Virus record (IMG/VR): IMGVR_UViG_2541047916_000002
Origin: a virus
Taxonomy: Duplodnaviria > Heunggongvirae > Uroviricota > Caudoviricetes
Length of the DNA stretch: 24,000 bases
Reading direction: 5' to 3' (one strand)
In this document: positions 1-24,000 of the stretch, piece by piece
Position numbering within the stretch: position 1 is the stretch's first letter
Layout of the letters: each line of letters starts with the position of its first letter
Notes under the pieces: model-generated
The model's input: the letters and a program-made list of their open reading frames with translations, nothing else
Database searches by the model: none
Told to the model about the DNA's origin: nothing
Made by a program: the position numbers and the translations under genes

Positions 1-1254
1 ATGCTGGAACAAATGGGCATTGCCGCGAAGCAAGCCTCGTATAAATTAGCGCAACTCTCCAGCCGCGAAAAAAATCGTGTGCTGGAAAAAATCGCCGATG
101 AACTGGAAGCACAAAGCGAAAGTATCCTCAACGCTAACGCGCAGGATGTTGCAGACGCGCGTGCCAATGGCCTTAGCGAAGCGATGCTTGACCGTCTGGC
201 ACTGACGCCCGCACGGCTGAAAGGCATTGCCGACGATGTGCGCCAGGTGTGCAATCTCGCCGATCCGGTGGGGCAGGTAATCGATGGCGGCGTACTGGAC
301 AGCGGCCTGCGTCTGGAGCGCCGTCGCGTGCCGCTGGGGGTGATTGGCGTGATTTATGAAGCGCGCCCGAACGTGACGGTTGATGTTGCTTCCCTGTGCC
401 TGAAAACCGGTAACGCGGTGATCCTGCGCGGCGGCAAAGAAACCTGTCGCACTAACGCTGCAACGGTAGCGGTGATTCAGGACGCCCTGAAATCCTGCGG
501 CTTACCGGCGGGTGCCGTGCAGGCAATTGATAATCCTGACCGTGCGCTGGTCAGTGAAATGCTGCGTATGGATAAATACATCGACATGCTGATCCCGCGC
601 GGTGGGGCTGGTTTGCATAAACTGTGCCGCGAGCAGTCGACAATCCCGGTGATCACAGGCGGTATAGGCGTATGCCATATTTACGTTGATGAAAGCGCAG
701 AGATCGCTGAAGTATTAAAAGTGATCGTCAACGCGAAAACTCAGCGACCAAGCACATGTAATACGGTAGAAACCTTGCTGGTAAATAAAAACATCGCCGA
801 TAGCTTCCTGCCCGCATTAAGCAAGCAAATGGCGGAAAGCGGCGTGACGTTACACGCAGATGCTGCTGCGCTGGCGCAGTTGCAGACAGGCCCCGCGAAG
901 GTGGTGGCGGTTAAAGCCGAAGAGTATGACGATGAGTTTCTGTCATTAGATTTGAACGTCAAAATCGTTAGCGATCTTGACGATGCCATCGCCCATATTC
1001 GTGAACACGGCACGCAACACTCCGATGCGATCCTGACCCGCGATATGCGCAACGCCCAGCGTTTTGTTAACGAAGTGGATTCCTCCGCTGTTTACGTTAA
1101 CGCCTCTACGCGTTTTACCGACGGCGGCCAGTTTGGACTGGGGGCGGAAGTTGCGGTAAGCACACAAAAACTCCACGCGCGCGGCCCAATGGGGCTGGAA
1201 GCACTGACCACTTATAAGTGGATCGGCATTGGTGATTACACCATTCGTGCGTAA
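1..1254 (+). CDS. proA: gamma-glutamyl phosphate reductase (glutamate-5-semialdehyde dehydrogenase), complete 417 aa
   Basis: Full-length 417-aa ORF starting at base 1; the sequence is recognisable as enterobacterial ProA; position directly upstream of thrW matches the known proBA-thrW arrangement. Confidence 0.9.
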
Positions 1255-1258
1255 ATAA

Positions 1259-1327
1259 AACCGGGTGATGCAAAAGTAGCCATTTGATTCACAAGGCCAT
1301 TGACGCATCGCCCGGTTAGTTTTAACC
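1259..1327 (+). terminator. long inverted repeat after proA (ACCGGGTGATGC ... GCATCGCCCGGT) followed by AGTTTT; possible proBA terminator, may overlap the thrW promoter (TTGACG at 1298-1303)
   Basis: 12-bp inverted repeat with one mismatch read directly; the loop is long (about 33 nt), so terminator function is uncertain. Confidence 0.25.
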
Positions 1328-1368
1328 TTGTCCACCGTGATTCACGTTCGTGAACATGTCCTTTCAGG

Positions 1369-1444
1369 GCCGATATAGCTCAGTTGGTAGAGCAGCGCAT
1401 TCGTAATGCGAAGGTCGTAGGTTCGACTCCTATTATCGGCACCA
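1369..1444 (+). tRNA. thrW: tRNA-Thr (anticodon CGU)
   Basis: 76-nt cloverleaf GCCGATATAGCTCAGTTGGTAGAGCAGCGCATTCGTAATGCGAAGGTCGTAGGTTCGACTCCTATTATCGGCACCA with a CGT anticodon loop and CCA end; thrW is a known integration site for P4-type integrases. Confidence 0.9.
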
Positions 1445-1558
1445 TTCAAACATCTCCCCAAGTCTACTAAAGTCTTTCAAAACCCCTTATAATCCGCGTA
1501 TTAAAGCCCCGTTCGTCTTTTGACGTCTACTAAAGTCCCTCAAAATCTACGGTCAGAT

Positions 1559-1607
1559 GGGGGTACTTATGGGGGTATTTGCTGTTCGGTTTAGTGGAGG
1601 TACCCCC
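1559..1607. promoter_or_regulatory. putative integrase arm-type sites: GGGGGTA direct repeats (1559-1565, 1571-1577) and an inverted copy TACCCCC (1601-1607) between attL core and int
   Basis: Repeats read directly; the same GGGGGTA pair recurs at 22460-22478 on the island side of the right-end core. Confidence 0.3.
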
Positions 1608-1609
1608 AA

Positions 1610-2824
1610 GTGAAACTCAATGCCCGTCAAATAGACACAGCCAAGCCAAAAGAGAAGGCTTACAAGCTGGCCGATGGTGGCGGTTTGTATCTCTTGGTAA
1701 AACCTAATGGAGGTAAATACTGGCGACTTAAATATCGTGTAGCTGGTAAAGAGAAGCTATTGGCACTAGGTGTGTATCCTGAGGTTACTCTAGCCGATGC
1801 TCGGGCAAAACGTGAAGATGCGAAAAGAGGTATCGCTGGTGGTATCGATCCGATGGAAGCGAAACGAGAGGAAAAGATTGCCCGGGAAACGCAGTTAAAC
1901 AACACCTTCAAAGATATTGCCCTTGAGTGGCACAGCAGCAAATTAAAAAAATGGTCTGCTGGTTATGCTTCAGACATCCTCGAAGCCTTCAACAAAGATG
2001 TGTTCCCTTACATTGGCAAAAAACCAATCGCCGAAATCAAACCACTTGAACTTCTGAATGTGCTGCGGCGCATCGAGGGGCGCGGTGCGACAGAAAAAGC
2101 CAAAAAAGTGAGGCAGCGGTGCGGGGAAGTTTTCCGCTATGCAATAGTCACTGGTCGCGCAGAGTATAACCCTGCACCAGACCTTACTAGCGCGATGCAA
2201 GGCCATGAATCTAATCATTACCCTTTCCTTACGACCAAAGAATTACCTGATTTTTTCAAGGCATTGTCCAGTTACTCAGGAAGCGCATTGGTTGTTATGG
2301 CGGCTCGTCTACTGATTATCACCGGCTTGCGAACTGGCGAACTACGTGGCGCATTATGGGATGAAATTGATTTCAACAAGGCTATATGGGAGATACCCGC
2401 TTCACGTATGAAAATGCGGCGGCCTCATATTGTGCCATTGTCTGAGCAGGCTCTTTCGCTTATTGGGAAGATTAGAGAAATAACAGGCAATTACCCTCTT
2501 ATGTTTCCCGGGCGCAATGATCCAAGGAAAACAATGAGTGAGGCCAGCATAAACCAAGTGTTTAAGCGCATTGGCTACGCTGGACGTGTAACTGGTCATG
2601 GGTTCCGACACACTATGAGCACGATTTTGCATGAGCAGGGCTATAACACCGCGTGGATAGAAACGCAGCTCGCTCACGTTGATAAGAACTCAATTCGTGG
2701 CACATACAACCATGCGCAATATCTGGATGGACGGCGGGAGATGCTTCAATGGTATGCCGACTATATGGATTCTCTCGAGCATGGCGGAAATGTGGTGCAT
2801 ATGGTGTTTGAAAAACACGCATGA
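1610..2824 (+). CDS. tyrosine recombinase/integrase, P4 type (GTG start)
   Basis: 404-aa ORF next to the tRNA; the arm-binding N-terminus and catalytic C-terminus (RHTMST...HxxR...Y region) are typical of P4-like integrases. Confidence 0.85.
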   Translation: MKLNARQIDTAKPKEKAYKLADGGGLYLLVKPNGGKYWRLKYRVAGKEKLLALGVYPEVTLADARAKREDAKRGIAGGIDPMEAKREEKIARETQLNNTFKDIALEWHSSKLKKWSAGYASDILEAFNKDVFPYIGKKPIAEIKPLELLNVLRRIEGRGATEKAKKVRQRCGEVFRYAIVTGRAEYNPAPDLTSAMQGHESNHYPFLTTKELPDFFKALSSYSGSALVVMAARLLIITGLRTGELRGALWDEIDFNKAIWEIPASRMKMRRPHIVPLSEQALSLIGKIREITGNYPLMFPGRNDPRKTMSEASINQVFKRIGYAGRVTGHGFRHTMSTILHEQGYNTAWIETQLAHVDKNSIRGTYNHAQYLDGRREMLQWYADYMDSLEHGGNVVHMVFEKHA

Positions 2825-2910
2825 AACAACTGGACAAGTATACAGAGGTTTACTAAAGTATAGGGGAGTAGATTGATAAAAACTCACAGAGGATTGCTAT
2901 TTAACAGTTA

Positions 2911-2939
2911 GCCCTGGAGAAGGGCAATCGCTCTTTTAT
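2911..2939 (+). terminator. possible weak intrinsic terminator after int (GCCCT-GGAGA-AGGGC hairpin, then CTCTTTTAT)
   Basis: 5-bp stem hairpin with a T-rich tract 7 nt downstream; weak. Confidence 0.25.
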
Positions 2940-3251
2940 AAACGAAGGTGTATTGAGCCTTCTACGCTGCTGAAAAGCGGAATGTTCTTTAACAGGCTTT
3001 GGCGCTGACAAAGCGCAATTGTTCTTTAAAACTACTGGATGTCACGCCTAATAGCGTGATCCTGCCGAAATGCAGGGTAGCTCTACCCTTGTGGAGCAAA
3101 CAAACCAAAACAATCTGACTATCTTTTATAAAAGACCGCAATATGTTTTTCATATTGTGGTCTTTGGCGTATTCGACATTTGACGCAAATAAAACTCTCG
3201 CCATTCGTTGCAGGAGGGGGTTATTGCGTCATTAGTACAGGATATTAATAA

Positions 3252-3455
3252 ATGGCTAATTACAATTCATTAATTCGTCTCTCTGAAGTTCAAAGGCGAA
3301 CTGGTTATAGCAAAGCATGGATTTATCGTCTTATTAGTCAGGGGAGGTTCCCTAAACAGGTAAAAATTGGAAGTCGGGCAATTGCTTTTGTTGAGTCTGA
3401 AATAGATGAATGGATTGAGAAGTGTATATTAGAATCTAGAGACGAGGTGGCCTGA
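3252..3455 (+). CDS. alpA: AlpA/Vis-family DNA-binding regulator (prophage excision/transcription regulator)
   Basis: 67-aa protein with the AlpA-type HTH (LIRLSEVQRRTGYSKAWIYRLISQGRFP); sits just downstream of int as in P4-like elements. Confidence 0.8.
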   Translation: MANYNSLIRLSEVQRRTGYSKAWIYRLISQGRFPKQVKIGSRAIAFVESEIDEWIEKCILESRDEVA

Positions 3456-3886
3456 TGGAAAAGAAAAACCGCCCATTACAGGCGGCTAATTCAGATATTC
3501 GCGTATCTGATATTACGCCCCTTACAAAATCCCTTCAAGCACCAAAGCGCACACCGAAAAAGCATCGTGCCCGAGTCTATATGCTGCGTACTGGTATAGA
3601 GGGATGGACAGAAAATGACATTCTTCGCTACTGCCGTCTGTCTTCTGGTCGTAACTATGCAACAGAGTTAGAACGCCAGCTTGGAATCACTCTGGAGCGT
3701 ATCGACGAAAAGAATCCTGATGGTATCGGAACACACCTTCGCTACCGTTTCTCCTGCCGTGGTGATGTTCTGAAAGTGATCACTCATGTTAACCATCTTG
3801 CGAACATAAATGATCACAACGGACTTTCTCAGCAGGAAATTGCCGACATTCTGAAACTCTACCCGAACGCGTTTAACGCCGCCTAA
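3455..3886 (+). CDS. hypothetical protein (143 aa), basic N-terminus
   Basis: ORF with ATGA overlap onto alpA (translational coupling); no recognisable motif. Confidence 0.5.
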   Translation: MEKKNRPLQAANSDIRVSDITPLTKSLQAPKRTPKKHRARVYMLRTGIEGWTENDILRYCRLSSGRNYATELERQLGITLERIDEKNPDGIGTHLRYRFSCRGDVLKVITHVNHLANINDHNGLSQQEIADILKLYPNAFNAA

Positions 3887-3898
3887 CGGAGACTGAAA

Positions 3899-4732
3899 AT
3901 GAACATCGAAAAAAGCAGATTAATTTCTGAGGCCGCCCCTCATCTGAACGCCTCTCTGGGCACAATTAACGGTAATGAATTTGCCGCAATTGTCCCGGTT
4001 ATTCCTGGTCATATCGGTGGGCGTGAAACCAATATTGTTAGCGCAAAAGCGTTACACAAAGCGTTGGGCGTGGGAAAAGACTTCTCTACATGGATCACTG
4101 ATCGCATCTCTGAATATGACTTCACCATTGGGCACGATTACTCAGTCCATAAAACAATTTCCCCAAATTTGGGGAAAAGCCCGAATGGCGCGGCTTACAG
4201 CAAGATAAAGCACTCTGGCAGACCCGGCAAAGACTATCTGTTAAGTGTCGGAATGGCGAAAGAACTGGCAATGATCGAACGCAATGATCAGGGTCGCGCT
4301 ATCCGCCGTTATTTCATCCAGTGCGAGGAAGAATTACAGCGTAGCGTTCCTGAAATCGCCGCCCGCTATCGTCGCCAGCTAAAAGCCCGTCTCAGTGCCG
4401 CAAACAACTTTAAGCCAATGTGCGATGCGCTGAATATGGCCCGTGCCGAGATGGGTAAAACGACGCAGCAACACCACTACACAAACGAGAGCAATATGAT
4501 TTCTCGTATCGTTCTTGGTGGGCTAACTGCTAAGCAGTGGGCGCGGATAAATGGCTATTCTGGCGAACCTCGCGACCATATGAACGCAGAACAGCTTGAG
4601 CACCTCTCATATCTCGAAAGCACCAATATCACGTTAATTGATATGGGCATGGAATATGAGCAGCGCAAAGGAGAACTCACCCGCCTGTCGCAACGCTGGC
4701 TCGCCAAGCGTCTGGAGGCGCTCAATGTCTAA
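3899..4732 (+). CDS. AntA-domain phage anti-repressor-like protein
   Basis: N-terminal motif SAKALHKALGVGKDFSTWITDRI...YDFTIGHDY resembles the AntA/AntB anti-repressor domain; 277-aa ORF preceded by GGAGA. Confidence 0.55.
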   Translation: MNIEKSRLISEAAPHLNASLGTINGNEFAAIVPVIPGHIGGRETNIVSAKALHKALGVGKDFSTWITDRISEYDFTIGHDYSVHKTISPNLGKSPNGAAYSKIKHSGRPGKDYLLSVGMAKELAMIERNDQGRAIRRYFIQCEEELQRSVPEIAARYRRQLKARLSAANNFKPMCDALNMARAEMGKTTQQHHYTNESNMISRIVLGGLTAKQWARINGYSGEPRDHMNAEQLEHLSYLESTNITLIDMGMEYEQRKGELTRLSQRWLAKRLEALNV

Positions 4733-4904
4733 GCCAACAGGAACACCACAACCACAAAAACGCTACAAAGATGCCCACGGAGCACTCGTTACTGTCGAAA
4801 GCGTGTCTCACAACCGAGTGAGGTTTTATCGCGACGGGTATCAATCGCCATGCGTACAACCGCTGGCGCGTTTCATGAAGGAGTTCGCGGAGGTTAACCA
4901 ATGA
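4725..4904 (+). CDS. small hypothetical protein (59 aa)
   Basis: GGAGG 7 nt upstream of the ATG; 8-nt overlap with the stop of the preceding gene. Confidence 0.4.
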   Translation: MSKPTGTPQPQKRYKDAHGALVTVESVSHNRVRFYRDGYQSPCVQPLARFMKEFAEVNQ

Positions 4905-5302
4905 TACCCGTCCAGAAGAAGACATTTTCACTGGCTGGCATGTCGCCAAAATCCAGAAATATGACGGCAAAGTCAGGCATTAATACAGCAGATACAAGCA
5001 AAGTTTATCATTTGCTGGTGGTCGGAACGGATGCCTTAACCATACCAGAAATCTCGGGCGATGATATTAGCATTGAGAAGGTCAGCGGCTGCGCCAGAAA
5101 ATTTCTGGTCGTAGATGATGTCTTCCGCTCGTGTAGTGACTCCACAAAAACATTCGTCCACGCGCGTGACGTTAACGAAATGAGCGCGATGTACTGTGCT
5201 TCTGGTTCTTCCAATAGTGAGTTTTCGGAGTCCATAAAAAAGAGCTTGCCGTTATGCGGCAACACGGTTTATGGTTATAAGGCACCTCATAAAACGGGTG
5301 CC

Positions 5303-5531
5303 GGGTTTCGCAGCCCGGAAATGTACGAGGCGACACATGACGCGCCGAGCGTCTTTTTTTGTGCCGTTAGCCAGACTCACACTTTTTTCAGTGATGTGGT
5401 TATAATCCGCGTCGCTTGCAAAATTATGGTGGGCTGGACAGGGCAGCCGAAAGGCTGGCCGGTTTCCTTGTACGCCGGTACTGCGAACTCTGTTCAGTCC
5501 ACCACCAGCGAGTTTCGCAGCTCCGGTGGTG
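5303..5531 (+). promoter_or_regulatory. structured leader region: terminator, -10-like TTATAAT (5401-5407), GNRA-loop hairpin (5443-5456), three copies of a 16-nt motif (two direct, one inverted) and an 8-bp GC stem (5498-5505/5524-5531); possible P4-type RNA switch
   Basis: Motif GAGTTTCGCAGC(T)CCGG at 5303-5318 and 5509-5525; its near-complement CCGGTACTGCGAACTC at 5473-5488; all read directly. Confidence 0.3.
5339..5360 (+). terminator. intrinsic terminator-like hairpin GACGC-GCCGA-GCGTC followed by T7
   Basis: 5-bp GC stem plus seven T residues on the plus strand. Confidence 0.4.
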
Positions 5532-5562
5532 GGAAGAATTCCCAGTACAAGGAGGCTGCCAC

Positions 5563-5757
5563 ATGCTGGCTACTACCCCTACCCAAAAACCGCAATTTAT
5601 CTGGATTATCGCCGCAGTTCGCCGCGATTGCCCGACAATTACCGCCAAAATTCATCATATTGCTGCCGAGTCTGAACGCGATGCTCGCCGTTCTCTGGTG
5701 CGCGATCACGTCTGCTTTTTTGCTGGTCGTATCCGCATGGAGGTGGCACATGATTAA
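5563..5757 (+). CDS. small hypothetical protein (64 aa)
   Basis: Strong SD AAGGAGG 7 nt upstream of the ATG; first gene after the structured leader; lies in a different frame from the long 4901-5968 ORF, so assignment is ambiguous. Confidence 0.4.
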   Translation: MLATTPTQKPQFIWIIAAVRRDCPTITAKIHHIAAESERDARRSLVRDHVCFFAGRIRMEVAHD

Positions 5758-5968
5758 AACCTACGATGTGCATATGGATCCCCTCGAACGCACAAGCCAG
5801 ATCATCACACTGACAGAAGTGATTAACGACATTCTGGTGAGCAACTCTCCCTCACGAGACGAAAGACTGAAGGCGTTACTCGCGATATTGGATCTCGCCG
5901 TTCGTGACGTTCATTTCCTGCTGGAAGGTGGCGAAATGCCAGGAAAAACGGGGGCAACCAATGAATAA
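5750..5968 (+). CDS. small hypothetical protein (72 aa)
   Basis: GGAGGTG SD; 8-nt overlap with the preceding gene. Confidence 0.4.
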   Translation: MIKTYDVHMDPLERTSQIITLTEVINDILVSNSPSRDERLKALLAILDLAVRDVHFLLEGGEMPGKTGATNE

Positions 5969-6155
5969 CTCAATTAATGCCCCTCGACTTACGTCCGCAC
6001 TTCAATTAATCGAGCAAGCAGCGGCTGTCCTGGTTGCTGTCAGTCTTTCGGCTGAAGAAATGGACGCTGCTGATGTCGTGGATGCGATTAAAGCGTGCTC
6101 ATCTTTGGTTAACGATGCTCGTGCAGAGCTGGTAATTCTTGGTGGTGAAAAATGA
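5961..6155 (+). CDS. small hypothetical protein (64 aa)
   Basis: ATG overlaps the upstream stop (ATGAATAA); Ala-rich helical protein. Confidence 0.45.
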   Translation: MNNSINAPRLTSALQLIEQAAAVLVAVSLSAEEMDAADVVDAIKACSSLVNDARAELVILGGEK

Positions 6156-6415
6156 ATATCAACTTAATTTATCGTCATCCGTGTGAGCTGGAAATTGAAT
6201 CATTGCTGAGCCGTGAAGAGCCATATCCAGACACATTCACTCTTGCAGATCGCACGACTGAACGGCTTACCAGAGCGCGCACAGGTCTGGTTCATGTGAT
6301 GAATGAGATTCTTCCATCGGTGGGAGGGGAACAGGCGACAGTAATCACTAGCTGGCTACAAAAAGTTACCTCTCTGATAGATATCAGTTTAATCGATGCG
6401 GAGAGTGCGAAATGA
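6152..6415 (+). CDS. small hypothetical protein (87 aa)
   Basis: ATGA overlap with the upstream gene; ORF track. Confidence 0.5.
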   Translation: MNINLIYRHPCELEIESLLSREEPYPDTFTLADRTTERLTRARTGLVHVMNEILPSVGGEQATVITSWLQKVTSLIDISLIDAESAK

Positions 6416-6633
6416 CCAACATCCAGCTCATTGAAGCACAATGTCGCATCGAACAGGTTCAGACTGTTTTAGGGTTCTGGCTTGAAGGGGCCAGCCCCAG
6501 CAACAGAGACAAGTTAATGATTGGCGCGGTTATGTCACTGCTCAATGGCGTACCAGAAGCTATTCAGGAAGCAGACGAATTGTTGGGCAAATATGAGTTA
6601 CAGAATCATTCAGGCGAGGCGAAACATGAATAA
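6412..6633 (+). CDS. small hypothetical protein (73 aa)
   Basis: ATGA overlap with the upstream gene; ORF track. Confidence 0.5.
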   Translation: MTNIQLIEAQCRIEQVQTVLGFWLEGASPSNRDKLMIGAVMSLLNGVPEAIQEADELLGKYELQNHSGEAKHE

Positions 6634-7228
6634 TTTCTTAACTTTCCATGCAGAAGCAACGCCTGACGGCGTAAACATCATGTACCGCAGCAACGATGGC
6701 ATGACAGAACGCGTTGAGGCCGTCTCATATATTGATGCCGTAAATCGTCTGGATGCCGGGGATTATGACGATAAACCAGATGAAGGTATGTCAATACATC
6801 TCGCTATAGCCGATGGCGGCAACCAGGGATATTTCGATTACACATCACAGCATAACGTCATTATGTGGAGATGGCTGATCGCAACAGTATTCATGCTGGA
6901 AATGAGAGAGGAAAACGGCACTGTCAGCATCATTGATGATACTGGCAATCCTTCCGAAGTGGCTGTTTATTCCAACGGCATCGTCGCCATGCCGCTGTAT
7001 CCAGTAGCAGAGCGCCTCGCTATGGCAAACAACATTGAGGGCGCGATGATAGAACGTTTTGGCATCGAGTCTGGCACAGAACGCGCCATCATTTTCTACA
7101 GAGCCATGATGGATGTGGAACAAGGAGCACTGACTCCATTTGGTCGTGAAACGCTTGCTGAACTTCACAACAGCTTTATAGCTGAACTGAATGAAAACGG
7201 CATGCCAGCGGAACCAGTGACGCACTGA
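6626..7228 (+). CDS. hypothetical protein (about 200 aa; start chosen at internal ATG 6626)
   Basis: GAGG SD before ATG 6626; the longer ORF from 6521 would overlap the previous gene extensively. Confidence 0.5.
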   Translation: MNNFLTFHAEATPDGVNIMYRSNDGMTERVEAVSYIDAVNRLDAGDYDDKPDEGMSIHLAIADGGNQGYFDYTSQHNVIMWRWLIATVFMLEMREENGTVSIIDDTGNPSEVAVYSNGIVAMPLYPVAERLAMANNIEGAMIERFGIESGTERAIIFYRAMMDVEQGALTPFGRETLAELHNSFIAELNENGMPAEPVTH

Positions 7229-7238
7229 GGATGGAACC

Positions 7239-7580
7239 ATGATTACTAAAAATTTCCGACTGAATGCGCTGGCAAATAAGTATGCGTCGGCACTGTATAA
7301 CCACATTACCTCCACCAGCGGCGGGGACTATTTCATGGTTGATGCGGACGGCGAGGCCGTCCGTGTGGAAATCGTCAATGGAGTAAAAGGCGTTCGCAGC
7401 CTGATCGATAGCTACACACTGGCAGCCATGAAAGTGTTCTACCCGCAGTGGGAAACCGTGGGGATCGAGCTTCTTGATCGTTGCGTCACTAAGGACGGAT
7501 TGACTGACGTCGGGCGTGAGATATGGCAAAGCATGGTTAATGACATGGGCGCAACTGTAGCGGGAGGTTCTCATGCGTGA
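7239..7580 (+). CDS. hypothetical protein (113 aa)
   Basis: GAGGA SD; ORF track. Confidence 0.5.
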   Translation: MITKNFRLNALANKYASALYNHITSTSGGDYFMVDADGEAVRVEIVNGVKGVRSLIDSYTLAAMKVFYPQWETVGIELLDRCVTKDGLTDVGREIWQSMVNDMGATVAGGSHA

Positions 7581-7944
7581 AAATGCAGAAATGGCGCTTA
7601 GCTCCGCAATCGGAGAGCAGGTGGCAAAGATTGCTGGTGCTGTGTGGATTCATAACCTTCATTCTACTGGTGAAGAGAAAATGGCAATTCAGACGCCAGA
7701 GGGACGCACCATTACTACATCTCTGAAGCCGTCAGATGTTTGTGATCTGATTTGCGCATTCATGTACCCAGCAATGAGGACTGCCCACGGCGATAAGTGG
7801 AAACTTGCGACAACCGCTGAATTTGATATGTGGCTAAACAATGATGGCATGCTGACTGATTACGGAATAACCAAGTGGCAGATGCTGGTTAGCCATATCG
7901 CAAACGCTATAGACCACGTGGGGTACGGTGATGCGAAACATTGA
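7573..7944 (+). CDS. hypothetical protein (123 aa)
   Basis: GGGAGG SD; overlaps the upstream stop. Confidence 0.5.
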   Translation: MRENAEMALSSAIGEQVAKIAGAVWIHNLHSTGEEKMAIQTPEGRTITTSLKPSDVCDLICAFMYPAMRTAHGDKWKLATTAEFDMWLNNDGMLTDYGITKWQMLVSHIANAIDHVGYGDAKH

Positions 7945-10423
7945 TCTTATCCGTCAGGTTATCAGTGCGTCTGAAAACAACTGGCCTCATGTGCTGGGCT
8001 GCCTGAACATAAATGTCCCTGACTCTCCGCGCCGTCATGCTCCCTGCCCTGCATGTGGGGGCAAAGATCGATTCCGGTTCGATGACAACGGGCGCGGTAG
8101 CTTCATCTGTAATCAGTGCGGCGCTGGTGATGGGCTGGATTTAATTAAACGCGTAAATAACTGCGACACAACAGAGGCGGCGCTTCTTGCCGCTGATGTT
8201 CTGGGTATTGATTACCGGACAACGGAAACACCAGAAGCCACCAGCCAGAAACGGGAACAACTGGAAACCGAGCGCCAGCGACGCGAACAGGAGCGCCTGA
8301 AAAGGGCAGAGAAGGACGAACAACAAAGACGGGATACGTTTTCCCGTCAGTTTGATGACATGCGCAGAAAGGCTGTAAACGGCAAATCTGATTATCTGGT
8401 TGCGAAAGGGGTAGGTGATTTTACATTCCCCGTGTTGCCCGATGGATCTCTGTTGCTGGCGCTGGTGGATAAATCCGGCGCAGTAACAGCAGCACAGACT
8501 ATTACCTCACATGGTGAAAAAAGACTCCTGACAGGTTCAGCAAAGCGGGGGGCATATCACGCCATAAACGCACCAGAAACAACACAGAGCATCTTAATCG
8601 CAGAAGGGCTGGCAACGGCATTATCTGCCCATTTAATTCGTCCAGAGGCGCTGACAGTGGCGGCGATTGATGCCGGGAACCTGTTATATGTCGCCCAGGT
8701 ACTGCGGGATAAATTTCCTTCAGCACAAATCATCATTGCTGCGGATAACGACCACAGCGAAGGAAGACAAAACACGGGGAGAATAGCAGCAGAAAAAGCA
8801 GCTTTATCTGTTTCTGGATGGGTGGCATTACCCCCGACAGATCACAAAGCAGACTGGAATGATTACCACCAAAAACACGGCATTAAATGCGCCACAGAAG
8901 CGTTCAATAAGTCAATGTACCAACCACAGGGTAATGGCGTGAAACAGGAGCCACAGACCATTGAGGGAAGCGATTTTAAGGTTATGGATACCGACCCACT
9001 GAAACCAAGAATAGAAAGCCGCGAGGATGGTATTTATTGGGTATCTCCGAGAGCTGACAGCCAGAGTGGAGAAATCATCAATAACGAAAGCTGGTTATGT
9101 TCTCCGTTAAGCGTTATCGGTACTGGCAGAGACGATAAAGACCAGTATCTCATTCTTCGCTGGCTGTCGTTTGGTTCTGAAACGCCGACAACCGCTGCCA
9201 TTCCACTGGCTGATATTGGTGAACGTGAAGGATGGCGCACACTTAAAGCTGGTGGGGTAAATGTCACGACCAAAAGCAGCCTCAGAGCAATACTGGCAGA
9301 CTGGCTACAACGCAGTGGCTCTCGTGAATTGTGGCGTGTTGCTCATGCCACTGGCTGGCAATGCGGAGCGTACATCATGCCTGATGGGGAAATCATCGGA
9401 ACACCTGAAAATCCTGTGCTGTTCAGCGGGAGAAGCTCAGCCGCAGCCGGATATACCGTCTTAGGGAGCGCGAAAAGCTGGCGTGATAACGTGGCGCGTC
9501 TGGCCTTTGGTAACTATTCAATGATGACCGGGATCGGCGCAGCACTGGCAGCGCCATTGATTGGGCTGGTGGGCGCTGACGGGTTCGGCATTCATTTCTA
9601 TGAGCAGTCGAGCGCAGGTAAGACCACCACGGCAAACGTGGCGAGCAGCTTATACGGCAACCCTGATTTACTGCGGCTGACGTGGTACGGAACCGCGCTG
9701 GGGCTGGCAAATGAGGCCGCCGCCCACAATGACGGACTAATGCCGCTTGATGAAGTTGGTCAGGGCGCTGATCCTGTCAGCGTTTCACAGTCTGCCTATG
9801 CGTTATTTAACGGTGTAGGGAAACTGCAAGGCGCTAAAGATGGTGGAAACCGGGATCTAAAACGTTGGCGTACAGTGGCAATCAGCACCGGAGAAATGGA
9901 TTTAGAAACATTTATCGCTACTTCCGGGCGAAAAACCAAAGCCGGGCAACTGGTGCGACTGCTGAATATTCCGTTGAGTAAAGCAGTACGCTTTCACGAT
10001 TACCAGAACGGAAAACAGCACGCAGACGCACTGAAAGACGCTTACCAGCATCACCACGGCGCGTCCGGGCGTGAGTGGATTAAATGGCTGGCAGACCACC
10101 AGCAACAGGCTATTAAAACCGTTCGTGATTGCGAAAGCAGATGGAGAAGCCTGATCCCATCCGATTATGGTGAGCAGGTTCACCGTGTAGCCGCGCGATT
10201 TGCCATTCTGGAGGCCGCATTGTTGTTAGGCGAGGTTGTAACAGGCTGGGATGCTCAGACATGCCGTGATGCGATACAGCACAGCTATAACGCATGGTTG
10301 CGCGAGTTCGGCACAGGTAACAAAGAGCATCAGCAGATTATTGAACAAACGGAGGCATTTCTTAATGCCTATGGGCTTAGCCGTTTTGCACCATTTCCAT
10401 ACAGCCCGGCAGATTTGCCCATC
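7928..10423 (+). pseudogene. P4 alpha-like primase-helicase, N-terminal 832 codons, interrupted by an IS21-family insertion (the last two codons of the 833-aa ORF, 10424-10429, are IS-derived)
   Basis: Primase zinc ribbon (CPACGGKDRFRFDDNGRGSFICNQCGAGDG), Toprim (IAEG ... AADNDH), P-loop (SSAGKTT); the reading frame continues in frame at 12841 once the IS and one TSD copy are removed. Confidence 0.75.
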
Positions 10424-10488
10424 TATTAGACGTCAACTAGTTTTGCCGACTCGCGCCAACTATACTGGCCGCACCCTTCAGTGCGACA

Positions 10489-11244
10489 TCAAGTCGCGCT
10501 TGTTACTGCCTTCGCTGTCTTTTTCCTGTAGCTTTCACCTTTCAGTTCGAACATATATCCGTGATGGATCAGCCGGTCTGCCGCCGCCACCGCCATAGTC
10601 TCATCCACGAAGATGCTGCCCCACATGCTGAACGGATGGTTACTGGTTATCACCAGGCTCCCACGTTCATAGCGATGCGCTATTAACTCGAACAGTACTC
10701 CCGTTTCGGCGCTGTCGCGTTTGACATAGCCAAGATCATCCACCACTATCACCCGGTAGCGATCCAGTTTCAGTAGCAGCTCATTCAGTTTCAACTGCGC
10801 TCTGGCTTTACGTAGTTCCTGCAACAACTCTCCTGCGCTGTAGAACCGGGCCCGGTAGCCCTGGCCTACTACGCCATCCACGATCGCTGCCGCCAGATGG
10901 CTTTTCCCCAACCCGCTGGCTCCGAACAGCAGAACGTTTTCTCCTGCATCAACCCAGTCTGTCGTTTCACAGAGTTGCCGGAACTGAGCTCCATTCAGTT
11001 CCGGCACCTGACTGAAGTCGTATTCGCTTAGCGTTTTGGCAACTGGCAACCGGGCCTCCTTTTTATAACGACGCAGTTTTTCACTCTCGCGCCACAGGAG
11101 TTCTTCATTGCATAGCGTCAGAAGATAGCGCGATGGTGTCCAGCCTTCTGCCAGTGCTCGTTTTTCCAGAGCGTGCCATTCAGCTCCAACTCGTGTCAGG
11201 CGTAGTTTACGCAGGCTGCGTTCAAGGTGATGGATATTGCTCAC
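10489..11244 (-). CDS. istB: IS21-family ATP-binding helper IstB
   Basis: 251-aa ORF with Walker A GASGLGKSHLA; typical IstB size and position. Confidence 0.85.
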   Translation of the reverse strand: MSNIHHLERSLRKLRLTRVGAEWHALEKRALAEGWTPSRYLLTLCNEELLWRESEKLRRYKKEARLPVAKTLSEYDFSQVPELNGAQFRQLCETTDWVDAGENVLLFGASGLGKSHLAAAIVDGVVGQGYRARFYSAGELLQELRKARAQLKLNELLLKLDRYRVIVVDDLGYVKRDSAETGVLFELIAHRYERGSLVITSNHPFSMWGSIFVDETMAVAAADRLIHHGYMFELKGESYRKKTAKAVTSAT

Positions 11245-12740
11245 TGCGAACCTCCCTTGCCACGCAGTAGTTGCTCATAACTGCTCAGGTTATGCTGTTT
11301 CACATTGACTACCGGCAACGCCTTTTCCTTTATACCCAGGAAGCGCATCAGCCGGTGCAGATCCACGTTTCCCGGGGTATTCAGCATCTGCTCCATACCT
11401 TTTGCCACGACTGAGATATCGTCGTATCCTGCAGCCAGTTTCAGAGCATGTACCATCAGCCTGCCTGCCATGTCGGGTTCCAGATGATTACATAAGCGAC
11501 GCCACAGCCTCCGCCATTCATCGTCTGGCAGGATGTCATTTCTCAGCGTTGCATGGCAGAACGCACCGGGCTTTTTTGCCAGACTGTCGATCACATGTCG
11601 GAAGTCGATACGACGGGCCCGCGTCTTCCCTTTTTCTGGTCTGACACGTGGGCAGCTCATGACCTCGCTGCTGCCAACGTAACAGCTCAGACGATCGTCC
11701 CATAACCGGACCCGTAACAGTTGACCTACAAGCCGGGAAGGTACGCTGTAGACGACGTGCTTCACATTGATGGTACTGCTGCGGCTAACCCTCACAGTCA
11801 GCTCATCATAGTCAGCACTGCGACGAAGCGGCAGCGGTTTCAGATGAAGACGTTCTTCCTTGACCAGATCCTGATTGTTACGGTTGTGCCGCATAACCTG
11901 CTGAGTGATGAAGGCCTGATATTCTTCTATGGTGCTGAAGTCGTTACTGCCCCGCAGTATCAGCGCCTGACAGATACGCCTTTTCAGATGTCCGTGGGCA
12001 CTTTCAACCGAGCCATTTTCGTGGCCCCGACCGGCATTATTGTGTACGCCCTGCATTCCGTAGTGCTGACAGAGAGCAGCATAACGCTCAGTCAGCTCGC
12101 GGCGTCCATCTTCGCCCTGTTGTTTCCATGCTGCCCTCAGGCTGTCCGTTTTATGTTCTACCGGCACTCCGCCCAGTTGTCCGAGGGCTTCCTGCAGACC
12201 TTCAGCCAGAGCAGAGAAGCTCTCACCACCCAGCACAACCCGCATCCAGCTCCAGTGGCTCCATTCCAGACGGAAGTGATACAACTTATGCGCCAACAAC
12301 TTACCGGCGATGGTGACAACTACACCTTTCAGTTCAGTAAAGTCCGACAGACCTCGCAGACCGGGCTGATGTCGCTGGCGGAACATGACCTCCTGCTCTG
12401 CACCATACTGTAGCTTCCATTCGCGGACCCGCCGTTGCATTGTTCTTCGAAGGCTGTTGGGGTACTGGCCGGGATATTTATCCTGTAGCATCTCCAGCAG
12501 AGTTGTTGGTGTCAGAGCCGGCCTCTCTTTCAACAGAGGAACAAGCATGCTGTCCCACACAGCTTCCAGAGGATCTTTGCGTGTGCGCCAGTGCCGAACA
12601 CTGTTTTTTGCCCACTCTCCTTTTTCGATCCGACGACCAGAACGGACTGAGATACCAGCCTTCATGGCCGAGATATGCTGAGTTATACCTTTCTTACGCT
12701 GAGTCATATAGTAACTGACCTGAGAAGTATTGAGCGTCAC
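11241..12740 (-). CDS. istA: IS21-family transposase IstA
   Basis: 499-aa ORF with N-terminal HTH and a DDE-type core; 4-nt overlap with the downstream istB. Confidence 0.85.
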   Translation of the reverse strand: MTLNTSQVSYYMTQRKKGITQHISAMKAGISVRSGRRIEKGEWAKNSVRHWRTRKDPLEAVWDSMLVPLLKERPALTPTTLLEMLQDKYPGQYPNSLRRTMQRRVREWKLQYGAEQEVMFRQRHQPGLRGLSDFTELKGVVVTIAGKLLAHKLYHFRLEWSHWSWMRVVLGGESFSALAEGLQEALGQLGGVPVEHKTDSLRAAWKQQGEDGRRELTERYAALCQHYGMQGVHNNAGRGHENGSVESAHGHLKRRICQALILRGSNDFSTIEEYQAFITQQVMRHNRNNQDLVKEERLHLKPLPLRRSADYDELTVRVSRSSTINVKHVVYSVPSRLVGQLLRVRLWDDRLSCYVGSSEVMSCPRVRPEKGKTRARRIDFRHVIDSLAKKPGAFCHATLRNDILPDDEWRRLWRRLCNHLEPDMAGRLMVHALKLAAGYDDISVVAKGMEQMLNTPGNVDLHRLMRFLGIKEKALPVVNVKQHNLSSYEQLLRGKGGSQ

Positions 12741-12840
12741 GCCATTTCCTGTTGGATCATGTAAATGACACTCAGGTTACAAAACCGGCCAGAATAATCG
12801 GCGCCAGGCGGACTGAGTTATTGTCGTCTCATAGCCCATC

Positions 12841-13104
12841 AAAGATTTAGCCGGATACCGTCAGCGTGGAGAACATGACGAAAGCCCAATGATTTTCTAC
12901 ACATTCCCGGCCACATTTGAAAAGGAGATCGCATGTGGTTTCAACGCAAAACAGTTTGCTGAAGTGTTGAAAAAAGCCGGGATGCTAACCCCACCAAACA
13001 GCGGTCGTGGATACCAAAGAAAATCACCACGTATTCAGGGACGACAAATAAACGTTTATGTACTCAATTACCAGCCAGGAGATTATAACTCATCTGAAGA
13101 ATGA
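12841..13104 (+). pseudogene. C-terminal 87 codons of the IS-disrupted primase-helicase
   Basis: Open and in frame with the primase ORF across the restored junction (10423 joined to 12841); the ORF-track entry 12889-13104 is its ATG-started tail. Confidence 0.55.
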
Positions 13105-13129
13105 GCTTCTTCATGTGCGTAGAAAAGGT

Positions 13130-13240
13130 GTTGGTTCAGTTGGTTCAGTTGGTTCAATTTGTAAAGAGTATTGTTTTATAAGGATTTTATTCTTTTTATT
13201 GAACCAACACTGAACCAACAACACGGTATTTTGAACCAAC
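13130..13240. repeat. iteron cluster, putative island replication origin: 3x GTTGGTTCA, 43-bp AT-rich spacer, 3x TGAACCAAC
   Basis: Six 9-mers read directly, immediately downstream of the primase gene, as in P4/PICI-type ori arrangements. Confidence 0.55.
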
Positions 13241-13349
13241 ACAATGTGACTGAATTGATGCGCACAACACCTGGCTGGCATCAGAGAGTGTTTTACGAGA
13301 CTTTCGTAAAATCCTGTGTACAAGGGCGTGACGTTTTTGAAAGTGAGCA

Positions 13350-13366
13350 CTACGAAATTTTCGTAG
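13350..13366. promoter_or_regulatory. 17-bp palindrome CTACGAAATTTTCGTAG (putative protein-binding site)
   Basis: 8-bp arms around a central base; two related copies at 22149-22184. Confidence 0.3.
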
Positions 13367-13560
13367 TTCAAAAAACAGCCTCTGAGAAGTTGTTATGCCT
13401 GTTCAGCAAACCATCCGCATAGCTGATCGCGAATCAAATTACCAATGGAGCCAGAAGCAAGGGCAGAACTGAAAAGCGCCTGCCGTGAAGAGTAATGCGA
13501 CACCATAAATATAGTTTTTAGAGTCCATAAAAAACCTGTCAAAACCTGACACACAGAACG

Positions 13561-13593
13561 ATGCCACCAGCTACTGAGCGGTGGCATTTTTTT
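13561..13593 (+). terminator. intrinsic terminator (ATGCCACC-loop-GGTGGCAT followed by T7)
   Basis: 8-bp GC-rich stem plus a seven-T run; separates the ori region from the cargo module. Confidence 0.6.
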
Positions 13594-13688
13594 GTGCTAT
13601 TTGTTTCATATTTTGCAATTACGATGATGAATATTGCGATTTGTGAAACTATAATAACTGTTGTTTTATACAGTTCTAAGGGGGCGTT

Positions 13689-13850
13689 ATGGCTATTTCA
13701 GTAAAGCAGGTATTGATAAGTGAGAAGCAAATGGAAGCGATAAAGAAAATTCAGGAAGAGCAGCGTAAAAAATCAGGAATTGGAGTAGCGCCAACTCTGC
13801 ATGAAATTGCACGAGGGTTAATAGATAAGGCGCTGGCAGGCTGTATGTGA
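13689..13850 (+). CDS. small protein (53 aa), possibly a ribbon-helix-helix-type regulator
   Basis: Not in the ORF track (under 60 aa); AAGGGGG SD 5 nt upstream; TATAAT at 13650-13655; RHH assignment is a guess from size and predicted strand/helix pattern. Confidence 0.3.
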   Translation: MAISVKQVLISEKQMEAIKKIQEEQRKKSGIGVAPTLHEIARGLIDKALAGCM

Positions 13851-13866
13851 AAATGGATGGCATCGC

Positions 13867-14328
13867 ATGGAACTAAAATTTATTGATAACCCTGTGCGAT
13901 TACAGGCCTTTCTTAACGAGCCAGGCAATACCGAAAATATTGTTGAGCCGGGGCACACGTACTACATCAAGCCTGATGCGGTATATCTCGGCATCTACGA
14001 AGGATTAGTGCTGGCTGGCGTTCATGAAGTGCGTAACTTCTGGCATAGCGTTGTTGAATGCCATGCGGTGTACGACCCCGGATTCCGTGGTGAATATGCA
14101 CTGCAAGGGCATCGATTATTCTGCAAATGGCTTCTCGAAAACTCACCATTCCTTAACAGCATTACCATGGTTCCTGACACCACCAAATACGGACGGGCAA
14201 TTATCCGTTTGCTTGGCGCTACCCGTGTTGGTCACCTTGATGATGCTTATATCAGATGTGGTAAACCCGTCGGCGTAACGCTTTATCAGTTAACTCGGCA
14301 ACAATATAAGGAATTCAGCGAATGTTAA
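13867..14328 (+). CDS. hypothetical protein (153 aa), first gene of a virion-protein-like module (position equivalent to P22 gene 14)
   Basis: ORF translationally coupled to the next gene; no motif recognised. Confidence 0.45.
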   Translation: MELKFIDNPVRLQAFLNEPGNTENIVEPGHTYYIKPDAVYLGIYEGLVLAGVHEVRNFWHSVVECHAVYDPGFRGEYALQGHRLFCKWLLENSPFLNSITMVPDTTKYGRAIIRLLGATRVGHLDDAYIRCGKPVGVTLYQLTRQQYKEFSEC

Positions 14329-14975
14329 TTACCCACATAGCTCATAAACATCTCAATCGTGCCGTATACGAAAAAGGCGGTGATGGTGGTGCCTCTAAAG
14401 CTCAGGCGAAGGCCCAGCAGCAGGCAATTGATTTGCAGCGCGAGCAGTGGAATACGGTGATGAATAATCTCAAGCCGTATGCAGAAGTCGGATTGCCTGC
14501 TTTACAACAACTACAAGGACTGATGACTCTGGAAGGGCAGAATAAAGCCGCGAATGATTTCTTTGGTTCTGGTTTATATAAAACACAGGCAGATCAGGCC
14601 CGTTATCAGAACCTTGTCTCAGCAGAAGCTACCGGGGGGCTTGGCTCAACAGCTACCAGTAACCAGTTATCTTCCATTGCGCCCATGCTTTATAACAATT
14701 GGCTTAGTGGGCAAATGCAAAATTATGGAAACCTGCTAAATGTCGGGATGAATGCGGCATCAGGGCAGGCAACAGCAGGGCAACTCTTGCAGGGGCTTGG
14801 CGCTATTCGTGCAGGTCAGGCGCAGCAGCCATCCAGTCTTGCGCGTGGTATTGGTGGGGCGGCATCAGGCGCTTTAGCGGGTGCGCAACTTGGTTCCGTT
14901 GTTCCGGGTATAGGTAATGTCGCCGGGGCTATTGGTGGTGGGCTTATTGGTCTTGTTGGGGGGCTTGGATTCTAA
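14322..14975 (+). CDS. ejection-protein-like, P22 gp7-type (217 aa) with Gly-rich hydrophobic C-terminus
   Basis: Size, Q/A-rich composition, C-terminal glycine-zipper-like segment and gene order (217/473/701 aa versus P22 gp7/gp20/gp16 at roughly 229/471/609 aa); homology not verified. Confidence 0.45.
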   Translation: MLITHIAHKHLNRAVYEKGGDGGASKAQAKAQQQAIDLQREQWNTVMNNLKPYAEVGLPALQQLQGLMTLEGQNKAANDFFGSGLYKTQADQARYQNLVSAEATGGLGSTATSNQLSSIAPMLYNNWLSGQMQNYGNLLNVGMNAASGQATAGQLLQGLGAIRAGQAQQPSSLARGIGGAASGALAGAQLGSVVPGIGNVAGAIGGGLIGLVGGLGF

Positions 14976-16396
14976 TGGCGACATGGCAACTTGGCGGGCT
15001 GCCTAGCATGGCACCGCAAAATGATAATGCTCCTCGTTCTTCCGTTCCTCAGCCTGTGCAGTATCAGCAGCAGCCAAACGTAGGTTTAATGGCGCTACAG
15101 GGGCTAAGAGGCGTTGCTGAGATTAATCAGCAGGCACGTCAACAACAGCGTAAAGCAGAGTTTCAGAAAGCATATGCCGGGGCTTTTGAGTCTGGAGACA
15201 GAAACAAAATGCGCAGTCTTATTTCTGAGTATCCAGAAGAATTTGAAAGCGTTCAGAAAGGGATGGGCTTTATTGATGACGACCAGAGAAATTCTATTGG
15301 TCATCTTGCGACTAGTGCTCAAATCGCATCTTCGCTCGGAACTGGGGCATTTGGAAAATTCATAGCAGATAACGAAGATGAAATGCGTCGCTTGGGAATT
15401 TCTCCTGAGTCTGTTGCCGAAATGCATGTTAATGATCCACAGGGATTCCAGCGGCTTGCTGGTAGTATGGCACTGTTTTCTCTCGGTCATGAGAAGTATT
15501 TCGATATCAAAGATCAAATGGAAGGTCGGGATATTGAGCGTGGCAAGTTGGCAGAAACAATCCGCAGCAATCAGGCTGGCGAAGCACTTCAGGCGAGAGG
15601 GCAGGATATTAGCCGAGCAAATGCGTTAACGTCAGCATATGCACCAACAGCAGCAATGCAGAATTACAATCAGTACGCTCAAATGTTAAAGGCGGATCCA
15701 GAGGGGGCGGCGGCATTTGCGGCAGCGGCTGGAATTAATACAAACGCCAAAAAATTAATGAGTGTTAGAGAAAACGATGATGGCACTGTCACAAAATACT
15801 ACACAGACGGAAGTGAAGAGCAGGGAAAACTAAACCAGCCAATATCTGGAGATGGGTTTCGTCCAATAGCTTTGCCAACAGCCCAAAAGATCATGGAAAA
15901 GTCGCCAGAAGGGGCTAAAAAAGCTGCTGGATTTGCATACAGGGTTAGGGATGCTCTTGATTCAATAGATACACTGAAAGACCAGCTTAGCCCACAGCGA
16001 GTGGCGATCATTAATAATGCTTTGGGTAATGGGACGCTGGCTAACTTAACGCTCAGCCCAATAGAGCAGCAATACGTTGTTAATGCTAATGACGCAATAA
16101 TGGCAATACTCCGTCAGGAAACAGGGGCATCTATCCTACCAGCTGAAATGTCCAAATATTATCAAATGTATTTCCCTCAGCCTGGTGATTCCACAAAAAC
16201 CATTGATACCAAGCGCCGGAAGATGGAAAACCAGTTCAATTCGCTGAAAGCTGCTTCTGGTCGAGCTTATGATGCTTTGCGGGTTATTTCAGCAGTTGAC
16301 AGAGGAACTTCTTCTTCGTCGCAGACATTGCCGCAATCTGAGCAGGTATCACAGCCAGCAGCCAGCAGTAATTTTTCTTCACTATGGGGTGATTAA
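14975..16396 (+). CDS. ejection-protein-like, P22 gp20-type (473 aa)
   Basis: TAATG coupling to the upstream gene; Q/A-rich low-complexity protein of matching size and order. Confidence 0.45.
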   Translation: MATWQLGGLPSMAPQNDNAPRSSVPQPVQYQQQPNVGLMALQGLRGVAEINQQARQQQRKAEFQKAYAGAFESGDRNKMRSLISEYPEEFESVQKGMGFIDDDQRNSIGHLATSAQIASSLGTGAFGKFIADNEDEMRRLGISPESVAEMHVNDPQGFQRLAGSMALFSLGHEKYFDIKDQMEGRDIERGKLAETIRSNQAGEALQARGQDISRANALTSAYAPTAAMQNYNQYAQMLKADPEGAAAFAAAAGINTNAKKLMSVRENDDGTVTKYYTDGSEEQGKLNQPISGDGFRPIALPTAQKIMEKSPEGAKKAAGFAYRVRDALDSIDTLKDQLSPQRVAIINNALGNGTLANLTLSPIEQQYVVNANDAIMAILRQETGASILPAEMSKYYQMYFPQPGDSTKTIDTKRRKMENQFNSLKAASGRAYDALRVISAVDRGTSSSSQTLPQSEQVSQPAASSNFSSLWGD

Positions 16397-18501
16397 TGGC
16401 TAAAGCATGGAAAGATGTTATCGCTTCTCCACAGTATCAGGCGTTAGCACCAGAACAAAAAGCGCAGGCTCAAGAGCAATACTTCAATGAAGTCGTGGCC
16501 CCGCAAGCCGGAGAAAGTGTAGAGCAGGCTAAGCAGGCTTTTTATGCTGCCTATCCACTACCATCAACGAATGAAATAGACCGATCCCAATCAGCAACTC
16601 AAAATATTCAACATACATCATCTGATAATTCTCTTGCGTCAGGGTATGCAAAGTTAGCTACTCAGCAAAGAGAGGGGCTTGAGCGTTCAGCAGAACAGGG
16701 AGCCAGTCTTGGGGCTGCGATGCGCGATGCTATAACAGGCGAAAGCCGAATGACTCCAGAGATGGAGAGACTGCAAAATGTCGCCTCTGCCCCAGAATTG
16801 AACTCACTAAGCATGGATGCCCTAAAGGCTGGATGGTCTCAACTTTTCGGCTCTGACGCGTCTCAGGAAAAGATTCTTCAGGGAATGGGGGCGACATTAA
16901 GGCAGGATGAGAAGGGGAATACTATCGTTTCTCTGCCATCAGGTGATTATGCCCTGAACAAGCCGGGTTTATCACCGCAAGACCTGACTTCGTTTCTTGC
17001 TAATGCGTTGGCGTTTACACCAGCGGGCAGGGCTGGAACGGTGCTTGGTGCCATAGGAAAATCAGCAGCTACAGATTTAGCACTACAGGGAGCCACCAGC
17101 CTTGCTGGTGGAGAAGATATTGATCCGTTACAAACGGTAATTTCTGCTGGCATTGGTGGTATTGGTAAGGGGCTGGAAAATACAGCGAGTGCGGTTTCGA
17201 GGGCTGTTCGTGGTGATATGTCGCCTGAAGCAAAGGCTGCTGTCGACTTTGCATCGGAAAGAAATCTGCCGTTAATGACCAGTGACATGCTGAAAGATAA
17301 AACCTTTATGCAGAGTCAGGCTCAGACATTAGGCGAAAGAGTTCCTTTTTTTGGAACCGGTAAGAATCGGCTGAATCAACAACAAGCACGAGAAAATTTA
17401 GTCAGAACATTTAGCGATGGTCTGGGTGGCATTTCTGATAAACAGCTTTATGAATCTGCGACTAAAGGGCAACAAAAATTCATTGAGGCAGCAGGAAAGC
17501 GATATAACCGCATAATTGACGCTATGGGGGATACCCCTGTCGATCTCTCAAACACGGTAAAAGCTATCGACAATCAGATTGCCGTGTTAAGCCGCCCGGG
17601 CAAATCTCAGGATAGAGCCGCGGTAAAAGTCTTGCAGCAATTTAAAGACGATATCACCAGCGGACCAAATGACCTGCGTCTGGCGAGGGAAAACAGAACC
17701 GATCTTCGAAAGCGATTTATGGCGTCATCTGACACTGTTGATAAAGATACGCTCCAGAAAGCCAGCGATATTATCTACAAGGCATATACGGCGGATATGA
17801 AAAAAGCCGTAGCCAAAAATCTTGGAGCAGACGAAGCCATTAATATGGCAAGGGTTGATCGCTCATGGTCTAAATTCAATGACATGATGGGAAGAACGCG
17901 CGTTCAAAAGGCAATAGCCAGCGGCAAGGCCACGCCTGAGGATGTAACAAAACTCGTTTTTAGCCAAAGCCCATCAGAACGTTCTCAGCTTTACAGGCTT
18001 CTGGATGACAATGGTAGGCAAAACGCACGAGCGGCCATAGTTCAGAATGCTGTAGATAAGGCGACTGATCCGTCTGGAAATATCAGTGTTGAGAAGTTTA
18101 TTAATGCGTTACACCGGAACAGGAAGCAATCAGCAACTTTCTTTAAAGGCGTACATGGAAAGGAACTGGACGGCGTTATTAAATACCTCAACGATACAAG
18201 ACACGCGGCAAAAGCGAACGTTCAAAACTTAAATGGTCAGCAGCTTTATGGATTGTTAGTTGGTGGTGGCATCATAAACGCAGCAGTATTAGCGGGGATG
18301 CTAAAAACGGCTGCGTTTGTTGTTCCTGCTGCTGGTGCCGTAGGCGGAGCAGCGAAGGCATACGAAAGCCCTGTTATACGAAATGCCTTGTTACGTCTGG
18401 CAAATACGCCAAAAGGTAGCACAGCATATGACAGAGCGATCAGTACGGTCACACAATCGCTCACCAGAGTCGCACAGGCATCACAAAAAGAAGCTCAATA
18501 A
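16396..18501 (+). CDS. ejection-protein-like, P22 gp16-type (701 aa)
   Basis: TAATG coupling; hydrophobic Gly/Ala-rich C-terminal segment; position and size. Confidence 0.45.
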   Translation: MAKAWKDVIASPQYQALAPEQKAQAQEQYFNEVVAPQAGESVEQAKQAFYAAYPLPSTNEIDRSQSATQNIQHTSSDNSLASGYAKLATQQREGLERSAEQGASLGAAMRDAITGESRMTPEMERLQNVASAPELNSLSMDALKAGWSQLFGSDASQEKILQGMGATLRQDEKGNTIVSLPSGDYALNKPGLSPQDLTSFLANALAFTPAGRAGTVLGAIGKSAATDLALQGATSLAGGEDIDPLQTVISAGIGGIGKGLENTASAVSRAVRGDMSPEAKAAVDFASERNLPLMTSDMLKDKTFMQSQAQTLGERVPFFGTGKNRLNQQQARENLVRTFSDGLGGISDKQLYESATKGQQKFIEAAGKRYNRIIDAMGDTPVDLSNTVKAIDNQIAVLSRPGKSQDRAAVKVLQQFKDDITSGPNDLRLARENRTDLRKRFMASSDTVDKDTLQKASDIIYKAYTADMKKAVAKNLGADEAINMARVDRSWSKFNDMMGRTRVQKAIASGKATPEDVTKLVFSQSPSERSQLYRLLDDNGRQNARAAIVQNAVDKATDPSGNISVEKFINALHRNRKQSATFFKGVHGKELDGVIKYLNDTRHAAKANVQNLNGQQLYGLLVGGGIINAAVLAGMLKTAAFVVPAAGAVGGAAKAYESPVIRNALLRLANTPKGSTAYDRAISTVTQSLTRVAQASQKEAQ

Positions 18502-18519
18502 CTGGTTAGCCACGGATGG

Positions 18520-18939
18520 CTAATTTTTGTTCTTTGCTCTCATCCACAGGTAAAGAAGGGCAAGAACAAGACAAAAAACAGAGAATAGATAACCTACCTC
18601 ATATGATGCGCCAAAAAAATTAGCTATTGATACGGGCAAAAAAGCTGAAGCGATCAAAATTGAAAGGCAAAAAATAAGACCAGTAATATAGTTTATTAAA
18701 TTCTTAAATGAGAAACGTTTTGCTTGATTTATGGTCTTAGCGAACGATCGCTTAACGACGGATAAAAGCAAATAGATGGCGACAGTTGCTAATGCCCCTT
18801 TCCACCAGTCTGGATATAGTTTTGCGACAATCAGACCAAGGAAAACCATGATGACAGCCTGAGCATTCACACCAACCCTCCCTTTAGCGTTGTTTAGATT
18901 GGCAATCATCATATATCCAAGACATGGCATTTGGTACAT
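18520..18939 (-). CDS. small inner-membrane protein (about 139 aa, 4 predicted TM helices), in the position of a superinfection-exclusion gene (sieA-like by synteny only)
   Basis: Four hydrophobic helices in the translation; convergent with and 18 bp from the gp16-like gene; start uncertain (track ORF extends to 19107 with a TTG start). Confidence 0.45.
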   Translation of the reverse strand: MYQMPCLGYMMIANLNNAKGRVGVNAQAVIMVFLGLIVAKLYPDWWKGALATVAIYLLLSVVKRSFAKTINQAKRFSFKNLINYITGLIFCLSILIASAFLPVSIANFFGASYEVGYLFSVFCLVLALLYLWMRAKNKN

Positions 18940-19701
18940 AGCTTGGGTCGGGATTTCAAATCCGCCCCCGTTGATGGGGTCGTTACAGTACGCGCATATC
19001 CGCTTTATGTGAAACAGGAAGATTTTTCTGATATCACTGCCACAGCAAAACACCAATTTCGAGACAAGTACGCGCGCGAGGGGTATCAGTTGCAAAAAAT
19101 TTTGCAACTACGTCCGACCAATACACACACGATGGCGGGGGATACCATAAAACTGTTCTCTACATGAGACAGAGTGGTGGTGATGTGTTGATTATCGGCC
19201 TATATGCGCACAGGACGCGCTATGACAATGTTTTATGCGGGTACACCAATCACATGTATCTGGTGTGATAAATCGCGTTACATGACCTTTCATGTTGTGC
19301 TGGTGGTTATCACGACGTTCTGAATCTGGCTTTTGTCTGATATTTTGCGACAAGTACGCGCGCGTAACATCGAAATTATCGGATGGCGTATGTTGCTGGC
19401 AAGATAAAGTCGGCGTAATACAAAGGCGTTACTTGATAGCAGCAAGATTACAACAATGGTTGTTGAATTTGAGCGATGTAAGGAATTGATTTAGGGAGGC
19501 GCTGATGGCTAAAAAGTTCCACTACCAGCGGATGAATGCGCCAGCGATGGCCGTTTGGTAGTAAAAGAGGAGCCATTCCTCAATCAGTTGAATACATTAT
19601 GCCAACTAAATGGGTGGGGGCACTGTGTGGGTATTCAGCGGTGACGGTATTTTTTAAGCCAAGGACTATCCGTAGCAGGGGGACTCATTTTGAAATATTT
19701 A

Positions 19702-20139
19702 TCATATGTAACTTATTATTTTAGATAAAGATTTCCAGTTAAAGAAAAAAGTTATCATTGATATAATCAAATATGCCCCTGCGAGTAGCAGGGCATAATA
19801 ATCCAGAGGCAGATTGCTGACAACAGGGGCAAACATCGAGATCATTGCTAATAGGCAGGCTGTGATCAGCGTAGTTCCTGTATCAAAAAGCCCCTCAATA
19901 ATGCCTTTTAGTACTCCGTTACTTTTTAGAGCGCCTACAATTCCCTTTGAACTATCAAAGCTACTTAGCATGGTGACTGATGCCAAAACAAAACCAAAGA
20001 GAACTCCAGAAATAGTTGAAAGAGCACCAGCAGCCGAAATGACAGCATTGTGATCTAGGTCGTGTAATAAATGGGCACCAGCAATAGCCATAGCTAGAGC
20101 AAACAATGACTTGGCAGCAAACAATTTCCGAGAACTCAT
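19702..20139 (-). CDS. 4-TM membrane protein (145 aa), second gene of a two-gene AT-rich operon
   Basis: Four hydrophobic segments; 12-nt gap from the upstream 361-aa gene; long ORF in AT-rich DNA. Confidence 0.6.
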   Translation of the reverse strand: MSSRKLFAAKSLFALAMAIAGAHLLHDLDHNAVISAAGALSTISGVLFGFVLASVTMLSSFDSSKGIVGALKSNGVLKGIIEGLFDTGTTLITACLLAMISMFAPVVSNLPLDYYALLLAGAYLIISMITFFFNWKSLSKIISYI

Positions 20140-20151
20140 AATGTATTCCTG

Positions 20152-21237
20152 TTACGTTTGACTAACCAAATAGTACTGGGTTAGATACCTAAGGTTGTCA
20201 TTCTTTGCTTGTAGCATAGCATTTTTAACGTCAGTATCGGTCGGATACCCATCTGCTTGGATAGGCACCATCTTCTTTACCGTAAGAACTTCGTCTACAA
20301 GACTTTTCTTCTTTTTATCGCCCTGAGCAACAACATTTGCTTTCTCAAAAGTTAAACGACCATCACCACCAGGGAACTTTTCTAGCATCTCCTTAAGGCT
20401 TTTTTTAACGTCATCCTCAAGCCATCCCTTTGCTTTTCTTTTTAATGGAGAATGTCCGCGTAACGAAATAGTCAGGTGGCTTGAACTGGTGCCTCTGATC
20501 ATCTCAATCATCTGATTCGCGAACATTCCATCGAGTTGATACTGTGCGGCATTGAAGTTTCTTGGGATGGCCACAGAAATCTCGCAGCTTCTTAGATTGG
20601 ATCCAGTTTCGAGTAGTTCTTTGATGCTTTCTTCTTTCCAAATGGCTTCAAAAGAAACAGGGACTCCGCGATCACTGGAGTTGAAAAGAAGGAAGGCTAA
20701 GTCACTATGGCGTGGACCTAAATGATTTAAAGACAATACTAGAATGTCTGTCTGAGGATAATAAATAAAGTATGTACGTTCTGAAAGAGTCTTTGCCCCG
20801 GCTAGAGGGATTTTCTCTTCCACCCACTCTTTATCTGTAATATATGCCAGTGTTGCGCTTTTTCTTCTTCGAGACATGAATCCGAAGTAGGAGCCATCCT
20901 CGGGTGAGATGTCTAGAAAATGAATTTTAAGTTCTCTTTCACCAAAGTCTGCATAGTGGGTCATCTTGAAGTCTTTAGAACACCGATCATACAGATTTTT
21001 AAAGGCCTCTGCGGTTAACCCCTTGTTACTAGTGCGAATATTCTCAGAGCTTGTGTAAAAGCCCACCCTTACAGATTTCAAACTTTGATCTTTTGGTGCC
21101 ACAGTCATTTGAGCTCCATTGTACTCTGCGATAGTTTTTGCACACCTTGAAATCAAAATCTCCATGTCAGTCACGAGAAAATAACTATGGATGAAACCCA
21201 TCAAAGGCATTGAATACAGGTGGCTTTTGAGAATCAT
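20152..21237 (-). CDS. hypothetical soluble protein (361 aa), no recognisable domain; first gene of the candidate defense operon
   Basis: Uninterrupted 361-codon ORF in AT-rich sequence where chance ORFs of this length are very unlikely; operon partner is a 4-TM protein. Confidence 0.6.
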   Translation of the reverse strand: MILKSHLYSMPLMGFIHSYFLVTDMEILISRCAKTIAEYNGAQMTVAPKDQSLKSVRVGFYTSSENIRTSNKGLTAEAFKNLYDRCSKDFKMTHYADFGERELKIHFLDISPEDGSYFGFMSRRRKSATLAYITDKEWVEEKIPLAGAKTLSERTYFIYYPQTDILVLSLNHLGPRHSDLAFLLFNSSDRGVPVSFEAIWKEESIKELLETGSNLRSCEISVAIPRNFNAAQYQLDGMFANQMIEMIRGTSSSHLTISLRGHSPLKRKAKGWLEDDVKKSLKEMLEKFPGGDGRLTFEKANVVAQGDKKKKSLVDEVLTVKKMVPIQADGYPTDTDVKNAMLQAKNDNLRYLTQYYLVSQT

Positions 21238-21588
21238 CCTAACCTGGTGACGGTGGTTCGCATATCCTGATGGATGATCAGTGATTAATCAATGCGCCAA
21301 GCAGATGTGTCTATGTGTTTGTTAATCATTGCATGACAGTAGATCGACATGGGAGATCACGTTATATAGTTGAATTGTTAGGATATCCATGCACCGATCA
21401 ACTGACTAGGCTGATGTGCTTTTTAGCAGGTGCCATATAGTAGTTAGGCGGTTCTGTGAAATGATTACTGTTCCAGCATAACTGCGGCATAAAGCGGTGC
21501 TATATAAGCTATTTGCTGGCGGATTTAGTCTTCACCGTTCATATATGTAGTGACTATTTGACAGAGTGTTAGTTCACGGACACTTTTT

Positions 21589-21688
21589 GTTGGTTCAAAA
21601 TGAGTTGATGTTGGTTCAATATTTTAGAAAAAACACAATAAAAACAACGCTCTTTACAAATTGAACCAACTGAACCAACTGAACCAAC
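21589..21688. repeat. second iteron cluster (2x GTTGGTTCA, AT-rich spacer, 3x TGAACCAAC), inverted relative to 13130-13240
   Basis: Reverse complement of 21646-21691 is identical to 13124-13169 (46 bp: AAAAGGTGTTGGTTCAGTTGGTTCAGTTGGTTCAATTTGTAAAGAG), then about 80 percent similar. Confidence 0.5.
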
Positions 21689-21724
21689 ACCTTTTTGCTT
21701 ATCTATATAATCTGAGAGGCAGAA

Positions 21725-22012
21725 ATGATAAGGGACAGGAAAGCTGAAGAGCTGGAGTCAAAAGGGCTATACCGGAGAGCTGCCGCACGATGGGCAGAAG
21801 TCATGATGCTGGCAAATGGCGATAAAGAACGTGAACATGCAGCAAACAGGCGCTCTGAATGTATCCGTAAGGCGGCACGCCCACCAGCAACTACAGACAG
21901 ATTCGGAGATTTAAGACAGGCAGTTAAGCGAACTCATTCGGCTCTTGGTATGGATGAGGAAGCGAGAGGGTACTTCAGGCGTTATCGCGATAAAGATTGC
22001 CAGAGACAGTAA
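21725..22012 (+). CDS. PerC-family transcriptional activator-like protein (95 aa)
   Basis: Motif AEELESKGLYRRAAARWAEVM...REHAANRRSECI resembles the PerC family pattern; GAGAGG SD. Confidence 0.55.
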   Translation: MIRDRKAEELESKGLYRRAAARWAEVMMLANGDKEREHAANRRSECIRKAARPPATTDRFGDLRQAVKRTHSALGMDEEARGYFRRYRDKDCQRQ

Positions 22013-22059
22013 TGCTCTCTCTGTTTTGGCAAATTACCCTTCACTTTGAAGGGAGCGGA

Positions 22060-22370
22060 GCTATAAAAATGGTTTTAGGTACATTCCTCAAATTGAGGTT
22101 TCCGAAAATATCAGCGGGTTAGCGATTAATCTGGCGAGTAATTAAACTGCGAAAATTTCGTAGGGGGTTACGAAAATTTCGTAGGTCTACTCATGGTTTA
22201 GGCTTACTTTCCCGACATCCCCCAATGGGGGGTTCGAAATAATCAATGGGTTAGGCTTACCTCCCCCCATTTCCTGCATTGCAGGTTTTCGAAAGAATCA
22301 ATGGGTTAGGTCATCGTGCAAATTTGCACTCTGCCAGCCAACGCAATTTCTCGTTGGCGGAAATATCAGG
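22060..22370. repeat. ORF-free array of direct repeats near the island right end: ATGG(G)TT(T)AGG x4, TTCGAAA-nAATCAATGGGTTAGG x2, ACGAAAATTTCGTAGG x2, GAAATATCAG x2
   Basis: Repeats read directly; location fits the P arm of attR, where recombination directionality factor and host-factor sites would lie. Confidence 0.35.
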
Positions 22371-22541
22371 TATTTACTGAACGAACGGTCTACCCGCCTG
22401 TTCAACTACCAGTTGTACATGGCTGCTTTATGTGCAAATGGTGGTGAGAGAAAATTATTTGGGGGTACTTTTGGGGGTATCTCCAAAGATGTAATGGGGA
22501 AATGTCTTTATATATCAATGTATTTTTATTGTTTGTTTTGT

Positions 22542-22551
22542 TCCTATTATC
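22542..22551. other. right-end copy of the att core segment (TCCTATTATC, identical to tRNA positions 1428-1437)
   Basis: 10-bp direct repeat of the tRNA 3' region, followed by sequence homologous to the int-upstream region at 1446-1609. Confidence 0.4.
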
Positions 22552-22701
22552 AACGTCTCCCCAAGTCTACTCAAGTATTTAAAAACCTCTTATAATCAGT
22601 ATATTAATGCCCCTTTTAGTCTTTTGACGTCTATTTAAGTACCCCAAACTCTACAAGCAATTGAGGGGATTTGCTGTTCAGTTTAGTGGAGATACCCCCA
22701 A

Positions 22702-23040
22702 GTGAAACTCAATGCCCGTCAAATAGACACTGCCAAGCCAAAAGAGAAGGCTTACAAGTTGGCTGATGGTGGTGGTCTGTACCTCCTGGTAAAACCTGGT
22801 GGAGGAGAATATTGGCGTCTCAAGTATCGTGTAGCTGGTAAAGAGAAGCTGTTAGCACTAGGTGTGTATCCTGAGGTCACCTTAGCTGATGCTCCTGCAA
22901 AACTTGAAGAAGCTAAAAGAGGTATCTCTGGGGGAATCGATCTGATGGAAGTGAAGCGAGAGGAAAAGATTGCCCGGGAAACGCAGTTAAACAACACCTT
23001 CAAAGATATTGCCCTTGAGTGGCACAGTAACAAATTATAA
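22702..23040 (+). pseudogene. truncated second copy of the P4-type integrase (112 codons, about 90 percent identical to the N-terminus of the 1610 gene), remnant of a tandem island
   Basis: Near-identical N-terminal 112 aa and upstream region; homology ends abruptly at 23037 and the sequence becomes AT-rich. Confidence 0.7.
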
Positions 23041-23278
23041 TCACAATAATAGTGTATATAATTATACATTGTATGCTTGGTAATCATATAATGATAAAAG
23101 CTTCCGATAATCAGTATGAGATTTGTCCTTAAACTCCTGGACATGCTTTTCTAAATCTTCCAATGGTATATGTCCATTTATACAAATAAAATTCTAGTGA
23201 TAAATACCTTCAGGTATGATTAGACAACATCTTTATTCGATGGGGGTTAATCTATATTTGATATCTTTCTTTTAAATA

Positions 23279-23320
23279 ACAACGCCATTAAAAACGCTTT
23301 GTTTAATGACGTTTTTTTTA
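23279..23320 (+). terminator. possible intrinsic terminator (AACGCCATTAAA-loop-TTTAATGACGTT followed by T8)
   Basis: 12-bp stem with one mismatch followed by a T-run. Confidence 0.3.
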
Positions 23321-23475
23321 TTGTTTCCTATATAAAGCCTAACCAGCATAAACATTGGTGGCTCTTATGCTCATTGTAATTAAATGAGAGTGTGATTAAT
23401 GTCTTTATATATTCTGGTAGTTATTCTCTCCAGAAGAATACATTGTAAGAAGATGACTGTTAGTATGTTTTAACA

Positions 23476-24000
23476 TCAATTAACATTAAGGTTTGATAAT
23501 AATTTTTTGTTGGCGAGTTCAAATGTTTTCATTTCATCATCTGATAGCCCGCTCCAGATTTTCTTTAGCATTACATTTTGAGTGTTTATTAGTTTTTGAG
23601 CAAGTGTAACTCCGTCAGGGGTTAAGCAAATACTTTTGCTTCGACGATCGTTTTTATTATTAATTCTTTTGGCAATATTCTTTTTTTCTAATTTGTCTAT
23701 GATGTGTGTGATGTTTGTTTTGGAGAATTGTAACTCCTTGTAAATATCAGAAGGGGACTGACAATAATCATCAGACATATATAATGAAACTAACACCATA
23801 AATGTTGAGGTGTTTATTCTATACTCGCTCAATTCATTTTCTATAATACTCTGGATTTTGTCATTTACTCTAATATATAAGTGTATTAACAGACTCTCCT
23901 GAGCCGGGTATGCCGGATTTTTGATTTTTTTGTAGTTTGTTATAGTTTTTAATAAATCTATATTATTCATAATTCCACCACACGGCAAAAGAAAACTCAT
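23476..24000 (-). CDS. MarR-family winged-helix transcriptional regulator (PapX/SlyA-like), start at or near the window edge
   Basis: Winged-HTH region (SPSDIYKELQFSKTNITHIIDKLEKKNIAKRINNKNDRRSKSICLTPDG); AT-rich gene; the ORF reaches the window end, true start may be the internal Met near 23970. Confidence 0.55.
   Translation of the reverse strand: MSFLLPCGGIMNNIDLLKTITNYKKIKNPAYPAQESLLIHLYIRVNDKIQSIIENELSEYRINTSTFMVLVSLYMSDDYCQSPSDIYKELQFSKTNITHIIDKLEKKNIAKRINNKNDRRSKSICLTPDGVTLAQKLINTQNVMLKKIWSGLSDDEMKTFELANKKLLSNLNVN

Follow-up and report, generated by a model that had tools for sequence, protein, structure and literature searches.

A probable antisense RNA immunity switch of the P4 CI/P1 c4 type in an EcCIMP1-like phage satellite

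The region described here, part of a 24,000-nucleotide stretch of viral DNA (IMG/VR record IMGVR_UViG_2541047916_000002; below, the window), very probably provides an EcCIMP1-like phage-inducible chromosomal island (PICI) with its RNA immunity switch and is homologous to the PLE-seqA-CI-seqC-kil region of P4 and to c4-icd of P1. The kind of module is already known: an antisense RNA of the phage and satellite family that includes P4 CI and P1 c4, together with two target sites, silences replication genes. The parts of the module and the primase gene are all on the plus strand.

Rfam covariance models gave two full-length matches, both above the curated gathering scores (45 bits for C4, 50 bits for isrK). 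C4 (RF01695) scored 81.1 bits over 5422-5509 (model positions 1-87 of 87), and isrK (RF01394) scored 69.0 bits over 5282-5359 (model positions 1-77 of 77). The first family holds c4 of P1 and P7 and CI of P4, and isrK is a structural homologue of P4 seqA; the equivalence of IsrK with seqA and of C4 with CI has been described (PMC3632133; PMC4825925), and profiles for both RNAs match Gram-negative PICIs in work that also summarises the P4 mechanism (PMC10111431). P4 itself scored 74.9 bits with the C4 model, for CI, and 60.8 bits with the isrK model, the two matches (8420-8507 and 8615-8692) being on the same strand as the alpha operon. An earlier note, made from the letters alone, had suggested a switch of the P4 CI-RNA type and proposed a covariance-model search; that search was positive for both families, and the suggestion gains support from P4, whose alpha primase operon is preceded by the same two matches, arranged and oriented as here.

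The predicted antisense RNA (5422-5509) has a 17-bp closing helix that encloses a GAAA hairpin (CAGCC-GAAA-GGCTG, 5444-5457), found as the GNRA-loop hairpin of the note, and a second hairpin (5458-5479) whose loop carries the segment b'. Its minimum free energy was -45.8 kcal/mol (z = -4.9), and the structure of minimum free energy was identical to the family structure. Among 51 distinct sequences the fold was 99.9% paired, compared with 33-53% for shifted controls, and 15 of its 27 pairs had changed on both sides, so that the alignment across related islands that had been proposed as a check yielded abundant compensatory changes. A CCA (5505-5507) lies directly 3' of the closing helix, which is compatible with processing to a stable RNA of about 77-80 nt, and the mature form probably extends from about 5427 to 5507. 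The 3' arm of C4, CCACCACC (5499-5506), can also pair with GGTGGTGG (5525-5532) in an alternative hairpin (5499-5532), the GC stem noticed earlier, with target a2 in its loop. Over 66 loci this hairpin was 96.0% paired (shifted controls, 32-65%), and both partners had changed in 5 of its 9 pairs.

The isrK/seqA-type leader RNA (5282-5359) consists, in order, of hairpin 1 (5282-5301), hairpin 2 (5302-5317) with target a1 in its loop, a single-stranded target b1, and an intrinsic terminator at 5339-5360, GACGC-GCCGA-GCGTC (GACGCGCCGAGCGTC) followed by T7, which a terminator scan found exactly where it had been placed before. Folded alone, the leader was no better than shuffles (z = -0.86); thermodynamics therefore gives no support to its fold, but covariation does, as the helices were 98.4% paired in 66 loci with both-sided change in 8 of 16 pairs. 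An outer helix round the terminator (5330-5336 with 5361-5367) was 92.2% paired, and 5 of its 7 pairs had changed on both sides. Just 5' of the isrK match, in the position of the P4 promoter PLE, is a putative promoter with a -35 hexamer TTGCCG (5246-5251), an 18-nt spacer and a -10 hexamer TATGGT (5270-5275), similar to those of P4 (TTGCCT ... TATAGT); transcription is predicted to start near G5282, and a loose TTGC[C/G]-N18-21-TAnnnT was present upstream of the leader in 54 of 78 distinct loci. Between the leader terminator and C4 there is a second promoter-like -10 element, TGGTTATAAT (5397-5406), which resembles an incomplete copy of the first promoter, the 9-mer TGGTTATAA being present twice (5272-5280 and 5397-5405); an exact TATAAT occurs in the leader-C4 spacer of 43 of the 78 distinct loci. 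A consensus promoter scanner called neither proposed promoter, its sole call being an unrelated weak site at 5073-5102. The PLE-like promoter was passed over because only 8 of its 12 positions match the consensus, and both candidates are therefore proposed from conservation and analogy with P4.

The 16-nt motif reported in two direct copies and one inverted copy is real, its positions off by 0-2 nt, and every element named with it was present in the sequence with minor errors in the coordinates. Copy 1, GGGTTTCGCAGCCCGG, lies at 5303-5318 as described, its second base being G and not A; copy 2, GAGTTTCGCAGCTCCGG, is at 5510-5526 rather than 5509-5525, the inverted copy, CCGGTACTGCGAACTC, at 5475-5490 rather than 5473-5488, and the TTATAAT at 5400-5406 rather than 5401-5407. 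Three occurrences of TTTCGCAG were counted in the window, a number reached by 13 of 100 shuffles and not beyond chance, and the count for GTTTCGCAGC with one mismatch was equalled by 36 of 100. Since these 8-mer and 10-mer counts did not rise above shuffles, the window by itself gave no grounds for rejecting chance. The repeat is non-random by virtue of its conservation: across 66 distinct homologous loci, changes at the three sites go together and leave them complementary.

The pairing scheme offered for this motif had recognised the a site and overlooked the b site, a second complementary pair, in which TCCTTGTAC (5465-5473) matches both GTACAAGGA (5545-5553) and GTACGAGG (5323-5330). We also observed that GTACAAGGA (5545-5553) overlaps a Shine-Dalgarno sequence. 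To judge from the sequence, pairing takes place at two sites, as in P1 c4, and the motif first seen represents the a site only. The two-segment (a', b') recognition scheme of P1 c4 is said to go back to Citron and Schuster in 1990. In the window, a' is the C4 junction segment CUGCGAA (5481-5487), the core of the inverted copy, which pairs with target a1, UUCGCAG (5307-5313, 7 of 7 pairs), and with target a2, also UUCGCAG (5514-5520). The loop of the second C4 hairpin contains b', UUUCCUUGUAC (5463-5473), which is complementary, with G-U pairs, to target b1, UGUACGAGG (5322-5330), and forms 9 Watson-Crick and 2 G-U pairs with target b2, GUACAAGGAGG (5545-5555), the latter overlapping the Shine-Dalgarno sequence AAGGAGG (5549-5555) of icd. 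In the 66 loci, a1-a' was 99.1% paired (both-sided change in 6 of 7 pairs; duplex -12.6 kcal/mol), b1-b' 93.1% (8 of 9; -14.9 kcal/mol) and a2-a' 99.6% (6 of 7; -13.5 kcal/mol). The variable part of b2 covaries with b', and the b2-b' duplex had an energy of -19.7 kcal/mol compared with -7.9 +/- 2.2 for shuffled targets; the four targets together ranged from -12.6 to -19.7 kcal/mol, with shuffled targets at about -7.5.

Each target pair offers 15 core pairs (7 in a and 8 in b); counting the flanking G-U pairs as well raises this to 18 downstream and 16 upstream. The downstream targets were 94.1% paired, compared with 34-44% in shifted controls, and the upstream targets 95.7%, compared with 35-47% (66 distinct loci in each case); all 15 core pairs could form downstream in 62 of the 66 loci and upstream in 56. 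The upstream a1/b1 site may act either as a target or as a decoy. A census of specificities in the same loci gave 10 a-types, 21 b-types and 31 combinations, an example unlike the window being ACGCCAA/CCAUUCGA in locus L004. Non-cognate combinations of a and b reached a mean of 10 of the 15 pairs, and 2% of them reached 14.

The switch stands immediately before icd (5563-5757; 64 aa), a gene like P4 kil that matches the NCBIfam model NF033153, phage_ICD_like, with 71.7 bits and is the first gene translated after the switch. In all 95 loci retrieved through this Icd-like protein there was one C4 match per locus, ending about 54 nt before the icd start codon, and the arrangement in the window is that of the C4 family, b2 lying over the icd ribosome-binding site with the ATG at 5563. 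The next small gene (5750-5968; 72 codons from sequence and ORF extents) has its own GGAGG (5740-5744), and its ATG precedes the end of icd by 8 nt. Further downstream is the presumed regulated target, a primase gene with zinc ribbon, Toprim and DUF927 domains by Pfam (7928-13104). It is split by an IS21-family element (10424-12834); a tblastn search with an intact homologue placed residues 1-831 before the element (7931-10423) and residues 830-918 after it (12835-13101).

A long ORF of 355 codons (4901-5968; ORF list and PGAP, 'ash family protein') begins with an ATGA overlap (4901-4904) on the stop of an upstream DUF4222 gene, spans the leader, C4 RNA and targets, continues over icd as a +1 overprint, and stops 211 nt beyond the icd stop, where the next small gene, whose frame it shares, also stops. 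Residues 124-232 (nt 5270-5596) match Pfam PF10554, Phage_ASH, with 99.7 bits (cutoff 26). The long frame was open in 72 of 73 distinct loci, P4 included, and the other frames had 1-8 stops. Within C4, however, where it was measured, amino-acid constraint on this frame was not detected: variability at codon positions 1, 2 and 3 was 0.77, 0.72 and 0.74, amino-acid identity was 0.55 in the long frame and 0.53 and 0.56 in the other two, and the 36 substitutions between the window and L004 in 88 nt were spread 13/10/13 over the codon positions. The earlier note had taken translation of 4901-5968 as one protein to speak against an RNA reading. This does not hold, because eta of P4, according to the account in PMC10111431 (citing Forti 1999), is a long translated ORF that crosses seqA and CI and forms part of the switch. 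The ORF in the window appears to be the counterpart of eta, a stop-free frame kept across the RNA genes, and probably serves to let translation from upstream override immunity.

In the window icd is not the in-frame C-terminal part of the long ORF, as its frame differs. Among the loci compared, icd was out of frame with the long ORF in 45, like the window, and in frame in 39, including P4, with at least 10 switches between the two classes on the icd tree. The +1 frame over icd was without stops in 41 of 41 out-of-frame genes, and it contained stops in 28 of 37 in-frame genes. We suggest tentatively, at somewhat less than even confidence, that the ash/eta ORF is a translation-only device in which the open frame is selected, carrying ribosomes over the terminator, the antisense RNA gene, the targets and icd, and the protein is not. 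In about half of the loci, the window and the functional PICI EcCIMP1 among them, a 1-nt shift ahead of the icd start takes the long frame out of register with icd, so that it overprints the whole of icd in +1 and is fused to the next gene. A broken ORF in functional EcCIMP1, where RefSeq has a pseudogene, was considered and rejected, the 355 codons being intact.

By homology with P4 and P1 the switch would work as follows, the RNA species and their ends, processing by RNase P, Rho dependence and the translational override all being modelled on those systems. A constitutive promoter within the long ORF would start transcripts near 5282. Some would end at 5360, and the remainder, perhaps aided by the second promoter near 5400, would form a precursor that RNase P and 3' trimming convert to a stable RNA of about 80 nt. 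This RNA would pair with a2/b2 of new transcripts and block icd translation, and the untranslated RNA would be terminated by Rho before the operon of small genes and primase, so that the resident island would not replicate; an incoming island would be repressed only if its a/b specificity were the same. After induction by a helper phage, the transcript of the upstream AlpA-controlled operon would be translated continuously through the ORF at 4901-5968, the terminator, C4 fold and target sites being melted by ribosomes, which would also shield the RNA from Rho, and the replication genes would therefore be read despite immunity. In this simple form the model leaves the conserved alternative helix and the outer terminator helix unaccounted for.

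Of the other explanations, the idea that the region is protein-coding only, 4901-5968 encoding an 'Ash family' protein that functions in the Bro network, with repeats and stems as by-products, would accord with the single 355-aa CDS called by PGAP, the 99.7-bit Phage_ASH match, the frame open in 72 of 73 distinct loci and the ATGA overlap on the upstream gene. The Pfam match, however, covers exactly both Rfam matches and the targets (nt 5270-5596), and within C4 codon-position variability and three-frame identity were equal; on these two tests a purely protein-coding explanation was rejected. Compensatory changes, within helices and between distant sites, are moreover inexplicable by protein constraint, and we regard this explanation as extremely improbable. 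Phage_ASH is largely a conceptual translation of two RNA genes.

Two further possibilities accept the RNA. In one, control would be translational only, as in P1, C4 blocking the icd ribosome-binding site and so lowering the expression of translationally coupled downstream genes, without transcription termination or override. The overlap of b2 with the Shine-Dalgarno sequence would fit, as would the start-to-stop overlaps of the downstream genes, which suggest coupling, and a P1-like phage in which C4 is followed by Icd at the same spacing; a frame that stays open throughout the module, but over icd solely in those loci where the two frames differ, is nevertheless hard to explain without translation from upstream, and we consider control of this restricted kind quite unlikely. 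In P1 itself, failure to translate icd takes effect by way of Rho-dependent polarity, and this possibility therefore largely merges with the main model. The other is activation of the type seen with IsrK of Gifsy-1, the short leader RNA (5282-5360) being the regulator and not a target of repression, and turning on downstream translation either in trans on the long transcript or by titrating C4 through a1/b1. Here the leader fits the isrK model and has an apparent promoter and terminator of its own, a1/b1 are no worse a match to C4 than a2/b2, which is what a decoy would show, and IsrK activates translation in Salmonella (PMC4825925). Yet P4 seqA, as summarised in PMC3632133, is needed to establish immunity and not to relieve it, and the leader showed no C4-independent complementarity to the icd region here, which makes such activation unlikely, although it is compatible with the RNA immunity switch and not exclusive of it.

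Compared with P4, whose CI RNA carries seqB and whose eta and kil are nested genes, the window has its homologous parts in the same order, beginning with a putative promoter and an isrK-type leader that ends in a terminator, followed by the C4-family RNA and its targets, and then by the icd/kil-like gene and primase; it also has the same two-site complementarity over the kil/icd ribosome-binding site, and a long ORF that likewise begins upstream, coupled to the preceding gene (the eta ATG overlaps the stop of ORF88 in P4, as the ATGA overlaps that of the DUF4222 gene in the window), and crosses the RNA genes. The two differ in a' (CUGCGAA in the window, UUCUCAC in P4) and b' (CCUUGUAC and CCUGUGAA, respectively), and in the leader-C4 spacer, which is 61 nt with TATAAT in the window and 106 nt without it in P4. 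The window's long ORF overprints icd out of frame, whereas P4 eta ends as Kil; further differences are the window's Toprim/DUF927-type primase, its gene set and its host element, a PICI. With immI of P1 and P7 (c4, targets a1/b1 and a2/b2, icd and ant) the window shares the RNA family, a'/b' recognition with b2 over the icd ribosome-binding site, and an icd start about 54 nt after C4, but here icd is followed by small hypothetical ORFs and primase and not by a coupled antirepressor ant. No isrK match above the cutoff was found in the P1-like phage examined. The IsrK sRNA/STnc1160 locus of Salmonella Gifsy-1 resembles the leader in fitting the isrK model, and short terminated and read-through forms would be expected (PMC4825925); lambdoid Stx phages also carry isrK and C4, and in an Stx1a phage, too, the two lie inside an annotated Ant CDS, that is, an ORF running through the RNA genes. 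The Gifsy-1 module differs in controlling an antirepressor and anti-terminator cascade, with IsrK as an activator, whereas the output in the window is a replication operon.

The island is 98.9% identical in nucleotide sequence, over window positions 1254-10423, to EcCIMP1, an E. coli satellite that has been mobilised experimentally as a PICI (PMC11773190). It has a tRNA-Thr (1369-1441), integrase, AlpA, AntA and primase domains (the AntA-family gene, 3899-4732, lies upstream of the module), genes in one orientation at the tRNA site and near-identity to a mobilised PICI, as is the pattern for Gram-negative PICIs, and thus appears to be an EcCIMP1-like PICI at thrW. EcCIMP1 (strain MP1, helper phage Kapi1) has the same site, proA-thrW, and the same gene order, and the C4 stretch compared (about 80 nt from the ATGGTGG start) was identical; the IS21-family insertion in the primase gene is present only in the window copy, where the switch may therefore now control a defective operon. 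The paper on EcCIMP1 gives the region only as 'Ash family protein', and the term sRNA is absent from its text (PMC11773190). Of 5426 complete E. coli genomes, 941 contained matches, and in RefSeq records the region is a 355-aa 'ash family protein', sometimes masking icd, with RNA gene annotation there absent.

Public annotation in practice hides a module that would decide whether a widespread E. coli phage satellite replicates. The 31 a/b combinations among 66 loci imply many mutually non-cross-reacting immunity types. These results confirm known P4 and P1 biology in a PICI and do not open a new question; the only new angle, a modest one, is the frame-shifted read-through ORF. If the ORF is indeed a translation-only device, its +1 overprint would override immunity without an Eta-Kil fusion.

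The earlier note had proposed that three copies of a 16-nt motif at 5303-5531 form a switch of the P4 CI RNA type, and comparison with RNA family models bore this out. The covariance-model search that it suggested, run against Rfam, identified a full-length C4 antisense RNA (RF01695) at 5422-5509, scoring 81.1 bits against a cutoff of 45, and a full-length isrK RNA (RF01394) at 5282-5359 (69.0 bits against a cutoff of 50); the window element agreed with both families in all membership criteria that gave a clear outcome. In phage P4, C4 was matched at 8420-8507 and isrK at 8615-8692, in the same order as in the window and on the strand of the alpha operon. Folding, also suggested in that note, gave C4 a structure identical to the family model (-45.8 kcal/mol, z = -4.9), in which a 17-bp helix closes off two internal hairpins. 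In published work C4 is treated as the equivalent of P4 CI RNA, and IsrK as that of P4 seqA (PMC3632133, PMC4825925); the window element and the immunity region of P4 are homologous.

All of the elements listed in the earlier note were found in the sequence, with coordinate errors of 0-2 nt: direct copies of the motif at 5303-5318 (GGGTTTCGCAGCCCGG, in which base 2 is G, not A) and 5510-5526 (GAGTTTCGCAGCTCCGG), an inverted copy at 5475-5490 (CCGGTACTGCGAACTC), a GAAA hairpin at 5444-5457, the stem arms CCACCACC/GGTGGTGG at 5499-5506/5525-5532, TTATAAT at 5400-5406 and the intrinsic terminator of the leader at 5339-5360. As bare words the repeats were not rarer than in shuffled sequence, so the case for function comes from the family models and from comparison, not from motif statistics. 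The motif that had been proposed to pair is site a, and it is complementary to both of its targets as claimed; a second complementary site, b, had been missed. Within C4, a' (CUGCGAA, 5481-5487), at the junction, pairs with a1 (UUCGCAG, 5307-5313), in the loop of leader hairpin 2, and with a2 (UUCGCAG, 5514-5520), whereas b' (UUUCCUUGUAC, 5463-5473), in the loop of C4 hairpin 2, pairs with b1 (UGUACGAGG, 5322-5330), just 5' of the leader terminator, and with b2 (GUACAAGGAGG, 5545-5555), which overlaps the icd Shine-Dalgarno sequence AAGGAGG (icd ATG at 5563). Recognition by P1 c4 likewise uses two sites. Predicted duplex energies were -19.7 (b'-b2), -13.5 (a'-a2), -14.9 (b'-b1) and -12.6 kcal/mol (a'-a1), compared with about -7.5 +/- 2.2 kcal/mol for shuffled targets. 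The icd-like gene (5563-5757; NF033153, Icd-like protein) lies directly 3' of the module and corresponds to icd of P1 and kil of P4.

For comparison, 99 loci were fetched via the Icd-like protein, and 89 of them were searched with a purpose-built C4 model along with the window, P4 and four E. coli islands. Exactly one C4 match was obtained in each of these 95 sources, its end lying about 54 nt 5' of the icd start. Compensatory changes, which the earlier note had proposed to look for, were present in the C4 helices and in both antisense-target pairings. Over 51 distinct C4 sequences, 99.9% of helix cells were paired and 15 of 27 pairs had changed on both sides, against 33-53% paired in shifted registers; in an alignment of 66 sequences over the full module, pairing of C4 with the downstream targets reached 94.1% (34-44% when shifted) and that of the upstream targets with C4 95.7% (35-47%). 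The leader helices covaried as well (98.4% paired). What the sequence and its comparison show are the parts of the module, with their complementarity and covariation. Two further helices are outside what a simple model explains. The 3' strand of the helix that closes C4 (5499-5506) can instead pair with GGTGGTGG (5525-5532) in an alternative stem that places a2 in a hairpin loop; this stem covaries (96.0% paired, 5 of 9 pairs changed on both sides) and might play a part in processing, in presenting the target or in a structural switch. An outer helix (5330-5336 with 5361-5367; 92.2% paired, 5 of 7 changed on both sides) encloses the terminator of the leader together with its T-run and could form in read-through transcripts only.

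The module lies within a long ORF (4901-5968) that RefSeq gives as one 'ash family protein', and the Pfam Phage_ASH match (PF10554) to residues 124-232 covers nt 5270-5596, precisely the stretch holding both RNA genes and the targets. Over the 282-nt module this frame was free of stops in 72 of 73 distinct loci, among them P4 (other frames, 1-8 stops), and within C4 it had none in 51 sequences, against 24 and 25 of 51 with stops in the other frames. Measured within C4, the encoded sequence is unconstrained as protein: variability at codon positions 1, 2 and 3 was 0.77, 0.72 and 0.74, and amino-acid identity was 0.55 in this frame and 0.53 and 0.56 in the others. Between the window and comparison locus L004, the 88 nt of C4 carried 36 substitutions, split 13/10/13 over codon positions, and the adjoining icd none. 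With no codon-position bias and equal identity in three frames within C4, pure protein coding of 4901-5968 was rejected; what PF10554 describes corresponds to the isrK leader, the C4 RNA and their targets in conceptual translation.

Two layouts of the ORF were found. The long frame is continuous with kil/icd in 39 loci (P4 and 38 others); in 45 (44 besides the window) the icd start is moved by 1 nt, and the long ORF overprints icd in +1 and runs on into the next gene, with whose stop it usually ends. Read in +1, icd was stop-free in 41/41 shifted genes but had stops in 28 of 37 in-frame genes. On the icd tree the two layouts are intermingled, with 10 or more changes from one to the other. RefSeq treats the same intact 355-codon ORF inconsistently (window, L001, L002, L004 and L109, the last being EcCIMP1 of E. 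coli MP1): in some genomes it is one CDS masking icd, in others a pseudo-'ash' fragment beside an Icd-like CDS, and none of the records examined among these annotates an RNA gene in the module. In EcCIMP1, a functional island, the ORF is unbroken, though called a pseudogene there. In a Stx1a-converting phage (LC567819), isrK and C4 matches at 2003-2191 fall within an annotated 'phage antirepressor Ant' CDS (1775-2797), so an ORF running through the RNA genes occurs in a lambdoid phage too. Of all these observations, the frame-shifted read-through ORF is the one that is mildly new.

As summarised in PMC10111431, P4 eta is an ORF coupled to an upstream alpA homologue and containing PLE, seqA and CI, whose translation prevents termination. 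The long ORF matches this summary, and its ATG at 4901 overlaps the DUF4222 stop as that of eta overlaps the ORF88 stop. The earlier note had held that translation of 4901-5968 as one protein, if demonstrated, would argue against an RNA switch; in view of the frame findings and the likeness to eta that argument does not apply, the frame being open in RNA modules including that of P4, and translation and RNA function probably coexist.

By analogy with P4 and P1, transcription would be constitutive from about 5282 and would stop at the leader terminator or read on. RNase P would excise the C4/CI RNA, with trimming of its 3' end; CCA is present at 5505-5507, directly after the closing helix. The RNA would then bind a2/b2 of new transcripts and block icd translation, upon which Rho would end transcription upstream of the primase operon. 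On helper induction, AlpA-driven transcripts would be translated through 4901-5968, disrupting the structures and shielding the RNA from Rho. Translational control without termination would largely merge with this model, and a role of the leader as a Gifsy-1-type activator or decoy would be compatible with it.

A promoter-like sequence (TTGCCG-N18-TATGGT, 5246-5275) matches in position the TTGCCT...TATAGT before the P4 leader, and a second -10-like element (TGGTTATAAT, 5397-5406), between the leader terminator and C4, repeats a 9-mer of it; both candidates fell below the threshold of the promoter scan. As TGCCGTTA (5247-5254/5362-5369) and TGGTTATAA (5272-5280/5397-5405) each occur twice, the spacer element seems to be an incomplete second copy of the leader promoter. 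A leader-C4 spacer of 61 nt was found in 60 of 78 distinct loci and an exact TATAAT within the spacer in 43, neither being shared by P4. On the minus strand, 5246-5262 reads as a terminator-like hairpin (TTGCCGCATAACGGCAA) then a T-run (GCTCTTTTTT), overlapping the -35 proposed for the leader promoter; the plus strand shows an A-run there, then a hairpin.

The host island (tRNA-Thr, integrase, AlpA, AntA, DUF4222, module, small ORFs, Toprim/DUF927 primase; window 1254-15135) is, over 1254-10423, 98.9% identical to EcCIMP1 of E. coli MP1 (NZ_CP139039) at proA-thrW, a PICI that has been mobilised experimentally and in whose description the module region is given only as 'Ash family protein' and the term sRNA is not used (PMC11773190). 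Of 5426 complete E. coli genomes, 941 contain similar sequence. An IS21-family element (10424-12834), with IstB-like (10489-11244) and transposase-like (11241-12740) genes on the minus strand, splits the primase gene after residue 831 of 918 into fragments at 7931-10423 and 12835-13101, and the window copy is probably replication-defective. Also present in the island are genes of DUF2824 (13867-14328), P22 gp7 (14322-14975) and P22 injectosome translocase (14975-16396) type, as would suit a P22-like helper, for example Kapi1; a 701-aa ORF that follows (16396-18501) had no Pfam match.

Elements of this kind are known already, and their occurrence in Gram-negative PICIs, which match the C4 and isrK profiles, has been stated in print (PMC10111431). 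The window differs from P4 in its specificity, its 61-nt spacer with TATAAT, the replication genes controlled and its shifted long frame, continuity with kil being a defining feature of P4; unlike P1, it lacks an ant gene downstream. Among the 66 loci, 10 a-types and 21 b-types reassort to give 31 combinations, and the a-type of the window was rare (3/66). All 15 core pairs were formed in 62 loci downstream and 56 upstream, compared with a mean of 10/15 in non-cognate combinations. Window 5246-5562 and L004 2547-2863 differ by 95 substitutions in 317 nt, against 0 in 195 nt of the adjoining icd, making the cassette a mosaic hot spot. Such divergence beside an unchanged icd suggests exchange or diversifying selection of specificity.

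Follow-up and report, generated by a model that had tools for sequence, protein, structure and literature searches.

The window, as we call the whole 24,000-nt stretch of DNA analysed here, carries a phage-inducible chromosomal island (PICI) that begins at the tRNA gene thrW and whose primase-helicase (pri-rep) gene is split towards its 3' end by an insertion sequence (IS). The features on which our analysis rests are the following:

1369-3455, + strand: left end of the host island, with tRNA-Thr, integrase and alpA in the order found in EcCIMP1 of E. coli MP1
1369-1444, + strand: tRNA-Thr (thrW), island left end
1610-2824, + strand: integrase (int), island left end
3252-3455, + strand: alpA (PF05930, E 7e-20)
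7931-10423, + strand: primase-helicase gene, 5' part, encoding residues 1-831 when counted from the ATG at 7931 (alternative GTG start at 7928)
10417-10423, unstranded: left copy of the target-site duplication GCCCATC, read from the sequence; single copy in the empty site of ABU 83972
10424-12833, - strand: ISEc10 (IS21 family, 2410 bp), running against the direction of the primase gene
10424-10471, unstranded: istB-proximal arm of the terminal inverted repeat, from a repeat search
10489-11244, - strand: istB, helper AAA+ ATPase, 251 aa (NCBIfam NF038214, IS21_help_AAA, 267 bits, cut-off 200)
11241-12740, - strand: istA, IS21-family DDE transposase, 499 aa (NCBIfam NF033546, transpos_IS21, 227 bits, cut-off 160)
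12786-12833, unstranded: istA-proximal arm of the terminal inverted repeat, from a repeat search
12834-12840, unstranded: right copy of GCCCATC, read from the sequence; single copy in the empty site of ABU 83972
12841-13104, + strand: 3' end of the primase-helicase gene, orphaned by the IS and comprising residues 832-918 and the stop, a conserved C-terminal module and putative iteron-recognition domain
13130-13240, unstranded: first iteron cluster of the replication origin, from an iteron search with a shuffle control
21568-21688, unstranded: second iteron cluster, which repeats the first in inverted orientation, directly upstream of perC

The original prediction, an IS21-family element within a primase-helicase gene, was borne out by the profile matches of istA and istB; istB also matches Pfam IstB_IS21 (PF01695, E 9.5e-62), the end of istA overlaps istB by 4 nt, and RefSeq annotates istA as WP_000174402.1. 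The inserted block begins with TATTAGACG and ends with CGTCTCATA, and its terminal pair (10423-10471 / 12786-12834), predicted as imperfect inverted repeats of about 45 bp, proved to be 49 nt long, 71% complementary and the longest inverted repeat that the repeat search returned in the region, its arms sitting exactly at the ends of the block common to other ISEc10 copies. Copies labelled ISEc10 by RefSeq, in CFT073, 118UI and several plasmids, match the element at 100% identity over its full 2410 bp, and we take the name from this label; the inserted element is thus ISEc10, an already known IS. It is no different here from the ISEc10 of CFT073 and many plasmids, which has the same termini, the same 4-nt overlap of istA and istB and a short target duplication, and what is new is the insertion site only. 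Seven other copies that we examined end exactly as this one does, each within its own direct repeat, which measures 6 bp in six of them and 4 bp in the seventh, as against 7 bp here; target duplications of the IS21 family range from 4 to 8 bp. We also considered a target-site preference, since the CFT073 copy at 4,922,071 seemed to have 19 nt of flank in common with the window's site, and rejected it: that flank shares only GCAnATTTGnC, the seven other flanks have no common motif, and we treat the resemblance as a coincidence.

Within the interrupted gene, the open reading frame runs for one codon (Tyr) into the IS and then reaches a stop (TAG, 10427-10429), giving a product of 832 residues, namely residues 1-831 and the one IS-encoded Tyr. 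Deleting the IS had been expected to restore a frame of roughly 919 codons, and joining 10423 to 12841 in silico does exactly that: a single open frame results, 919 codons long if read from the GTG at 7928 and 918 aa if read from the ATG at 7931, with the predicted 87 further codons and a stop at 13102-13104, and the rejoined primase-helicase agrees at 100% identity with the uninterrupted gene of E. coli ABU 83972. GCCCATC had been noticed at both junctions as a duplication of 5-7 bp; we put its length at a perfect 7 bp because the rejoined 1200 bp match ABU 83972, where the target is single-copy, at 100% identity without a gap. The proposal that the insertion is recent is also supported: the IS and its other copies are 100% identical, the two GCCCATC copies agree perfectly, identity to an uninterrupted strain is 99.99% and 99.92% in the flanks, and the junction between IS and primase was found in 0 of 5,426 complete E. 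coli genomes. The uninterrupted site is present in 363 complete genomes, and the exact truncated protein occurs only in the draft assembly GCA_000460815.1, the DNA of which matches the window at 100% identity.

The host island is an EcCIMP1-like PICI at thrW. All island genes up to the primase lie on the + strand, and directly behind the pri-rep gene comes an origin in which an AT-rich region is flanked by two iteron sets, an arrangement that has been defined as a PICI feature (PMC6092414). EcCIMP1 is the PICI of E. coli MP1 that is mobilised by the P22-like phage Kapi1; it is reported to excise in MP1 on helper induction and to be transferred by the helper phage (Pick, Stadel and Raivio 2025, PMC11773190). 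It occupies the same site, between proA/thrW and the marR-vat island, and has the same gene order (int, alpA, antirepressor, ash, primase, ori, DUF2824, gp7-like and ejection genes, perC); its DNA is 99.0% identical to the window from 108 to 10423, and its primase differs from the window's at 5 of 918 residues, being intact in MP1, where ISEc10 is absent. A PICI is expected to lack phage structural and lysis genes. The window's island carries homologues of the P22 ejection proteins gp7 and gp20 as well as DUF2824, and EcCIMP1, which carries them too, is nevertheless classed by its authors as a PICI (PMC11773190). The two islands differ from about 15135 to 21560 of the window, a part largely unrelated to EcCIMP1, with another gp16-like gene and other minus-strand ORFs. 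The original prediction had recognised neither ISEc10 nor the EcCIMP1-type PICI.

We found that the truncated protein keeps a zinc ribbon, a TOPRIM primase and a DUF927 (MCM-like, SaPI-Rep-like) helicase core and lacks only the last 87 residues. Pfam placed Zn_Ribbon_Prim at residues 35-70, Toprim_3 at 222-319 and DUF927 at 366-644, these three being its only matches, with none to a P4/D5-type helicase domain. The NCBIfam Cch1 model scored 36 bits, far under its equivalog cut-off of 700, and we therefore regard the window's protein as a relative and not an orthologue.

The lost tail is a conserved part of this protein. All 120 best homologues of the rejoined protein are 911-940 aa long and are covered at 99-100%, tail included; among them none ends near residue 833, where the interrupted ORF, put at 833 aa in the original prediction, comes to its end. 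The 12841-13104 frame, taken to encode a primase-helicase C-terminus, does resemble one: searched on its own, the 87-aa tail hits phrog_1139, a phage DNA primase family, at positions 823-892 of 895 (E 5.9e-11). In every full-length representative match the tail is the extreme C-terminus, and it retains invariant residues across homologues of 29-59% identity; a free-standing full-length tail was not identified, the short matches looking like fragments. A second homologue search, seeded with a diverse alignment, returned the same close subfamily again with almost no added diversity. Of the structural models, the full-length AlphaFold prediction was unusable (pLDDT 43.7, from a 23-sequence alignment of homologues about 80% identical).

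Immediately downstream of the stop at 13104, where an iteron origin had been predicted, we found iterons from 13130 onwards. The first cluster holds six exact TGAACCAAC iterons, the first beginning 26 nt past the primase stop: three tandem GTTGGTTCA at 13130-13156, an AT-rich spacer of about 30% GC at 13157-13199, and three TGAACCAAC at 13200, 13211 and 13232, a count reached in 0 of 100 shuffles. This layout is as described for PICI and SaPI origins (PMC6092414; PMC9371898). The second cluster, 83% identical to the reverse complement of the first (mean column identity), is present in MP1 too, and in some relatives the two clusters directly adjoin each other.

We then compared tail and iterons across 47 full-length genes, that is, 46 related loci from other species and the window's gene, all 47 of which have 4-12 iterons within 350 nt past the stop. 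With the rest of the protein controlled for, pairwise tail identity is higher by 0.149 between genes of one iteron class, an effect reached in 0 of 2000 label permutations; because the sequences are related and label permutation ignores phylogeny, the better control is a sliding-window comparison, in which other 87-aa segments up to residue 783 gave only -0.07 to +0.015. Among these 47 genes the tail is the only protein region that co-varies with the downstream iteron class, and residues 891, 893 and 896, all three in the tail, alone separate TGAACCAAC-type from GAGACAAC-type proteins; the window's protein has R891, S893 and I896, where the GAGACAAC class has G, V and E. The tail thus appears to recognise the island's replication origin and, because only this lost tail tracks the iteron sequence, the truncated protein is most likely unable to do so.

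The replication proteins of the SaPIs offer the closest parallel. SaPI5 PriRep5 and SaPI Rep (PDB 8tch, 5dgk) are self-loading MCM-like initiator-helicases (PMC9371898), in which primase and helicase are fused as they are here, the gene is directly followed on its 3' side by the origin, whose AT-rich centre lies between opposed iteron sets, and a C-terminal module sets iteron recognition, a role that covariation suggests for the tail in our case. The helicase cores are homologous (residues 402-813 against 8tch, E 1.5e-11; against 5dgk, Cch, E 0.008). The primase part differs, being a zinc ribbon with TOPRIM in the window, and so do the iterons, which are 9-mers here and penta- or hexanucleotides in the SaPIs. 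SaPI Rep ends in a winged-helix domain for iteron recognition. For the window's tail we detected no solved structure of similar sequence: when its alignment was run as a profile against PDB sequences, only a chance match to Exonuclease V (E 0.8) came up, and a tail-only AlphaFold model from 23 more diverse sequences (pLDDT 56) gave no significant Foldseek match in the PDB (best E 0.86), the top hits being winged-helix DNA-binding domains. The alpha protein of phage P4 joins a zinc and TOPRIM primase to a helicase and ends in an origin-binding domain, and P4 has two separated, iteron-bearing cis regions, ori and crr. The window's gene, with its two iteron clusters, appears to share this design, a likeness that we draw partly from the discussion in PMC6092414, and departs from it in its helicase core, which is DUF927 where Pfam found no D5/P4-type SF3 domain; PICI Pri-Rep proteins are only distantly related to alpha (PMC6092414).

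We consider it very probable that a recent ISEc10 insertion removes the origin-reading tail of an EcCIMP1-type PICI pri-rep protein, with an expected defect in replication and transfer. ISEc10 would have transposed recently into codon 832 of the pri-rep gene at thrW; the tail would be the module that reads the TGAACCAAC iterons of the adjoining origin, and the tail-less protein should neither bind nor melt its own origin. By analogy with SaPI5 PriRep5, ATPase and helicase activity may also go: PriRep5 without its C-terminal domain (CTD) lost ori binding, ATPase and helicase activity in vitro, and the CTD truncation was also put into an in vivo replication assay (PMC9371898). The island would then be expected to have lost self-amplification on induction, with helper-phage transfer reduced by orders of magnitude; deletion of pri-rep in EcCICFT073 reduced transfer from ~1e5 to ~40-90 (PMC6092414). 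It is reasonable, on sequence and analogy, to regard the island as replication-defective unless complemented, a view that is strengthened by the covariation of iterons and tail together with the published phenotype of the PriRep5 C-terminal deletion. Complementation in trans could come from a compatible primase encoded outside the window, which spans 24 kb only.

That the island was already a non-functional remnant, and the insertion a neutral event in decaying DNA and not the cause of the defect, is possible rather than probable. We found no exact copy of the tRNA 3' end (attR) of 12 nt or more, and the degenerate attR-side copy at about 22540 lacks 11 nt of the tRNA 3' end; because this copy is incomplete, the island may already have been immobile before the IS arrived. 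RefSeq further annotates the ABU 83972 island with an internal stop in one gene and a partial gp16-like injection gene, and the right half is unlike that of the mobilisable EcCIMP1. Against such decay, however, the primase is intact in the closest relatives and 99.5% identical to that of the active EcCIMP1, the uninterrupted site is kept in those 363 complete genomes, and int, alpA, antirepressor, ash and origin are all intact. The remnant reading is compatible with the loss of the tail as we explain it, and alters only the consequence of the event, not its nature.

It is improbable that the insertion is real and has little effect on replication, the tail being dispensable or supplied separately. 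While the truncated protein does keep all recognisable catalytic domains, and an in-frame ATG at 12889 opens a 71-aa ORF (12889-13104) that covers most of the tail, every full-length homologue, even at 29% identity, has the conserved tail at its end, and the tail alone tracks iteron specificity; removal of the PriRep5 CTD, moreover, had the effects described above. Nor does separate supply look likely, given the missing free-standing full-length tail and a promoter and terminator scan around the IS, in which promoter-like sites were scarcer than in shuffled sequence and not one pointed outwards from the IS in the direction of 12889. It is very improbable that the products of the insertion act in trans, the tail-less primase-helicase, which could still form hexamers, or the 71-aa peptide poisoning the replication of incoming related satellites or occupying iterons; if so, the island would have become domesticated, no longer replicating but retaining the functions of AlpA, the antirepressor and PerC. 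Finally, an IS repeat misplaced in a draft short-read scaffold, with the gene intact in the organism, is extremely improbable: the sole source is indeed a draft scaffold (GCA_000460815.1 KE702040.1) and ISEc10 is multicopy in related strains (at up to 22 places per genome), but a perfect 7-bp duplication of a target present once in the empty site would not arise from a misplaced repeat, both junctions fall exactly on the IS ends known from the seven other copies, and the truncated protein is recorded in two contigs and two samples.

The insertion that removes the tail is real but ordinary, a strain-specific knock-out by a known IS in a known island type. In this strain it probably leaves one satellite island without self-replication, and hence without most phage-mediated transfer, which is relevant only to researchers on this lineage or to users of PICIs as tools. 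More useful is a by-product: in Enterobacterales and Betaproteobacteria alike, the last 87 residues of Pri-Rep (TOPRIM-DUF927) proteins follow the sequence of the iterons, and the three residues that distinguish two specificities provide a testable map of origin recognition in Gram-negative PICIs, for which the IS-bearing allele is a natural C-terminal deletion mutant.

The interrupted primase-helicase ORF (7928-10429) extends into the insertion sequence (IS) by a single codon (Tyr) before its stop. We found that in silico excision, joining 10423 to 12841, restored one frame of 919 codons from GTG, or 918 amino acids (aa) from the ATG that RefSeq takes as start, with 87 further codons beyond the junction and a stop at 13102-13104; the coordinates of the original prediction, a frame of about 919 codons running 87 codons to a stop at 13104, proved exact. 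With 600 bp of either flank, the excised site matched E. coli ABU 83972 without gaps (100% over 1200 bp), inside the gene for a 'TOPRIM and DUF927 domain-containing protein', and the rejoined protein is identical to WP_001244105.1 of that strain; at least 80% of the excised-site query was present in one piece in 363 complete genomes. The IS aside, the window is 99.99% identical to ABU 83972 over the left 10.4 kb and 99.92% over the right 11.2 kb. No complete genome searched carried at least 80% of a 500-bp probe across the IS/primase junction, and the exact truncated protein is recorded for two contigs only, the one returned belonging to a draft assembly (GCA_000460815.1) whose DNA is 100% identical to the window. 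Because the empty site is identical, the flanks are nearly so and the junction is absent from complete genomes, the insertion is a real, strain-specific and recent event, as its recency had been read from the sequence.

The original prediction of an IS21-family element with imperfect terminal inverted repeats and a GCCCATC target duplication at its junctions also held. GCCCATC is read at 10417-10423 and again at 12834-12840, and since the empty site of ABU 83972 has a single copy, the target duplication is 7 bp. A misassembly would not create such a duplication and is thus very unlikely as the source of the insertion. The 2410 bp between the copies (5' end TATTAGACG at 10424-10432, 3' end CGTCTCATA at 12825-12833) are 100% identical, over the full length, to RefSeq-annotated ISEc10 (IS21 family) in CFT073, 118UI and several plasmids, and ISEc10 is matched in 899 of 5,426 complete E. 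coli genomes. Seven other copies with flanks share the start and end bases of the window copy, and each is flanked by a separate direct repeat (six of 6 bp, one of 4 bp), which sets the boundaries at 10424 and 12833. The longest inverted repeat within 10300-13000 is the terminal pair 10423-10471/12786-12834 (49 nt, 71% complementary). ISEc10 has TA...TA termini in all eight copies compared, whereas TG...CA is typical of the IS21 family.

Features of ISEc10 and of the rejoined primase-helicase
Minus strand, 499-aa ORF, overlapping the 251-aa ORF by 4 nt: scores 227 bits with the NCBIfam IS21 transposase model, above its cut-off of 160
Minus strand, 251-aa ORF: scores 267 bits with the IS21 helper ATPase model, above its cut-off of 200, and matches Pfam IstB_IS21 (E 9.5e-62)
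Residues 35-70: primase zinc ribbon (Pfam)
Residues 222-319: TOPRIM (Pfam)
Residues 366-644: DUF927 (Pfam)

Over residues 402-813 the protein shows homology to a staphylococcal 'pathogenicity island protein' of known structure (8tch, E 1.5e-11) and a weaker relationship to the SCCmec Cch helicase (5dgk); all catalytic parts are encoded upstream of the insertion, which severs the last 87 residues (832-918, hereafter the tail). These belong to the protein: the best 120 homologues of the rejoined protein are all 911-940 aa long (coverage 99-100%), none ending near residue 833, and the tail alone, encoded at 12841-13104, matched the phage DNA primase family phrog_1139 over its final 70 positions (E 5.9e-11). 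Searched exhaustively against 1.8 billion representatives, the tail returned 38 proteins, and in the long ones (904-919, 711 and 606 aa) the match was always at the extreme C-terminus. In an alignment of seven homologues (29-59% identity), G836, Y837, F857, A871, G878, L880, G888, G898 and Y904 are invariant. Two observations that would have contradicted the original prediction, intact homologues ending with the 833-aa ORF and a tail unlike primase C-termini, were thus looked for and not found.

The iteron origin (13130-13240) does lie right after the restored stop, as had been proposed. Three tandem GTTGGTTCA begin 26 nt downstream, followed by about 43 bp of AT-rich DNA (30% GC) and three TGAACCAAC in opposite orientation, an iteron count reached in 0 of 100 shuffles. 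The layout is that of origins of phage-inducible chromosomal islands (PICIs) and SaPIs, which PMC6092414 and PMC9371898 describe as two iteron sets around an AT-rich region directly 3' of the initiator gene. A second cluster, also present in MP1, lies 8.4 kb downstream (21568-21688), shortly before perC; it repeats the origin in inverted orientation, with five exact TGAACCAAC and one with a mismatch (83% mean column identity), and the separated pair is reminiscent of P4 ori/crr. In Enterobacter adelaidei (L013) and similar relatives the clusters are contiguous, with 11 iterons over about 285 nt and then perC; in the window, an orf53-DUF2824-gp7-gp20 module stands between the origin halves.

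Structure prediction left the fold of the tail unsettled (pLDDT 44 for the full-length model; 56 for the tail, with two helices and then short strands), and Foldseek with the predicted tail gave no significant match, the best (E about 1) being winged-helix domains of YvoA, GabR and FadR; we therefore turned to comparative data. Scanning one genome per species gave 80 loci (L012-L091), and the full-length set comprised 47 genes, including the window's own. For each of the 47, an 8-mer recurs 4-12 times in the 350 nt that follow the stop (shuffles, mean 1.9, maximum 5; last 350 nt of the gene, maximum 3), and the iterons fall into 11 sequence classes. Arrays of at least 11 different sequences follow homologous primase-helicase genes across Enterobacterales, Neisseriales and Burkholderiales.

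We regressed pairwise tail identity on rest-of-protein identity and a shared-iteron-class term (1035 pairs among 46 genes, one near-identical locus left out). The class term for the tail was +0.149, reached by 0 of 2000 label permutations, a figure that is not a true probability because the sequences are related. The stronger control is to slide an 87-residue window along these sequences: at all other placements up to residue 783 the term was -0.07 to +0.015, and it rose only once the window entered the C-terminus. Only three of the 918 positions, 891, 893 and 896, all within the severed piece, fully discriminate between two groups of proteins, 24 of the TGAACCAAC type with R, S, I/V and seven of the GAGACAAC type with G, V/T, E/L. 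This comparative evidence points to the tail as an iteron-specificity module. Proteins of class A (TGAACCAAC) keep the tail motif GRGYQRKSPRI nearly unchanged, even at only 53% identity elsewhere in the protein.

The event itself is ordinary: in one strain, a known, active IS has inserted into a gene of an established kind of satellite; what is added is the comparative evidence on the tail and the identification of the island as EcCIMP1-like. SaPI5 PriRep5 is likewise a fused primase-helicase, its core homologous to the window protein; in the available text of PMC9371898, deleting its C-terminal domain abolished ori binding, ATPase and helicase activity, and the truncation was also taken through an in vivo replication assay. 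Deleting pri-rep from EcCICFT073 lowered transfer from about 1e5 to about 40-90 (PMC6092414). By analogy, the 832-aa product would be unable to initiate at the island's origin, and transfer of the island is expected to be poor; a compatible primase encoded at another locus of the genome could complement the defect. The island may also have been immobile already before the insertion, because two further genes of the island are marked defective by RefSeq in ABU 83972 and only an incomplete copy of the tRNA end is present on the attR side.

The host island has the gene arrangement and chromosomal site of EcCIMP1: proA, tRNA-Thr (thrW), P4-type integrase, alpA, AntA antirepressor, Ash-family gene, primase and origin, then DUF2824, P22 gp7-like, gp20-like, perC, integrase fragment and marR. 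EcCIMP1 is a PICI carried by E. coli MP1, and the P22-like phage Kapi1 both induces and transfers it (PMC11773190). The window and MP1 share 99.0% identity over 108-10423; the MP1 primase is intact, with five residues different, and the right halves of the two islands (about 15135-21560 in the window) differ for the most part. A 113-codon ORF (7239-7580) is a RefSeq pseudogene (internal stop) in ABU 83972 and an intact hypothetical protein in MP1. The sequence after thrW (1395-1948 vs. 22495-23040), including the first 112 integrase codons, recurs with 86% identity at 22552-23040, a repeat that marks where a second, decayed island (marR-vat) begins; the first island's attR looks damaged, since 11 nt of the tRNA 3' end are missing from the copy in the second island. 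At 13867-18501 the satellite carries homologues of the P22 DUF2824/gp14-like, gp7 and gp20 (Inj_translocase) ejection proteins, and a 701-aa ORF in the gp16 position has no Pfam match, its ABU 83972 counterpart being a RefSeq 'partial injection protein'. From about 15135 this ejection module is unrelated in sequence to the corresponding EcCIMP1 module.

Follow-up and report, generated by a model that had tools for sequence, protein, structure and literature searches.

In P4, the ori and crr sites have been reported to pair via the initiator, and both looping and the requirement of the two sites in cis are established. The iteron plasmids P1 (incC/incA), F (incB/incC) and R6K (gamma with alpha/beta) carry several arrays for the same initiator that are separated by genes, and that such arrays act at a distance, through pairing or looping by the initiator, is well established. 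In SaPIs, the origin and the initiator are reportedly exchanged together as a specificity module, and we know of no split or composite mirror origin described for these elements. For the PICI EcCICFT073, pri-ori dependent plasmid maintenance has been shown (Fillol-Salom et al. 2018, PMC6092414).

We analysed a viral DNA stretch of 24,000 nucleotides (IMGVR_UViG_2541047916_000002; the window), which, judged from its gene content, carries a PICI-like phage satellite integrated at tRNA-Thr (thrW). The island measures 21.1 kb, or 18.7 kb without the IS (Table 1). It has an integrase, a specific attachment site and flanking direct repeats at its attL and attR cores, as well as alpA and a rightward gene order, with all genes from int through the gp16-like gene on the plus strand. 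Furthermore, the initiator gene is followed directly on its 3' side by an AT-rich iteron array, a feature that belongs to the PICI definition (PMC6092414). Its virion-related genes are four P22-type ejection-protein genes, matched by PHROG as DNA transfer protein/transglycosylase, and a Pfam search of the island found no capsid, tail, terminase or lysis genes. Based on the ejection-protein genes, we suspect that the helper phage is P22-like. Across 22552-23037, the DNA following attR shows 86% identity to the attL-int region.

Table 1. Features of the island and its right-hand neighbour; positions are counted from the first nucleotide of the window.
Feature	Position	Strand	Basis and details
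tRNA-Thr (CGT), thrW; 3' end is the island attL core	1369..1444	+	ARAGORN; context as proA-thrW in ABU 83972
Tyrosine integrase of the island	1610..2824	+	Pfam Arm-DNA-bind_3, Phage_int_M, Phage_integrase
AlpA-family regulator, Gram-negative PICI marker	3252..3455	+	Pfam Phage_AlpA, E 7e-20
Primase-helicase Pri-Rep, residues 1 to ~831, cut short by IS	7931..10423	+	Pfam Zn-ribbon, Toprim, DUF927
ISEc10 (IS21 family, istA/istB), inside primase-helicase gene	10424..12833	-	Pfam IstB_IS21; boundaries from alignment to L001
Detached C-terminal 89 codons of Pri-Rep; predicted iteron-recognition domain, motif GRGYQRKSPRIQGRQ	12835..13104	+	tblastn 100% to L001 residues 830-918
Conserved outer box of putative half A, CATGTGCGTAG (family consensus close to ACATGTGAGG)	13112..13122	+	Between stop codon and tandem iterons in relatives with several iteron types
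Putative origin half A (cluster 1)	13123..13248	+	Tandem iterons 13130-13156; AT-rich spacer 13157-13199 (84% A+T); inverted spaced iterons 13200, 13211, 13232
Conserved inter-half box CCTGGCTGGCA	13270..13280	+	Same box between halves A and B in composite origins
Conserved accessory operon: 53-aa ORF and gp14-like (DUF2824), gp7-like, gp20-like and gp16-like P22-type ejection-protein genes	13689..18501	+	Pfam DUF2824, P22_gp7, Inj_translocase
Variable accessory stretch, three ORFs without assigned role	18520..21237	-	
Putative origin half B (cluster 2)	21568..21695	-	Spaced iterons 21568 (one mismatch), 21589, 21610; AT-rich spacer 21619-21661 (79% A+T); tandem inverted iterons 21662-21688
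Conserved outer box of putative half B, CTTTTTGCTTATCTATATAAT (family consensus close to TTTTGCTTATATATAC)	21691..21711	+	Adjoins B tandem iterons in lineages with different iterons
PerC-family regulator gene	21725..22012	+	Pfam PerC, E 3e-33
attR core, island right end	22542..22551	+	Repeat of tRNA 3' end, core 'cctattatc'
Second, truncated thrW island; integrase fragment 22702-23040	from 22552		Pfam Arm-DNA-bind_3 only

The 9-mer GTTGGTTCA/TGAACCAAC occurs in 11 exact copies in the window, six at 13130-13240 (cluster 1) and five at 21589-21688 (cluster 2), while 0.16 copies are expected by chance and none of 100 dinucleotide-preserving shuffles reached 11. Cluster 2 also holds a sixth iteron with one mismatch (gttagttca, 21568-21576), placed in a 21-nt register. 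Both clusters comprise three tandem iterons with a 9-nt period, followed by a 43-nt spacer and by two or three inverted iterons at a spacing of 11 or 21 nt. They are inverted relative to each other and align over 55 nt at 96% and a further 43 nt at 79% identity, with 101 of 138 aligned columns identical and a perfect inverted-repeat run of exactly 46 nt (13123-13168). A first-pass annotation of this DNA had described the two clusters with their 11 copies, AT-rich centres, 46-bp perfect repeat and about 115 bp of overall similarity, an observation that we confirmed; its view of them as origin-like also gained support, both being putative initiator-binding arrays. Cluster 1 starts 26 nt past the stop codon of the primase-helicase gene, which is the canonical position of a PICI origin.

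We consider it about 75% probable that the two clusters are the halves, A (cluster 1) and B (cluster 2), of a composite replication origin belonging to the Toprim/DUF927 Pri-Rep initiator of a PICI-type satellite. In this lineage the halves lie 8.4 kb apart, with B still inverted and located just before perC and attR; the outer box of B ends 14 nt before the perC start codon. Homologous genes (55-99% identity) followed by the same iteron array were found at ~70 viral-contig loci, and in most of 73 species-level loci (~60) an iteron array is directly 3' of a homologous primase gene. In ~30 of the 73 related islands, from other Enterobacterales species, A and B are adjacent, with B inverted, and form a composite of ~250-320 nt. 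The B half of these contiguous composites is homologous to cluster 2 of the window in many relatives, and the adjacent architecture is kept with at least 8 other iteron sequences. Since A and B of the window each match the corresponding half of the Enterobacterales composites, both halves would predate their split. Furthermore, 30 of 48 loci have an inverted tandem run of their own 9-mer farther downstream, against 5 of 627 for non-cognate units.

The iteron sequence differs by lineage and changes in both halves together. It also covaries with a motif in the C-terminal part of Pri-Rep (49 proteins): the GTTGGTTC iteron pairs with GRGYQRKSPRI and the TGTTGTCT iteron with GRGYQGRV-RE. Two of these proteins, L143 and L140, are 85-100% identical across the helicase region (60-aa windows), and the iteron-linked motif is their sole difference in the aligned C-terminal region, the putative binding region. 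From this covariation we infer a C-terminal origin-binding determinant in Pri-Rep. A single-sequence AlphaFold2 model of this domain was unusable (pLDDT 47), and a PDB sequence search with it gave no significant match, the best being a designed protein (E = 1.2). An intact gene for the 918-aa Pri-Rep is present in ABU 83972. In the window, the gene is interrupted by an ISEc10 copy identical (100% over 2410 nt) to that of CFT073; with the predicted iteron-binding domain split off in this way, the origin could work only with an intact initiator supplied in trans.

In the mechanism that we propose, each half would be a complete origin unit of tandem 9-bp iterons, an AT-rich stretch (the presumed melting site) and inverted spaced iterons, and contiguous A and B would make up a palindrome-like origin of ~280 nt that adjoins the 3' end of the initiator gene. 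Pri-Rep would bind the iterons in A and in B through its C-terminal domain, its helicase domain would load at the two AT-rich centres and priming would fall to its Toprim domain, so that the excised island would have a two-site origin. B may then fire as a second site, or it may assist A in cis, the two being paired by the initiator.

Halves split with the same geometry, at gaps of 0.39-9.1 kb, were found in Lonsdalea, Rosenbergiella, Pantoea, Serratia and Cedecea, and also in many E. coli islands; the number of independent splits is uncertain because split forms of different genera share accessory genes. At eleven species-level loci the A half stands alone within at least 8 kb, and in islands with a contiguous origin the accessory genes are downstream of both halves. 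Many relatives (the eleven with A alone and the ~30 with adjacent A and B) have a single cluster with the cargo elsewhere, an outcome that the first-pass annotation had named as speaking against its reading.

The bracketed DNA starts near 13285, just past the inter-half box, where homology with islands carrying another replicase resumes (~13285). It had been taken as compositionally heterogeneous cargo throughout, which is only roughly right for composition (GC from 0.41 to 0.52) and holds for part of the genes. About 5 kb, consisting of the small ORF and the gp14/gp7/gp20/gp16-like operon, is common to the E. coli island family, whereas the 2-3 kb behind the operon, a stretch of defence type, is truly variable, and gene content between the clusters does vary among otherwise near-identical islands. 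In sister islands this stretch holds AbiD, a CapP-like ImmA/IrrE peptidase, IS elements or other genes; in the window, Pfam and PADLOC gave no matches for its three minus-strand ORFs.

It is possible, if somewhat unlikely, that cluster 2 serves mainly in transcriptional control, with the initiator or another protein on the tandem iterons by the TTTTGCTTATATATAC box switching the gene 35-45 nt downstream (perC) on or off. Such control would couple late or accessory expression to induction, and B could exert it in addition to an origin function. All 16 perC loci, two alleles of perC with only 54% identity among them, have B immediately upstream of the gene, and in relatives whose iterons differ the tandem iterons of B are followed after 35-45 nt by the start of an ORF; given this constant distance, a transcriptional role is equally compatible with the layout. 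B is also kept in five E. coli-type islands (L003, L004, L130, L137 and L138) in which the C-terminal half of the replicase and the proximal origin have been swapped for a DUF5906 module with different iterons, and whose genes include no homologue of the GTTGGTTCA-type C-terminal domain. This suggests that B, as a recent relic or in some other role, can be retained without a cognate initiator. However, a non-cognate replicase would also leave no cognate binder for control. Moreover, a consensus scan of 21200-22100 found no sigma-70-like promoter, L138 keeps perC with most of B deleted, and the AT-rich centre and spaced iterons that give B the full anatomy of an origin unit would be needless in an operator.

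The persistence of B beside a non-cognate replicase and the internal deletion in L138 would also fit a functionless relic, which a rearrangement would have carried off from A and which, in E. coli islands as young as these (93-99% identical), has yet to erode. Several copies, including that of the window, have one mutated iteron, the distant B of L172 is degenerate, and the A-only islands point in the same direction. We nevertheless regard this explanation as unlikely, since five other genera, whose primases are 69-77% identical to that of the window, have distant B halves in which the 3+3 iterons are intact and the inversion is correct, and neutral arrays of 120 nt would be expected to decay over such divergence. 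The B half of adjacent composites, furthermore, keeps the lineage-specific iteron.

Negative copy control is a doubtful role for cluster 2, which would then titrate the initiator and handcuff the origin by pairing with it, like P1 incA or F incC. A second array of the same iterons, distant from the origin-proximal one, is the layout established for iteron plasmids, and the covariation points to the same binder on both arrays. B, however, departs from typical control arrays in being a mirror image of A with an AT-rich centre of its own, and a brake would be without obvious use to satellites, which need burst replication after induction.

A recent duplication of the origin with capture of cargo between the copies, as the first-pass annotation had suggested, is quite improbable, even though the 46-nt perfect inverted repeat and the variable gene content between the clusters in E. 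coli islands would be in accordance with it. The perfect 46 nt largely correspond to the constrained iteron array itself; beyond the tandem iterons, the spacer, the distances between iterons and the flanking boxes are not the same in the two clusters, and each cluster matches its own half of the contiguous Enterobacterales composites. The adjacent composites largely refute the idea, as A and B appear to be long-diverged halves.

It is very improbable that cluster 2 is part of another, truncated element next to the island. A truncated second thrW island with an integrase fragment does follow, and the distant cluster of L102, with a cat gene behind it, resembles A in its outer flank, which suggests that some distant clusters may be foreign. 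Yet cluster 2 and perC are enclosed by the attL/attR pair, ~850 nt before attR, so the cluster is not part of the adjacent truncated island, and the same order of cluster, perC and island end recurs in L003 at another site (yicC-dinD) with no neighbouring element. Finally, an invertible 8.4-kb segment, also raised in the first-pass annotation on account of the flanking inverted repeats (46-55 nt), is extremely improbable and not supported: no recombinase gene was found next to either repeat in the window, the relative orientation of the genes did not vary among the loci examined, and a synthetic inverted junction searched against 5426 complete E. coli genomes matched 589, always as two separate pieces and in 0 of 589 contiguously (≥80% covered).

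We compared the putative split origin with the known systems. As in the window, the SaPI origin is 3' of rep and has two iteron sets flanking an AT-rich region, whereas the initiator family and the hosts are unrelated. Iteron plasmids differ in that their RepA/pi-type winged-helix initiators recruit host DnaB, while the window encodes a self-contained primase-helicase, and in that the window element is an integrative satellite.

P4 (NC_001609) shares with the window two separated clusters of the same iteron, one of which adjoins the primase-helicase gene: crr, with type-1 iterons, is directly 3' of alpha, and ori, with the same iterons, is 4.7 kb away. The N-terminal Zn-ribbon/Toprim domains of P4 alpha and Pri-Rep are homologous (33% identity over the N-terminal 359 aa of Pri-Rep, E 2e-41), and alpha is known to have a C-terminal origin-binding determinant, as predicted here for Pri-Rep. 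The architectures diverge in the helicase domain, which is DUF927 in the window and D5_N/DUF5906/Pox_D5 in alpha; the other replicase, found in the sister islands L003 and L004, has DUF5906 as alpha does. Whereas crr consists of two 120-bp direct repeats and P4 ori contains type-2 repeats, the sites of the window are mirror-image units, which are contiguous in ~30 of 73 relatives, unlike the two-site layout of P4. The eleven A-only relatives also suggest that not every member of this family needs the second site.

The EcCICFT073-type PICI has, like the window, int, alpA and pri-rep followed by an origin directly 3' of the initiator gene (PMC6092414), with a perC-family gene downstream. Its iteron is different, its initiator is a 584-aa 'DNA primase family protein' as opposed to the 918-aa Toprim/DUF927 protein, and the window adds the P22-like ejection genes. 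The EcCICFT073 origin is composite too: like the pair in the window, it begins and ends with mutually inverted tandem arrays, which are contained in one contiguous origin 190 nt apart, compared with 8.4 kb between the halves described here.

The two iteron clusters of the thrW island most probably form a composite origin of the type found in phage-inducible chromosomal islands (PICIs), whose two mirror-image units, half A (cluster 1) and half B (cluster 2), have been split by 8.4 kb of accessory genes; we give this reading a probability of roughly 0.75. The iteron, the 9-mer GTTGGTTCA/TGAACCAAC, is present 11 times in the 24-kb window, against 0.16 copies expected from dinucleotide-preserving shuffles, none of 100 of which reached 11. 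The clusters were recovered by a repeat finder as mutually inverted repeats of 55 nt at 96% and 43 nt at 79% identity, with a perfect inverted stretch of exactly 46 nt and 101 identical columns among 138 aligned. In each cluster, three tandem iterons with a 9-nt period are followed by a 43-nt spacer (84% A+T in cluster 1, 79% in cluster 2) and then by two to three inverted iterons at 11- or 21-nt spacing. All the features described in the first-pass annotation for two inverted iteron clusters with AT-rich centers were thus found in the sequence.

The window carries an E. coli island with the gene order proA, tRNA-Thr(CGT), integrase, an AlpA-family regulator, AntA- and Ash-family genes and a Zn-ribbon/Toprim/DUF927 primase-helicase, the presumed initiator. 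The latter gene is interrupted by ISEc10, which separates the predicted iteron-binding domain from the enzyme and probably leaves this copy of the island replication-defective; the same island is found without the insertion sequence (IS) in E. coli ABU 83972. Cluster 1 begins 26 nt past the primase-helicase stop codon and is followed by a conserved operon, comprising a 53-aa ORF together with genes homologous to P22 gp14, gp7, gp20 and gp16, by three minus-strand ORFs, and by cluster 2, with perC 37 nt past its last iteron. Since the attR core lies beyond cluster 2, this cluster is part of the first island, and its assignment to the neighboring truncated thrW island is ruled out; the first-pass annotation had named membership in a separate truncated element as a refuting case.

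Features of the window and of related islands
Feature	Sequence	Coordinates	Description
ISEc10 (IS21 family)	window	10424-12833	inside primase-helicase gene; 100% identical over 2410 nt to the CFT073 copy
Detached last 89 codons of primase-helicase	window	12835-13104	predicted iteron-binding domain, motif GRGYQRKSPRIQGRQ
A-side boxes	window	13112-13122; 13270-13280	
Iterons, cluster 1	window	13130-13240	6 copies
Palindrome CTACGAAATTTTCGTAG	window	13350-13366; 22150-22164; 22171-22185	first copy upstream of small ORF, others between perC and attR
Ejection genes, P22 type	window	13867-18501	gp14, gp7, gp20 and gp16 homologues
Variable stretch	window	18520-21237	three ORFs, no Pfam or PADLOC match (PHROGs 8552 and 7651)
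Additional iteron, cluster 2	window	21568-21576	one mismatch, in 21-nt register
Iterons, cluster 2	window	21589-21688	5 copies
23-mer TTCGAAA(T/G)AATCAATGGGTTAGG and other short repeats	window	22101-22310	three copies of the 23-mer, just inside attR
attR core	window	22542-22551	repeat of tRNA 3' end, ~850 nt beyond cluster 2
Second, truncated thrW island, in tandem	window	22552-24000	attL-like sequence 86% identical to the first
Integrase fragment of second island	window	22702-23040	arm-binding domain only
Variable stretch	related island L002	20188-21165	AbiD
Variable stretch	related island L003	18351-19214	CapP-like ImmA/IrrE peptidase pair
Swapped replication module	related islands L003, L004	9312-12915	same coordinates in both
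Iteron GGTGGTACAGG, two clusters	related islands L003, L004	11680-11800; 12800-12915	
TMP_3 gene	related locus L082	5402-8113	tape-measure gene, ~900 aa
TMP_3 gene	related locus L102	7854-10568	tape-measure gene, ~900 aa
Distant iteron cluster	related locus L102	12857-12977	A-type outer flank
Chloramphenicol acetyltransferase gene	related locus L102	13426-14103	after distant cluster
EcCICFT073 origin	L220	14010-14236	iteron CTGTCTACC; SSB gene and perC-family gene downstream

The right-hand part of the window displays further repeats. Those just inside attR may be integrase arm-type sites, while the palindrome CTACGAAATTTTCGTAG, tried as a link between the clusters and rejected because it is restricted to islands of the E. 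coli type and lies outside the origin, may be a site for a regulator or an excision factor. Besides its integrase fragment, the second thrW remnant contains a stretch of 29-31% GC and a MarR-family gene; in ABU 83972 it is followed by the vat autotransporter gene.

Judged by its position and anatomy, cluster 1 is a canonical satellite origin. The Gram-negative PICI origin has been defined by its place directly 3' of the initiator gene, and plasmid maintenance was shown experimentally to depend on pri-ori in EcCICFT073 (Fillol-Salom et al., PMC6092414). Scanning viral contigs for pairs of tandem iterons, we obtained 120 loci, and in about 70 of these the array lies directly 3' of a primase-helicase homologue (55-99% identity). 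We also assembled by protein profile a species-level set of 79 loci from other Enterobacterales species, 73 of which had enough downstream sequence for analysis; an iteron array starts 27-90 nt past the primase stop codon in almost all of them.

Many relatives carry two such units, back to back, 3' of the primase gene. In these composites, half A comprises an ACATGTG-type box, tandem iterons, an AT-rich center and inverted spaced iterons. A CTGGCTGGCA-type box then separates it from half B, where spaced iterons, an AT-rich center and inverted tandem iterons are followed by a TTTTGCTTATATATAC-type box, with an ORF starting 35-45 nt past the tandem iterons. The spacer and right flank of the composite half B are homologous to cluster 2 of the window. 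The two clusters thus match different halves of contiguous composites, which largely rules out a recent duplication of the origin with cargo captured between the copies, one of the two options suggested in the first-pass annotation. Among the 73 loci, 37 were adjacent composites (a few of them doubtful), five were distant splits of 4.9-9.1 kb (Lonsdalea, Rosenbergiella, Pantoea, Serratia and Cedecea), one or two were short splits of 0.4-0.6 kb, 11 had half A only within at least 8 kb, and 16 were left unclassified. Splits of this kind are not restricted to one genus, and in every distant case B has the opposite orientation to A. Mutually inverted tandem arrays also occupy both ends of the tested EcCICFT073 origin, which belongs to another primase family. 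Of the literature searched for split or composite origins of PICIs, only PMC6092414 was relevant.

Two loci showed unusual arrangements. In Yersinia pekkanenii (L166), three composite arrays lie within 6 kb, at about -5.7, -1.1 and +0.05 kb from the primase stop codon, and the primase match extends over an unusual 3.9 kb; together, these suggest a duplication or insertion at the locus. The viral-contig locus L102, with a resistance gene after its distant cluster, may be a marked or recombinant element.

The iterons vary between lineages, with variants including GTTGGTTC, TGTTGTCT, TAACCCGT, GTCGGTTC, GTTGTCTC, TTATCCCA, AGTGTGTC, TAACCCAC and TTGTACCA, among others. Taking as the cognate unit only the 9-mer of the tandem pair beside the stop codon, and comparing units in a rotation-aware manner, we found that a locus's own unit recurs downstream as an inverted tandem run in 30 of 48 loci, compared to 5 of 627 for non-cognate units. 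The identity of proteins sharing an iteron type differs most from that of proteins with different types over the last ~60 residues (0.77 vs 0.49). An alignment of 49 homologues revealed that the iteron and a short C-terminal motif of the primase-helicase vary together across Enterobacterales: GRGYQRKSPRI is paired with GTTGGTTC, GRGYQGRV-RE with TGTTGTCT, DRLKKKALKK with TAACCCGT and KGITRKSLRI with GTCGGTTC. The cleanest case is that of loci L143 and L140, whose helicase regions are 85-100% identical in 60-aa windows and whose aligned C-terminal binding regions differ only at the motif; their iterons differ too. This covariation is strong indirect evidence that the C-terminal domain reads the iterons and that the same protein would read both halves. 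It also suggests a simple recognition code, which predicts that a change of QRKSPRI to QGRV-RE should retarget the protein from GTTGGTTC to TGTTGTCT. A structural link between this domain and the origin-binding domain of P4 alpha found no support: a PDB sequence search gave nothing, and the single-sequence AlphaFold2 model had a pLDDT of 47.

Five E. coli-type islands (L003, L004, L130, L137 and L138) carry, in an otherwise near-identical setting, a hybrid replicase, in which the N-terminal primase part is 86% identical and the C-terminal half is of the DUF5906 type (P4-alpha-like). The swap boundary corresponds to position ~13285 of the window, just past the A-side box. These islands have no GTTGGTTCA array beside the gene; their GGTGGTACAGG clusters flank two small ORFs and constitute a second example of the two-site layout. 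They keep the GTTGGTTCA cluster before perC, and none of the five encodes a homologue of the GTTGGTTCA-cognate C-terminal domain, so B is able to persist as an orphan. Half B is simply too distant from the swapped module to be replaced along with A. In L138, most of B has been deleted and perC kept. The E. coli islands are too alike to separate retention of B by selection from recency. In other genera, B halves have intact 3+3 iterons at 69-77% primase identity, which speaks for maintenance of B in the presence of its initiator.

As for the function of the distant half B, activity in replication comes close to an even bet, with the odds leaning slightly against it. Candidate roles are a second site of firing, a partner in cis and control of the gene downstream; B may also be no more than a relic. 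A consensus scan found no sigma-70 promoter in or beside either cluster, and a promoter role for the TATATA box is therefore speculative. We regard as unlikely a broader proposal, in which the split is functional and not an accident. Each mirror-image half would load the primase-helicase, and the halves would pair via it or fire convergently or divergently. The bracketed cassette of ejection-protein and defense genes would be replicated first, or over-replicated, after helper induction, so that the split would act as a built-in gene-dosage device, and the conserved halves would double as homology arms for cargo exchange between satellites. Such an arrangement would explain the splits in at least six genera and the cyclic rotations of B, perC and cargo. 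A role as a partition centromere or packaging site is disfavored, since the island lacks both par and terminase genes and its iterons covary with the initiator C-terminus. Finally, the first-pass annotation had considered the 13.2-21.6 kb segment to be possibly invertible and called for a test of both orientations. A synthetic inverted junction, rc(13178-13580) joined to 21641-22060, was compared with 5426 E. coli genomes; it matched 589, only as two separate pieces, and with a contiguous inverted junction in 0 of these 589 carriers, an invertible segment is very unlikely.

The idea of a defined cargo hotspot between the clusters held in part. Of the 2127 E. coli genomes with a match, just 11 covered at least 80% of positions 12850-22600, whereas each cluster region was present in about 550-590. 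Most of the variation falls between the gp16-like gene and B, where IS elements are found in some sister islands; the ejection-protein operon is conserved. The three window ORFs in this stretch may be uncharacterized defense genes. In relatives with adjacent composites, the accessory genes follow the whole composite, so the bracketing of cargo is a feature of the lineage and not a general rule. Past half A, three gene orders were observed (B-perC-cargo, perC-cargo-B and cargo-B-perC), each a cyclic rotation of the others; we infer that they could have arisen by tandem duplication and subsequent deletions.

The cargo of this PICI-like satellite includes a full set of P22-type ejection genes; in the corresponding position, relatives sharing the primase family have a TMP_3 gene. 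It seems that such satellites supply DNA-delivery proteins of their own, suited to the type of helper; no description of satellites doing so was found in the literature searched.

PICI-type satellites are widespread carriers of defense and virulence genes. To our knowledge, only a few of their origins have been tested, and what is known of their replication comes from these. Our analysis provides a family-wide view of Toprim/DUF927 satellite origins in Enterobacterales, as a mirror-image composite of two units whose iterons covary with an initiator motif and which can lie as much as 9 kb apart, with accessory genes in between. For cargo annotation, cluster 2 marks the right-hand edge of the variable defense-type stretch in E. 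coli islands. If the distant half is only a relic, the split amounts to an ordinary rearrangement of a known origin type.

A parallel is known from phage P4, whose ori/crr arrangement has long been known and is poorly understood. In the P4 genome record, crr lies directly 3' of the alpha primase gene and consists of two 120-bp repeats with type-1 iterons, while ori, with the same iterons, is 4.7 kb away. Reportedly, crr is needed in cis and alpha links ori and crr. The N-terminal primase domain of the island protein is homologous to that of P4 alpha (33% identity over 359 aa, E 2e-41), whereas the helicase parts differ, being D5_N/DUF5906/Pox_D5 in P4 and DUF927 in the island. The split halves of the island thus parallel ori and crr in a second, much larger family, and a comparison of the two systems could shed light on the use of two sites by satellite primase-helicases.

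What the first reader, a model, noticed from the sequence alone, without database searches (positions are those of the whole stretch)
13350..22184. Palindromic motif (T)ACGAAA-A/T-TTTCGTAG at the ori-proximal region and twice near the island right end
CTACGAAATTTTCGTAG (13350-13366) and two tandem copies of ACGAAAATTTCGTAGG (22149-22164, 22168-22184) share an inverted-repeat core. Recurrence at two functionally distinct control regions (just after the origin, and in the putative attR arm) suggests a common DNA-binding protein, with AlpA, the PerC-like protein or a host factor as candidates.
Basis: seen in the sequence. Interest (0 to 1): 0.4.

Follow-up and report, generated by a model that had tools for sequence, protein, structure and literature searches.

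The report
Orphan phage antirepressor operator sites
The repeated palindrome is real, but it is not an AlpA or PerC site: it is a DNA element normally hidden inside phage antirepressor (Roi/Ant-type) genes, and this satellite island carries gene-less copies of it, apparently as part of a landing pad for helper-phage proteins and IHF.

Summary
There are four sites, not three, arranged as two pairs: 13294-13308 and 13349-13367, then 22147-22163 and 22168-22184.

The window is an E. coli thrW phage-inducible chromosomal island (PICI). It carries int, alpA, a primase, an iteron ori, captured P22-like ejection genes and perC.

The 17-bp palindrome CTACGAAAWTTTCGTAG is at chance frequency in bacterial genomes. 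In viral contigs I estimate it at 15-fold or more above chance. There it mostly lies in frame (Y-E-I/N-F-V) inside the N-domain of KilAC antirepressor-like genes, which are annotated Roi in Stx phages. Its codons never vary, while flanking codons do.

The ori-proximal copy 13349-13367 sits in a frameshifted fragment of such a gene. The island has no intact copy.

The right-end pair belongs to a roughly 300-bp array. Four [short palindrome + IHF consensus] modules surround it, and three of them match the in-gene segments of different HK022-type roi alleles.

My best reading is orphan operators for helper-phage Roi/Ant-type proteins acting with IHF. This is an inference; no binding was shown. 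AlpA and PerC are unlikely binders. The right-end copies degenerate or are missing in some related islands.

The parts
13294..13308 (.). Palindrome copy 1, TACGAGACTTTCGTA, inside TTTTACGAGACTTTCGTAAAA (13291-13311). It has one mismatch from the perfect 21-bp palindrome TTTTACGAAACTTTCGTAAAA found in frame (F-Y-E-T-F-V-K) in one allele group of phage Ant1-N-type genes.
   Evidence: allele comparison (L183 group)
13349..13367 (.). Palindrome copy 2, ACTACGAAATTTTCGTAGT.
   Evidence: I18
13337..13438 (+). Frameshifted fragment of an Ant1-N-type (KilAC antirepressor/'Roi'-like) gene. It is 76% identical over 112 nt to intact phage genes. It reads ESEHYEIFVVQK...VVMPVQQTIRIADRESN against EGEHYEIFVVQK...VVMSIKQALRVAARESK. 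The window has no intact homologue.
22147..22163 (.). Palindrome copy 3, CTGCGAAAATTTCGTAG. Position 3 is G instead of A.
   Evidence: variants in related islands
22168..22184 (.). Palindrome copy 4, TTACGAAAATTTCGTAG, 21 bp after copy 3.
22086..22121 (+). Array module M1: CCTCAAATTGAGG, then the linker TTTCCGAAAA, then the IHF consensus TATCAGCGGGTTA. It matches 33 of 42 positions of the in-gene segment of roi allele t1 (L411).
22218..22253 (+). Array module M2: CCCCCAATGGGGG, a linker, then the IHF consensus AATCAATGGGTTA. It corresponds to roi allele t2 (L384, CCCCCAATGGTGG). The non-coding island copy is the more perfect palindrome.
22273..22308 (+). Array module M3: CCTGCATTGCAGG, the linker TTTTCGAAAG, then the IHF consensus AATCAATGGGTTA. 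It matches 36 of 42 positions of roi allele t3 (L378) and 29 of 42 of HK022 roi.
22316..22329 (.). Perfect palindrome GTGCAAATTTGCAC. Among enterobacterial elements in the viral collection it is seen only at this position in PICI arrays.
   Evidence: (I5)
22338..22376 (+). Array module M4: the inverted repeat CCAACG...CGTTGG, then GGAAA, then the IHF consensus TATCAGGTATTTA.
13128..13242 (.). Context: the island ori. GTTGGTTCA x3, an AT-rich spacer, then inverted TGAACCAAC x3, directly after the primase stop (13104).
22542..22551 (+). Context: the attR core TCCTATTATC, repeating tRNA-Thr bases 1428-1437. The integrase arm-type repeats TGGGGGTA lie at 22459-22485, and at 1560-1610 next to int.

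Best explanation
The motif is a cis-acting DNA element whose normal home is inside phage genes. There, C-TAC-GAA-AWT-TTC-GTA-G encodes Y-E-I/N-F-V in the N-terminal domain of KilAC-type antirepressor-like proteins. These belong to the Bro network and are annotated Roi in Stx phages.

I propose it is the symmetric operator of the dimeric protein encoded by the gene that contains it. The precedent is HK022 Roi, which is reported to bind within its own gene next to an IHF site.

The island has no such gene, so its four copies are orphan sites.
- Copy 13349-13367 lies in a decayed fragment of such a gene. Copy 13294-13308, 57 bp upstream, resembles a different allele of the same element. Both may be relics or retained sites.
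- The right-end pair is phased 21 bp apart. It is embedded in an array of [short palindrome + IHF site] modules that copy the in-gene sites of several different roi alleles.

The array would therefore be a multi-specificity docking platform. Roi/Ant-type proteins made early by an infecting or induced helper phage would assemble on it together with host IHF, next to attR.

Shown:
- sequence, distribution, DNA-level constraint, and homology of the island sites to in-gene sites.

Inferred:
- which protein binds, and what binding does. Helper sensing, excision or replication control, transcriptional roadblock and decoy are all open.
For: 1. Enrichment.
- I expect about 8 by chance. The collection size was calibrated from a control pattern.
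- Bacterial genomes give 100 matches in 596 Gb, which is roughly chance. Only 3 of those lie in Ant1-N-type genes.

2. Coding context.
- Most viral matches are in frame in proteins with a Pfam ANT/KilAC C-domain, in the PHROG 'anti-repressor' families. They are homologous to Stx-phage Roi and to the P1/P7 Ant1 N-domain.

3. DNA-level selection.
- I used 32 distinct gene versions found by peptide pattern rather than by DNA motif. In these, TAC, GAA, TTC and GTA are each 32/32, and ATT is 27/27 where the residue is Ile.
- Flanking invariant residues use 2-4 synonymous codons.
- The radical Ile/Asn/Thr change falls exactly on the free centre base of the palindrome.
- A subfamily encoding YTKSV has CTACAC-AAAAA-GTGTAG instead. 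Symmetry is kept through two double changes.

4. Orphan copies elsewhere.
- In P22-like phages the palindrome, with up to about 48 nt of the same gene fragment, lies just downstream of ant.

5. The island.
- 13337-13438 is a frameshifted fragment of such a gene.
- No intact homologue exists in the window.

6. The array.
- Modules M1-M3 match in-gene segments of different roi alleles, 33/42 and 36/42 for M1 and M3. Nothing reaches 60% in shuffles.
- The roi alleles differ precisely in the putative recognition-helix region and in the palindrome.
- At least 10 different perfect palindromes occupy the same module slot.
- M2 is a better palindrome than its coding counterpart.
- 4 of the window's 8 IHF-consensus hits lie in 22109-22376, all on one strand.
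- The array sits at the int-distal end of islands using at least four different integration sites.

7. The protein.
- The N-domain model is confident (pLDDT about 90). Its topology is helix, helix, beta-hairpin, helix.

8. Accessible papers call Roi a DNA-binding protein (PMC4587872, PMC3430580).
Against: - No binding data exist for this palindrome.
- The key precedent is Clerget & Boccard 1996, PMID 8763934: Roi binds within its own gene beside an IHF site. I recall this from the abstract and could not read the paper here.
- HK022 Roi has a different N-domain (Rha type), and its gene lacks the 17-bp palindrome.
- hhalign finds no homology between the two N-domain types.
- At the PICI right end the palindrome is not strictly conserved. 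Variants are CTACG (perfect), CTGCG, CTGCGAAAATGTCGTAG, or no palindrome at all.
- The ori-proximal copies could simply be debris of a dead gene. Close relatives are too similar to test selection.
- P1 Ant1/2, a family member, lacks the palindrome.
- The biological output of the array is unknown.
Confidence: 0.45

Rival explanations
1. Non-functional debris. All island copies are leftovers of Bro-network (Roi/Ant) gene fragments acquired by recombination with phages. The palindrome survives only because it was the most conserved stretch at the time of capture.
For: - 13337-13438 is a frameshifted gene fragment.
- Right-end copies carry 1-2 mismatches in many islands and are absent from L004.
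- GN-PICIs are known to exchange genes with prophages and to be rich in Bro-network genes (PMC10111431).
- Many truncated homologues of the gene exist in enterobacterial genomes.
Against: - The right-end flanks show no coding homology beyond a few bases.
- Four to six fragments of about 40 nt, each exactly the palindrome+IHF segment of a different allele, in a fixed order and orientation, are hard to produce by decay.
- M2 is more symmetric than its coding counterpart.
- At least 10 perfect alternative palindromes occupy the same slot.
- The pair is phased at 21 bp.
- The array is conserved at the int-distal end of islands with different integrases.
Confidence: 0.2
2. Nucleic-acid hairpins rather than protein sites. 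The palindromes would act in RNA or single-stranded DNA as attenuators or weak terminators, RNase processing sites, or priming signals. They would sit inside roi/ant mRNAs and at the end of the island's long rightward operon.
For: - Arms change by paired substitutions while symmetry is kept.
- The Rha-type modules are followed by T-rich linkers (GGTTTTCG).
- All modules share the orientation of island transcription.
- No other terminator is predicted after perC.
- The two tandem copies can also pair with each other, at -10.7 kcal/mol.
Against: - The hairpins are short and weak, -3.4 to -6.1 kcal/mol with DNA parameters. Their stems are AT-rich and they lack proper U-tracts.
- None passes the terminator scan.
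- Symmetric double changes are equally expected for a dimeric protein whose specificity has changed.
- The tight, conserved linkage to IHF consensus sites is a double-stranded-DNA feature. It is even imposed on the coding sequence (I-N-N-L-G).
- No Rfam family matches.
Confidence: 0.15
3. The sites bind an island-encoded regulator (AlpA, PerC, or a Bro-zone protein such as AntA or Ash) or a host transcription factor, and coordinate the ori and attR regions.
For: - The pairs lie near the ori and near attR.
- AlpA-family proteins act as excisionases and regulators (PMC10111431).
- AntA and Ash are Bro-network proteins with DNA-binding-type domains.
- The binder was not identified here.
Against: - Only 10 of 120 motif-bearing viral loci carry AlpA or PerC, and 6 and 9 carry AntA and Ash homologues.
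- There is no copy in the alpA promoter region.
- The motif is found in lambdoid, P22-like and Klebsiella phages that have none of these genes.
- It is at chance frequency in host genomes, so no host regulon uses it.
- It lies about 275 bp outside the integrase arm repeats.
- It occurs with unrelated integrases.
Confidence: 0.07
4. Replication or recombination accessory sites. The palindromes and IHF modules would be part of the island's origin architecture, since each of the two iteron clusters is followed by them. Alternatively they would be hot spots for the domain and allele swapping typical of Bro-network genes.
For: - A second iteron cluster (21588-21690) lies upstream of perC and the array. 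This mirrors ori (13128-13242) followed by the first pair.
- From general knowledge: origins such as lambda ori lie inside the initiator's own gene and use IHF-type bending, and P4 uses ori plus a distant crr.
- The roi alleles show a swapped cassette bounded by conserved flanks.
Against: - Distances to the iterons are very different, 52 and 109 bp against about 460 bp.
- cf-PICIs with unrelated iterons carry the same array.
- The palindrome lies in the middle of the variable cassette, not at its borders.
Confidence: 0.1

Closest known systems
HK022 Roi and its intragenic binding site linked to an IHF site (Clerget & Boccard 1996, J Bacteriol 178:4077, PMID 8763934; recalled from the abstract, paper not readable here)
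   Same: - A Bro-network protein with a KilAC C-domain whose gene carries a short palindrome and an IHF consensus in frame.
- HK022 roi contains CTGCATTGCAG, 12 nt of spacer, then AATCAATGATTTA.
- Island modules M1-M3 are homologous to this segment of roi alleles.
   Different: - The 17-bp palindrome belongs to a different N-domain type (Ant1-like). No homology to the Rha-type domain was detected, and the palindrome is absent from HK022 roi.
- In the island the sites have no accompanying gene.
- Several allelic versions are lined up in one non-coding array.
Gram-negative PICIs, including EcCICFT073 and cf-PICIs (PMC6092414, PMC6739421, PMC10111431)
   Same: - int and alpA, a Bro zone with C4/isrK RNAs, a primase with an iteron ori, captured late genes, perC cargo, and tRNA-flanking att repeats.
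- The same right-end array is present in cf-PICI-like elements.
   Different: - There is no lambda-type cosN.
- No terminase or rpp-type gene was recognised among the ORFs scanned.
- The late zone consists of P22-like ejection-protein genes.
- The papers I read and text-searched do not mention the right-end array or the palindrome.
Satellite cis-sites that respond to helper proteins, for example P4 late promoters activated by P2 Ogr, and satellite cos/pac sites (general knowledge)
   Same: A satellite carries DNA sites recognised by proteins that only the helper phage supplies. This ties satellite activity to the helper's life cycle.
   Different: - Here the candidate ligands are early, antirepressor-like Bro-network proteins.
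- The sites are copies of in-gene operators.
- Several specificities are combined, and the output is unknown.
Immunity-type repressor/operator specificity cassettes of lambdoid phages (general knowledge)
   Same: Alleles differ in a recognition-helix region and in the cognate symmetric DNA site, and are bounded by conserved flanks.
   Different: - Here the site lies inside the coding sequence of the same protein, only a few codons from the putative recognition helix.
- Protein and site changes are therefore physically coupled.

Membership tests
Roi-type intragenic operator with linked IHF site | The site lies inside the coding sequence of the Bro-network (Rha/Ant-N + KilAC) gene whose product binds it | tested here: not met
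   This is met for the motif in phage genes. It is not met in the window, which has no intact gene. Copy 13349-13367 is in a frameshifted fragment, and copies 22147-22184 are non-coding. The island sites therefore work like, or derive from, such operators but are orphan copies.
Roi-type intragenic operator with linked IHF site | Close linkage to an IHF consensus (WATCARNNNNTTR) | tested here: met
   There are four consensus hits within 22109-22376, against 2.3 expected in the whole 24 kb. The nearest (22109-22121) ends 25 bp before palindrome copy 3. There is no IHF consensus next to the ori-proximal pair.
Roi-type intragenic operator with linked IHF site | Demonstrated binding by the cognate protein, stabilised by IHF | not testable with these tools
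   This needs EMSA, footprinting or ChIP. The HK022 precedent is cited from memory (paper not held).
Gram-negative PICI | Integrase plus AlpA at one end, co-oriented with most genes | tested here: met
   int is at 1610-2824 and alpA at 3252-3455.
Gram-negative PICI | Primase/replicase followed by an iteron origin | tested here: met
   A TOPRIM/DUF927 primase spans 7928-13104, split here by an IS21-family element. Iterons lie at 13128-13242.
Gram-negative PICI | Flanking att repeats at a specific site, and a size of about 10-20 kb | tested here: met
   tRNA-Thr is at 1369-1444. TCCTATTATC is repeated at 1428-1437 and 22542-22551. The island is about 21.1 kb with the IS and about 18.7 kb without it.
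Gram-negative PICI | Induction and transfer by a helper phage | not testable with these tools
The captured P22-like gp14/7/20/16 genes suggest a P22-like helper.
Integrase arm-type or Xis/AlpA sites of attR | Sites specific to one integrase/att system and placed within the arm next to the core | tested here: not met
   The same element occurs in islands at four different integration sites and in phages. It lies about 275 bp outside the TGGGGGTA arm repeats and 358 bp from the core.
Intrinsic (Rho-independent) terminator | GC-rich stem followed by a T-run | tested here: not met
   The scan finds no terminator-like site in 21600-22700, and none at the palindromes in 13000-13950. Hairpin energies are only -3.4 to -6.1 kcal/mol.
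Lambda-type cos site | cosN-like GGGCGGCGACCT | tested here: not met
   There is no match with up to 2 mismatches near either pair. Three scattered hits are at chance level.
Host transcription-factor regulon site | The motif recurs at many chromosomal promoters of the host | tested here: not met
   There are 100 exact matches in 596 Gb covering 185,579 species, which is about chance. None of the 80 rows listed is Escherichia, Salmonella or Klebsiella. Only 3 of the 100 lie in the phage gene family.
Known RNA family (Rfam) | Covariance-model match at or near the gathering score | tested here: not met
   The only hit is a chance-level one (ES036, 16 bits against a threshold of 37.6, E = 3.6) at 22153-22188.

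The most novel reading that the evidence does not exclude
Satellite islands of enterobacteria carry, next to attR, a modular barcode of orphan operators. Each is copied from the in-gene autoregulatory site of a different allele of helper-phage Roi/Ant (Bro-network) proteins, and each is paired with an IHF site. One island can thereby detect or exploit many different helpers. In the phages the operator is written inside the coding sequence next to the recognition helix. Protein specificity and DNA site therefore co-evolve as a single overlapping cassette, and DNA symmetry dictates amino-acid changes (I/N/T at the centre base, YEIFV versus YTKSV, PQIEV versus PPMVV versus PALQV).
Probability: 0.3. 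Interest if true: 0.8.

Novelty: new variant of a known kind. Interest (0 to 1): 0.55.

Why it matters
- How Gram-negative PICIs sense their helper phages is not explained in the PICI papers I read and searched here. An array of helper-protein docking sites at the island end would give a concrete and testable cis element, along with candidate ligands.
- The phage side is also of interest. It is a clear case of DNA-level selection overriding codon choice, and even amino-acid choice, inside a protein-coding gene. It may also explain the allelic specificity cassettes in the poorly understood Roi/Rha/Ant 'Bro network' proteins.
- Practically, the palindrome and the modules are compact sequence signatures. 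They could be used to find PICI right ends and to type roi/ant alleles in Stx and other lambdoid prophages.

Tried and rejected
- Literature search for the exact sequence returned only unrelated hits.
- The 1996 Roi paper is not held, and no open paper describes the Roi site.
- The motif is absent from HK022 roi and from P1 ant1/kilA with up to 3 mismatches, so the palindrome is not a universal feature of the family.
- Rfam gives nothing for either region.
- The lambda cosN idea for the right end was rejected. The cf-PICI preprint gives no cos location.
- Pfam on the putative 54-aa and 83-aa ORFs over the first pair gives nothing.
- The island's AntA shows no BLASTP similarity to Roi.
- hhalign finds no homology between the two N-domain types.
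- Phylogenetic footprinting of the ori-proximal pair failed for lack of divergence among the relatives in hand. One alignment used wrong L093 coordinates and was redone.
- Testing co-occurrence of array module types with roi alleles in the same genomes was not possible. The fetched locus sets shared no genome identifiers.
- From memory, I compared the motif with the consensus sites of common E. coli regulators (PurR, ArgR, Lrp, Fis, NarL, AllR/IclR and others). None fits. This was not a tool test.

Full report
**What the window is**

The window matches E. coli ABU 83972 (NC_017631.1) at 100% over 13100-13900 and 99.3% over 21700-22700. The gene order is as follows.
- proA, then tRNA-Thr (1369-1444).
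- A P4-type integrase (1610-2824) and alpA (3252-3455).
- A 'Bro zone': antA, DUF4222 and ash, with C4 and isrK RNA matches.
- A TOPRIM/DUF927 primase ending at 13104.
- An origin made of GTTGGTTCA iterons in inverted sets (13128-13242).
- Captured P22-like ejection-protein genes gp14, gp7, gp20 and gp16 (13867-18501).
- Unknown cargo on the minus strand.
- perC (21725-22012).
- About 530 bp of non-coding DNA.
- The attR core TCCTATTATC (22542-22551).
- The remnant of a second island: a truncated int, marR and vat.

This is the four-zone organisation described for Gram-negative phage-inducible chromosomal islands, or PICIs (PMC10111431). Here the primase is split by an IS21-family element that ABU 83972 lacks.

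**The observation**

- The first tandem copy starts with G, so the 17-mer 22147-22163 is CTGCGAAAATTTCGTAG.
- The second copy is TTACGAAAATTTCGTAG at 22168-22184.
- The two are 21 bp apart.

Two of the four are exact matches to 12 specified bases. I calculate about 0.0014 expected in 24 kb, and all four fall into two tight pairs, so this is not chance.

**Where else the motif occurs**

A scan of one genome for each of 185,579 species found 100 exact copies of CTACGAAAWTTTCGTAG. For 596 Gb that is about the number I calculate by chance, roughly 70. Only 3 of them lie in the gene family described below. None of the 80 listed rows is Escherichia, Salmonella or Klebsiella. The motif is therefore not a host regulon site.

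I expect about 8, using a collection size calibrated from the control pattern.

The viral contexts fall into four groups.
- In frame inside genes, as C-TAC-GAA-AWT-TTC-GTA-G, encoding Y-E-I/N-F-V.
- At the right end of PICI-like elements.
- Just downstream of P22-type ant genes.
- A few other intergenic places.

**The gene that contains it**

The proteins have an unassigned N-domain and a Pfam ANT/KilAC C-domain. They hit the PHROG 'anti-repressor' families. By tblastn they match proteins annotated Roi or anti-repressor in Stx and other phages, and the N-domain of P1/P7 Ant1/Ant2.

An AlphaFold model of a homologue is confident for the N-domain (pLDDT about 90). The topology is helix, helix, beta-hairpin, helix, helix. 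YEIFVV is the first strand of the hairpin.

Fold searches give only weak support for a DNA-binding fold.
- Foldseek finds nothing significant.

**The element is under DNA-level selection**

I collected relatives by degenerate peptide patterns, not by the DNA motif. Among the 32 distinct DNA versions that encode Y-E-x-F-V:
- TAC, GAA, TTC and GTA are each used 32/32, and ATT 27/27 where the residue is Ile.
- Neighbouring invariant residues use two to four synonymous codons.
- The same amino acids elsewhere in the same genes use other codons: Glu as GAA or GAG, Phe mostly as TTT, Val mostly as GTC.

The only variable residue of the motif (Ile, Asn or Thr) is encoded by the free centre base of the palindrome. 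One allele group extends the symmetry to TTTTACGAAA-C-TTTCGTAAAA. Another, encoding YTKSV, has CTACAC-AAAAA-GTGTAG, where symmetry is kept through two double changes. P1 Ant1/2 lacks the palindrome, so it is a feature of part of the family only.

**The ori-proximal pair**

Window 13337-13438 is 76% identical over 112 nt to these genes and is frameshifted. The first site, 13291-13311, resembles the FYETFVK allele. An HMM of the N-domain finds nothing else in the window.

The 13349-13367 copy therefore sits in debris of a Bro-network gene, with the 13294-13308 copy beside it resembling a different allele. Whether they are still used cannot be decided. Relatives in hand are 94-100% identical, and one of them has a further mismatch in site 1.

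**The right-end pair is part of an array**

The pair is flanked by four modules: M1 (22086-22121), M2 (22218-22253), M3 (22273-22308) and M4 (22338-22376). Each has the form [short palindrome, then a (T/C)CGAAA-type linker, then WATCARNNNNTTR]. A perfect palindrome, GTGCAAATTTGCAC, lies at 22316-22329.

Four of the eight IHF-consensus hits in the whole window lie in this 270 bp, all on the + strand. The expectation is 2.3 for the whole 24 kb.

HK022 roi contains, in frame, CTGCATTGCAG, 12 nt, then AATCAATGATTTA. I collected HK022-type roi genes. The alleles are near-identical except for a cassette that covers the putative recognition helix and this palindrome. The palindromes are CTGCATTGCAG, CCCCCAATGGTGG, CCTGCATTGCAGG, CCTCAAATTGAGG and CCTCCAATGGAGG.

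The island modules correspond to these alleles.
- M1 matches allele t1 at 33 of 42 positions.
- M3 matches allele t3 at 36 of 42 positions.
- M2 corresponds to allele t2 and is the more perfect palindrome of the two.
- No stretch in ten shuffled windows reaches 60% identity.

Across loci, at least ten different perfect palindromes occupy the same module slot. The array lies at the int-distal end of elements at the phoQ, thiM, dinD-yicG and thrW sites.

In an unbiased sample of such arrays the 17-bp palindrome is perfect in about a third. In the rest it has one or two mismatches, or is missing.

**Interpretation**

The sites are best read as operators of helper-phage Roi/Ant-type proteins. The Roi-type modules would be assisted by IHF. 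The island copies are orphans, because no such gene is present.

The precedent is HK022 Roi binding within its own gene next to an IHF site. This is from my memory of the abstract of Clerget & Boccard 1996. The paper could not be read here. Accessible papers only call Roi a DNA-binding protein (PMC3430580, PMC4587872).

- AlpA or PerC homologues occur in only 10 of the 120 motif-bearing viral loci, whereas Ant/Roi-type genes occur in 85.
- The alpA promoter region has no copy.
- The host genome does not use the motif.

**Rival readings**

- Pure debris. This is supported by the pseudogene and by degenerate copies. The ordered multi-allele array argues against it.
- RNA or single-stranded-DNA hairpins. 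Paired substitutions fit this reading, but the hairpins are weak (-3.4 to -6.1 kcal/mol). They fail the terminator scan and are tied to IHF sites, which is a duplex-DNA feature.
- Accessory sites for replication or recombination. A second iteron cluster at 21588-21690 precedes perC and the array.

**What is not known**

No binding was shown, and the identity of the binder is inferred. The output of the array is open. Helper sensing, excision or replication control, roadblock and decoy are all possible.

**Novelty**

I found no description of the palindrome. The PICI papers I read do not mention the array.

I rate the finding a new variant of a known kind. The known kind is helper-responsive cis sites in satellites and Roi-type intragenic operators.

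Noticed in passing
window 21588-21690: There is a second iteron cluster just upstream of perC: GTTGGTTCA x2, an AT-rich spacer, then TGAACCAAC x3. It is 78% identical over about 126 nt, in inverted orientation, to the ori at 13123-13248. A homologous perC island (L004 3574-3683) has it too. It may be a P4-style crr-like second replication site, or a primase-controlled perC promoter.
   Followed up: partly
window about 10430-12850 (istB 10489-11244 and istA 11241-12740, both minus strand): An IS21-family element of about 2.4 kb splits the island primase gene (7928-13104). ABU 83972 (L001) has the gene intact. This copy of the island is probably unable to replicate on its own.
   Followed up: partly
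window 5282-5359 and 5422-5509: Rfam matches to isrK (69 bits) and to the C4 antisense RNA (81 bits) lie inside the ash-family ORF. This is the P4/P1-type immunity RNA arrangement described for PICI Bro zones.
   Followed up: no
window 13867-18501: The island's late zone consists of P22-like ejection-protein genes (gp14/DUF2824, gp7, gp20, gp16) rather than capsid or packaging genes. RefSeq marks the gp16 homologue as incomplete in ABU 83972. This suggests a P22-like helper and an unusual kind of piracy or interference.
   Followed up: no
window 22316-22329: The perfect palindrome GTGCAAATTTGCAC has a centre that varies between AAATTT and AATTTT among relatives. In the viral collection it appears, among enterobacterial elements, only at this fixed position in PICI right-end arrays. 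It was never seen inside a gene. It may be the site of yet another protein.
   Followed up: partly
HK022-type roi genes, e.g. L362, L378, L384, L411, L218 (about 100 nt within the N-domain coding region): The roi alleles are almost identical except for a cassette covering the putative recognition helix and the in-frame palindrome. This looks like an immunity-type specificity cassette written inside one coding sequence.
   Followed up: partly
window 18520-21237 (minus strand), compared with L004 2033-3441: The ORFs between the late zone and perC have no family match. At the same position a homologous island carries an Abi-family gene. This looks like a variable, possibly defence-related, cargo slot.
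   Followed up: no
window 22552-24000: Directly after attR comes a second, degenerate thrW island. It has its own arm repeats, a truncated integrase (22702-23040) and marR. In ABU 83972 the vat autotransporter toxin gene follows.
   Followed up: no
L052 4207-4384 and L031 5560-5590 (P22-like phages): The palindrome, with up to about 48 nt of the same gene fragment, sits between the ant gene and the next late gene. In L052 it is flanked by 22-bp direct repeats (ATCGCCGCAGCGTGGCTACGGT).
   Followed up: partly

Follow-up and report, generated by a model that had tools for sequence, protein, structure and literature searches.

P22-type ejection-protein genes in the late zone of an EcCIMP1-family phage satellite

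Why would an integrated satellite encode the ejection proteins of a P22-like podovirus while carrying none of the genes that build a virion? The question is raised by a 24,000-nucleotide stretch of viral DNA (IMG/VR record IMGVR_UViG_2541047916_000002; the window hereafter refers to this whole stretch). An earlier note, made from the letters alone, had described within it a module of four or five translationally coupled genes resembling the P22 14-7-20-16 block.

Homology of the module to the P22 ejection-protein block

Four plus-strand ORFs of 153, 217, 473, and 701 amino acids follow one another in P22 order (14-7-20-16), with the fifth of the earlier count being an ORF of 53 amino acids. 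The gp14 homologue (13,867–14,328) matches DUF2824 (PF11039, E 1.5e-61, 207 bits against a cutoff of 25) and phrog_651, and the gp7 homologue (14,322–14,975) matches the P22_gp7 ejection-protein family (PF25688, E 1.4e-63, 215 bits, cutoff 28). The ejection protein gp20 is represented at 14,975–16,396 (PF16928, E 4.5e-58, 197 bits, cutoff 29.7; phrog_917, E 5e-112). The gp16 homologue, also an ejection protein (16,396–18,501), matched no Pfam family and was assigned to phrog_770, "DNA transfer protein" (E 2.4e-163). By BLASTP, identities to the P22 proteins are 23% for gp14 (E 2e-8), 59% for gp7 (E 8e-50), 38% for gp20 (E 7e-45), and 30% over 482 amino acids for gp16 (E 4e-53). The homology is well beyond chance, and the module comprises true homologues of the P22 block.

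Translational coupling is borne out by the junctions, which read ATGTTAA (gp14/gp7), TAATG (gp7/gp20), and TAATG (gp20/gp16). The proteins are Ala/Gln/Gly-rich, in line with the Q/A-rich composition remarked earlier, and the hydrophobic Gly-rich tail is present in the gp7-like protein, which has lost 8 amino acids through an in-frame deletion relative to other island copies. The gp14-like protein is 84% identical to Kapi1_055, and the gp16 ORF is intact, though PGAP labels the identical ORF a pseudogene in strain ABU 83972. Directly 3' of gp16 lie a terminator-like hairpin (18,504–18,525, plus strand) and, at the position of P22 sieA, a small multi-pass membrane ORF (18,520–18,909, minus strand) within the phage-derived patch described below. 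This ORF is 89% identical to the post-gp16 ORF of the AH19K002 prophage and had no PHROG or PADLOC match; the SieA motif is absent, and assignment as a SieA homologue was rejected. When P22 and Kapi1 proteins (including coat, portal, scaffold, terminase, gp4, gp10, needle, tailspike, SieA, and integrase) were searched against the window by tblastn, only gp7, gp20, and gp16 gave matches, and PHROG scans returned no structural match for the other island ORFs. Capsid, terminase, and tail genes are absent, as the earlier note held, and the module is not part of a larger prophage remnant with structural genes.

The surrounding island

Inserted at thrW is a phage satellite that belongs, as a phage-inducible chromosomal island (PICI), to the EcCIMP1 family. 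EcCIMP1 itself, the PICI of Escherichia coli MP1, excises and is transduced only when the P22-like phage Kapi1 is present (Pick, Stadel & Raivio, ISME J 2025; PMC11773190). The target tRNA-Thr(CGT) gene, beside proA, lies at 1,369–1,444 on the plus strand (ARAGORN, Rfam tRNA). A direct-repeat search for the att core placed TCCTATTATC at attL (1,428–1,437) and at attR (22,542–22,551, plus strand), the right end of the island; the core is identical to that published for EcCIMP1 (PMC11773190). After attR comes a degenerate second copy of the post-attL sequence, including the start of the integrase gene.

All on the plus strand, the left arm encodes a tyrosine integrase with Arm-DNA-binding, central, and catalytic domains (1,610–2,824; PF13356, PF22022, PF00589), followed by an AlpA-family regulator (3,252–3,455; PF05930); by experiment, AlpA is the master activator of the EcCIMP1 island cycle (PMC11773190). 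A Bro-type zone (3,899–5,968) comprises an AntA/AntB antirepressor (3,899–4,732; PF08346) and an Ash-family ORF (4,901–5,968; PF10554), with isrK RNA (5,282–5,359; RF01394, 69 bits) and C4 RNA (5,422–5,509; RF01695, 81 bits) inside. The Zn-ribbon/Toprim/DUF927 primase gene (7,928–13,104) encodes an uninterrupted 918-amino acid product in ABU 83972 and is here interrupted at 10,423/12,834 by an IS21-family element (10,424–12,833, minus strand), as delimited by the IstB_IS21 Pfam match, junction sequences, and alignment to ABU 83972 and MP1, the closest relatives, both of which lack it. The element encodes istA (11,241–12,740) and istB (10,489–11,244), both on the minus strand, and is flanked by a 7-bp target duplication, GCCCATC. 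The insertion probably cripples replication of this island copy; the ejection module is untouched by it.

Downstream of the primase gene, a repeat search identified origin-like iterons (13,128–13,242), in which three GTTGGTTCA(G/A)T repeats face three TGAACCAAC repeats across an AT-rich spacer. The module sits after these iterons and not between them, contrary to its earlier placement in an iteron-bracketed segment. In the right arm, a two-gene minus-strand cargo (19,702–21,237; PHROG) that is not P22-derived encodes a 145-amino acid membrane protein (phrog_8552) and a 361-amino acid protein (phrog_7651), and a PerC-family regulator lies at 21,725–22,012 (plus strand; PF06069).

Late-zone organization, spread, and allele exchange

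The late zone forms one transcription unit in the order terminator, promoter, 53-amino acid gene, gp14, gp7, gp20, gp16, terminator. It begins after a hairpin with a T-run (13,563–13,594, plus strand), a terminator-like feature that closes the replication unit and aligns at the same position in many related loci. From 32 aligned upstream regions and a motif census, a family-conserved putative promoter was delineated (13,600–13,688, plus strand), with two TTTCA-N5/6-TGCAA-like motifs, a -10 TATAAT (13,650–13,655), and a LexA-box-like CTGT-N8-ACAG (13,658–13,673). The promoter motif occurs once within the window, and the region is conserved and, judging from these elements, presumably regulated. 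The gene that follows, which we term small53 (13,689–13,850, plus strand), has homologues at 43–98% identity in 31 of 77 loci and a dN/dS of 0.03. AlphaFold2 predicts an extended N-terminus and two helices (pLDDT 77); no match was found in Pfam, PDB, or PHROG.

In related islands carrying it, small53 opens a slot whose contents we surveyed across Enterobacterales. Delivery or virion proteins occupy the slot in 29 of 55 species-level loci, in 24 of the 29 loci with small53, and likewise in 52 of 73 usable IMG/VR loci. These include tape-measure proteins, podovirus internal-virion proteins, lytic transglycosylase (SLT) virion proteins, baseplate hubs, and P22-type ejection proteins. The tape-measure protein is often paired with a chaperone-like gene, and in some relatives a gene resembling a small terminase subunit follows the slot. 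This slot-wide pattern across the island family appears to be unreported.

P22-type ejection genes recur in other islands, including one from Leclercia. Among the four island copies compared, all four module ORFs are intact, with pN/pS of 0.06–0.12; between the E. coli MP1 and Leclercia islands, dN/dS is 0.067–0.080 for all four genes. These ratios indicate that the module genes are under purifying selection in island copies and are not decaying. Part of the low between-genera dN/dS could reflect divergence inside phages before separate captures. Of 5,426 complete E. coli genomes, 240 contain the primase-origin-small53-gp14 junction. MP1-type gp16 is 83% conserved between the E. coli MP1 and Leclercia islands, yet in 50,697 phage records its relatives reach no more than about 52% identity. 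In other E. coli islands the set kept is small53-gp20-gp16 alone, in one case on a backbone with a different replicase, and gp16 is interrupted by IS insertions in some E. coli copies.

Recombination with a P22-like prophage, one of the origins suggested earlier, is evident within the module. Positions 15,136–18,944 have no match in EcCIMP1 of strain MP1, which is otherwise 98–99% identical, and share ~91% DNA identity with a P22-like prophage of E. coli AH19K002 that is degraded and located at tRNA-Arg. At the protein level, the gp20-like allele differs from that of EcCIMP1 from about 15,136 on, and residues 69–701 of the gp16-like protein are 94% identical to gp16 of the AH19K002 prophage. 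These alignments directly show that the segment was swapped in from a P22-like phage by recombination, and that module genes exchange alleles with such phages by homologous recombination. Between EcCIMP1 and Kapi1, identities are 83% (gp14), 57% (gp7), 26% (gp20), and 24% (gp16).

Candidate functions and comparison with known systems

The best-supported functional reading is that the island's ejection proteins would serve in hijacked virions. An analogy with Vibrio PLE satellites, whose genomes include tape-measure protein genes, suggests that the satellite would supply its own genome-delivery proteins to helper-built particles, and we give this a probability of roughly 50%. Upon induction of a P22-like helper, the island would express its own ejection proteins, which would be built into helper-made procapsids. 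A satellite-specified conduit would then serve for injection by particles with island DNA and probably also by helper particles that the same cell releases. The satellite could thereby control which recipients admit its DNA, for example by entering despite SieA-type exclusion proteins, which act on gp20 and gp16, and would be less tied to the ejection-protein alleles that a given helper happens to carry. Complete foreign ejection-protein sets enter P22 virions and function, gp16 and gp20 need matching partners, and SieA blocks transducing particles too, with escape mapping to gp16 and gp20 (PMC10883804). Of the ejection-protein sets tested, that of HK620 alone spared its phage from exclusion by two widely divergent SieA types (PMC10883804); therefore, allele swapping is no general escape route.

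Several observations count against delivery. P22 ejection proteins enter procapsids before DNA packaging, so it is hard to see how the satellite could keep them for particles of its own. Transduction of EcCIMP1 by Kapi1 is very inefficient (about 5e3 particles per ml), and a Kapi1-like prophage occurs in only 2 of 21 EcCIMP1-carrying strains (PMC11773190). The primase gene of the present copy is, moreover, disrupted.

An unlikely alternative is that the island proteins act as poison subunits among the helper's non-matching gp16 and gp20 in shared procapsids, leaving helper particles unable to inject and reducing helper spread. Satellites commonly interfere with their helpers, PICI defences against tail assembly are known (PMC11364771), a gp16 and a gp20 of different phage origin prove incompatible if mixed singly (PMC10883804), and EcCIMP1 gp20 and gp16 share only about 25% identity with those of Kapi1. 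However, Kapi1 titres after induction are unaffected by EcCIMP1 (PMC11773190), poisoning would cripple satellite-carrying particles too, and the retention of gp14 and gp7, the two proteins more similar to their helper counterparts, would be left unexplained. Also doubtful is a role in the resident cell, where ejection proteins in the envelope, or titration of a host factor, would block the conduit of an incoming P22-like phage and confer superinfection immunity. EcCIMP1 does add to immunity against Kapi1 superinfection, and known defence systems were looked for on it and not found (PMC11773190); PADLOC finds none on the present island, and a promoter of the module's own, with a possible operator, precedes it. 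That immunity was seen in Kapi1 lysogens alone, however, and full-length, coupled gp14-7-20-16 under strong purifying selection exceeds what a decoy needs; the pairing of virion proteins with chaperone-like genes in the slot of relatives suggests particle assembly instead.

That the module is an inert recombination leftover from a P22-like prophage, of no use to the island, is improbable and largely refuted. The island does recombine with such phages, some E. coli copies have IS insertions in gp16, and PGAP calls gp16 a pseudogene in some genomes; yet these calls proved to be artefacts of intact ORFs where checked, the pN/pS and dN/dS values are low, a family-conserved promoter and gene stand ahead of the module, and analogous virion-protein genes fill the slot in other genera. 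Highly improbable is the packaging role proposed by Pick et al., who labelled the genes "DNA transfer"/DUF2824-like without recognizing the P22 block (PMC11773190) and in whose account these proteins would steer helper packaging to island DNA: the module does sit where other PICIs hold packaging modules, and some relatives have the small-terminase-like gene after the slot, but the proteins are homologous to ejection proteins rather than to terminase or Rpp-type factors, and the present island has neither that gene nor DNA similarity to the Kapi1 small-terminase (terS/pac) region.

Satellite-encoded delivery proteins can be set against several known systems. The island shares with P4 an integrase of P4-like type next to a tRNA gene, an AlpA-type regulator, the C4 and isrK immunity RNAs, and a primase followed by an origin. 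The earlier label of a P4-type int-alpA-primase satellite stands as regards the satellite and fails as regards strict P4: the element is a Gram-negative PICI in which searches revealed neither psu, sid, or delta nor a cos-type module, and its helper type is a P22-like podovirus and not P2. Like other Gram-negative PICIs, it has four zones (integration, Bro with C4/isrK RNAs, replication, and late), its phage late genes come from helpers, and it resembles prophages at the DNA level. Capture of helper late-gene clusters by the late zone is established (Tommasini, Mageeney & Williams 2023; PMC10111431) and the EcCIMP1 helper is P22-like (PMC11773190), making the cargo less unexpected than first thought. 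Capsid genes are the commonest captures in the late-zone study, and searches of its main text turned up neither ejection nor tape-measure proteins (PMC10111431); here, in contrast, capture is limited to delivery proteins behind a conserved gene and promoter.

With P22 and its counterparts in Sf6, HK620, and CUS-3, the module shares homologous proteins, gene order, stop/start overlaps, and a small opposite-strand membrane ORF after gene 16. Unlike P22, the island lacks genes 26, 10, and 4, coat, portal, terminase, and tailspike, its membrane ORF is not SieA, and the module is preceded by an island-specific promoter and 53-amino acid gene rather than lying in a phage late operon. With EcCIMP1, the tRNA-Thr/proA site, att core, and gene order are shared, DNA identity is 99% over 1–10,423 and 97.8% over 12,834–15,135, and both have the small53-gp14-gp7 module start and an adjoining MarR/vat island remnant. 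The present copy differs in its IS21-family element, in its gp20, gp16, and downstream membrane-ORF alleles (gp16 has 701 amino acids here versus 906 in the SLT-bearing EcCIMP1 form), in its right-arm cargo, and in lacking alpA_1.

In the Vibrio PLE satellites, a tape-measure protein, a tail chaperone, and a baseplate hub are satellite-encoded, and mass spectrometry and western blotting detected them in PLE virions (Nature 2026; PMC12987554). The element families are unrelated, and the PLE helper is a lytic myovirus, in contrast to a temperate podovirus with delivery proteins inside the capsid. In both, the satellite encodes diverged homologues of the helper's delivery-core proteins (20–41% identity to the helper in PLE; 24–57% here for gp16, gp20, and gp7). 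Relatives of the present island have genes for tape-measure, chaperone-like, and hub proteins in the slot that holds the ejection module here.

Identity and organization of the ejection gene module

The window opens with proA (1-1254), which is followed by the tRNA-Thr(CGT) gene thrW (1369-1444). The 10-bp direct repeat TCCTATTATC occurs only twice, in the 3′ end of the tRNA gene (1428-1437) and at 22542-22551, and two matches were found in none of the window shuffles. Between the repeats lie, in this order, a tyrosine integrase with an Arm-DNA-binding domain, AlpA, an AntA/AntB antirepressor, an Ash-family ORF, several small ORFs, and a Zn-ribbon/Toprim/DUF927 primase; the earlier note had rightly taken the host element for an int-alpA-primase satellite-type element. 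The layout is int-alpA-Bro/Ash zone-primase-ori-late zone, spanning 21.1 kb including a 2.4-kb insertion sequence, against about 19-20 kb for the EcCIMP1 type. Origin-like iterons follow the primase stop codon, with three GTTGGTTCA copies facing three inverted copies. Matches to the P4 CI-type immunity RNAs isrK (5282-5359, Rfam 69 bits) and C4 (5422-5509, 81 bits) lie inside the Ash-family ORF, in keeping with the immunity function assigned to the "Bro zone" of Gram-negative PICIs.

The island is an EcCIMP1-type Gram-negative PICI, an IS-disrupted allelic variant of a known family. It is integrated at thrW between TCCTATTATC repeats; EcCIMP1 of E. coli MP1, a 19,963-bp PICI, shares its att core and occupies tRNA-Thr in the proA-yagU interval (PMC11773190). 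The backbone is 99.0% identical to that of MP1 over 1-10423 (10.4 kb) and 97.8% over 12834-15135 (2.3 kb). Island type and gene presence were already known because both had been published for EcCIMP1. The primase gene is interrupted by a minus-strand IS21-family element (istA/istB, 10424-12833, 2.4 kb) with a 7-bp target duplication, GCCCATC, so replication of this copy is doubtful and it is probably replication-defective. Across 5,426 complete genomes, this site is free of IS21 in each of the closest E. coli relatives listed. The element was also considered as a deletion junction between a satellite and a prophage remnant; this was ruled out because ABU 83972, MP1, and the closest relatives examined all have the island but lack the IS, and because the primase-ori-small53-gp14 junction is shared by these two strains and by no fewer than 240 genomes of E. 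coli.

In the late zone, four translationally coupled plus-strand ORFs of 153, 217, 473, and 701 aa (13867-14328, 14322-14975, 14975-16396, and 16396-18501; junctions ATGTTAA, TAATG, and TAATG) encode homologues of gp14, gp7, gp20, and gp16, in the 14-7-20-16 gene order of P22 and Sf6. The gp14 homologue matched PF11039 (DUF2824; 207 bits, cut-off 25) and phrog_651, and was 23% identical to P22 gp14 in pairwise BLASTP. The gp7 homologue matched PF25688 (P22_gp7; 215 bits, cut-off 28) and shares 59% identity with P22 gp7. For the gp20 homologue (38% identity to P22 gp20), PF16928 ("Inj_translocase"; 197 bits, cut-off 29.7) covered the N-terminal 213 aa and phrog_917 the full length. The gp16 homologue had no match to any Pfam model; it was recognized through phrog_770 ("DNA transfer protein", E 2.4e-163) and by BLASTP against P22 gp16 (30% over 482 aa, E 4e-53). 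The positions, overlaps, and P22 likeness claimed in the earlier note were thus accurate, and the BLASTP comparison that it proposed with gp7, gp20, and gp16 returned similarity in each case. Database labels for these genes ("hypothetical," "injection protein (pseudogene)," and "DNA transfer") are corrected accordingly. The gp7 homologue, at 217 aa, falls short of the 225 aa found in MP1 and in three further copies of the island, owing to an in-frame 8-codon deletion toward the C-terminus.

No tblastn match was obtained in the window for P22 or Kapi1 coat, portal, terminase, gp4, gp10, gp26, tailspike, immI region, or P22-type integrase. The island ORFs outside the module lacked structural PHROG matches, with no capsid, terminase, or tail genes among them, in agreement with the note, and no lysis genes either. 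A larger P22-like prophage remnant with adjoining structural genes, which the note had said would overturn its reading, was ruled out: the P22 and Kapi1 protein queries placed no other P22-like gene beside the block, which has the island origin and small53 to its left and non-P22 cargo to its right. In that cargo, a minus-strand pair (19702-21237) encodes a 145-aa membrane protein (phrog_8552) together with a 361-aa protein (phrog_7651) that has 42-44% identical relatives in the lambdoid phage cdtI and two E. coli siphoviruses. The pair is not P22-derived and may be an uncharacterized defense or moron pair; PADLOC matched no known defense system in the right arm. Between perC and attR, a 23-nt repeat, TTCGAAATAATCAATGGGTTAGG, is present three times (22101-22310; 74-100% identical); the copies might be recombinase arm-type or regulator sites. 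Directly after attR, the sequence that begins behind attL recurs in degenerate form (22552-23040, 74-88% identical) and contains codons 1-112 of an integrase gene; MarR follows, with vat next in relatives. The stretch is what remains of a second, tandem island, which Pick et al. reported as non-excising (PMC11773190).

Conservation of the module and recombination with phages

Of 5,426 complete E. coli genomes, 240 (~4%) contain the primase-ori-small53-gp14 junction, and 180 genomes carry the full module with the alleles of the window. Four island copies were compared, this one at thrW and one from each of three further genomes irrespective of integration site; every copy has the four ORFs intact, with pN/pS of 0.06-0.12. 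Between the MP1 island and that of Leclercia adecarboxylata, dN/dS is 0.067-0.080 for all four genes; the note's question of whether related islands share the module is answered in the affirmative. The gp16 of the MP1/Leclercia type has no relative above ~52% identity among 50,697 phage records, which suggests that this lineage has for some time been resident in islands, although part of the E. coli/Leclercia divergence could have accrued in unsampled phages. PGAP annotates gp16 as a pseudogene ("injection protein," C-terminus missing) in ABU 83972 (locus L001, 16979-18794) and in strain 04-00955 (locus L170, 3621-5436), but the 701-aa ORF is open in both. Because the ABU 83972 ORF is identical and open, the label is an artifact of a mosaic gene.

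Recombination with a P22-like prophage, one of the explanations offered in the note, is directly evidenced and took the form of allele replacement within an existing module. The segment 15136-18944, comprising most of gp20, all of gp16, and a small opposite-strand membrane ORF, has no match in EcCIMP1; its DNA shares ~91% identity with a degraded P22-like prophage that occupies tRNA-Arg in E. coli AH19K002 (gp16 94% and membrane ORF 89% identical at the protein level). The left end of the patch falls within the conserved 5′ part of gp20. The gp20 and gp16 proteins need to match each other, and escape from SieA maps to this pair (PMC10883804). Identity between EcCIMP1 and Kapi1 proteins falls along the block, from 83% for gp14 to 57% for gp7, 26% for gp20, and 24% for gp16.

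The 129-aa membrane ORF after gp16 occupies the position of sieA. Its identification as SieA was rejected: the protein showed no BLASTP likeness to P22 SieA, the one among types A-C compared directly, and no PHROG match, and the SieA motif FxRYPxEAxxFNK is absent from all six frames of the window.

A candidate delivery-protein slot in related islands

A hairpin with a T-run (13563-13594) ends the replication region and is followed by a promoter-like stretch (13600-13688) with a perfect TATAAT at 13650-13655. The 53-aa ORF small53 (13689-13850) comes next, with the four ejection genes directly downstream and a second hairpin and T-run at 18504-18525. Alignment of 32 related islands revealed conserved elements upstream of small53: two TTTCA-N5/6-TGCAA-like motifs and a -10 element with CTGTAT just after it. 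In the 24-kb window, this last element forms the only canonical CTGT-N8-ACAG LexA-type box, CTGTTGTTTTATACAG, at 13658-13673. Given that the box is canonical in only 7 of the 32 related promoters (and one base short in 12), LexA control of the small53 promoter is raised here only as a possibility. A 22-nt motif, AGTTTTnnGAGTCCATAAAAAA, occurs at 5220-5241, 13356-13377, and 13513-13534, with one copy shortly before isrK and the other two ahead of the terminator preceding the slot promoter; no complementarity or pairing was found between C4 RNA and the repeats upstream of the slot.

We scanned for related loci using the primase as a seed and one genome per species, which yielded 77 loci, mostly adjoining tRNA genes. 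Homologues of small53 were found in 31 of these (43-98% identity, dN/dS 0.03), opening the slot regardless of the cargo behind. The family ranges from 53 to 66 aa, with the consensus VKPVLL..Q.EA...QE.ER.KS.LGVAPTIH.IARGLMDKAL. Searches of Pfam, PDB sequences, PHROG, and Foldseek returned no match. The structural model predicts an extended N-terminus and two helices, but assignment as a ribbon-helix-helix regulator was not established; small53 might be a regulator.

Only three of the 77 loci, from an Escherichia species, Leclercia, and Pectobacterium, have P22-type ejection genes behind the primase. In Pectobacterium sp. B1J-3 (locus L036, 15130-19407), a single 1,425-aa ORF with gp20-like (phrog_2534) and gp16-like (phrog_770) parts looks like a fusion of two ejection proteins. 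Other slots hold different cargo, with class names taken from PHROG labels and homology. One type encodes tape-measure proteins (857-1245 aa), in most cases behind a 108-aa gene with 37% identity to the gene two upstream of the tape-measure gene in a Klebsiella siphovirus. Another is a four-gene set (188, 888, 565, and 849 aa) with PHROG "internal virion protein" and SLT (lytic transglycosylase) matches, the three large genes of which are collinear with three consecutive genes of Stenotrophomonas phage vB_SmeS_BUCT708. Further types include other SLT-bearing virion proteins and baseplate-hub homologues. Two E. coli islands adjoining yicG (L087, 8856-12605; L088, 9404-13027) carry small53 followed by gp20- and gp16-like genes only, without gp14 or gp7; one of the two encodes a DUF5906 replicase instead of the Toprim/DUF927 primase.

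Among the 55 loci with at least 5 kb of sequence downstream of the primase, 29 had a delivery-type gene, 6 had capsid, portal, and large-terminase genes, and 20 had other or unknown content. The delivery-type fraction was 24 of 29 for loci with small53. An independent scan of IMG/VR seeded with small53 gave a delivery-type gene in 52 of 73 usable loci, a sample that is probably redundant, and none of the IMG/VR small53 loci encoded P22 coat, portal, or terminase. With flanks of 10 kb, att repeats were seen to enclose the slot gene in three loci of other species; for most related loci, location inside the island is deduced from the tRNA-int-primase layout. Downstream of the slot, many related islands encode a 175-275-aa protein likened to the small terminase subunit (L060, 13044-13649; L066, 18604-19431; L104-L168, e.g., L137, 8504-9049), and some encode a head-maturation-protease-related protein (phrog_6216) in place of the delivery protein. 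The island in the window has no small-terminase-like gene.

A bolder reading, to which we give a probability of about 40%, is that of a widespread lineage of Enterobacterales PICIs with a dedicated slot after the origin, consisting of a conserved promoter and a conserved ~55-aa gene, that the satellite loads with the delivery proteins of whichever helper type is exploited. The loads would be gp14/gp7/gp20/gp16 or gp20/gp16, a four-gene internal-virion set, a tape-measure protein with a chaperone-like partner, SLT proteins, or a baseplate hub. If this slot reading is true, satellites would generally tailor the DNA-injection apparatus of the particles they steal, and the purpose might be to pass entry-exclusion systems or meet host-factor needs in recipient cells. 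The interest is moderate for the window alone and would be higher with the slot confirmed.

Possible function and relation to known satellites

Satellites are usually described in terms of capsid theft and redirected packaging. The explanation that we favor adds a delivery step: the island would express its own ejection proteins during helper growth, and these would be built into helper-made particles, such that the satellite specifies delivery. The helper dependence of the family on a P22-like phage comes from the literature, with EcCIMP1 excising and circularizing only in lysogens of Kapi1 through a cycle that requires its own integrase and AlpA (PMC11773190). The explanation gains plausibility from P22, in which complete foreign sets of ejection proteins assemble into virions and work, from the action of SieA on transducing particles too, with HK620-type proteins partly escaping (PMC10883804), and from the Vibrio PLEs discussed below. 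Against it, there is no obvious means of keeping the proteins for satellite particles, and SieA is broadly effective.

Below this explanation we rank the use of the proteins as poison subunits against the helper, for which the divergence of gp20 and gp16 from Kapi1 is pertinent. Exclusion by the resident cell also ranks lower; EcCIMP1 contributes to superinfection immunity (PMC11773190). An inert leftover is ranked lower too: the island does recombine with P22-like phages, but its four ORFs are intact, with pN/pS of 0.06-0.12. A role as packaging factor, likewise ranked lower, was suggested by the EcCIMP1 authors, who likened EcCIMP1_017-019 to "DNA transfer" and DUF2824 proteins (PMC11773190); we found no pac-like match to the Kapi1 small-terminase region, and DNA likeness to Kapi1 is confined to gp14 and the start of gp7.

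Should particles make use of the island proteins, the range of cells able to receive transduced DNA would be determined by the satellite and not by the helper, and ejection proteins would be a natural target of, or escape route from, SieA-type exclusion. Family members include those of ABU 83972 and the CFT073-related MP1, and the island adjoins the vat toxin island. EcCIMP1 is transduced by Kapi1 at low frequency (PMC11773190), and its unexplained phenotypes of packaging/transfer and superinfection immunity become directly testable. In the open-access literature searched, we found no description of satellite-encoded ejection or internal-virion proteins. The element family has been described before, as has the presence of these genes; the apparent novelty lies in their exact identification as the P22 ejection block, the evidence for its maintenance and phage swapping, and the family-wide delivery-protein slot.

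Among known systems, the island layout fits the four-zone plan of Gram-negative PICIs, in which the "late zone" captures helper late genes (PMC10111431). Relative to P4 in the strict sense, the island shares the C4/CI-type immunity RNA but lacks psu, delta, and sid in Pfam and PHROG scans of its ORFs. For the mode of action, a parallel is offered by the Vibrio PLEs, the one satellite family shown, only in 2025-26, to replace the helper tape-measure protein and hub (PMC12987554). According to that paper, a tape-measure protein had been reported from no other satellite; a 2025 preprint describes one in mycobacterial satellites. The delivery proteins of PLE11 let it escape its own anti-tape-measure defense (PMC12987554). 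Incorporation into satellite particles has been shown for the PLEs, whose virions contain the PLE-encoded tape-measure protein, chaperone, and hub (PMC12987554). If the slot reading is true, its ejection version would be the podovirus counterpart of the chimeric PLE tails, applying the same logic to a short-tailed helper, with proteins of the trans-envelope conduit that are satellite-encoded, conserved, and exchanged with phages. The PLE-like trait is visible at two levels: diverged homologues of the helper's ejection proteins, as in EcCIMP1 versus Kapi1, and tape-measure, chaperone-like, and hub genes in the slot of relatives.

Follow-up and report, generated by a model that had tools for sequence, protein, structure and literature searches.

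Does a gene that occupies the place of sieA also do the work of SieA? We raised this question for a stretch of 24,000 nucleotides of viral DNA (IMGVR_UViG_2541047916_000002, hereafter the window), where a first-pass annotation had pointed to a small membrane protein encoded directly after a gene resembling gene 16 of phage P22. SieA acts in the inner membrane and, among characterised exclusion systems, is the only one known to target the ejection-protein conduit of P22-like phages (PMC10883804). Escape from it requires changes in the C-terminal regions of gp16 (G532W, P546S) and of gp20, and the gp16 and gp20 proteins that SieA recognises are very diverse (PMC10883804). The published survey of SieA describes three homologous types, and the family analysed here lies outside it (Leavitt et al. 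2024, PMC10883804). In the following, we call the position immediately after gene 16 the slot, and its occupant in the window the slot gene.

Position of the slot gene

According to the first-pass annotation, sieA follows gene 16 in P22, and the genome record agrees. In NC_002371, sieA (164 aa) lies on the complementary strand, convergent with gene 16 and 22 bp after it, and is followed by mnt-arc-ant and then by the tailspike gene 9. The type-B sieA of the E. coli HS prophage HS1 is also convergent with gene 16, at a distance of 21 bp. The ORF of the slot gene ends 18 bp past the stop codon of the gp16-like gene (16396-18501), again in convergent orientation, and the description of this gene as placed like sieA of P22 therefore holds. 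It holds beyond the window as well. In all 34 loci with a homologue (the window, E. coli ABU 83972, 042 and APEC O1, Yersinia, Edwardsiella, metagenomic contigs and 17 IMG/VR contigs), the slot gene directly follows, and is convergent with, a gp16 of 61-100% identity. This is the case even for members whose membrane protein is just 33-39% identical.

These loci belong to two kinds of elements. The first are complete P22-like prophages. For example, the order in APEC O1 is coat, gp4, gp10, needle, gp14, gp7, gp20, gp16, slot gene, morons, arc/ant, tailspike and integrase. The second are islands that consist only of an integrase, regulators, a TOPRIM/DUF927 primase, ejection genes, the slot gene and PerC; they include the window, the 042 island, Edwardsiella and IMG/VR contigs. 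None of the loci carrying a slot-gene homologue holds a SieA of type A or B (tblastn) or the SieA motif, and P22 and HS1 lack the slot gene. The slot gene and SieA are thus mutually exclusive in these loci. Position alone is weak evidence of function, because the slot also holds unrelated small envelope proteins, namely a 106-aa single-TM protein in phage N7 and two signal-peptide proteins in Kapi1. Some loci carry toxin or protease morons near the slot.

Extent and conservation of the slot gene

The ORF had initially been delimited as 18520-19107. There is indeed a genuine ORF on the minus strand that ends at 18520, but its 5' end was placed too far upstream and the true start is at 18870. 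We aligned the start region of the window with those of an E. coli prophage, a Yersinia enterocolitica prophage and an Edwardsiella tarda island. DNA conservation starts abruptly at GGAGG-N5-GTG (18882-18868 in the window), with nothing conserved farther upstream, and all ten family members compared share the same aligned start, M/V-N-x-Q. Hence, we take the slot gene to be 18520-18870 on the minus strand, encoding 116 aa, with a GTG start codon at 18870-18868 and a stop codon at 18522-18520. A Shine-Dalgarno sequence, GGGAGGG (18876-18882, minus strand), lies 5 nt before the GTG; its GGAGG is conserved in four genera, and the same sequence also precedes the SieA-like allele of a sister island described below. 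The 195-aa reading from a TTG at 19107 is a maximal ORF only, and we dropped it: its 79 N-terminal codons are non-coding backbone that is also found upstream of the SieA-like allele. The RefSeq call starting at an ATG at 18909 is probably too long as well (WP_042025458.1, "hypothetical protein", 129 aa, in E. coli ABU 83972, where the sequence is identical to that of the window).

The slot gene is real and evolves under purifying selection, with a pairwise dN/dS of 0.12-0.45 between copies. Of 5426 complete E. coli genomes, 229 (approx. 4%) carry it, among them urinary and avian pathogenic lineages, and in 227 of these 229 it is full length.

The sequences on both sides of the gene are also structured. 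A hairpin (GGTTAGCCACGGATGGCTAATT) followed by a T-run was found in the 18-bp gap (18504-18525; terminator scan and alignments). It overlaps the stop codon of the slot gene, is kept with both alternative slot genes in the alignments, and has the appearance of a terminator for the ejection-gene operon. Upstream of the slot gene lies a conserved, non-coding island backbone of 540 bp (18871-19409, minus strand; blastn to loci L019, L038 and L041), which is common to islands with the slot gene, with the SieA-like allele and with other occupants. It contains a promoter-like site (19402-19375, minus strand; promoter scan), a 23-nt direct repeat (19056-19078 and 19342-19364) and a palindrome (19086-19105). 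The promoter scan gave no convincing promoter close to the slot gene, the best consensus match being approximately 500 nt upstream. An Rfam scan of 18300-22700 gave no match, nor did a distant blastn search of the 830-bp upstream region against phages. The GC content decreases from approximately 0.47 in the gp16 region to 0.41-0.44 over 18500-23000, a modest drop that is consistent with the AT-rich block described by the first-pass annotation.

A predicted four-helix protein of the inner membrane

Hydropathy and an AlphaFold2 model agree on four hydrophobic helices (residues 3-18, 23-50, 55-85 and 90-115), as expected from the earlier reading of the gene as a small protein with four transmembrane segments. 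The loops between them are 4-19 residues long. The model was built from an alignment of 12 sequences and is of moderate confidence only (mean pLDDT 66, pTM 0.40). In the family as a whole, the charge is +3 to +6 in the helix 2-helix 3 loop and +2 to +4 in the C-terminal tail (...LLYLWMRAKNKN in the window), and the remaining two loops are neutral or acidic. Given the basic loop and tail, the positive-inside rule points to an N-in/C-in topology for a protein of the inner membrane. The turn between helices 1 and 2 would therefore be at the periplasmic face. This turn, LIVAKLYPDWW, is the hallmark of the family and its most conserved element, in which KLYP is invariant. The predictions of membrane architecture agree throughout the family.

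The family is small. In a word-indexed search of 5.8 billion proteins we obtained 19 clusters, every one of them from Enterobacterales (E. coli, Salmonella, Edwardsiella and Yersinia). A HMMER profile search of 1.84 billion cluster representatives gave seven matches, all to the same family, of which four are new members with 35-38% identity. Scans of the 116-, 129- and 195-aa versions against Pfam, PHROGs, PADLOC and NCBIfam returned only noise. The Foldseek comparison of the AlphaFold2 model with BFVD found nothing below an E-value of 0.6 and is uninformative for a four-helix bundle modelled at moderate confidence. Neither the slot gene nor the 3.2-kb region was matched in the 50,697 phage records of INPHARED (tblastn, megablast), and scanning the contigs of GTDB species representatives with the family alignment revealed no confirmed locus. 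The first-pass annotation had named homology to a transporter or to another housekeeping membrane protein as the observation that would speak against a role in exclusion. The Pfam and NCBIfam scans showed no such homology, and this objection falls away.

The slot protein is not a SieA homologue

The same annotation suggested a profile search against exclusion proteins of the SieA and Imm types. No sequence or profile test showed the slot protein to be related to SieA or Imm. BLASTP gave no match to the SieA of P22. Aligned with hhalign, the family profile reached a probability of 0.5% against an alignment of nine type-A SieA sequences and of 0.08% against the type-B SieA of HS1 (L020:30466-31101), which is experimentally validated. 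Types A and B match each other (tblastn, E-value approx. 1e-19) and never the slot-gene loci. The 116-aa protein does not match phrog_7745, and precomputed Pfam assignments are blank for all slot-gene homologues and PF26849 for SieA homologues. SieA types A-C have in common a C-terminal cytoplasmic motif, FxRYPxEAxxFNK (PMC10883804). Scanning every locus in six frames, we found it in P22 and HS1 only. The 116-aa protein is not a SieA homologue.

What the slot protein shares with the SieA family (types A, B and C; PF26849, phrog_7745) is the slot itself, as the convergent first gene after gene 16 with a gap of about 20 bp, the kind of host element, and the character of a small polytopic inner-membrane protein. 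The two differ in size, SieA having 162-212 aa and the slot protein 116. SieA has three (type A) or four (types B and C) transmembrane segments and a cytoplasmic loop of about 50 aa, whereas the slot protein has four closely spaced helices and no long loop. The conserved motif of SieA is cytoplasmic, while the KLYPDWW of the slot protein is predicted to be periplasmic. Because the conserved motifs lie on opposite predicted sides of the membrane, the mechanism may differ from that of SieA.

Other small envelope proteins of phages and prophages have been proposed to stop genome entry after adsorption, namely T4 Imm, HK97 gp15, Sie2009 and the lipoproteins Llp, Cor and Ltp. They are directed at phages of other tail types and their topologies differ. 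The 116-aa protein had no Pfam or PHROG match to any of them.

Exchange with a SieA-family gene

The most informative comparison is with E. coli SCU-115, which has an island at the same thrW site, beside the same vat island, with a 204-aa protein in the slot. This protein matches the type-A SieA profile (hhalign probability 94.5%, E-value 8e-8), phrog_7745 (E-value 3.5e-4) and the SieA of HS1 (BLASTP E-value 8e-9, 33% identity). It also carries a RYPGEA motif (...NRYPGEARRARK). Judged by these matches, it is a divergent member of the SieA family.

In blastn, the window and SCU-115 are 98.4% identical over 13001-18521, i.e. through gp16 and the hairpin up to the slot stop codon, of which 18521, the end of the left flank match, is the first base. 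There is no alignment over the body of the slot ORF. Identity resumes at 95% from 18867, in the start-codon region, to 19409. Since the flanks match up to the stop codon and again from the start codon, the 116-aa protein and the SieA homologue are alternative alleles, exchanged CDS for CDS. The exchange spares the ribosome-binding site, the start codon, the terminator hairpin and the upstream region, and both alleles face the same ejection proteins. The gp16 of the two islands differ at ten positions, all in residues 64-198, and their C-terminal ~500 residues are identical. We also considered that the slot protein might be co-adapted to a special gp16, and rejected this because the same gp16 is paired with the SieA-like allele.

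The 540-bp backbone is present in 545 of the 5426 complete E. coli genomes, more than carry the slot gene. In this dataset the slot gene is joined to the backbone in 166 genomes, and the SieA-like allele is present in 103. The genetics around the slot gene are unusually clean; its function is what we infer.

The host element is a satellite of P22-like phages

The first-pass annotation drew its comparison with P22-type phages. Judged by its genes and its alignments, the element is an EcCIMP1-like PICI, a satellite of P22-like phages and not a phage. It is integrated at thrW and has an integrase, an AlpA-type HTH protein, an antirepressor, Ash, a TOPRIM/DUF927 primase, DNA-transfer genes and PerC. 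The RefSeq annotation of the identical region of ABU 83972 contains no capsid, tail or lysis genes. Because the slot gene is retained in an element that lacks these genes, we conclude that its product is not a virion function.

The ejection module lies on the plus strand and was identified with Pfam and PHROG. It comprises homologues of gp14 (13867-14328; DUF2824, E-value 1.5e-61), gp7 (14322-14975; PF25688, E-value 1.4e-63) and gp20 (14975-16396; Inj_translocase, E-value 4.5e-58), followed by the gp16-type ejection (DNA transfer) protein at 16396-18501. The latter has 701 aa and is intact, matching phrog_770 over its full length. RefSeq flags it as truncated in ABU 83972, a reading that we rejected given this full-length match and its annotation as intact in other genomes. 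The gp16 of the window has a single hydrophobic segment, at residues ~620-650 (hydropathy). The sites of escape from SieA in P22, G532 and P546, align by BLASTP with its residues 614 and 638, which are respectively beside and within this segment.

The window is closely related to the EcCIMP1 of MP1, with 98.9% identity over 1254-10423 and 97.8% over 12834-15135. Both elements belong to the same family and are integrated at the same site, at thrW between proA and yagU, beside a MarR-vat island, with 98-99% identity over a stretch that starts with the integrase, includes the primase and gp7 and takes in part of gp20. Within gp20, MP1 EcCIMP1 departs from the window. Its gp16 has 906 aa and a lytic-transglycosylase domain, the next gene, in the same direction, encodes a 232-aa lipoprotein (LLAGC lipobox), and both the slot gene and SieA are absent. 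The window, unlike MP1, has an IS21-family element that splits its primase gene, and a RexAB-like cassette as cargo.

EcCIMP1 depends on a P22-like helper phage, Kapi1, for its excision and transfer (Pick, Stadel and Raivio 2025, PMC11773190). It was shown experimentally that it "contributes to superinfection immunity" against Kapi1, and PADLOC and DefenseFinder detected no known defence system in it (PMC11773190). We excluded the slot gene as the cause of this immunity: the MP1 island lacks it, and the EcCIMP1 phenotype thus cannot be credited to the 116-aa protein. What the phenotype shows is that P22-like phages are subject to exclusion by this family of satellites, and in the loci compared here envelope proteins are recurrent occupants of the position after gene 16.

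Variable cargo beside the slot

The window loses its homology to the 042 and SCU-115 islands at 19409 and regains it at ~21566-21588, just before PerC, indicating that the cargo in between differs between islands. PerC (21725-22012, plus strand; Pfam PerC, E-value 3e-33; blastn to L019, L038 and L041) is a conserved backbone gene on the far side of this variable site. In the window the cargo is a two-gene operon on the minus strand. Its first gene (20152-21108) encodes a 318-aa protein with a predicted RexA-like fold, related to DUF6731 and phrog_7651 (model pLDDT 76.8). The second (19702-20139) encodes a 145-aa protein with four transmembrane segments (phrog_8552; hydropathy and PHROG). Gene order and sizes are like those of lambda rexA-rexB (279 and 144 aa), i.e. 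the gene of a RexA-fold protein stands immediately before that of a four-TM protein of about 144 aa. The fold match covers 156 residues, roughly one domain. There was no sequence similarity to lambda RexA/RexB (hhalign 0.3%, BLASTP no match) and no PADLOC match for the cassette. From the model and the gene order, 19702-21108 resembles a RexA/RexB cassette and is a candidate exclusion system. The lambdoid phage cdtI has the same gene pair, there as a moron in reverse orientation that separates Q from the lysis genes.

In sister islands, the same cargo site is occupied by an Abi-family gene (phrog_2158). Since the exclusion candidate in the slot adjoins either a Rex-like or an Abi cassette, the multi-layer exclusion or defence islet envisaged in the first-pass annotation is a reasonable description of the region.

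A possible role in blocking DNA injection

We estimate at about 0.5 the probability that the 116-aa protein is an analogue of SieA that keeps P22-like phages from injecting their DNA. The protein would be made from the resident element, either a P22-like prophage or an EcCIMP1-like satellite, and would sit in the inner membrane with its termini and the basic loop between helices 2 and 3 in the cytoplasm and the KLYPDWW turn in the periplasm. There it would keep the ejection-protein conduit of an incoming virion, made up of a periplasmic tube of gp20 and of the C-terminal segment of gp16 that inserts into the membrane, from completing the channel. It might intercept or mis-assemble the gp20/gp16 conduit, or mask a host factor that the conduit needs, e.g. 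YajC. Phage DNA, and DNA transduced by such virions, would be kept out of the cytoplasm. For a satellite, this would also amount to entry exclusion against further particles of the helper type. Four elements of this model are inferred: that the lysogen makes the protein, that exclusion results, that gp16/gp20 or a host factor (e.g. YajC) is the target, and on which side of the membrane the protein acts.

A more specific version of this proposal is that the exclusion proteins which block injection by P22-like podoviruses have a fourth class, founded by this family, which has no structural relationship to SieA, acts periplasmically via KLYPDWW on gp16/gp20 and is traded with SieA by satellites and prophages. 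We put it forward tentatively, as somewhat short of an even chance.

The protein could instead be an envelope-level defence or a lysogenic-conversion factor, for instance a membrane effector that depolarises or kills the cell upon infection in the manner of RexB, SieB or holins, or one that alters a host inner-membrane factor to some other advantage of the lysogen. The protein has four transmembrane segments and is about as large as lambda RexB; Abi, toxin and Rex-like genes abound in the cargo around it; and several unrelated envelope proteins use the slot after gene 16. We nevertheless find this explanation unlikely. The slot gene stands singly, with no conserved partner and with an upstream neighbour that differs in every context, and its homology with the prophage copies stops at the Shine-Dalgarno sequence. 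We found no Pfam, PADLOC or PHROG match to RexB, SieB, holins or Abi effectors, and the gene for which it is exactly exchanged is a SieA homologue and not an Abi gene.

Less likely again is a selfish or neutral moron that rides in a recombination-prone slot and has no role in conflicts between phages. The tiny size of the family, its confinement to Enterobacterales and the lack of a known domain would be expected of such a gene, and P22-like phages are known to be mosaic between genes 16 and 9 (PMC10883804). Yet purifying selection has maintained the protein, with invariant motifs, down to 33% identity, the gene is intact in almost all of its E. coli carriers (see above), and its placement and translation signals are conserved.

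Finally, that the slot gene serves the ejection module, e.g. by shielding the membrane of the producing cell from newly made gp16 or by aiding gp16, might be suggested by its adjoining one gp16 subtype in 34 of 34 loci and by a homology block between islands and prophages that spans gp20/gp16 through the slot gene and ends at its Shine-Dalgarno sequence, but this is very improbable, as the gene is transcribed against the late/ejection operon, a gp16 with identical C-terminal ~500 residues is paired with the SieA-like gene in 103 genomes, phage N7 has a gp16 that is 68% identical yet no slot gene, and the slot gene evolves faster than gp16 (33-39% versus 61-70% identity).

Implications for phage satellites and prophages

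The gene family is uncharacterised. The function proposed for it is of a known kind, to which the protein would be a new and unrelated solution. A second, unrelated membrane protein with the same slot, the same signals and the same gp16 as a SieA-family protein offers a natural comparison for locating the vulnerable part of the ejection conduit. More generally, the region after gene 16 in these satellites has the look of a compact site into which envelope-level and abortive-infection defences are swapped, including the four-TM protein, the SieA-like protein, the lipoprotein, the RexAB-like pair and the Abi-family gene. The slot occupants are concrete candidate genes for the superinfection immunity of EcCIMP1-type satellites (PMC11773190). 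If the slot protein does represent a fourth class of injection blockers, this would identify the kind of determinant behind satellite-mediated superinfection immunity, and satellites would be using it as an entry exclusion against virions of their own helper type.

An EcCIMP1-like satellite with P22-type ejection genes

The region from the thrW integrase through PerC (1610-22012 of the window) is an EcCIMP1-like phage-inducible chromosomal island (PICI), with related loci in E. coli MP1 (L041), 042 (L019) and SCU-115 (L038) and in Edwardsiella (L004). In this satellite family, the P22-type ejection genes gp14, gp7, gp20 and gp16 are intact, and there are no capsid, tail or lysis genes. The types of gp20 and gp16 vary among island copies, and gp16 of the MP1 island has 906 aa and a lytic-transglycosylase domain. 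RefSeq labels gp16 of ABU 83972 (L001 18097-19912; 16396-18501 in the window) a pseudogene "missing C-terminus". The window ORF (16396-18501, 701 aa) is uninterrupted, its phrog_770 match runs over the full length, and the annotations of strains 042 and SCU-115 list the same gp16 as complete. The pseudogene label is probably an annotation artefact.

The TOPRIM/DUF927 primase gene of the window is interrupted by a 2.4-kb IS21-family element (10424-12833), which encodes, on the minus strand, an IstA-like protein (499 aa, 11241-12740) and IstB (251 aa, 10489-11244; Pfam IstB_IS21, E 9.5e-62). Since the primase is uninterrupted in ABU 83972, 042 and MP1, the island in the window is probably defective in replication. 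An integrase Arm DNA-binding domain fragment marks the border between the PICI and an adjacent MarR-vat island of low GC (0.29-0.31) (window 22702-23040 and 23476-24000). This arrangement is identical in MP1 and ABU 83972.

Occupants of the position after gp16

In 103 complete E. coli genomes, the position directly after gp16 is filled by a divergent SieA-family protein of 204 aa, TNRYPGEARRARK, encoded on the minus strand in SCU-115 (L038:6386-7000; also L040:2886-3500). The SCU-115 protein has 33% identity across 118 aa with the type-B SieA of the E. coli HS prophage (HS1). In these genomes the gene is carried by satellites, not prophages; all the sieA genes studied in detail by a published survey are located within a P22-like prophage (PMC10883804).

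Two sequence features stand out in the 540 bp of conserved, non-coding backbone that precede the slot gene: a 23-nt direct repeat (19056-19078 and 19342-19364), whose core CGCGCGCGTACTTGTC occurs in two copies 286 bp apart (chance expectation 0), and a perfect palindrome, GTTGCAAAATTTTTTGCAAC (19086-19105). These elements may be regulator-binding sites.

The surroundings of the slot are a general hotspot of moron and defence genes. Near the slot, other copies carry toxins (one of the Doc family, with a partner, and YafO) as well as a ClpP-like protease, a peptidase S9 and a DUF805 protein, with cargo regions at L019 11945-13428 (042), L018 9527-11136 (APEC O1) and L005 7764-9945. The position after gene 16 itself holds other envelope proteins elsewhere: EcCIMP1 of MP1 has a 232-aa lipoprotein there (L041:11749-12447, minus strand), Kapi1 two signal-peptide proteins (Kapi1_059/_060, L042:32628-33170) and phage N7 a 106-aa single-TM protein (phrog_10450, L017:5902-6222). 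Superinfection immunity was reported for EcCIMP1 without explanation (PMC11773190), and the 232-aa lipoprotein is a candidate for the factor behind it.

What the first reader, a model, noticed from the sequence alone, without database searches (positions are those of the whole stretch)
19702..21237. AT-rich two-gene operon (361-aa soluble protein plus 145-aa 4-TM protein): candidate undescribed Rex-like anti-phage system
Two tightly linked minus-strand genes (12-nt gap) sit in the island cargo in DNA that is visibly more AT-rich than the flanking island genes. The architecture is a larger cytoplasmic protein with no recognisable catalytic motif followed by a roughly 145-aa protein with four TM helices, which parallels lambda RexA (279 aa)/RexB (144 aa, 4 TM) and other sensor-plus-membrane-effector abortive infection pairs. 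Satellite and prophage cargo hotspots are established locations for defense systems. I recognise no known family in either protein.
Basis: partly seen in the sequence, partly recalled or inferred. Interest (0 to 1): 0.75.

Follow-up and report, generated by a model that had tools for sequence, protein, structure and literature searches.

The report
Divergent RexAB-like phage defence gene pair
These two unannotated E. coli genes are very distant relatives of phage lambda's classic RexA/RexB exclusion system (a DNA-binding sensor plus a membrane protein that shuts down infected cells), so this is a hidden member of a known kind of anti-phage defence, not a new kind.

Summary
Two co-directional minus-strand genes, 12 nt apart, encode a soluble protein (most likely 318 aa from M44, not 361) and a 145-aa four-helix membrane protein. 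They lie in AT-richer cargo of the E. coli thrW island. Pfam, NCBIfam, PADLOC and RefSeq give no function.

The genes are inseparable in 80 of 80 viral loci (39-100% identity). They move between prophage accessory-gene slots, including, twice, the cI-downstream slot that rexAB occupies in lambda.

"Undescribed" is doubtful. Sucellos (SclA/SclB, 2024) is a validated RexAB-like system that the Rex Pfam models miss and that is common in Salmonella prophages. It is probably this family, but I could not obtain its sequences to confirm.

Most likely function: abortive-infection or exclusion defence, with a DNA-binding sensor activating a membrane effector. Function is inferred, not tested.

The parts
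20152..21108 (-). rexA-like gene (DUF6731 clade), 318 aa from M44. The maximal ORF extends to 21237 (361 aa), but the extension is probably untranslated leader.
19702..20139 (-). rexB-like gene: 145-aa, 4-TM, N-in/C-in membrane protein, the putative effector.
   Evidence: ORF. Hydropathy. PHROG 8552 at 2.2e-53. Family invariants H30, T42, LFGF47-50, C95, W135. hhalign against RexB: 92%, P 6.7e-7, window 10-99 with RexB 15-103. Intermediates hit both HMMs, with clean shuffle controls.
20140..20151 (-). 12-nt intergenic spacer with the AGGA ribosome-binding site for the small gene, implying translational linkage in one operon.
   Evidence: Sequence CAGGAATACATTATG. Spacing of -20 to +88 nt is conserved in 80/80 loci.
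21109..21724 (-). Upstream, divergent intergenic region shared with perC. It presumably holds the operon's promoter (not identified) and contains the GTTGGTTCA repeat cluster at 21589-21688.
   Evidence: 39% GC. No consensus sigma-70 site found on the minus strand here. Repeats.
19567..19581 (-). Terminator-like hairpin plus T-run about 120 nt downstream of the small gene. A weak candidate.
   Evidence: The number of such sites in the region is no more than chance (2 found against 1.8 expected).

Best explanation
The pair is a divergent RexAB-type two-gene phage exclusion (abortive infection) module carried as accessory cargo of the thrW island.

Shown here: the 318-aa cytoplasmic protein is a remote homolog of lambda RexA (RexA/RdgC fold; Pfam DUF6731 clade). 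The 145-aa protein is a remote homolog of RexB with the same 4-TM, N-in/C-in topology. The two genes form an inseparable operon that hops between prophage and satellite accessory-gene slots.

Inferred from lambda Rex, P. putida RexABpp and Sucellos: the basic RexA-like protein (pI 8.9), probably a DNA-binding dimer, senses a phage-specific DNA or protein-DNA intermediate early in infection. It then activates the RexB-like membrane protein, probably an oligomeric pore or channel. That protein depolarises or permeabilises the inner membrane, which arrests or kills the infected cell before phage progeny are made. The pair is most likely a member of the family recently named Sucellos (SclA/SclB).

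For: Sequence, large protein: a DUF6731 profile (127 sequences, 108 matching PF20505) against a RexA profile (24 PF15969 proteins) gives hhalign 89.1%, P 2.2e-6 over 253 collinear columns (window 14-313 with RexA 2-271). The two share a GPxxSDLxxFL motif. Reversed and block-shuffled controls score 11-25, against 48.5 for the real comparison.

Sequence, small protein: partners of distant DUF6731 genes hit both this small-protein HMM (2e-23 to 4e-10) and the RexB HMM (22.8, 22.6 and 16.8 bits). Controls: 600 shuffles per sequence reach at most 10.4 bits, reversed sequences at most 2.8, and unrelated membrane proteins at most 1.2. The full partner profile against RexB gives 92%, P 6.7e-7 over 86 columns, with controls at most 20.5. 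TM cores and positive-inside charges superimpose on RexB.

Synteny: the order is A then B, as in lambda. Linkage is 80/80 across 39-100% identity, and RexA loci show the same, 25/25.

Context: 64 of 80 viral loci sit in the Q-holin accessory-gene slot. The pair follows cI in the cro<-|->cI->A->B arrangement in L009 and L031. It lies at prophage ends next to dinI and next to the integrase in small marine prophages.

Against: There is no functional test of this copy or of any close relative.

HMMER-level models do not see the relationship: Pfam RexA/RexB, PADLOC RexA/RexB and a PDB hmmsearch with the deep profile are all negative. Shallow profiles are also non-significant.

The hhalign probabilities (89% and 92%) are below the customary 95%. 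The AF2 model is of moderate confidence. The small-protein model is poor (pLDDT 59) and gave no structural match.

No promoter was identified upstream.

In one characterised Rex-like system (Butters gp30/gp31) the roles are reversed, so the sensor and effector assignment is not guaranteed. Lambda RexA also has a non-defence role in the lysis-lysogeny switch.

Identity with Sucellos could not be checked at sequence level.
Confidence: 0.75

Rival explanations
1. It is a Rex-type pair with reversed logic, as in mycobacteriophage Butters gp30/gp31. The cytosolic RexA-like protein is the toxic antiviral effector, and the membrane protein merely sequesters it until infection releases it.
For: One of the five characterised Rex-like systems works this way (PMC12894663). 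Nothing in the sequence fixes the direction of control.
Against: Lambda, Sbash, CarolAnn, P. putida and Sucellos all use the membrane protein as effector. The most conserved part shared with RexB is TM2, the loop and TM3, which suggests a conserved membrane activity rather than a simple anchor.
Confidence: 0.1
2. It is primarily a prophage lifecycle module, not a defence system. The RexA-like DNA-binding protein modulates the lysogeny-lysis switch, as reported for lambda RexA, and the membrane partner is accessory.
For: Lambda RexA binds DNA and biases the switch toward lytic growth (bioRxiv 10.1101/2021.04.19.439022 and PMC11077077). Two relatives sit directly behind cI.
Against: Most copies (64/80) lie far from the immunity region, antisense between Q and the holin gene. 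Others lie at prophage ends or in a thrW island with no CI/Cro switch. The obligate 100% linkage to the membrane protein fits a two-component effector system better.
Confidence: 0.07
3. It is a superinfection-exclusion or lysis-timing membrane function unrelated to Rex. It could be a SieA-like block of DNA entry (the window copy lies just after P22-type ejection-protein genes) or a holin/antiholin-type accessory (many copies abut lysis cassettes). On this reading the RexA and RexB similarities are convergent or spurious.
For: Position after the gp16-like gene in the window and next to holin and endolysin genes in lambdoid phages. The HMMER-level Rex models are negative.
Against: Two independent components each show remote homology to their Rex counterpart, with clean controls, and structure gives the same answer. 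The pair is transcribed antisense to the lysis operon and relocates independently of it. Holins from the same loci score at most 1.2 bits against either small-protein HMM.
Confidence: 0.05
4. It is a decaying passenger with no current function in this island.
For: No promoter was recognised. The island carries an IS21 insertion and pseudogenes in other strains. Some viral loci have shortened large ORFs.
Against: Both ORFs are intact and at least 99% identical in 42 E. coli genomes. The family shows strong purifying conservation, with 60 invariant columns across 43-91% identity, and the ribosome-binding sites are intact.
Confidence: 0.03

Closest known systems
Phage lambda RexA/RexB exclusion system (Pfam PF15969/PF15968; PDB 8TWQ)
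   Different: Sequence identity is about 14% or less, and neither protein reaches the Pfam or PADLOC Rex models. The large protein is about 40 aa longer (318 against 279). The window copy is in a thrW island, not behind cI, and most relatives sit between Q and the holin gene. The trigger and phage range are unknown.
Sucellos (SclA/SclB), Vibrio cholerae superintegron cassette 68 (bioRxiv 10.1101/2024.07.02.601686)
   Same: [quoted passage not shown] Both genes are required, the phenotype is abortive, and SclB is predicted to form a transmembrane pore. Outside integrons it is found in prophages, 'often in Salmonella'. The family studied here has Vibrio, Shewanella and Pseudoalteromonas members and a Salmonella member seen on at least 1000 contigs.
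   Different: Sequence-level identity with SclA/SclB could not be tested, because no sequences or HMMs were available to me. If it is the same family, the window pair is an E. coli thrW-island member, probably well diverged from the Vibrio prototype (the Vibrio homolog I do have is 29% identical).
Pseudomonas putida RexABpp (PP_5643/PP_5644; PMC12894663)
   Different: Its relationship to DUF6731 is untested. HHpred found no RexB link for PP_5644, whereas a RexB link is shown here through intermediates.
Actinobacteriophage Rex-like pairs (Sbash gp30/31, CarolAnn gp44/43, Butters gp30/31)
   Same: A cytosolic RexA-like, DNA-binding dimer plus a membrane partner, prophage-expressed, giving heterotypic defence.
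   Different: The A proteins are larger (337-372 aa). The hosts are Gram-positive. Gene order is inverted in some. The Butters system has reversed effector logic. No detectable BLAST similarity to the window proteins.
RdgC (recombination-associated DNA-binding ring dimer, PDB 2OWL)
   Different: It is a housekeeping protein with no membrane partner, and the similarity is much weaker than to RexA.

Membership tests
RexAB (lambda-type) | Large subunit has the RexA two-domain fold | tested here: met
RexAB (lambda-type) | Large subunit matches the curated RexA HMM (Pfam PF15969 / PADLOC RexA) | tested here: not met
   No hit at E <= 1. The PADLOC RexA model does detect lambda RexA at 9e-110 but not DUF6731 proteins.
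RexAB (lambda-type) | Remote (profile-profile) homology of the large subunit to RexA | tested here: met
   hhalign 89.1%, P 2.2e-6, 253 collinear columns. Controls score at most 25.3, against 48.5 for the real comparison. Shallow profiles are not significant.
RexAB (lambda-type) | Adjacent downstream partner of about 144 aa with 4 TM helices (RexB-like topology) | tested here: met
   145 aa. TM cores 10-19, 39-55, 86-102 and 117-128, against RexB 11-23, 51-63, 86-104 and 119-133, with the same positive-inside pattern. Linkage 80/80.
RexAB (lambda-type) | Small subunit matches the curated RexB HMM (Pfam PF15968 / PADLOC RexB) | tested here: not met
   No hit.
RexAB (lambda-type) | Remote homology of the small subunit to RexB | tested here: met
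   Inconclusive on its own (48.7%). With intermediates it reaches 92.0%, P 6.7e-7. The intermediates hit the RexB HMM at 16.8-22.8 bits, against at most 10.4 in 1800 shuffles.
RexAB (lambda-type) | Located downstream of the cI repressor and co-transcribed in the lysogen | tested here: inconclusive
   Not so in the window, which is a thrW island with perC divergent. It is so for relatives L009 and L031. Most relatives are in the Q-holin slot.
RexAB (lambda-type) | Both genes required for exclusion; RexA overexpression triggers RexB-dependent depolarisation; RexA is a DNA-binding dimer | not testable with these tools
   Needs wet-lab assays.
Sucellos (SclA/SclB) | Two-gene RexAB-like architecture without a Pfam Rex match | tested here: met
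   compared with the description.
Sucellos (SclA/SclB) | Sequence homology to V. cholerae SclA/SclB, or a hit by the DefenseFinder Sucellos HMMs | not testable with these tools
   No sequences or HMMs were available.
Sucellos (SclA/SclB) | Taxonomic and contextual distribution (Vibrio integrons; prophages, often in Salmonella; satellites) | tested here: inconclusive
   Consistent but circumstantial. The Salmonella cluster member P0252 is on at least 1000 contigs and the same cluster holds an E. cloacae member. There are Vibrio, Shewanella and Pseudoalteromonas members. Compare.
Pfam DUF6731 (PF20505) | Protein scores above the PF20505 gathering threshold | tested here: not met
   The window protein and its 91%-identical homolog give no PF20505 hit.
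Pfam DUF6731 (PF20505) | Homologous to bona fide PF20505 proteins | tested here: met
   Homologs at 43-49% identity score 31-45 bits, above the cut-off of 27. A profile seeded on the window protein retrieves 133 clusters, and 108 of 127 aligned members hit PF20505. RefSeq labels the cdtI-type variant DUF6731.
Kiwa (KwaA 4-TM + KwaB DUF4868), considered as an analog only | KwaB DUF4868 domain, or PADLOC Kiwa models | tested here: not met
   No Pfam or PADLOC hit. As I recall, the gene order is the opposite of Kiwa's.

The most novel reading that the evidence does not exclude
DUF6731 plus its 4-TM partner may be a deep, formally unrecognised branch of a Rex superfamily that unites lambda RexAB, Sucellos and possibly P. 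putida RexABpp. On this reading the E. coli/enterobacterial 313-323-aa subclade in this window is a distinct, untested lineage (not what DefenseFinder calls Sucellos) with its own trigger. It travels as a self-contained cassette between at least five mobile-element slots: downstream of cI, between Q and the holin gene, prophage end next to dinI, next to the integrase, and thrW-island cargo.
Probability: 0.25. Interest if true: 0.5.

Novelty: new member of a known kind. Interest (0 to 1): 0.4.

Why it matters
It gives a probable function to two genes that RefSeq calls hypothetical. About 2% of complete E. coli genomes carry this pair or the cdtI-type variant, and a related version is common in Salmonella.

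It also gives a functional hypothesis to Pfam DUF6731. It shows that RexB, which earlier analyses of the P. putida system could not link to its partner, can be connected through intermediate sequences.

The results suggest that lambda's 70-year-old Rex system is one twig of a wider, highly mobile superfamily that PADLOC v2.0.0 and Pfam miss. The many natural variants in different genomic slots offer comparative material for the still unsolved question of what RexA senses.

The kind of system and its likely mechanism are already known, so the advance is incremental.

Tried and rejected
**Direct family scans.** Pfam, NCBIfam, PADLOC and PDB phmmer/hmmsearch gave nothing for either window protein.

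**Shallow profile comparisons.** These were non-significant against lambda RexA and RexB. The first partner-against-RexB comparison was inconclusive, and one block-shuffled control scored as high, so that control design was replaced.

**Small-protein structure.** The AF2 model was poor (pLDDT 59) and its BFVD search was uninformative. afdb50 was unavailable. BFVD with the large model returned only uncharacterised phage proteins and RdgC.

**Attempts to obtain Sucellos sequences or identifiers.** All failed. The UniRef label 'DUF4747' on the Salmonella homolog was not reproduced by Pfam.

**Other searches.** The genome-contig scan found only 3 loci. The A5 alignment was too divergent for the locus finder. 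The promoter scan found no convincing site upstream, and terminator-like sites were at chance level.

**Readings rejected.**
- Kiwa-like: no DUF4868 or PADLOC hit.
- TubZ-like_C (E 0.026) and DUF2649 (E 0.082): sub-threshold noise.
- Holin or SieA-like: the negative controls.

Full report
**1. Observation**

The two minus-strand ORFs are present exactly as described: 20152-21237 (361 aa maximal) and 19702-20139 (145 aa), separated by 12 nt that carry an AGGA ribosome-binding site.

The large gene most likely starts at M44 (window 21108; 318 aa). M44 has a GGAG 5 nt upstream and M1 has none. RefSeq uses M44 (WP_001528727.1). PHROG 7651 and every homolog (309-323 aa) align from about residue 46.

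The pair is AT-richer (40.8% GC) than the neighbouring ejection-protein genes (47.6%). The whole 18.5-23 kb cargo segment is 42.3%, so this is a regional property.

Hydropathy gives four hydrophobic segments in the small protein, the first borderline. A low-confidence AF2 model shows matching long helices.

**2. Where the window comes from**

The window is the thrW (tRNA-Thr) island next to proA in E. coli. It is at least 99% identical across this segment in 42 of 5,426 complete genomes, for example ABU 83972, and both genes are annotated 'hypothetical protein'.

In order, the island carries:
- a P4-type integrase, an HTH gene, AntA/B, Ash and a TOPRIM/DUF927 primase, which here is interrupted by an IS21-family element;
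- P22-type gp14/gp7/gp20/gp16 homologs;
- an orphan membrane ORF;
- the pair, with a divergent perC gene;
- an integrase remnant, then MarR and vat.

**3. First-pass annotation**

Pfam, NCBIfam, PADLOC v2.0.0 and PDB sequence searches recognise neither protein. Both fall in PHROG families of unknown function. No paper in the library mentions DUF6731 or the protein accessions.

**4. The pair is a mobile, inseparable module**

tblastn finds both genes, adjacent and in the same order, in the same five phage records at 33-44% identity.

In 80 IMG/VR loci carrying relatives of the large gene (39-100% identity), all 80 have a 145-157-aa, roughly 4-TM ORF starting -20 to +88 nt downstream.

Contexts differ:
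- 64 of 80 loci abut a Q antiterminator gene convergently, lying antisense between Q and the lysis cassette.
- Rahnella and Salmonella copies lie at a prophage end next to dinI-like genes; in Salmonella this is beside pepN.
- Vibrio and Pseudoalteromonas copies lie beside the integrase of small prophages.
- In L009 and L031 the pair directly follows a CI-type repressor, in a cro<-|->cI->A->B arrangement. In L031 the CI is 60% identical to lambda CI. This is the precise position of rexA-rexB in lambda.

**5. The large protein is a remote RexA homolog**

More distant homologs (43-49% identity) carry Pfam DUF6731. An exhaustive profile search found only 133 clusters at 50% identity among 1.84 billion representatives, and 108 of 127 aligned members hit PF20505.

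At sequence level, shallow profiles were not significant, but they already aligned a shared GPxxSDLxxFL block. The deep DUF6731 profile against a 24-sequence RexA profile gave 89.1% probability, P 2.2e-6 and score 48.5 over 253 collinear columns, spanning window 14-313 and RexA 2-271. Reversed and block-shuffled controls scored 11-25 over short fragments.

Both proteins are basic, with pI 8.9 for the window protein and 8.6 for RexA.

**6. The small protein is a remote RexB homolog**

Direct comparison of the partner family with a RexB family taken from 25 rexA loci was only suggestive (48.7%), and one control scored as high, so I counted it as inconclusive.

Family-averaged hydropathy and charge profiles superimpose. 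TM cores are 10-19, 39-55, 86-102 and 117-128 for the partner, against 11-23, 51-63, 86-104 and 119-133 for RexB. In both, the N-terminus, the TM2-TM3 loop and the C-terminus are basic.

The decisive step came from partners of distant 'core' DUF6731 genes, from a Shewanella-type contig, a metagenome contig and a Magnetococcus MAG. These hit the window's small-protein HMM (E 2e-23 to 4e-10) and also the RexB HMM (22.8, 22.6 and 16.8 bits). Controls were far lower:
- composition shuffles: at most 8.4 bits;
- shuffles preserving TM positions: at most 10.4 bits;
- reversed sequences: at most 2.8 bits;
- unrelated membrane proteins: at most 1.2 bits.

With these intermediates in the profile, hhalign against RexB gave 92.0%, P 6.7e-7 and score 44.9 over 86 columns, pairing window 10-99 with RexB 15-103. 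Controls scored at most 20.5. Shared features are a His before TM2, the TM2 small-residue motif and a K-x-x-G-(Y/V) loop.

One sampled core DUF6731 gene (L127/L128) instead has an 86-aa two-TM ORF 185 nt downstream, so the architecture is not universal across the whole DUF family.

**7. Prior art**

PADLOC's RexA and RexB models find the lambda proteins (9e-110 and 9e-61) but not this family.

That count omits Sucellos (SclA/SclB) from the V. cholerae superintegron. [quoted passage not shown] Both genes are required, the phenotype is abortive, SclB is predicted to form a pore, and a phage anti-defence protein was identified. Outside integrons it occurs in prophages 'often in Salmonella'. DefenseFinder now reports Sucellos in about 98% of S. 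Enteritidis PT1/PT4 isolates and in an E. cloacae satellite.

The family studied here has Vibrio, Shewanella and Pseudoalteromonas members. It also has a Salmonella homolog 61% identical to the window protein, one member of which is on at least 1000 contigs and shares its 90% cluster with an E. cloacae protein.

I therefore think the window pair probably belongs to the Sucellos family. I estimate about 70%, as an inference. I could not obtain SclA/SclB sequences or HMMs to test it.

**8. Mechanism**

Shown: homology of both components to RexA and RexB, the operon structure, the topology, the mobility and the accessory-gene contexts.

Inferred from the characterised relatives: the RexA-like protein, probably a DNA-binding dimer, detects a phage replication or recombination intermediate or a phage protein. 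It then activates the RexB-like oligomer, which depolarises or permeabilises the membrane and aborts the infection.

Rivals, all less likely, are Butters-type reversed logic, a lysis-lysogeny switch role, a non-Rex membrane function, and decay. They are scored in the rival explanations section.

**9. Verdict**

'Rex-like' is correct and is real homology. 'Undescribed' is doubtful.

This is a new, unannotated member of a known kind of system. It adds the points that DUF6731 belongs to the RexA superfamily and that its partners link to RexB. The finding is of moderate interest.

Noticed in passing
window 13130-13240 and 21589-21688: The 9-mer GTTGGTTCA occurs 11 times in the window against 0.16 expected. 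The copies form two clusters of inverted tandem arrays. One lies just downstream of the primase gene and upstream of the gp14-like gene. The other lies 37-136 nt upstream of perC and about 480-580 nt upstream of the rexA-like gene. They are candidate iterons or operators for an island-encoded regulator.
   Followed up: partly
window 10489-12740 (-): An IS21-family element (IstA 499 aa, IstB 251 aa) is inserted in the TOPRIM/DUF927 primase gene. The primase is 833 aa here, against 918 aa in ABU 83972, which lacks the insertion.
   Followed up: partly
window 1610-18501: The island combines satellite-type functions with P22-type gp14/gp7/gp20/gp16 (ejection-protein) homologs, but has no capsid, portal, terminase or tail genes. 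The satellite-type functions are a P4-type integrase at thrW, HTH, AntA/B, Ash and a TOPRIM/DUF927 primase. This may be a satellite that supplies its own ejection proteins, or a mosaic remnant.
   Followed up: partly
window 18520-18909 (-) (maximal ORF to 19107): An orphan membrane protein (129 aa in RefSeq, WP_042025458.1; 38% GC) lies directly after the gp16-like gene. As I recall, sieA occupies that position in P22. It has no Pfam, PADLOC, PHROG or phage tblastn match.
   Followed up: partly
window 21725-22012 (+); also L039, L042, L053 and others at about +3.4 kb: A PerC-family regulator (Pfam 3e-33) is transcribed divergently from the pair. PerC homologs also recur about 3.4-3.8 kb from the pair in 13 of the lambdoid viral loci.
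   Followed up: no
window 22702-24000: An integrase fragment with only the Arm DNA-binding domain (22702-23040) marks a junction with a second island module (MarR regulator, then vat in ABU 83972). GC drops to 29-31% at 23001-24000.
   Followed up: no
L056, L060, L062, L071-L073 (viral loci): In several lambdoid loci the large gene's ORF is shortened (109 or 237 aa) while the small gene stays intact. This could be pseudogenisation or frameshifts of the RexA-like component.
   Followed up: no
L005:3792-4085: An Acb2/Tad1-hairpin family gene (an anti-CBASS/Thoeris sponge family) sits in the same late-region accessory cluster as the pair in one E. coli prophage contig.
   Followed up: no
L127/L128:4052-4312: One distant core DUF6731 gene is followed at +185 nt by an 86-aa two-TM ORF instead of a roughly 145-aa 4-TM partner. 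This could be a variant or a degenerate architecture within the DUF family.
   Followed up: no

Follow-up and report, generated by a model that had tools for sequence, protein, structure and literature searches.

The thrW island and its ends

The window, by which we mean the whole 24,000-nt stretch of DNA that was analysed, holds an EcCIMP1-like phage-inducible chromosomal island (PICI) integrated in the tRNA-Thr gene thrW. The target gene (CGU; 1369..1444, + strand; ARAGORN and Rfam tRNA) contains in its 3′ part the attL copy of a short core, TCCTATTATC (1428..1437, +), and the identical sequence recurs as a direct repeat at the other end of the island, where it forms the attR copy (22542..22551, +). 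The same 10-mer is the core att of EcCIMP1, a PICI that occupies thrW in E. coli MP1 and is mobilised by Kapi1, a P22-like phage; the EcCIMP1 boundaries and core were mapped by sequencing of attP PCR products, and its excision needs both int and alpA (PMC11773190). The published EcCIMP1 boundary, 3,565,708, is the last base of TCCTATTATC. In the window, the tRNA 3′ fragment expected after the attR core is deleted (10 nt missing relative to locus L006), and damage of this kind has been described for PICI attR sites, including those of tRNA-Thr PICIs in the study of helper-embedded PICIs (HE-PICIs; PMC10111431). Strain 789 carries an identical right end that is followed at once by chromosomal flank.

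The window and EcCIMP1 share the order proA, tRNA-Thr, PICI and MarR/vat island, as well as a gene content that includes int, AlpA, an antirepressor, Ash, a primase, DNA-transfer proteins and PerC. The window differs in having an IS21-family insertion, other far-right genes and an array after perC that MP1 lacks; the EcCIMP1 paper reports neither arm sites nor an array (PMC11773190). Next to the left core lies the tyrosine integrase gene int (1610..2824, +; Pfam PF13356, PF22022, PF00589), whose product combines an N-terminal Arm-DNA-bind_3 domain (1.4e-28) with Phage_int_M and Phage_integrase domains, and near the right end lies a cargo gene for a PerC-family regulator (21725..22012, +; PF06069, E = 3e-33). 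An Rfam scan of the window shows that the island uses C4 and isrK-type antisense RNAs, and a Pfam search of its own genes found an AntA-type protein and no Rha-domain protein. PICI-type iterons (TGTTGGTTCA) map to 13129-13241 and 21567-21689, and we rejected the array as a replication origin. We likewise rejected a derivation of the right arm from a P22-like prophage remnant, because the same block of PerC and ejection genes is found in PICIs at other sites and because EcCIMP1 too carries 'DNA transfer' genes. Immediately beyond attR, the similarity at 22552..23040 (+) is not a continuation of the core; it is the remnant of a second, tandem thrW island, composed of an attL-type arm and a truncated int of 112 codons (alignment A1; Pfam Arm-DNA-bind_3; RefSeq pseudogene). 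In this remnant one GGGGGTA of the doubled motif described below is gone through a 12-bp gap and the other copy is mutated, and a GGGGGTA on the opposite strand (22693-22699, −), the sixth in the window, also belongs to it.

A non-coding array of palindromes and IHF consensus sequences

Directly after the PerC gene, here as in two islands at the dinD site (L007 and L008), lies a dense repeat array (22037-22376). An earlier note on this DNA had reported at least four repeat families and no ORF, and both observations hold: a repeat search of 22000-22720 returned eight direct-repeat families and three inverted pairs, with a 39-nt family in three copies (22084, 22216, 22271), an exact 15-nt pair offset by 21 bp (22150/22171) and a 21-nt pair (22193/22246), and no ORF of at least 60 aa lies wholly within 22013-22541. 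The sole ORF listed is a 60-aa TTG-start frame (22413-22595) that spans the arm and core.

Judged from their sequence, the 'direct repeats' are more aptly seen as composite units, all in one orientation, in which a short variable palindrome is followed, after a spacer of about 10 nt (TTTCCGAAAA-like), by a perfect match to the IHF consensus WATCARNNNNTTR. There are four such units, found by an IHF-consensus scan and all on the + strand, with four further palindromes, assigned to neither strand, interspersed among them. The first palindrome, CCCTTCACTTTGAAGGG (22037..22053), has 7-bp arms and no IHF site after it; it was read from the sequence and appears as a stem in both fold predictions. Unit a (22086..22121) consists of the palindrome CCTCAAATTGAGG, a 10-nt spacer and the IHF consensus TATCAGCGGGTTA (22109-22121), and is followed by CTGCGAAAATTTCGTAG and TACGAAAATTTCGTA, a pair of operator-like palindromes spaced by 21 bp (22147..22184; repeat families D6 and I2). 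Unit b (22219..22253) contains the palindrome CCCCCAATGGGGG(G), a spacer and AATCAATGGGTTA (22241-22253), and unit c (22273..22308) the palindrome CCTGCATTGCAGG, a spacer and again AATCAATGGGTTA (22296-22308). A perfect palindrome, GTGCAAATTTGCAC (22316..22329), also read from the sequence and conserved in loci L004, L005, L007 and L008, separates unit c from unit d (22337..22376), which is made up of the inverted repeat GCCAACG...CGTTGGC, a spacer and TATCAGGTATTTA (22364-22376).

Four of the eight IHF-consensus matches in the window cluster in a 270-bp part of the array, all on the + strand. An IHF consensus with a hairpin of at least 5 bp in the 12 nt before it was counted four times in the window, each time in the array; 200 random windows gave a mean of 0.17 and a maximum of 2. 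In a set of 39 unit variants, the palindrome halves are complementary at 93% of positions, whereas shuffles gave 67% (0/500), a figure to be read with the choice of units by IHF-motif anchor and commonest hairpin register, which favours pairing somewhat. All five palindrome pairs have changes in both partners, and controls slid along the sequence gave 32-52%, consistent with selection on the dyad itself. The few stem mismatches show no bias of G:T over A:C, as expected if the symmetry of double-stranded DNA matters and not one RNA strand. Islands carry between one and seven units, which are always co-oriented.

Phage matches to the units were confined to roi or ant genes, in 68 and 48 phage records. 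Unit a resembles a site inside roi of HK620, H-19B, CUS-3 and Kapi1 (28/30 nt), unit b a site inside roi of HK629 and VT2-Sakai (81% over 53 nt; 68 records), and unit c a site inside roi of CP-1639 (88% over 40 nt) and also of HK022. Roi joins a Rha-like domain to a KilAC domain, and the matched segment codes for residues ~40-58, within the N-terminal, Rha-like part. The roi alleles concerned belong to lambdoid and P22-like phages, and the homology includes the palindrome: when three of them are aligned (A4), conserved flanks enclose a segment that is hypervariable yet palindromic and is followed by AATCAATAACTTA. In HK022, roi contains CTGCATTGCAG, an 11-nt spacer and AATCAATGATTTA; the 4-kb nin region of this phage has no other match to the IHF consensus. 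The layout of a short dyad followed after about 10 nt by an IHF consensus is common to this phage gene and to the four units of the array with their perfect matches.

Clerget and Boccard are said to have found in 1996 that HK022 Roi binds within its own gene beside an IHF site and that IHF stabilises this binding, and Henthorn and Friedman reportedly described IHF-linked rha genes of phi80 and P22 in 1995. By analogy to the reported HK022 footprint, we infer that the palindromes of the array would be Roi sites. The phage site is present in single copy within a coding sequence, whereas the array is composed of four units in the window (one to seven elsewhere), tandem, non-coding and of mixed alleles, in a satellite without roi. 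The array is non-coding and tandem, and is therefore a variant of the Roi/IHF site rather than, strictly, a member of that class, whose sites lie singly inside roi or rha coding sequences. A search of 185,579 species genomes with the exact degenerate unit pattern gave just 11 hits, all of them single and random in appearance; with a pattern this stringent, the unit appears confined to E. coli, unless the pattern is too strict.

The same homology could be expected of non-functional debris, that is, of roi/rha fragments left by repeated recombination between satellites and helpers in a dynamic late zone. The units share homology with ~50 nt of the roi coding sequence and in frame resemble Roi peptide (PQIEVSENISGL, PALQVFERINGLG), their number differs between islands, and the capture of helper genes by PICI late zones is documented (PMC10111431). 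Random fragments, however, would not be expected to come always from the same 45-55 nt segment, with the strongly conserved roi flanks never present alongside, nor to keep a perfect IHF consensus in 4/4 units and an invariable common orientation. Moreover, the palindromes of the array covary and equal or surpass those of roi (CCCCCAATGGGGG compared with CCCCCAATGGTGG in HK629), the reading frames are broken in the window (55-nt period; a stop in unit b), and part of the 548-nt interval 22013-22560, which comprises array, arm and core, matches 1190/5426 E. coli genomes. We thus consider decay products of roi an unlikely account of the array. A gene for a repeat protein was also rejected: a 74-codon frame is open in L004 and broken in the window.

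Doubled GGGGGTA motifs on the attachment-site arms

Between the array and the right core, the P arm of attR (22446..22541, +; alignment A3, with the boundary between cargo and arm placed at ~22445 by homology) contains two GGGGGTA copies (22461-22467 and 22473-22479, +) 63 bp before the core, the centre of the pair lying 81 bp from the core end. The P′ arm contains the same doubled motif, GGGGGTA-N5-GGGGGTA, with a 12-bp period (1559..1577, +; copies 1559-1565 and 1571-1577) and its centre 131 bp from the core end, and additionally a third, inverted copy (1601..1607, −) between the Shine-Dalgarno sequence GGAGG and the GTG start of int, which is invariant in alignment A2. The left set as a whole starts 122 bp after the core and stops 2 bp short of the int GTG. 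The earlier note had recorded a pair inward of each core, with the inverted copy next to int, and had read these as arm-type sites in a P-core-P′ arrangement; the pairs are indeed there, and the reading is supported by the comparisons that follow. The window contains seven copies of GGGGGTA where 1.40 are expected, a number reached in 0/100 shuffles, and the doubled motif and its spacing are invariant in eight attR arms (A3; mean column identity 68%) and five diverged attL arms (A2), although the flanking sequences have diverged. The distance from pair centre to core is 79-85 bp in the P arm, with a mode of 81, and 131-133 bp in the P′ arm, where a single arm, next to an int with an internal stop, departs from this with 141 bp; relative to the crossover, the spacing is in this sense fixed. 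Among the 126 loci fetched, the motif is confined to those of thrW type.

This geometry is also that of HE-PICI attP sites, in which a doubled motif with a 12-bp period lies 81 +/- 2 and 132 +/- 2 bp from the centre (PMC10111431). As in the window, the HE-PICI pairs are tandem and co-oriented, ~81 bp upstream and ~132 bp downstream of the centre, but the motif is GGGGGTA here and not TGTATTGC, and the window adds the inverted copy at the int start. The HE-PICI authors found their motif to be absent from other PICIs (PMC10111431); our comparison indicates that the geometry generalises, with sequences specific to each integrase group. Across PICI loci, exact 8-mers are repeated 157 times at a 12-bp offset and 10-88 times at other offsets, and the sequence of the doubled motif varies with integrase group and integration site. 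In strain MP1, too, the GGGGGTA pair lies 81 bp from the experimentally mapped boundary.

The arms contain further elements. Direct repeats AAGTCTACTAAAGTC (1460-1474) and ACGTCTACTAAAGTC (1523-1537), both on the + strand and invariant in A2, occupy 1460..1537 of the P′ arm between core and arm sites, and are candidate sites for accessory proteins; their pattern shows no window-wide enrichment. Between them lies a 12/13 match to the IHF consensus, AATCCGCGTATTA (1491-1503), with one mismatch, and a second 12/13 match, TATCAATGTATTT (22513-22525), also with one mismatch and partly conserved in A3, lies between the P-arm pair and the core, where it could bend the DNA and bring the right arm and core together. 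From their conservation and spacing, we suggest that the GGGGGTA pairs, whose 12-bp period is about one helical turn, are most likely bound by the N-terminal arm-binding domain of the integrase. Around the excised circle, the right-hand pair is followed after 81 bp by the crossover, which is followed after 131 bp by the left-hand pair, the inverted copy and int; the inverted third copy would let Int repress its own gene.

The doubled motifs might instead be bound by AlpA, acting as excisionase or regulator. AlpA is needed for excision (PMC11773190), direct repeats in tandem are a usual feature of Xis-type sites, and for the analogous HE-PICI motif Tommasini et al. left AlpA and Int undecided (PMC10111431). 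Yet both arms carry the motif, at the distances usual for arm-type sites, its inverted third copy at the int ribosome-binding site suits autoregulation by Int, its sequence tracks the integrase group and integration site, and int has a dedicated arm-binding domain; we hold binding by AlpA in place of the integrase to be quite unlikely. Extended in this way from HE-PICIs to an experimentally characterised tRNA-targeting PICI, the 81/132-bp architecture helps to map PICI ends precisely, and suggests that doubled motifs are general for this integrase clade while the motif sequence is specific to each group.

Relation of the array to the attachment site and its possible role

Transcripts offer another reading of the array, as hairpins in the perC 3′ UTR or, where the array is reversed, as antisense to helper roi mRNA. 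The predicted folding of either strand is stronger than that of shuffled controls (z = -2.9, -3.5), read-through of the late operon in TerS-type PICIs would give an RNA complementary to roi mRNA, and the C4 and isrK-type RNAs of the island show antisense already in use. Nevertheless, the stems are just 5-7 bp, their mismatches are free of a G:U-type bias, the orientation relative to flanking genes is not conserved, and the conserved part outside the hairpins is exactly the DNA consensus for IHF. No Rfam family matches the array even at E = 10, and terminator-like sites are absent. We therefore regard action of the units as RNA as very unlikely. Intrinsic terminators were rejected separately: TTTCC or TTTTC follows hairpins, but a scan found no terminator in the array. 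Known structured RNAs, CRISPR and type III antitoxin repeats gave no Rfam match above noise, and variable palindromes with constant linkers are the reverse of constant repeats with variable spacers.

Two known kinds of DNA element share features with the array. RIP/RIB elements are BIME-type units of the E. coli chromosome, composed of REP, IHF site and REP; like the array, they place an IHF consensus beside palindromic DNA, are extragenic and lie 3′ of transcription units. The palindromes of the array, in contrast, are variable and 11-17 bp long, compared with a REP consensus of ~35 bp, only one of them accompanies each IHF site, on a single side, and the array is found in PICI-type islands only and is not dispersed over the chromosome. 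Lambda cosB has the order R3, I1, R2, R1, in which TerS sites accompany an IHF site, and shares with the array the pairing of protein-binding repeats with an IHF site close to a packaging function; TerS-type PICIs have a lambda-like cosN no more than ~400 bp from the array. In the window, however, there is no cosN in or near the array, with no GGGCGGCGACCT-like match in 22000-22600 at two mismatches allowed, and we rejected a cos packaging site. The palindromes differ among themselves and so are not copies of one TerS site, and published PICI cos sites adjoin rpp and lack IHF sites, their cosB regions being without R repeats and I1 (PMC9026076).

The earlier note had further taken the 300-bp array for sites of Int and the recombination directionality factor, a claim that the comparisons do not support. 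In such a model, all of 22060-22551 would be one extended P arm whose array of Int and AlpA sites is needed for excision; the array does directly adjoin the arm, is rich in repeats and has IHF-consensus sites such as att arms contain. It moves, however, with PerC: L007 and L008 lie at another integration site and have a different doubled motif, and their homology to the window extends over PerC and the array and ends at ~22445, 16 bp before the first GGGGGTA. Conversely, in six thrW islands that share the arm but carry other cargo, the 520 bp upstream are free of such units, and EcCIMP1 in strain MP1 lacks the array although the island excises and transfers; any role of the array must therefore be accessory. 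In TerS-type PICIs the array is opposite in orientation to the island genes and the island end, and its homology is to a site inside phage roi genes. It is thus neither inherited together with int and the directionality factor nor fixed in position and orientation relative to the core, and an extended arm is a highly improbable reading. As judged from these comparisons, the array belongs to the cargo (late) zone outside att, and two unrelated features lie side by side.

As a joint explanation of the interval, we consider it probable that the integrase P arm and core of attR lie beside a separate array of Roi-type/IHF units. The array most likely binds Roi-like proteins together with IHF: taking the homology of the units to roi with the reported binding of Roi and IHF in HK022, a Roi-type dimer plus IHF per unit is the most likely occupancy, and each unit would bind the dimer whose specificity matches it. 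As the island itself lacks a gene for a Rha-domain protein, the binding proteins would come in trans from resident or infecting phages. Assembled along several units, they would form a multi-allele nucleoprotein platform at the int-distal end of the satellite, which may serve as a decoy for helper Roi, as a helper sensor or as a transcription roadblock.

While the arm is an ordinary integrase-binding arm of a known satellite, the tandem array of palindromes and IHF sequences is undescribed. It ties satellites to roi/rha, a gene family with an IHF dependence known for 30 years, and roughly one fifth of complete E. coli genomes match some part of 22013-22560, the interval of array, arm and core. 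It also makes testable whether a Roi allele recognises the palindrome of its own gene and whether satellites exploit that recognition. More tentatively, and as a reading we hold to be rather unlikely, the tandem mixed-allele arrays may work in cis as a 'sponge' of DNA, or as a sensor, towards which the antirepressor-like Roi proteins of several types of helper are drawn. If so, titrating or reading an early helper protein would tune helper development, satellite transcription or packaging, and the array would be a protein decoy made of non-coding DNA, a device so far undescribed for phage satellites.

The island and its attachment ends

The right end of the window's island is formed by the P arm and core of attR (22446-22551), and a repeat array lies to its left (22037-22376). 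Reading from proA, the window continues through a tRNA-Thr gene (thrW, 1369-1444) into this 21-kb island, which begins with an integrase gene that encodes an arm-binding domain (1610-2824) and carries a PerC-family gene at 21725-22012. Its other genes encode AlpA, an AntA antirepressor, an Ash-family protein overlapping isrK and C4 antisense RNAs, and a DUF927/Toprim primase, together with an IS21-family insertion, P22 ejection-protein homologues and three uncharacterised genes. To the right of the island are a truncated second integrase gene, then a MarR gene and, in matching genomes, vat. The nearest genomes are ECAMP047 and ABU 83972 (99.3-99.7% identity). This layout is the same as that published for EcCIMP1, a phage-inducible chromosomal island (PICI) in E. 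coli MP1 for which the P22-like phage Kapi1 is both inducer and transducing phage. EcCIMP1 requires int and alpA for excision, and its ends were set by sequencing of the attP PCR product, with TCCTATTATC as the flanking direct repeat (PMC11773190). The two islands differ in that an IS1 is reported in MP1 in place of the IS21-family element (IstB and IstA-like transposase, 10489-12740, minus strand), which here lies directly 3′ of the primase gene.

Homologues of the P22 DNA ejection proteins gp14 (DUF2824), gp7, gp20 and gp16 occupy 13867-18501, in a PICI with a known relative that a P22-like phage mobilises, and the same block occurs in two dinD-site PICIs (L007, L008). It is flanked by two mirror-image clusters of the iteron TGTTGGTTCA, one after the primase gene and IS21 element (13129-13241) and one just upstream of perC (21567-21689), each with three direct and three inverted copies around an AT-rich stretch, an arrangement like that of published PICI replication origins. 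The isrK and C4 antisense RNA genes (5282-5509; Rfam scores 69 and 81 bits), within the Ash-family ORF, constitute a P1/P7 immI-type immunity RNA module in the regulatory zone of the satellite.

The core copies proposed in the earlier note are present, but their extent had to be corrected to TCCTATTATC at 1428-1437 and 22542-22551; in strain 789 the same island stops at this 10-mer, with chromosomal sequence directly after it. We rejected as core the similarity that runs rightward from 22552 (87% over ~350 bp), which is the attL-type arm and int 5′ end of a second thrW island. This tandem island (22552-23040) has an int truncated at codon 112, and in its P′ arm one GGGGGTA is lost to a 12-bp gap and the other mutated, while the inverted copy at 22693-22699 is intact. 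The tRNA 3′ fragment at attR (22542-22560) is damaged, with 10 nt missing after the core by comparison with another strain (L006, 3614-3640), and a single G is absent (GCACCA for GGCACCA) in six of seven other aligned arms. Damage of this kind to the attR remnant of the tRNA has been published for PICIs at tRNA-Thr (PMC10111431).

Probable arm-type sites

The GGGGGTA pair at the right end (22461 and 22473), the left pair (1559 and 1571) and its inverted copy (1601) are all where they had been proposed, and the heptamer occurs seven times in 24 kb against 1.4 expected, a count reached in 0 of 100 shuffles. For both arms, we gathered diverged copies in other E. coli genomes. All five attL arms, down to ~75% identity, retain TGGGGGTA-N4-TGGGGGTA between varying flanks, as well as an inverted TACCCCC just before the int start codon. 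The eight attR arms adjoin very different cargo, including a HEPN nuclease, a SIR2 protein and an integrase fragment, yet at a mean column identity of 68% all keep TTGGGGGTAC-(T/A)-TTTGGGGG exactly. The right pair has its centre 79-85 bp (mode 81) away from the final base of the core, and the left pair 131-133 bp from the core, or 141 bp in a single arm with an internal stop in int; in MP1 the right pair lies 81 bp from the published island boundary at 3,565,708. The third, inverted copy, which separates GGAGG from the int start codon GTG, would suit autoregulation of int, by analogy with IntS of KplE1, for which autoregulation is known. Two 15-nt direct repeats 63 bp apart in the P′ arm (AAGTCTACTAAAGTC, 1460-1474; ACGTCTACTAAAGTC, 1523-1537), with a third TCTAC at ~1546, are invariant in five diverged arms and could be sites for another recombination protein.

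The same geometry has been described by Tommasini, Mageeney and Williams in helper-embedded PICIs, where a doubled motif with a 12-bp period flanks the attP centre, 81 ± 2 bp away on its upstream side and 132 ± 2 bp away on its downstream side, although the motif itself differs (TGTATTGC) (PMC10111431). In ~115 PICI loci, we counted 157 exact 8-mers that recur 12 bp apart, against 10-88 for the other offsets from 8 to 18, which makes the 12-bp offset 2-15 times commoner. These 8-mers belong to the families TGGGGGTA, ACTACACC, GTGTATTG and AAACAGCG, so that the doubled motif appears to be a general property of this integrase clade, each group having its own sequence. The GGGGGTA copies are thus most likely, as predicted in the earlier note, arm-type integrase sites; that they are instead bound by AlpA is conceivable. 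The note's extension of this reading to the neighbouring repeat array is not supported.

An array of composite units separable from att

The dense repeats and lack of ORFs that had been noticed here are real: direct repeats of eight families lie in 22000-22720 together with three inverted pairs, and 22013-22541 has no credible ORF. Within the array (22037-22376) the repeats resolve into four co-oriented units, each consisting of a short palindrome, ~10 nt resembling TTTCCGAAAA, and a perfect IHF consensus (WATCARNNNNTTR). Palindrome and IHF consensus are CCTCAAATTGAGG and TATCAGCGGGTTA in unit a, CCCCCAATGGGGG and AATCAATGGGTTA in unit b, CCTGCATTGCAGG and AATCAATGGGTTA in unit c, and GCCAACG...CGTTGGC and TATCAGGTATTTA in unit d; four extra palindromes, at 22037-22053, at 22316-22329 and a pair at 22147-22184, lack an IHF site. 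The window has eight matches to the IHF consensus, and half of them lie in a 270-bp stretch of the array, all four on one strand. A hairpin followed by an IHF consensus is seen at four places in the window, each of them in the array, against a mean of 0.17 in random windows.

Four lines of evidence separate the array from the arm, and it is not part of att. First, the dinD-adjacent islands L007 and L008 carry the same block of ejection-protein genes, PerC gene and array at a different integration site; their homology to the window ends at ~22445, 16 bp before the first GGGGGTA, and beyond it they have a different 12-bp-period pair (GTGTACATAA). Second, six thrW islands that share the arm but not the cargo have no unit of this kind in the 520 bp upstream. 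Third, EcCIMP1 of MP1 is competent for excision and transfer, and an array is found neither after its perC nor beside its arm. Fourth, TerS-type PICIs (L003, beside phoQ; L004; L005) have the array at their int-distal end, on the other strand from the island genes, and its orientation relative to the arm is inverted compared with the window.

TerS-type PICIs also have a lambda-like cosN (GGGCGGCGACCT) ~400 bp from the array (L003 ~4515-4535; L021, L023, L026), with a conserved 93-aa gene between the two. A conserved block, GGGCGTTAATGTCGATATGGGGATCCCCA, with a strong palindrome around GGGGATCC CC, is present in TerS-type and helper-embedded PICIs in the interval that runs from the att end to the array (L003 ~3757-3791, L004 ~3712-3745, L020, L021, L026).

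Relation to roi and possible roles

Of 5426 complete E. coli genomes, 1190 have a match to some part of the 548-nt interval 22013-22560, and a degenerate unit pattern matches 93 IMG/VR contigs, whose arrays have 1-7 units each and at least ten palindrome types. The pattern was also matched inside a Rha-like coding gene (L024 type, reading ...QLPPMGISENINGLG...). When single units were compared by BLAST with 50,697 phage records, matches fell only in roi or ant genes: unit b resembles roi of HK629, VT2-Sakai and many Stx phages (68 records), unit a that of HK620, H-19B, CUS-3, P27, D6 and Kapi1, and unit c that of CP-1639. Three aligned roi alleles have near-invariant coding flanks enclosing a hypervariable 13-nt segment that is palindromic in each (CCCCCAATGGTGG, CCTCAAATTGAGG, CCTGCATTGCAGG), followed by TTT(T/C)CGAAA and then AATCAATAACTTA. 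In HK022, roi contains CTGCATTGCAG, an 11-nt spacer and AATCAATGATTTA, the sole IHF-consensus match in the 4-kb nin region. Roi combines a Rha-like N-terminal domain with a KilAC domain, and Clerget and Boccard (1996) reportedly found that HK022 Roi binds within its own gene at a site closely linked to an IHF site, with binding stabilised by IHF; Henthorn and Friedman (1995) are said to have found that rha of phi80 and P22 prevents growth on IHF-deficient hosts. On this evidence the array consists of tandem, non-coding copies of the roi composite site, taken from several of the gene's alleles. The phage collection gave no array-like match, and the literature searched gave no link between PICIs and IHF-site arrays. 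The CP-1639 roi (L124, 268-435) is split into two ORFs by a frameshift, apparently caused by an extra A in the spacer A-run of its palindrome/IHF unit.

Among 39 distinct unit variants, palindrome positions were complementary in 93% of cases in one register, compared with 67% after shuffling (0 of 500 shuffles) and 32-52% in slid controls, and all five pairs of positions change on both sides, which indicates that palindrome symmetry is under selection. That the array is neutral debris from recombination with roi genes is less likely. Action of the array as RNA is also less likely: the symmetry and covariation, the lack of G:T bias among the few palindrome mismatches, and the absence of any Rfam family match or predicted terminator in the array favour a double-stranded DNA site.

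The best-supported reading, from sequence comparison, is that each unit would be bound jointly by IHF and a Roi-type dimer whose specificity matches it, making the array a predicted multi-allele nucleoprotein platform at the end of the satellite. Because the island encodes no Rha-domain protein, the binding proteins would be supplied by helper or resident phages; Kapi1, the helper of EcCIMP1, has a type-a site. The platform could serve as a Roi decoy, a helper sensor or a transcription roadblock. Excision and transfer in MP1 do not depend on the array, and neither does the induction of alpA by the helper, to which a plasmid reporter that covers -449 to +50 responds by itself (PMC11773190). The arm is a known kind of site in a satellite already characterised, and the array is a variant of a known phage cis-element, unexpected in its place and form.
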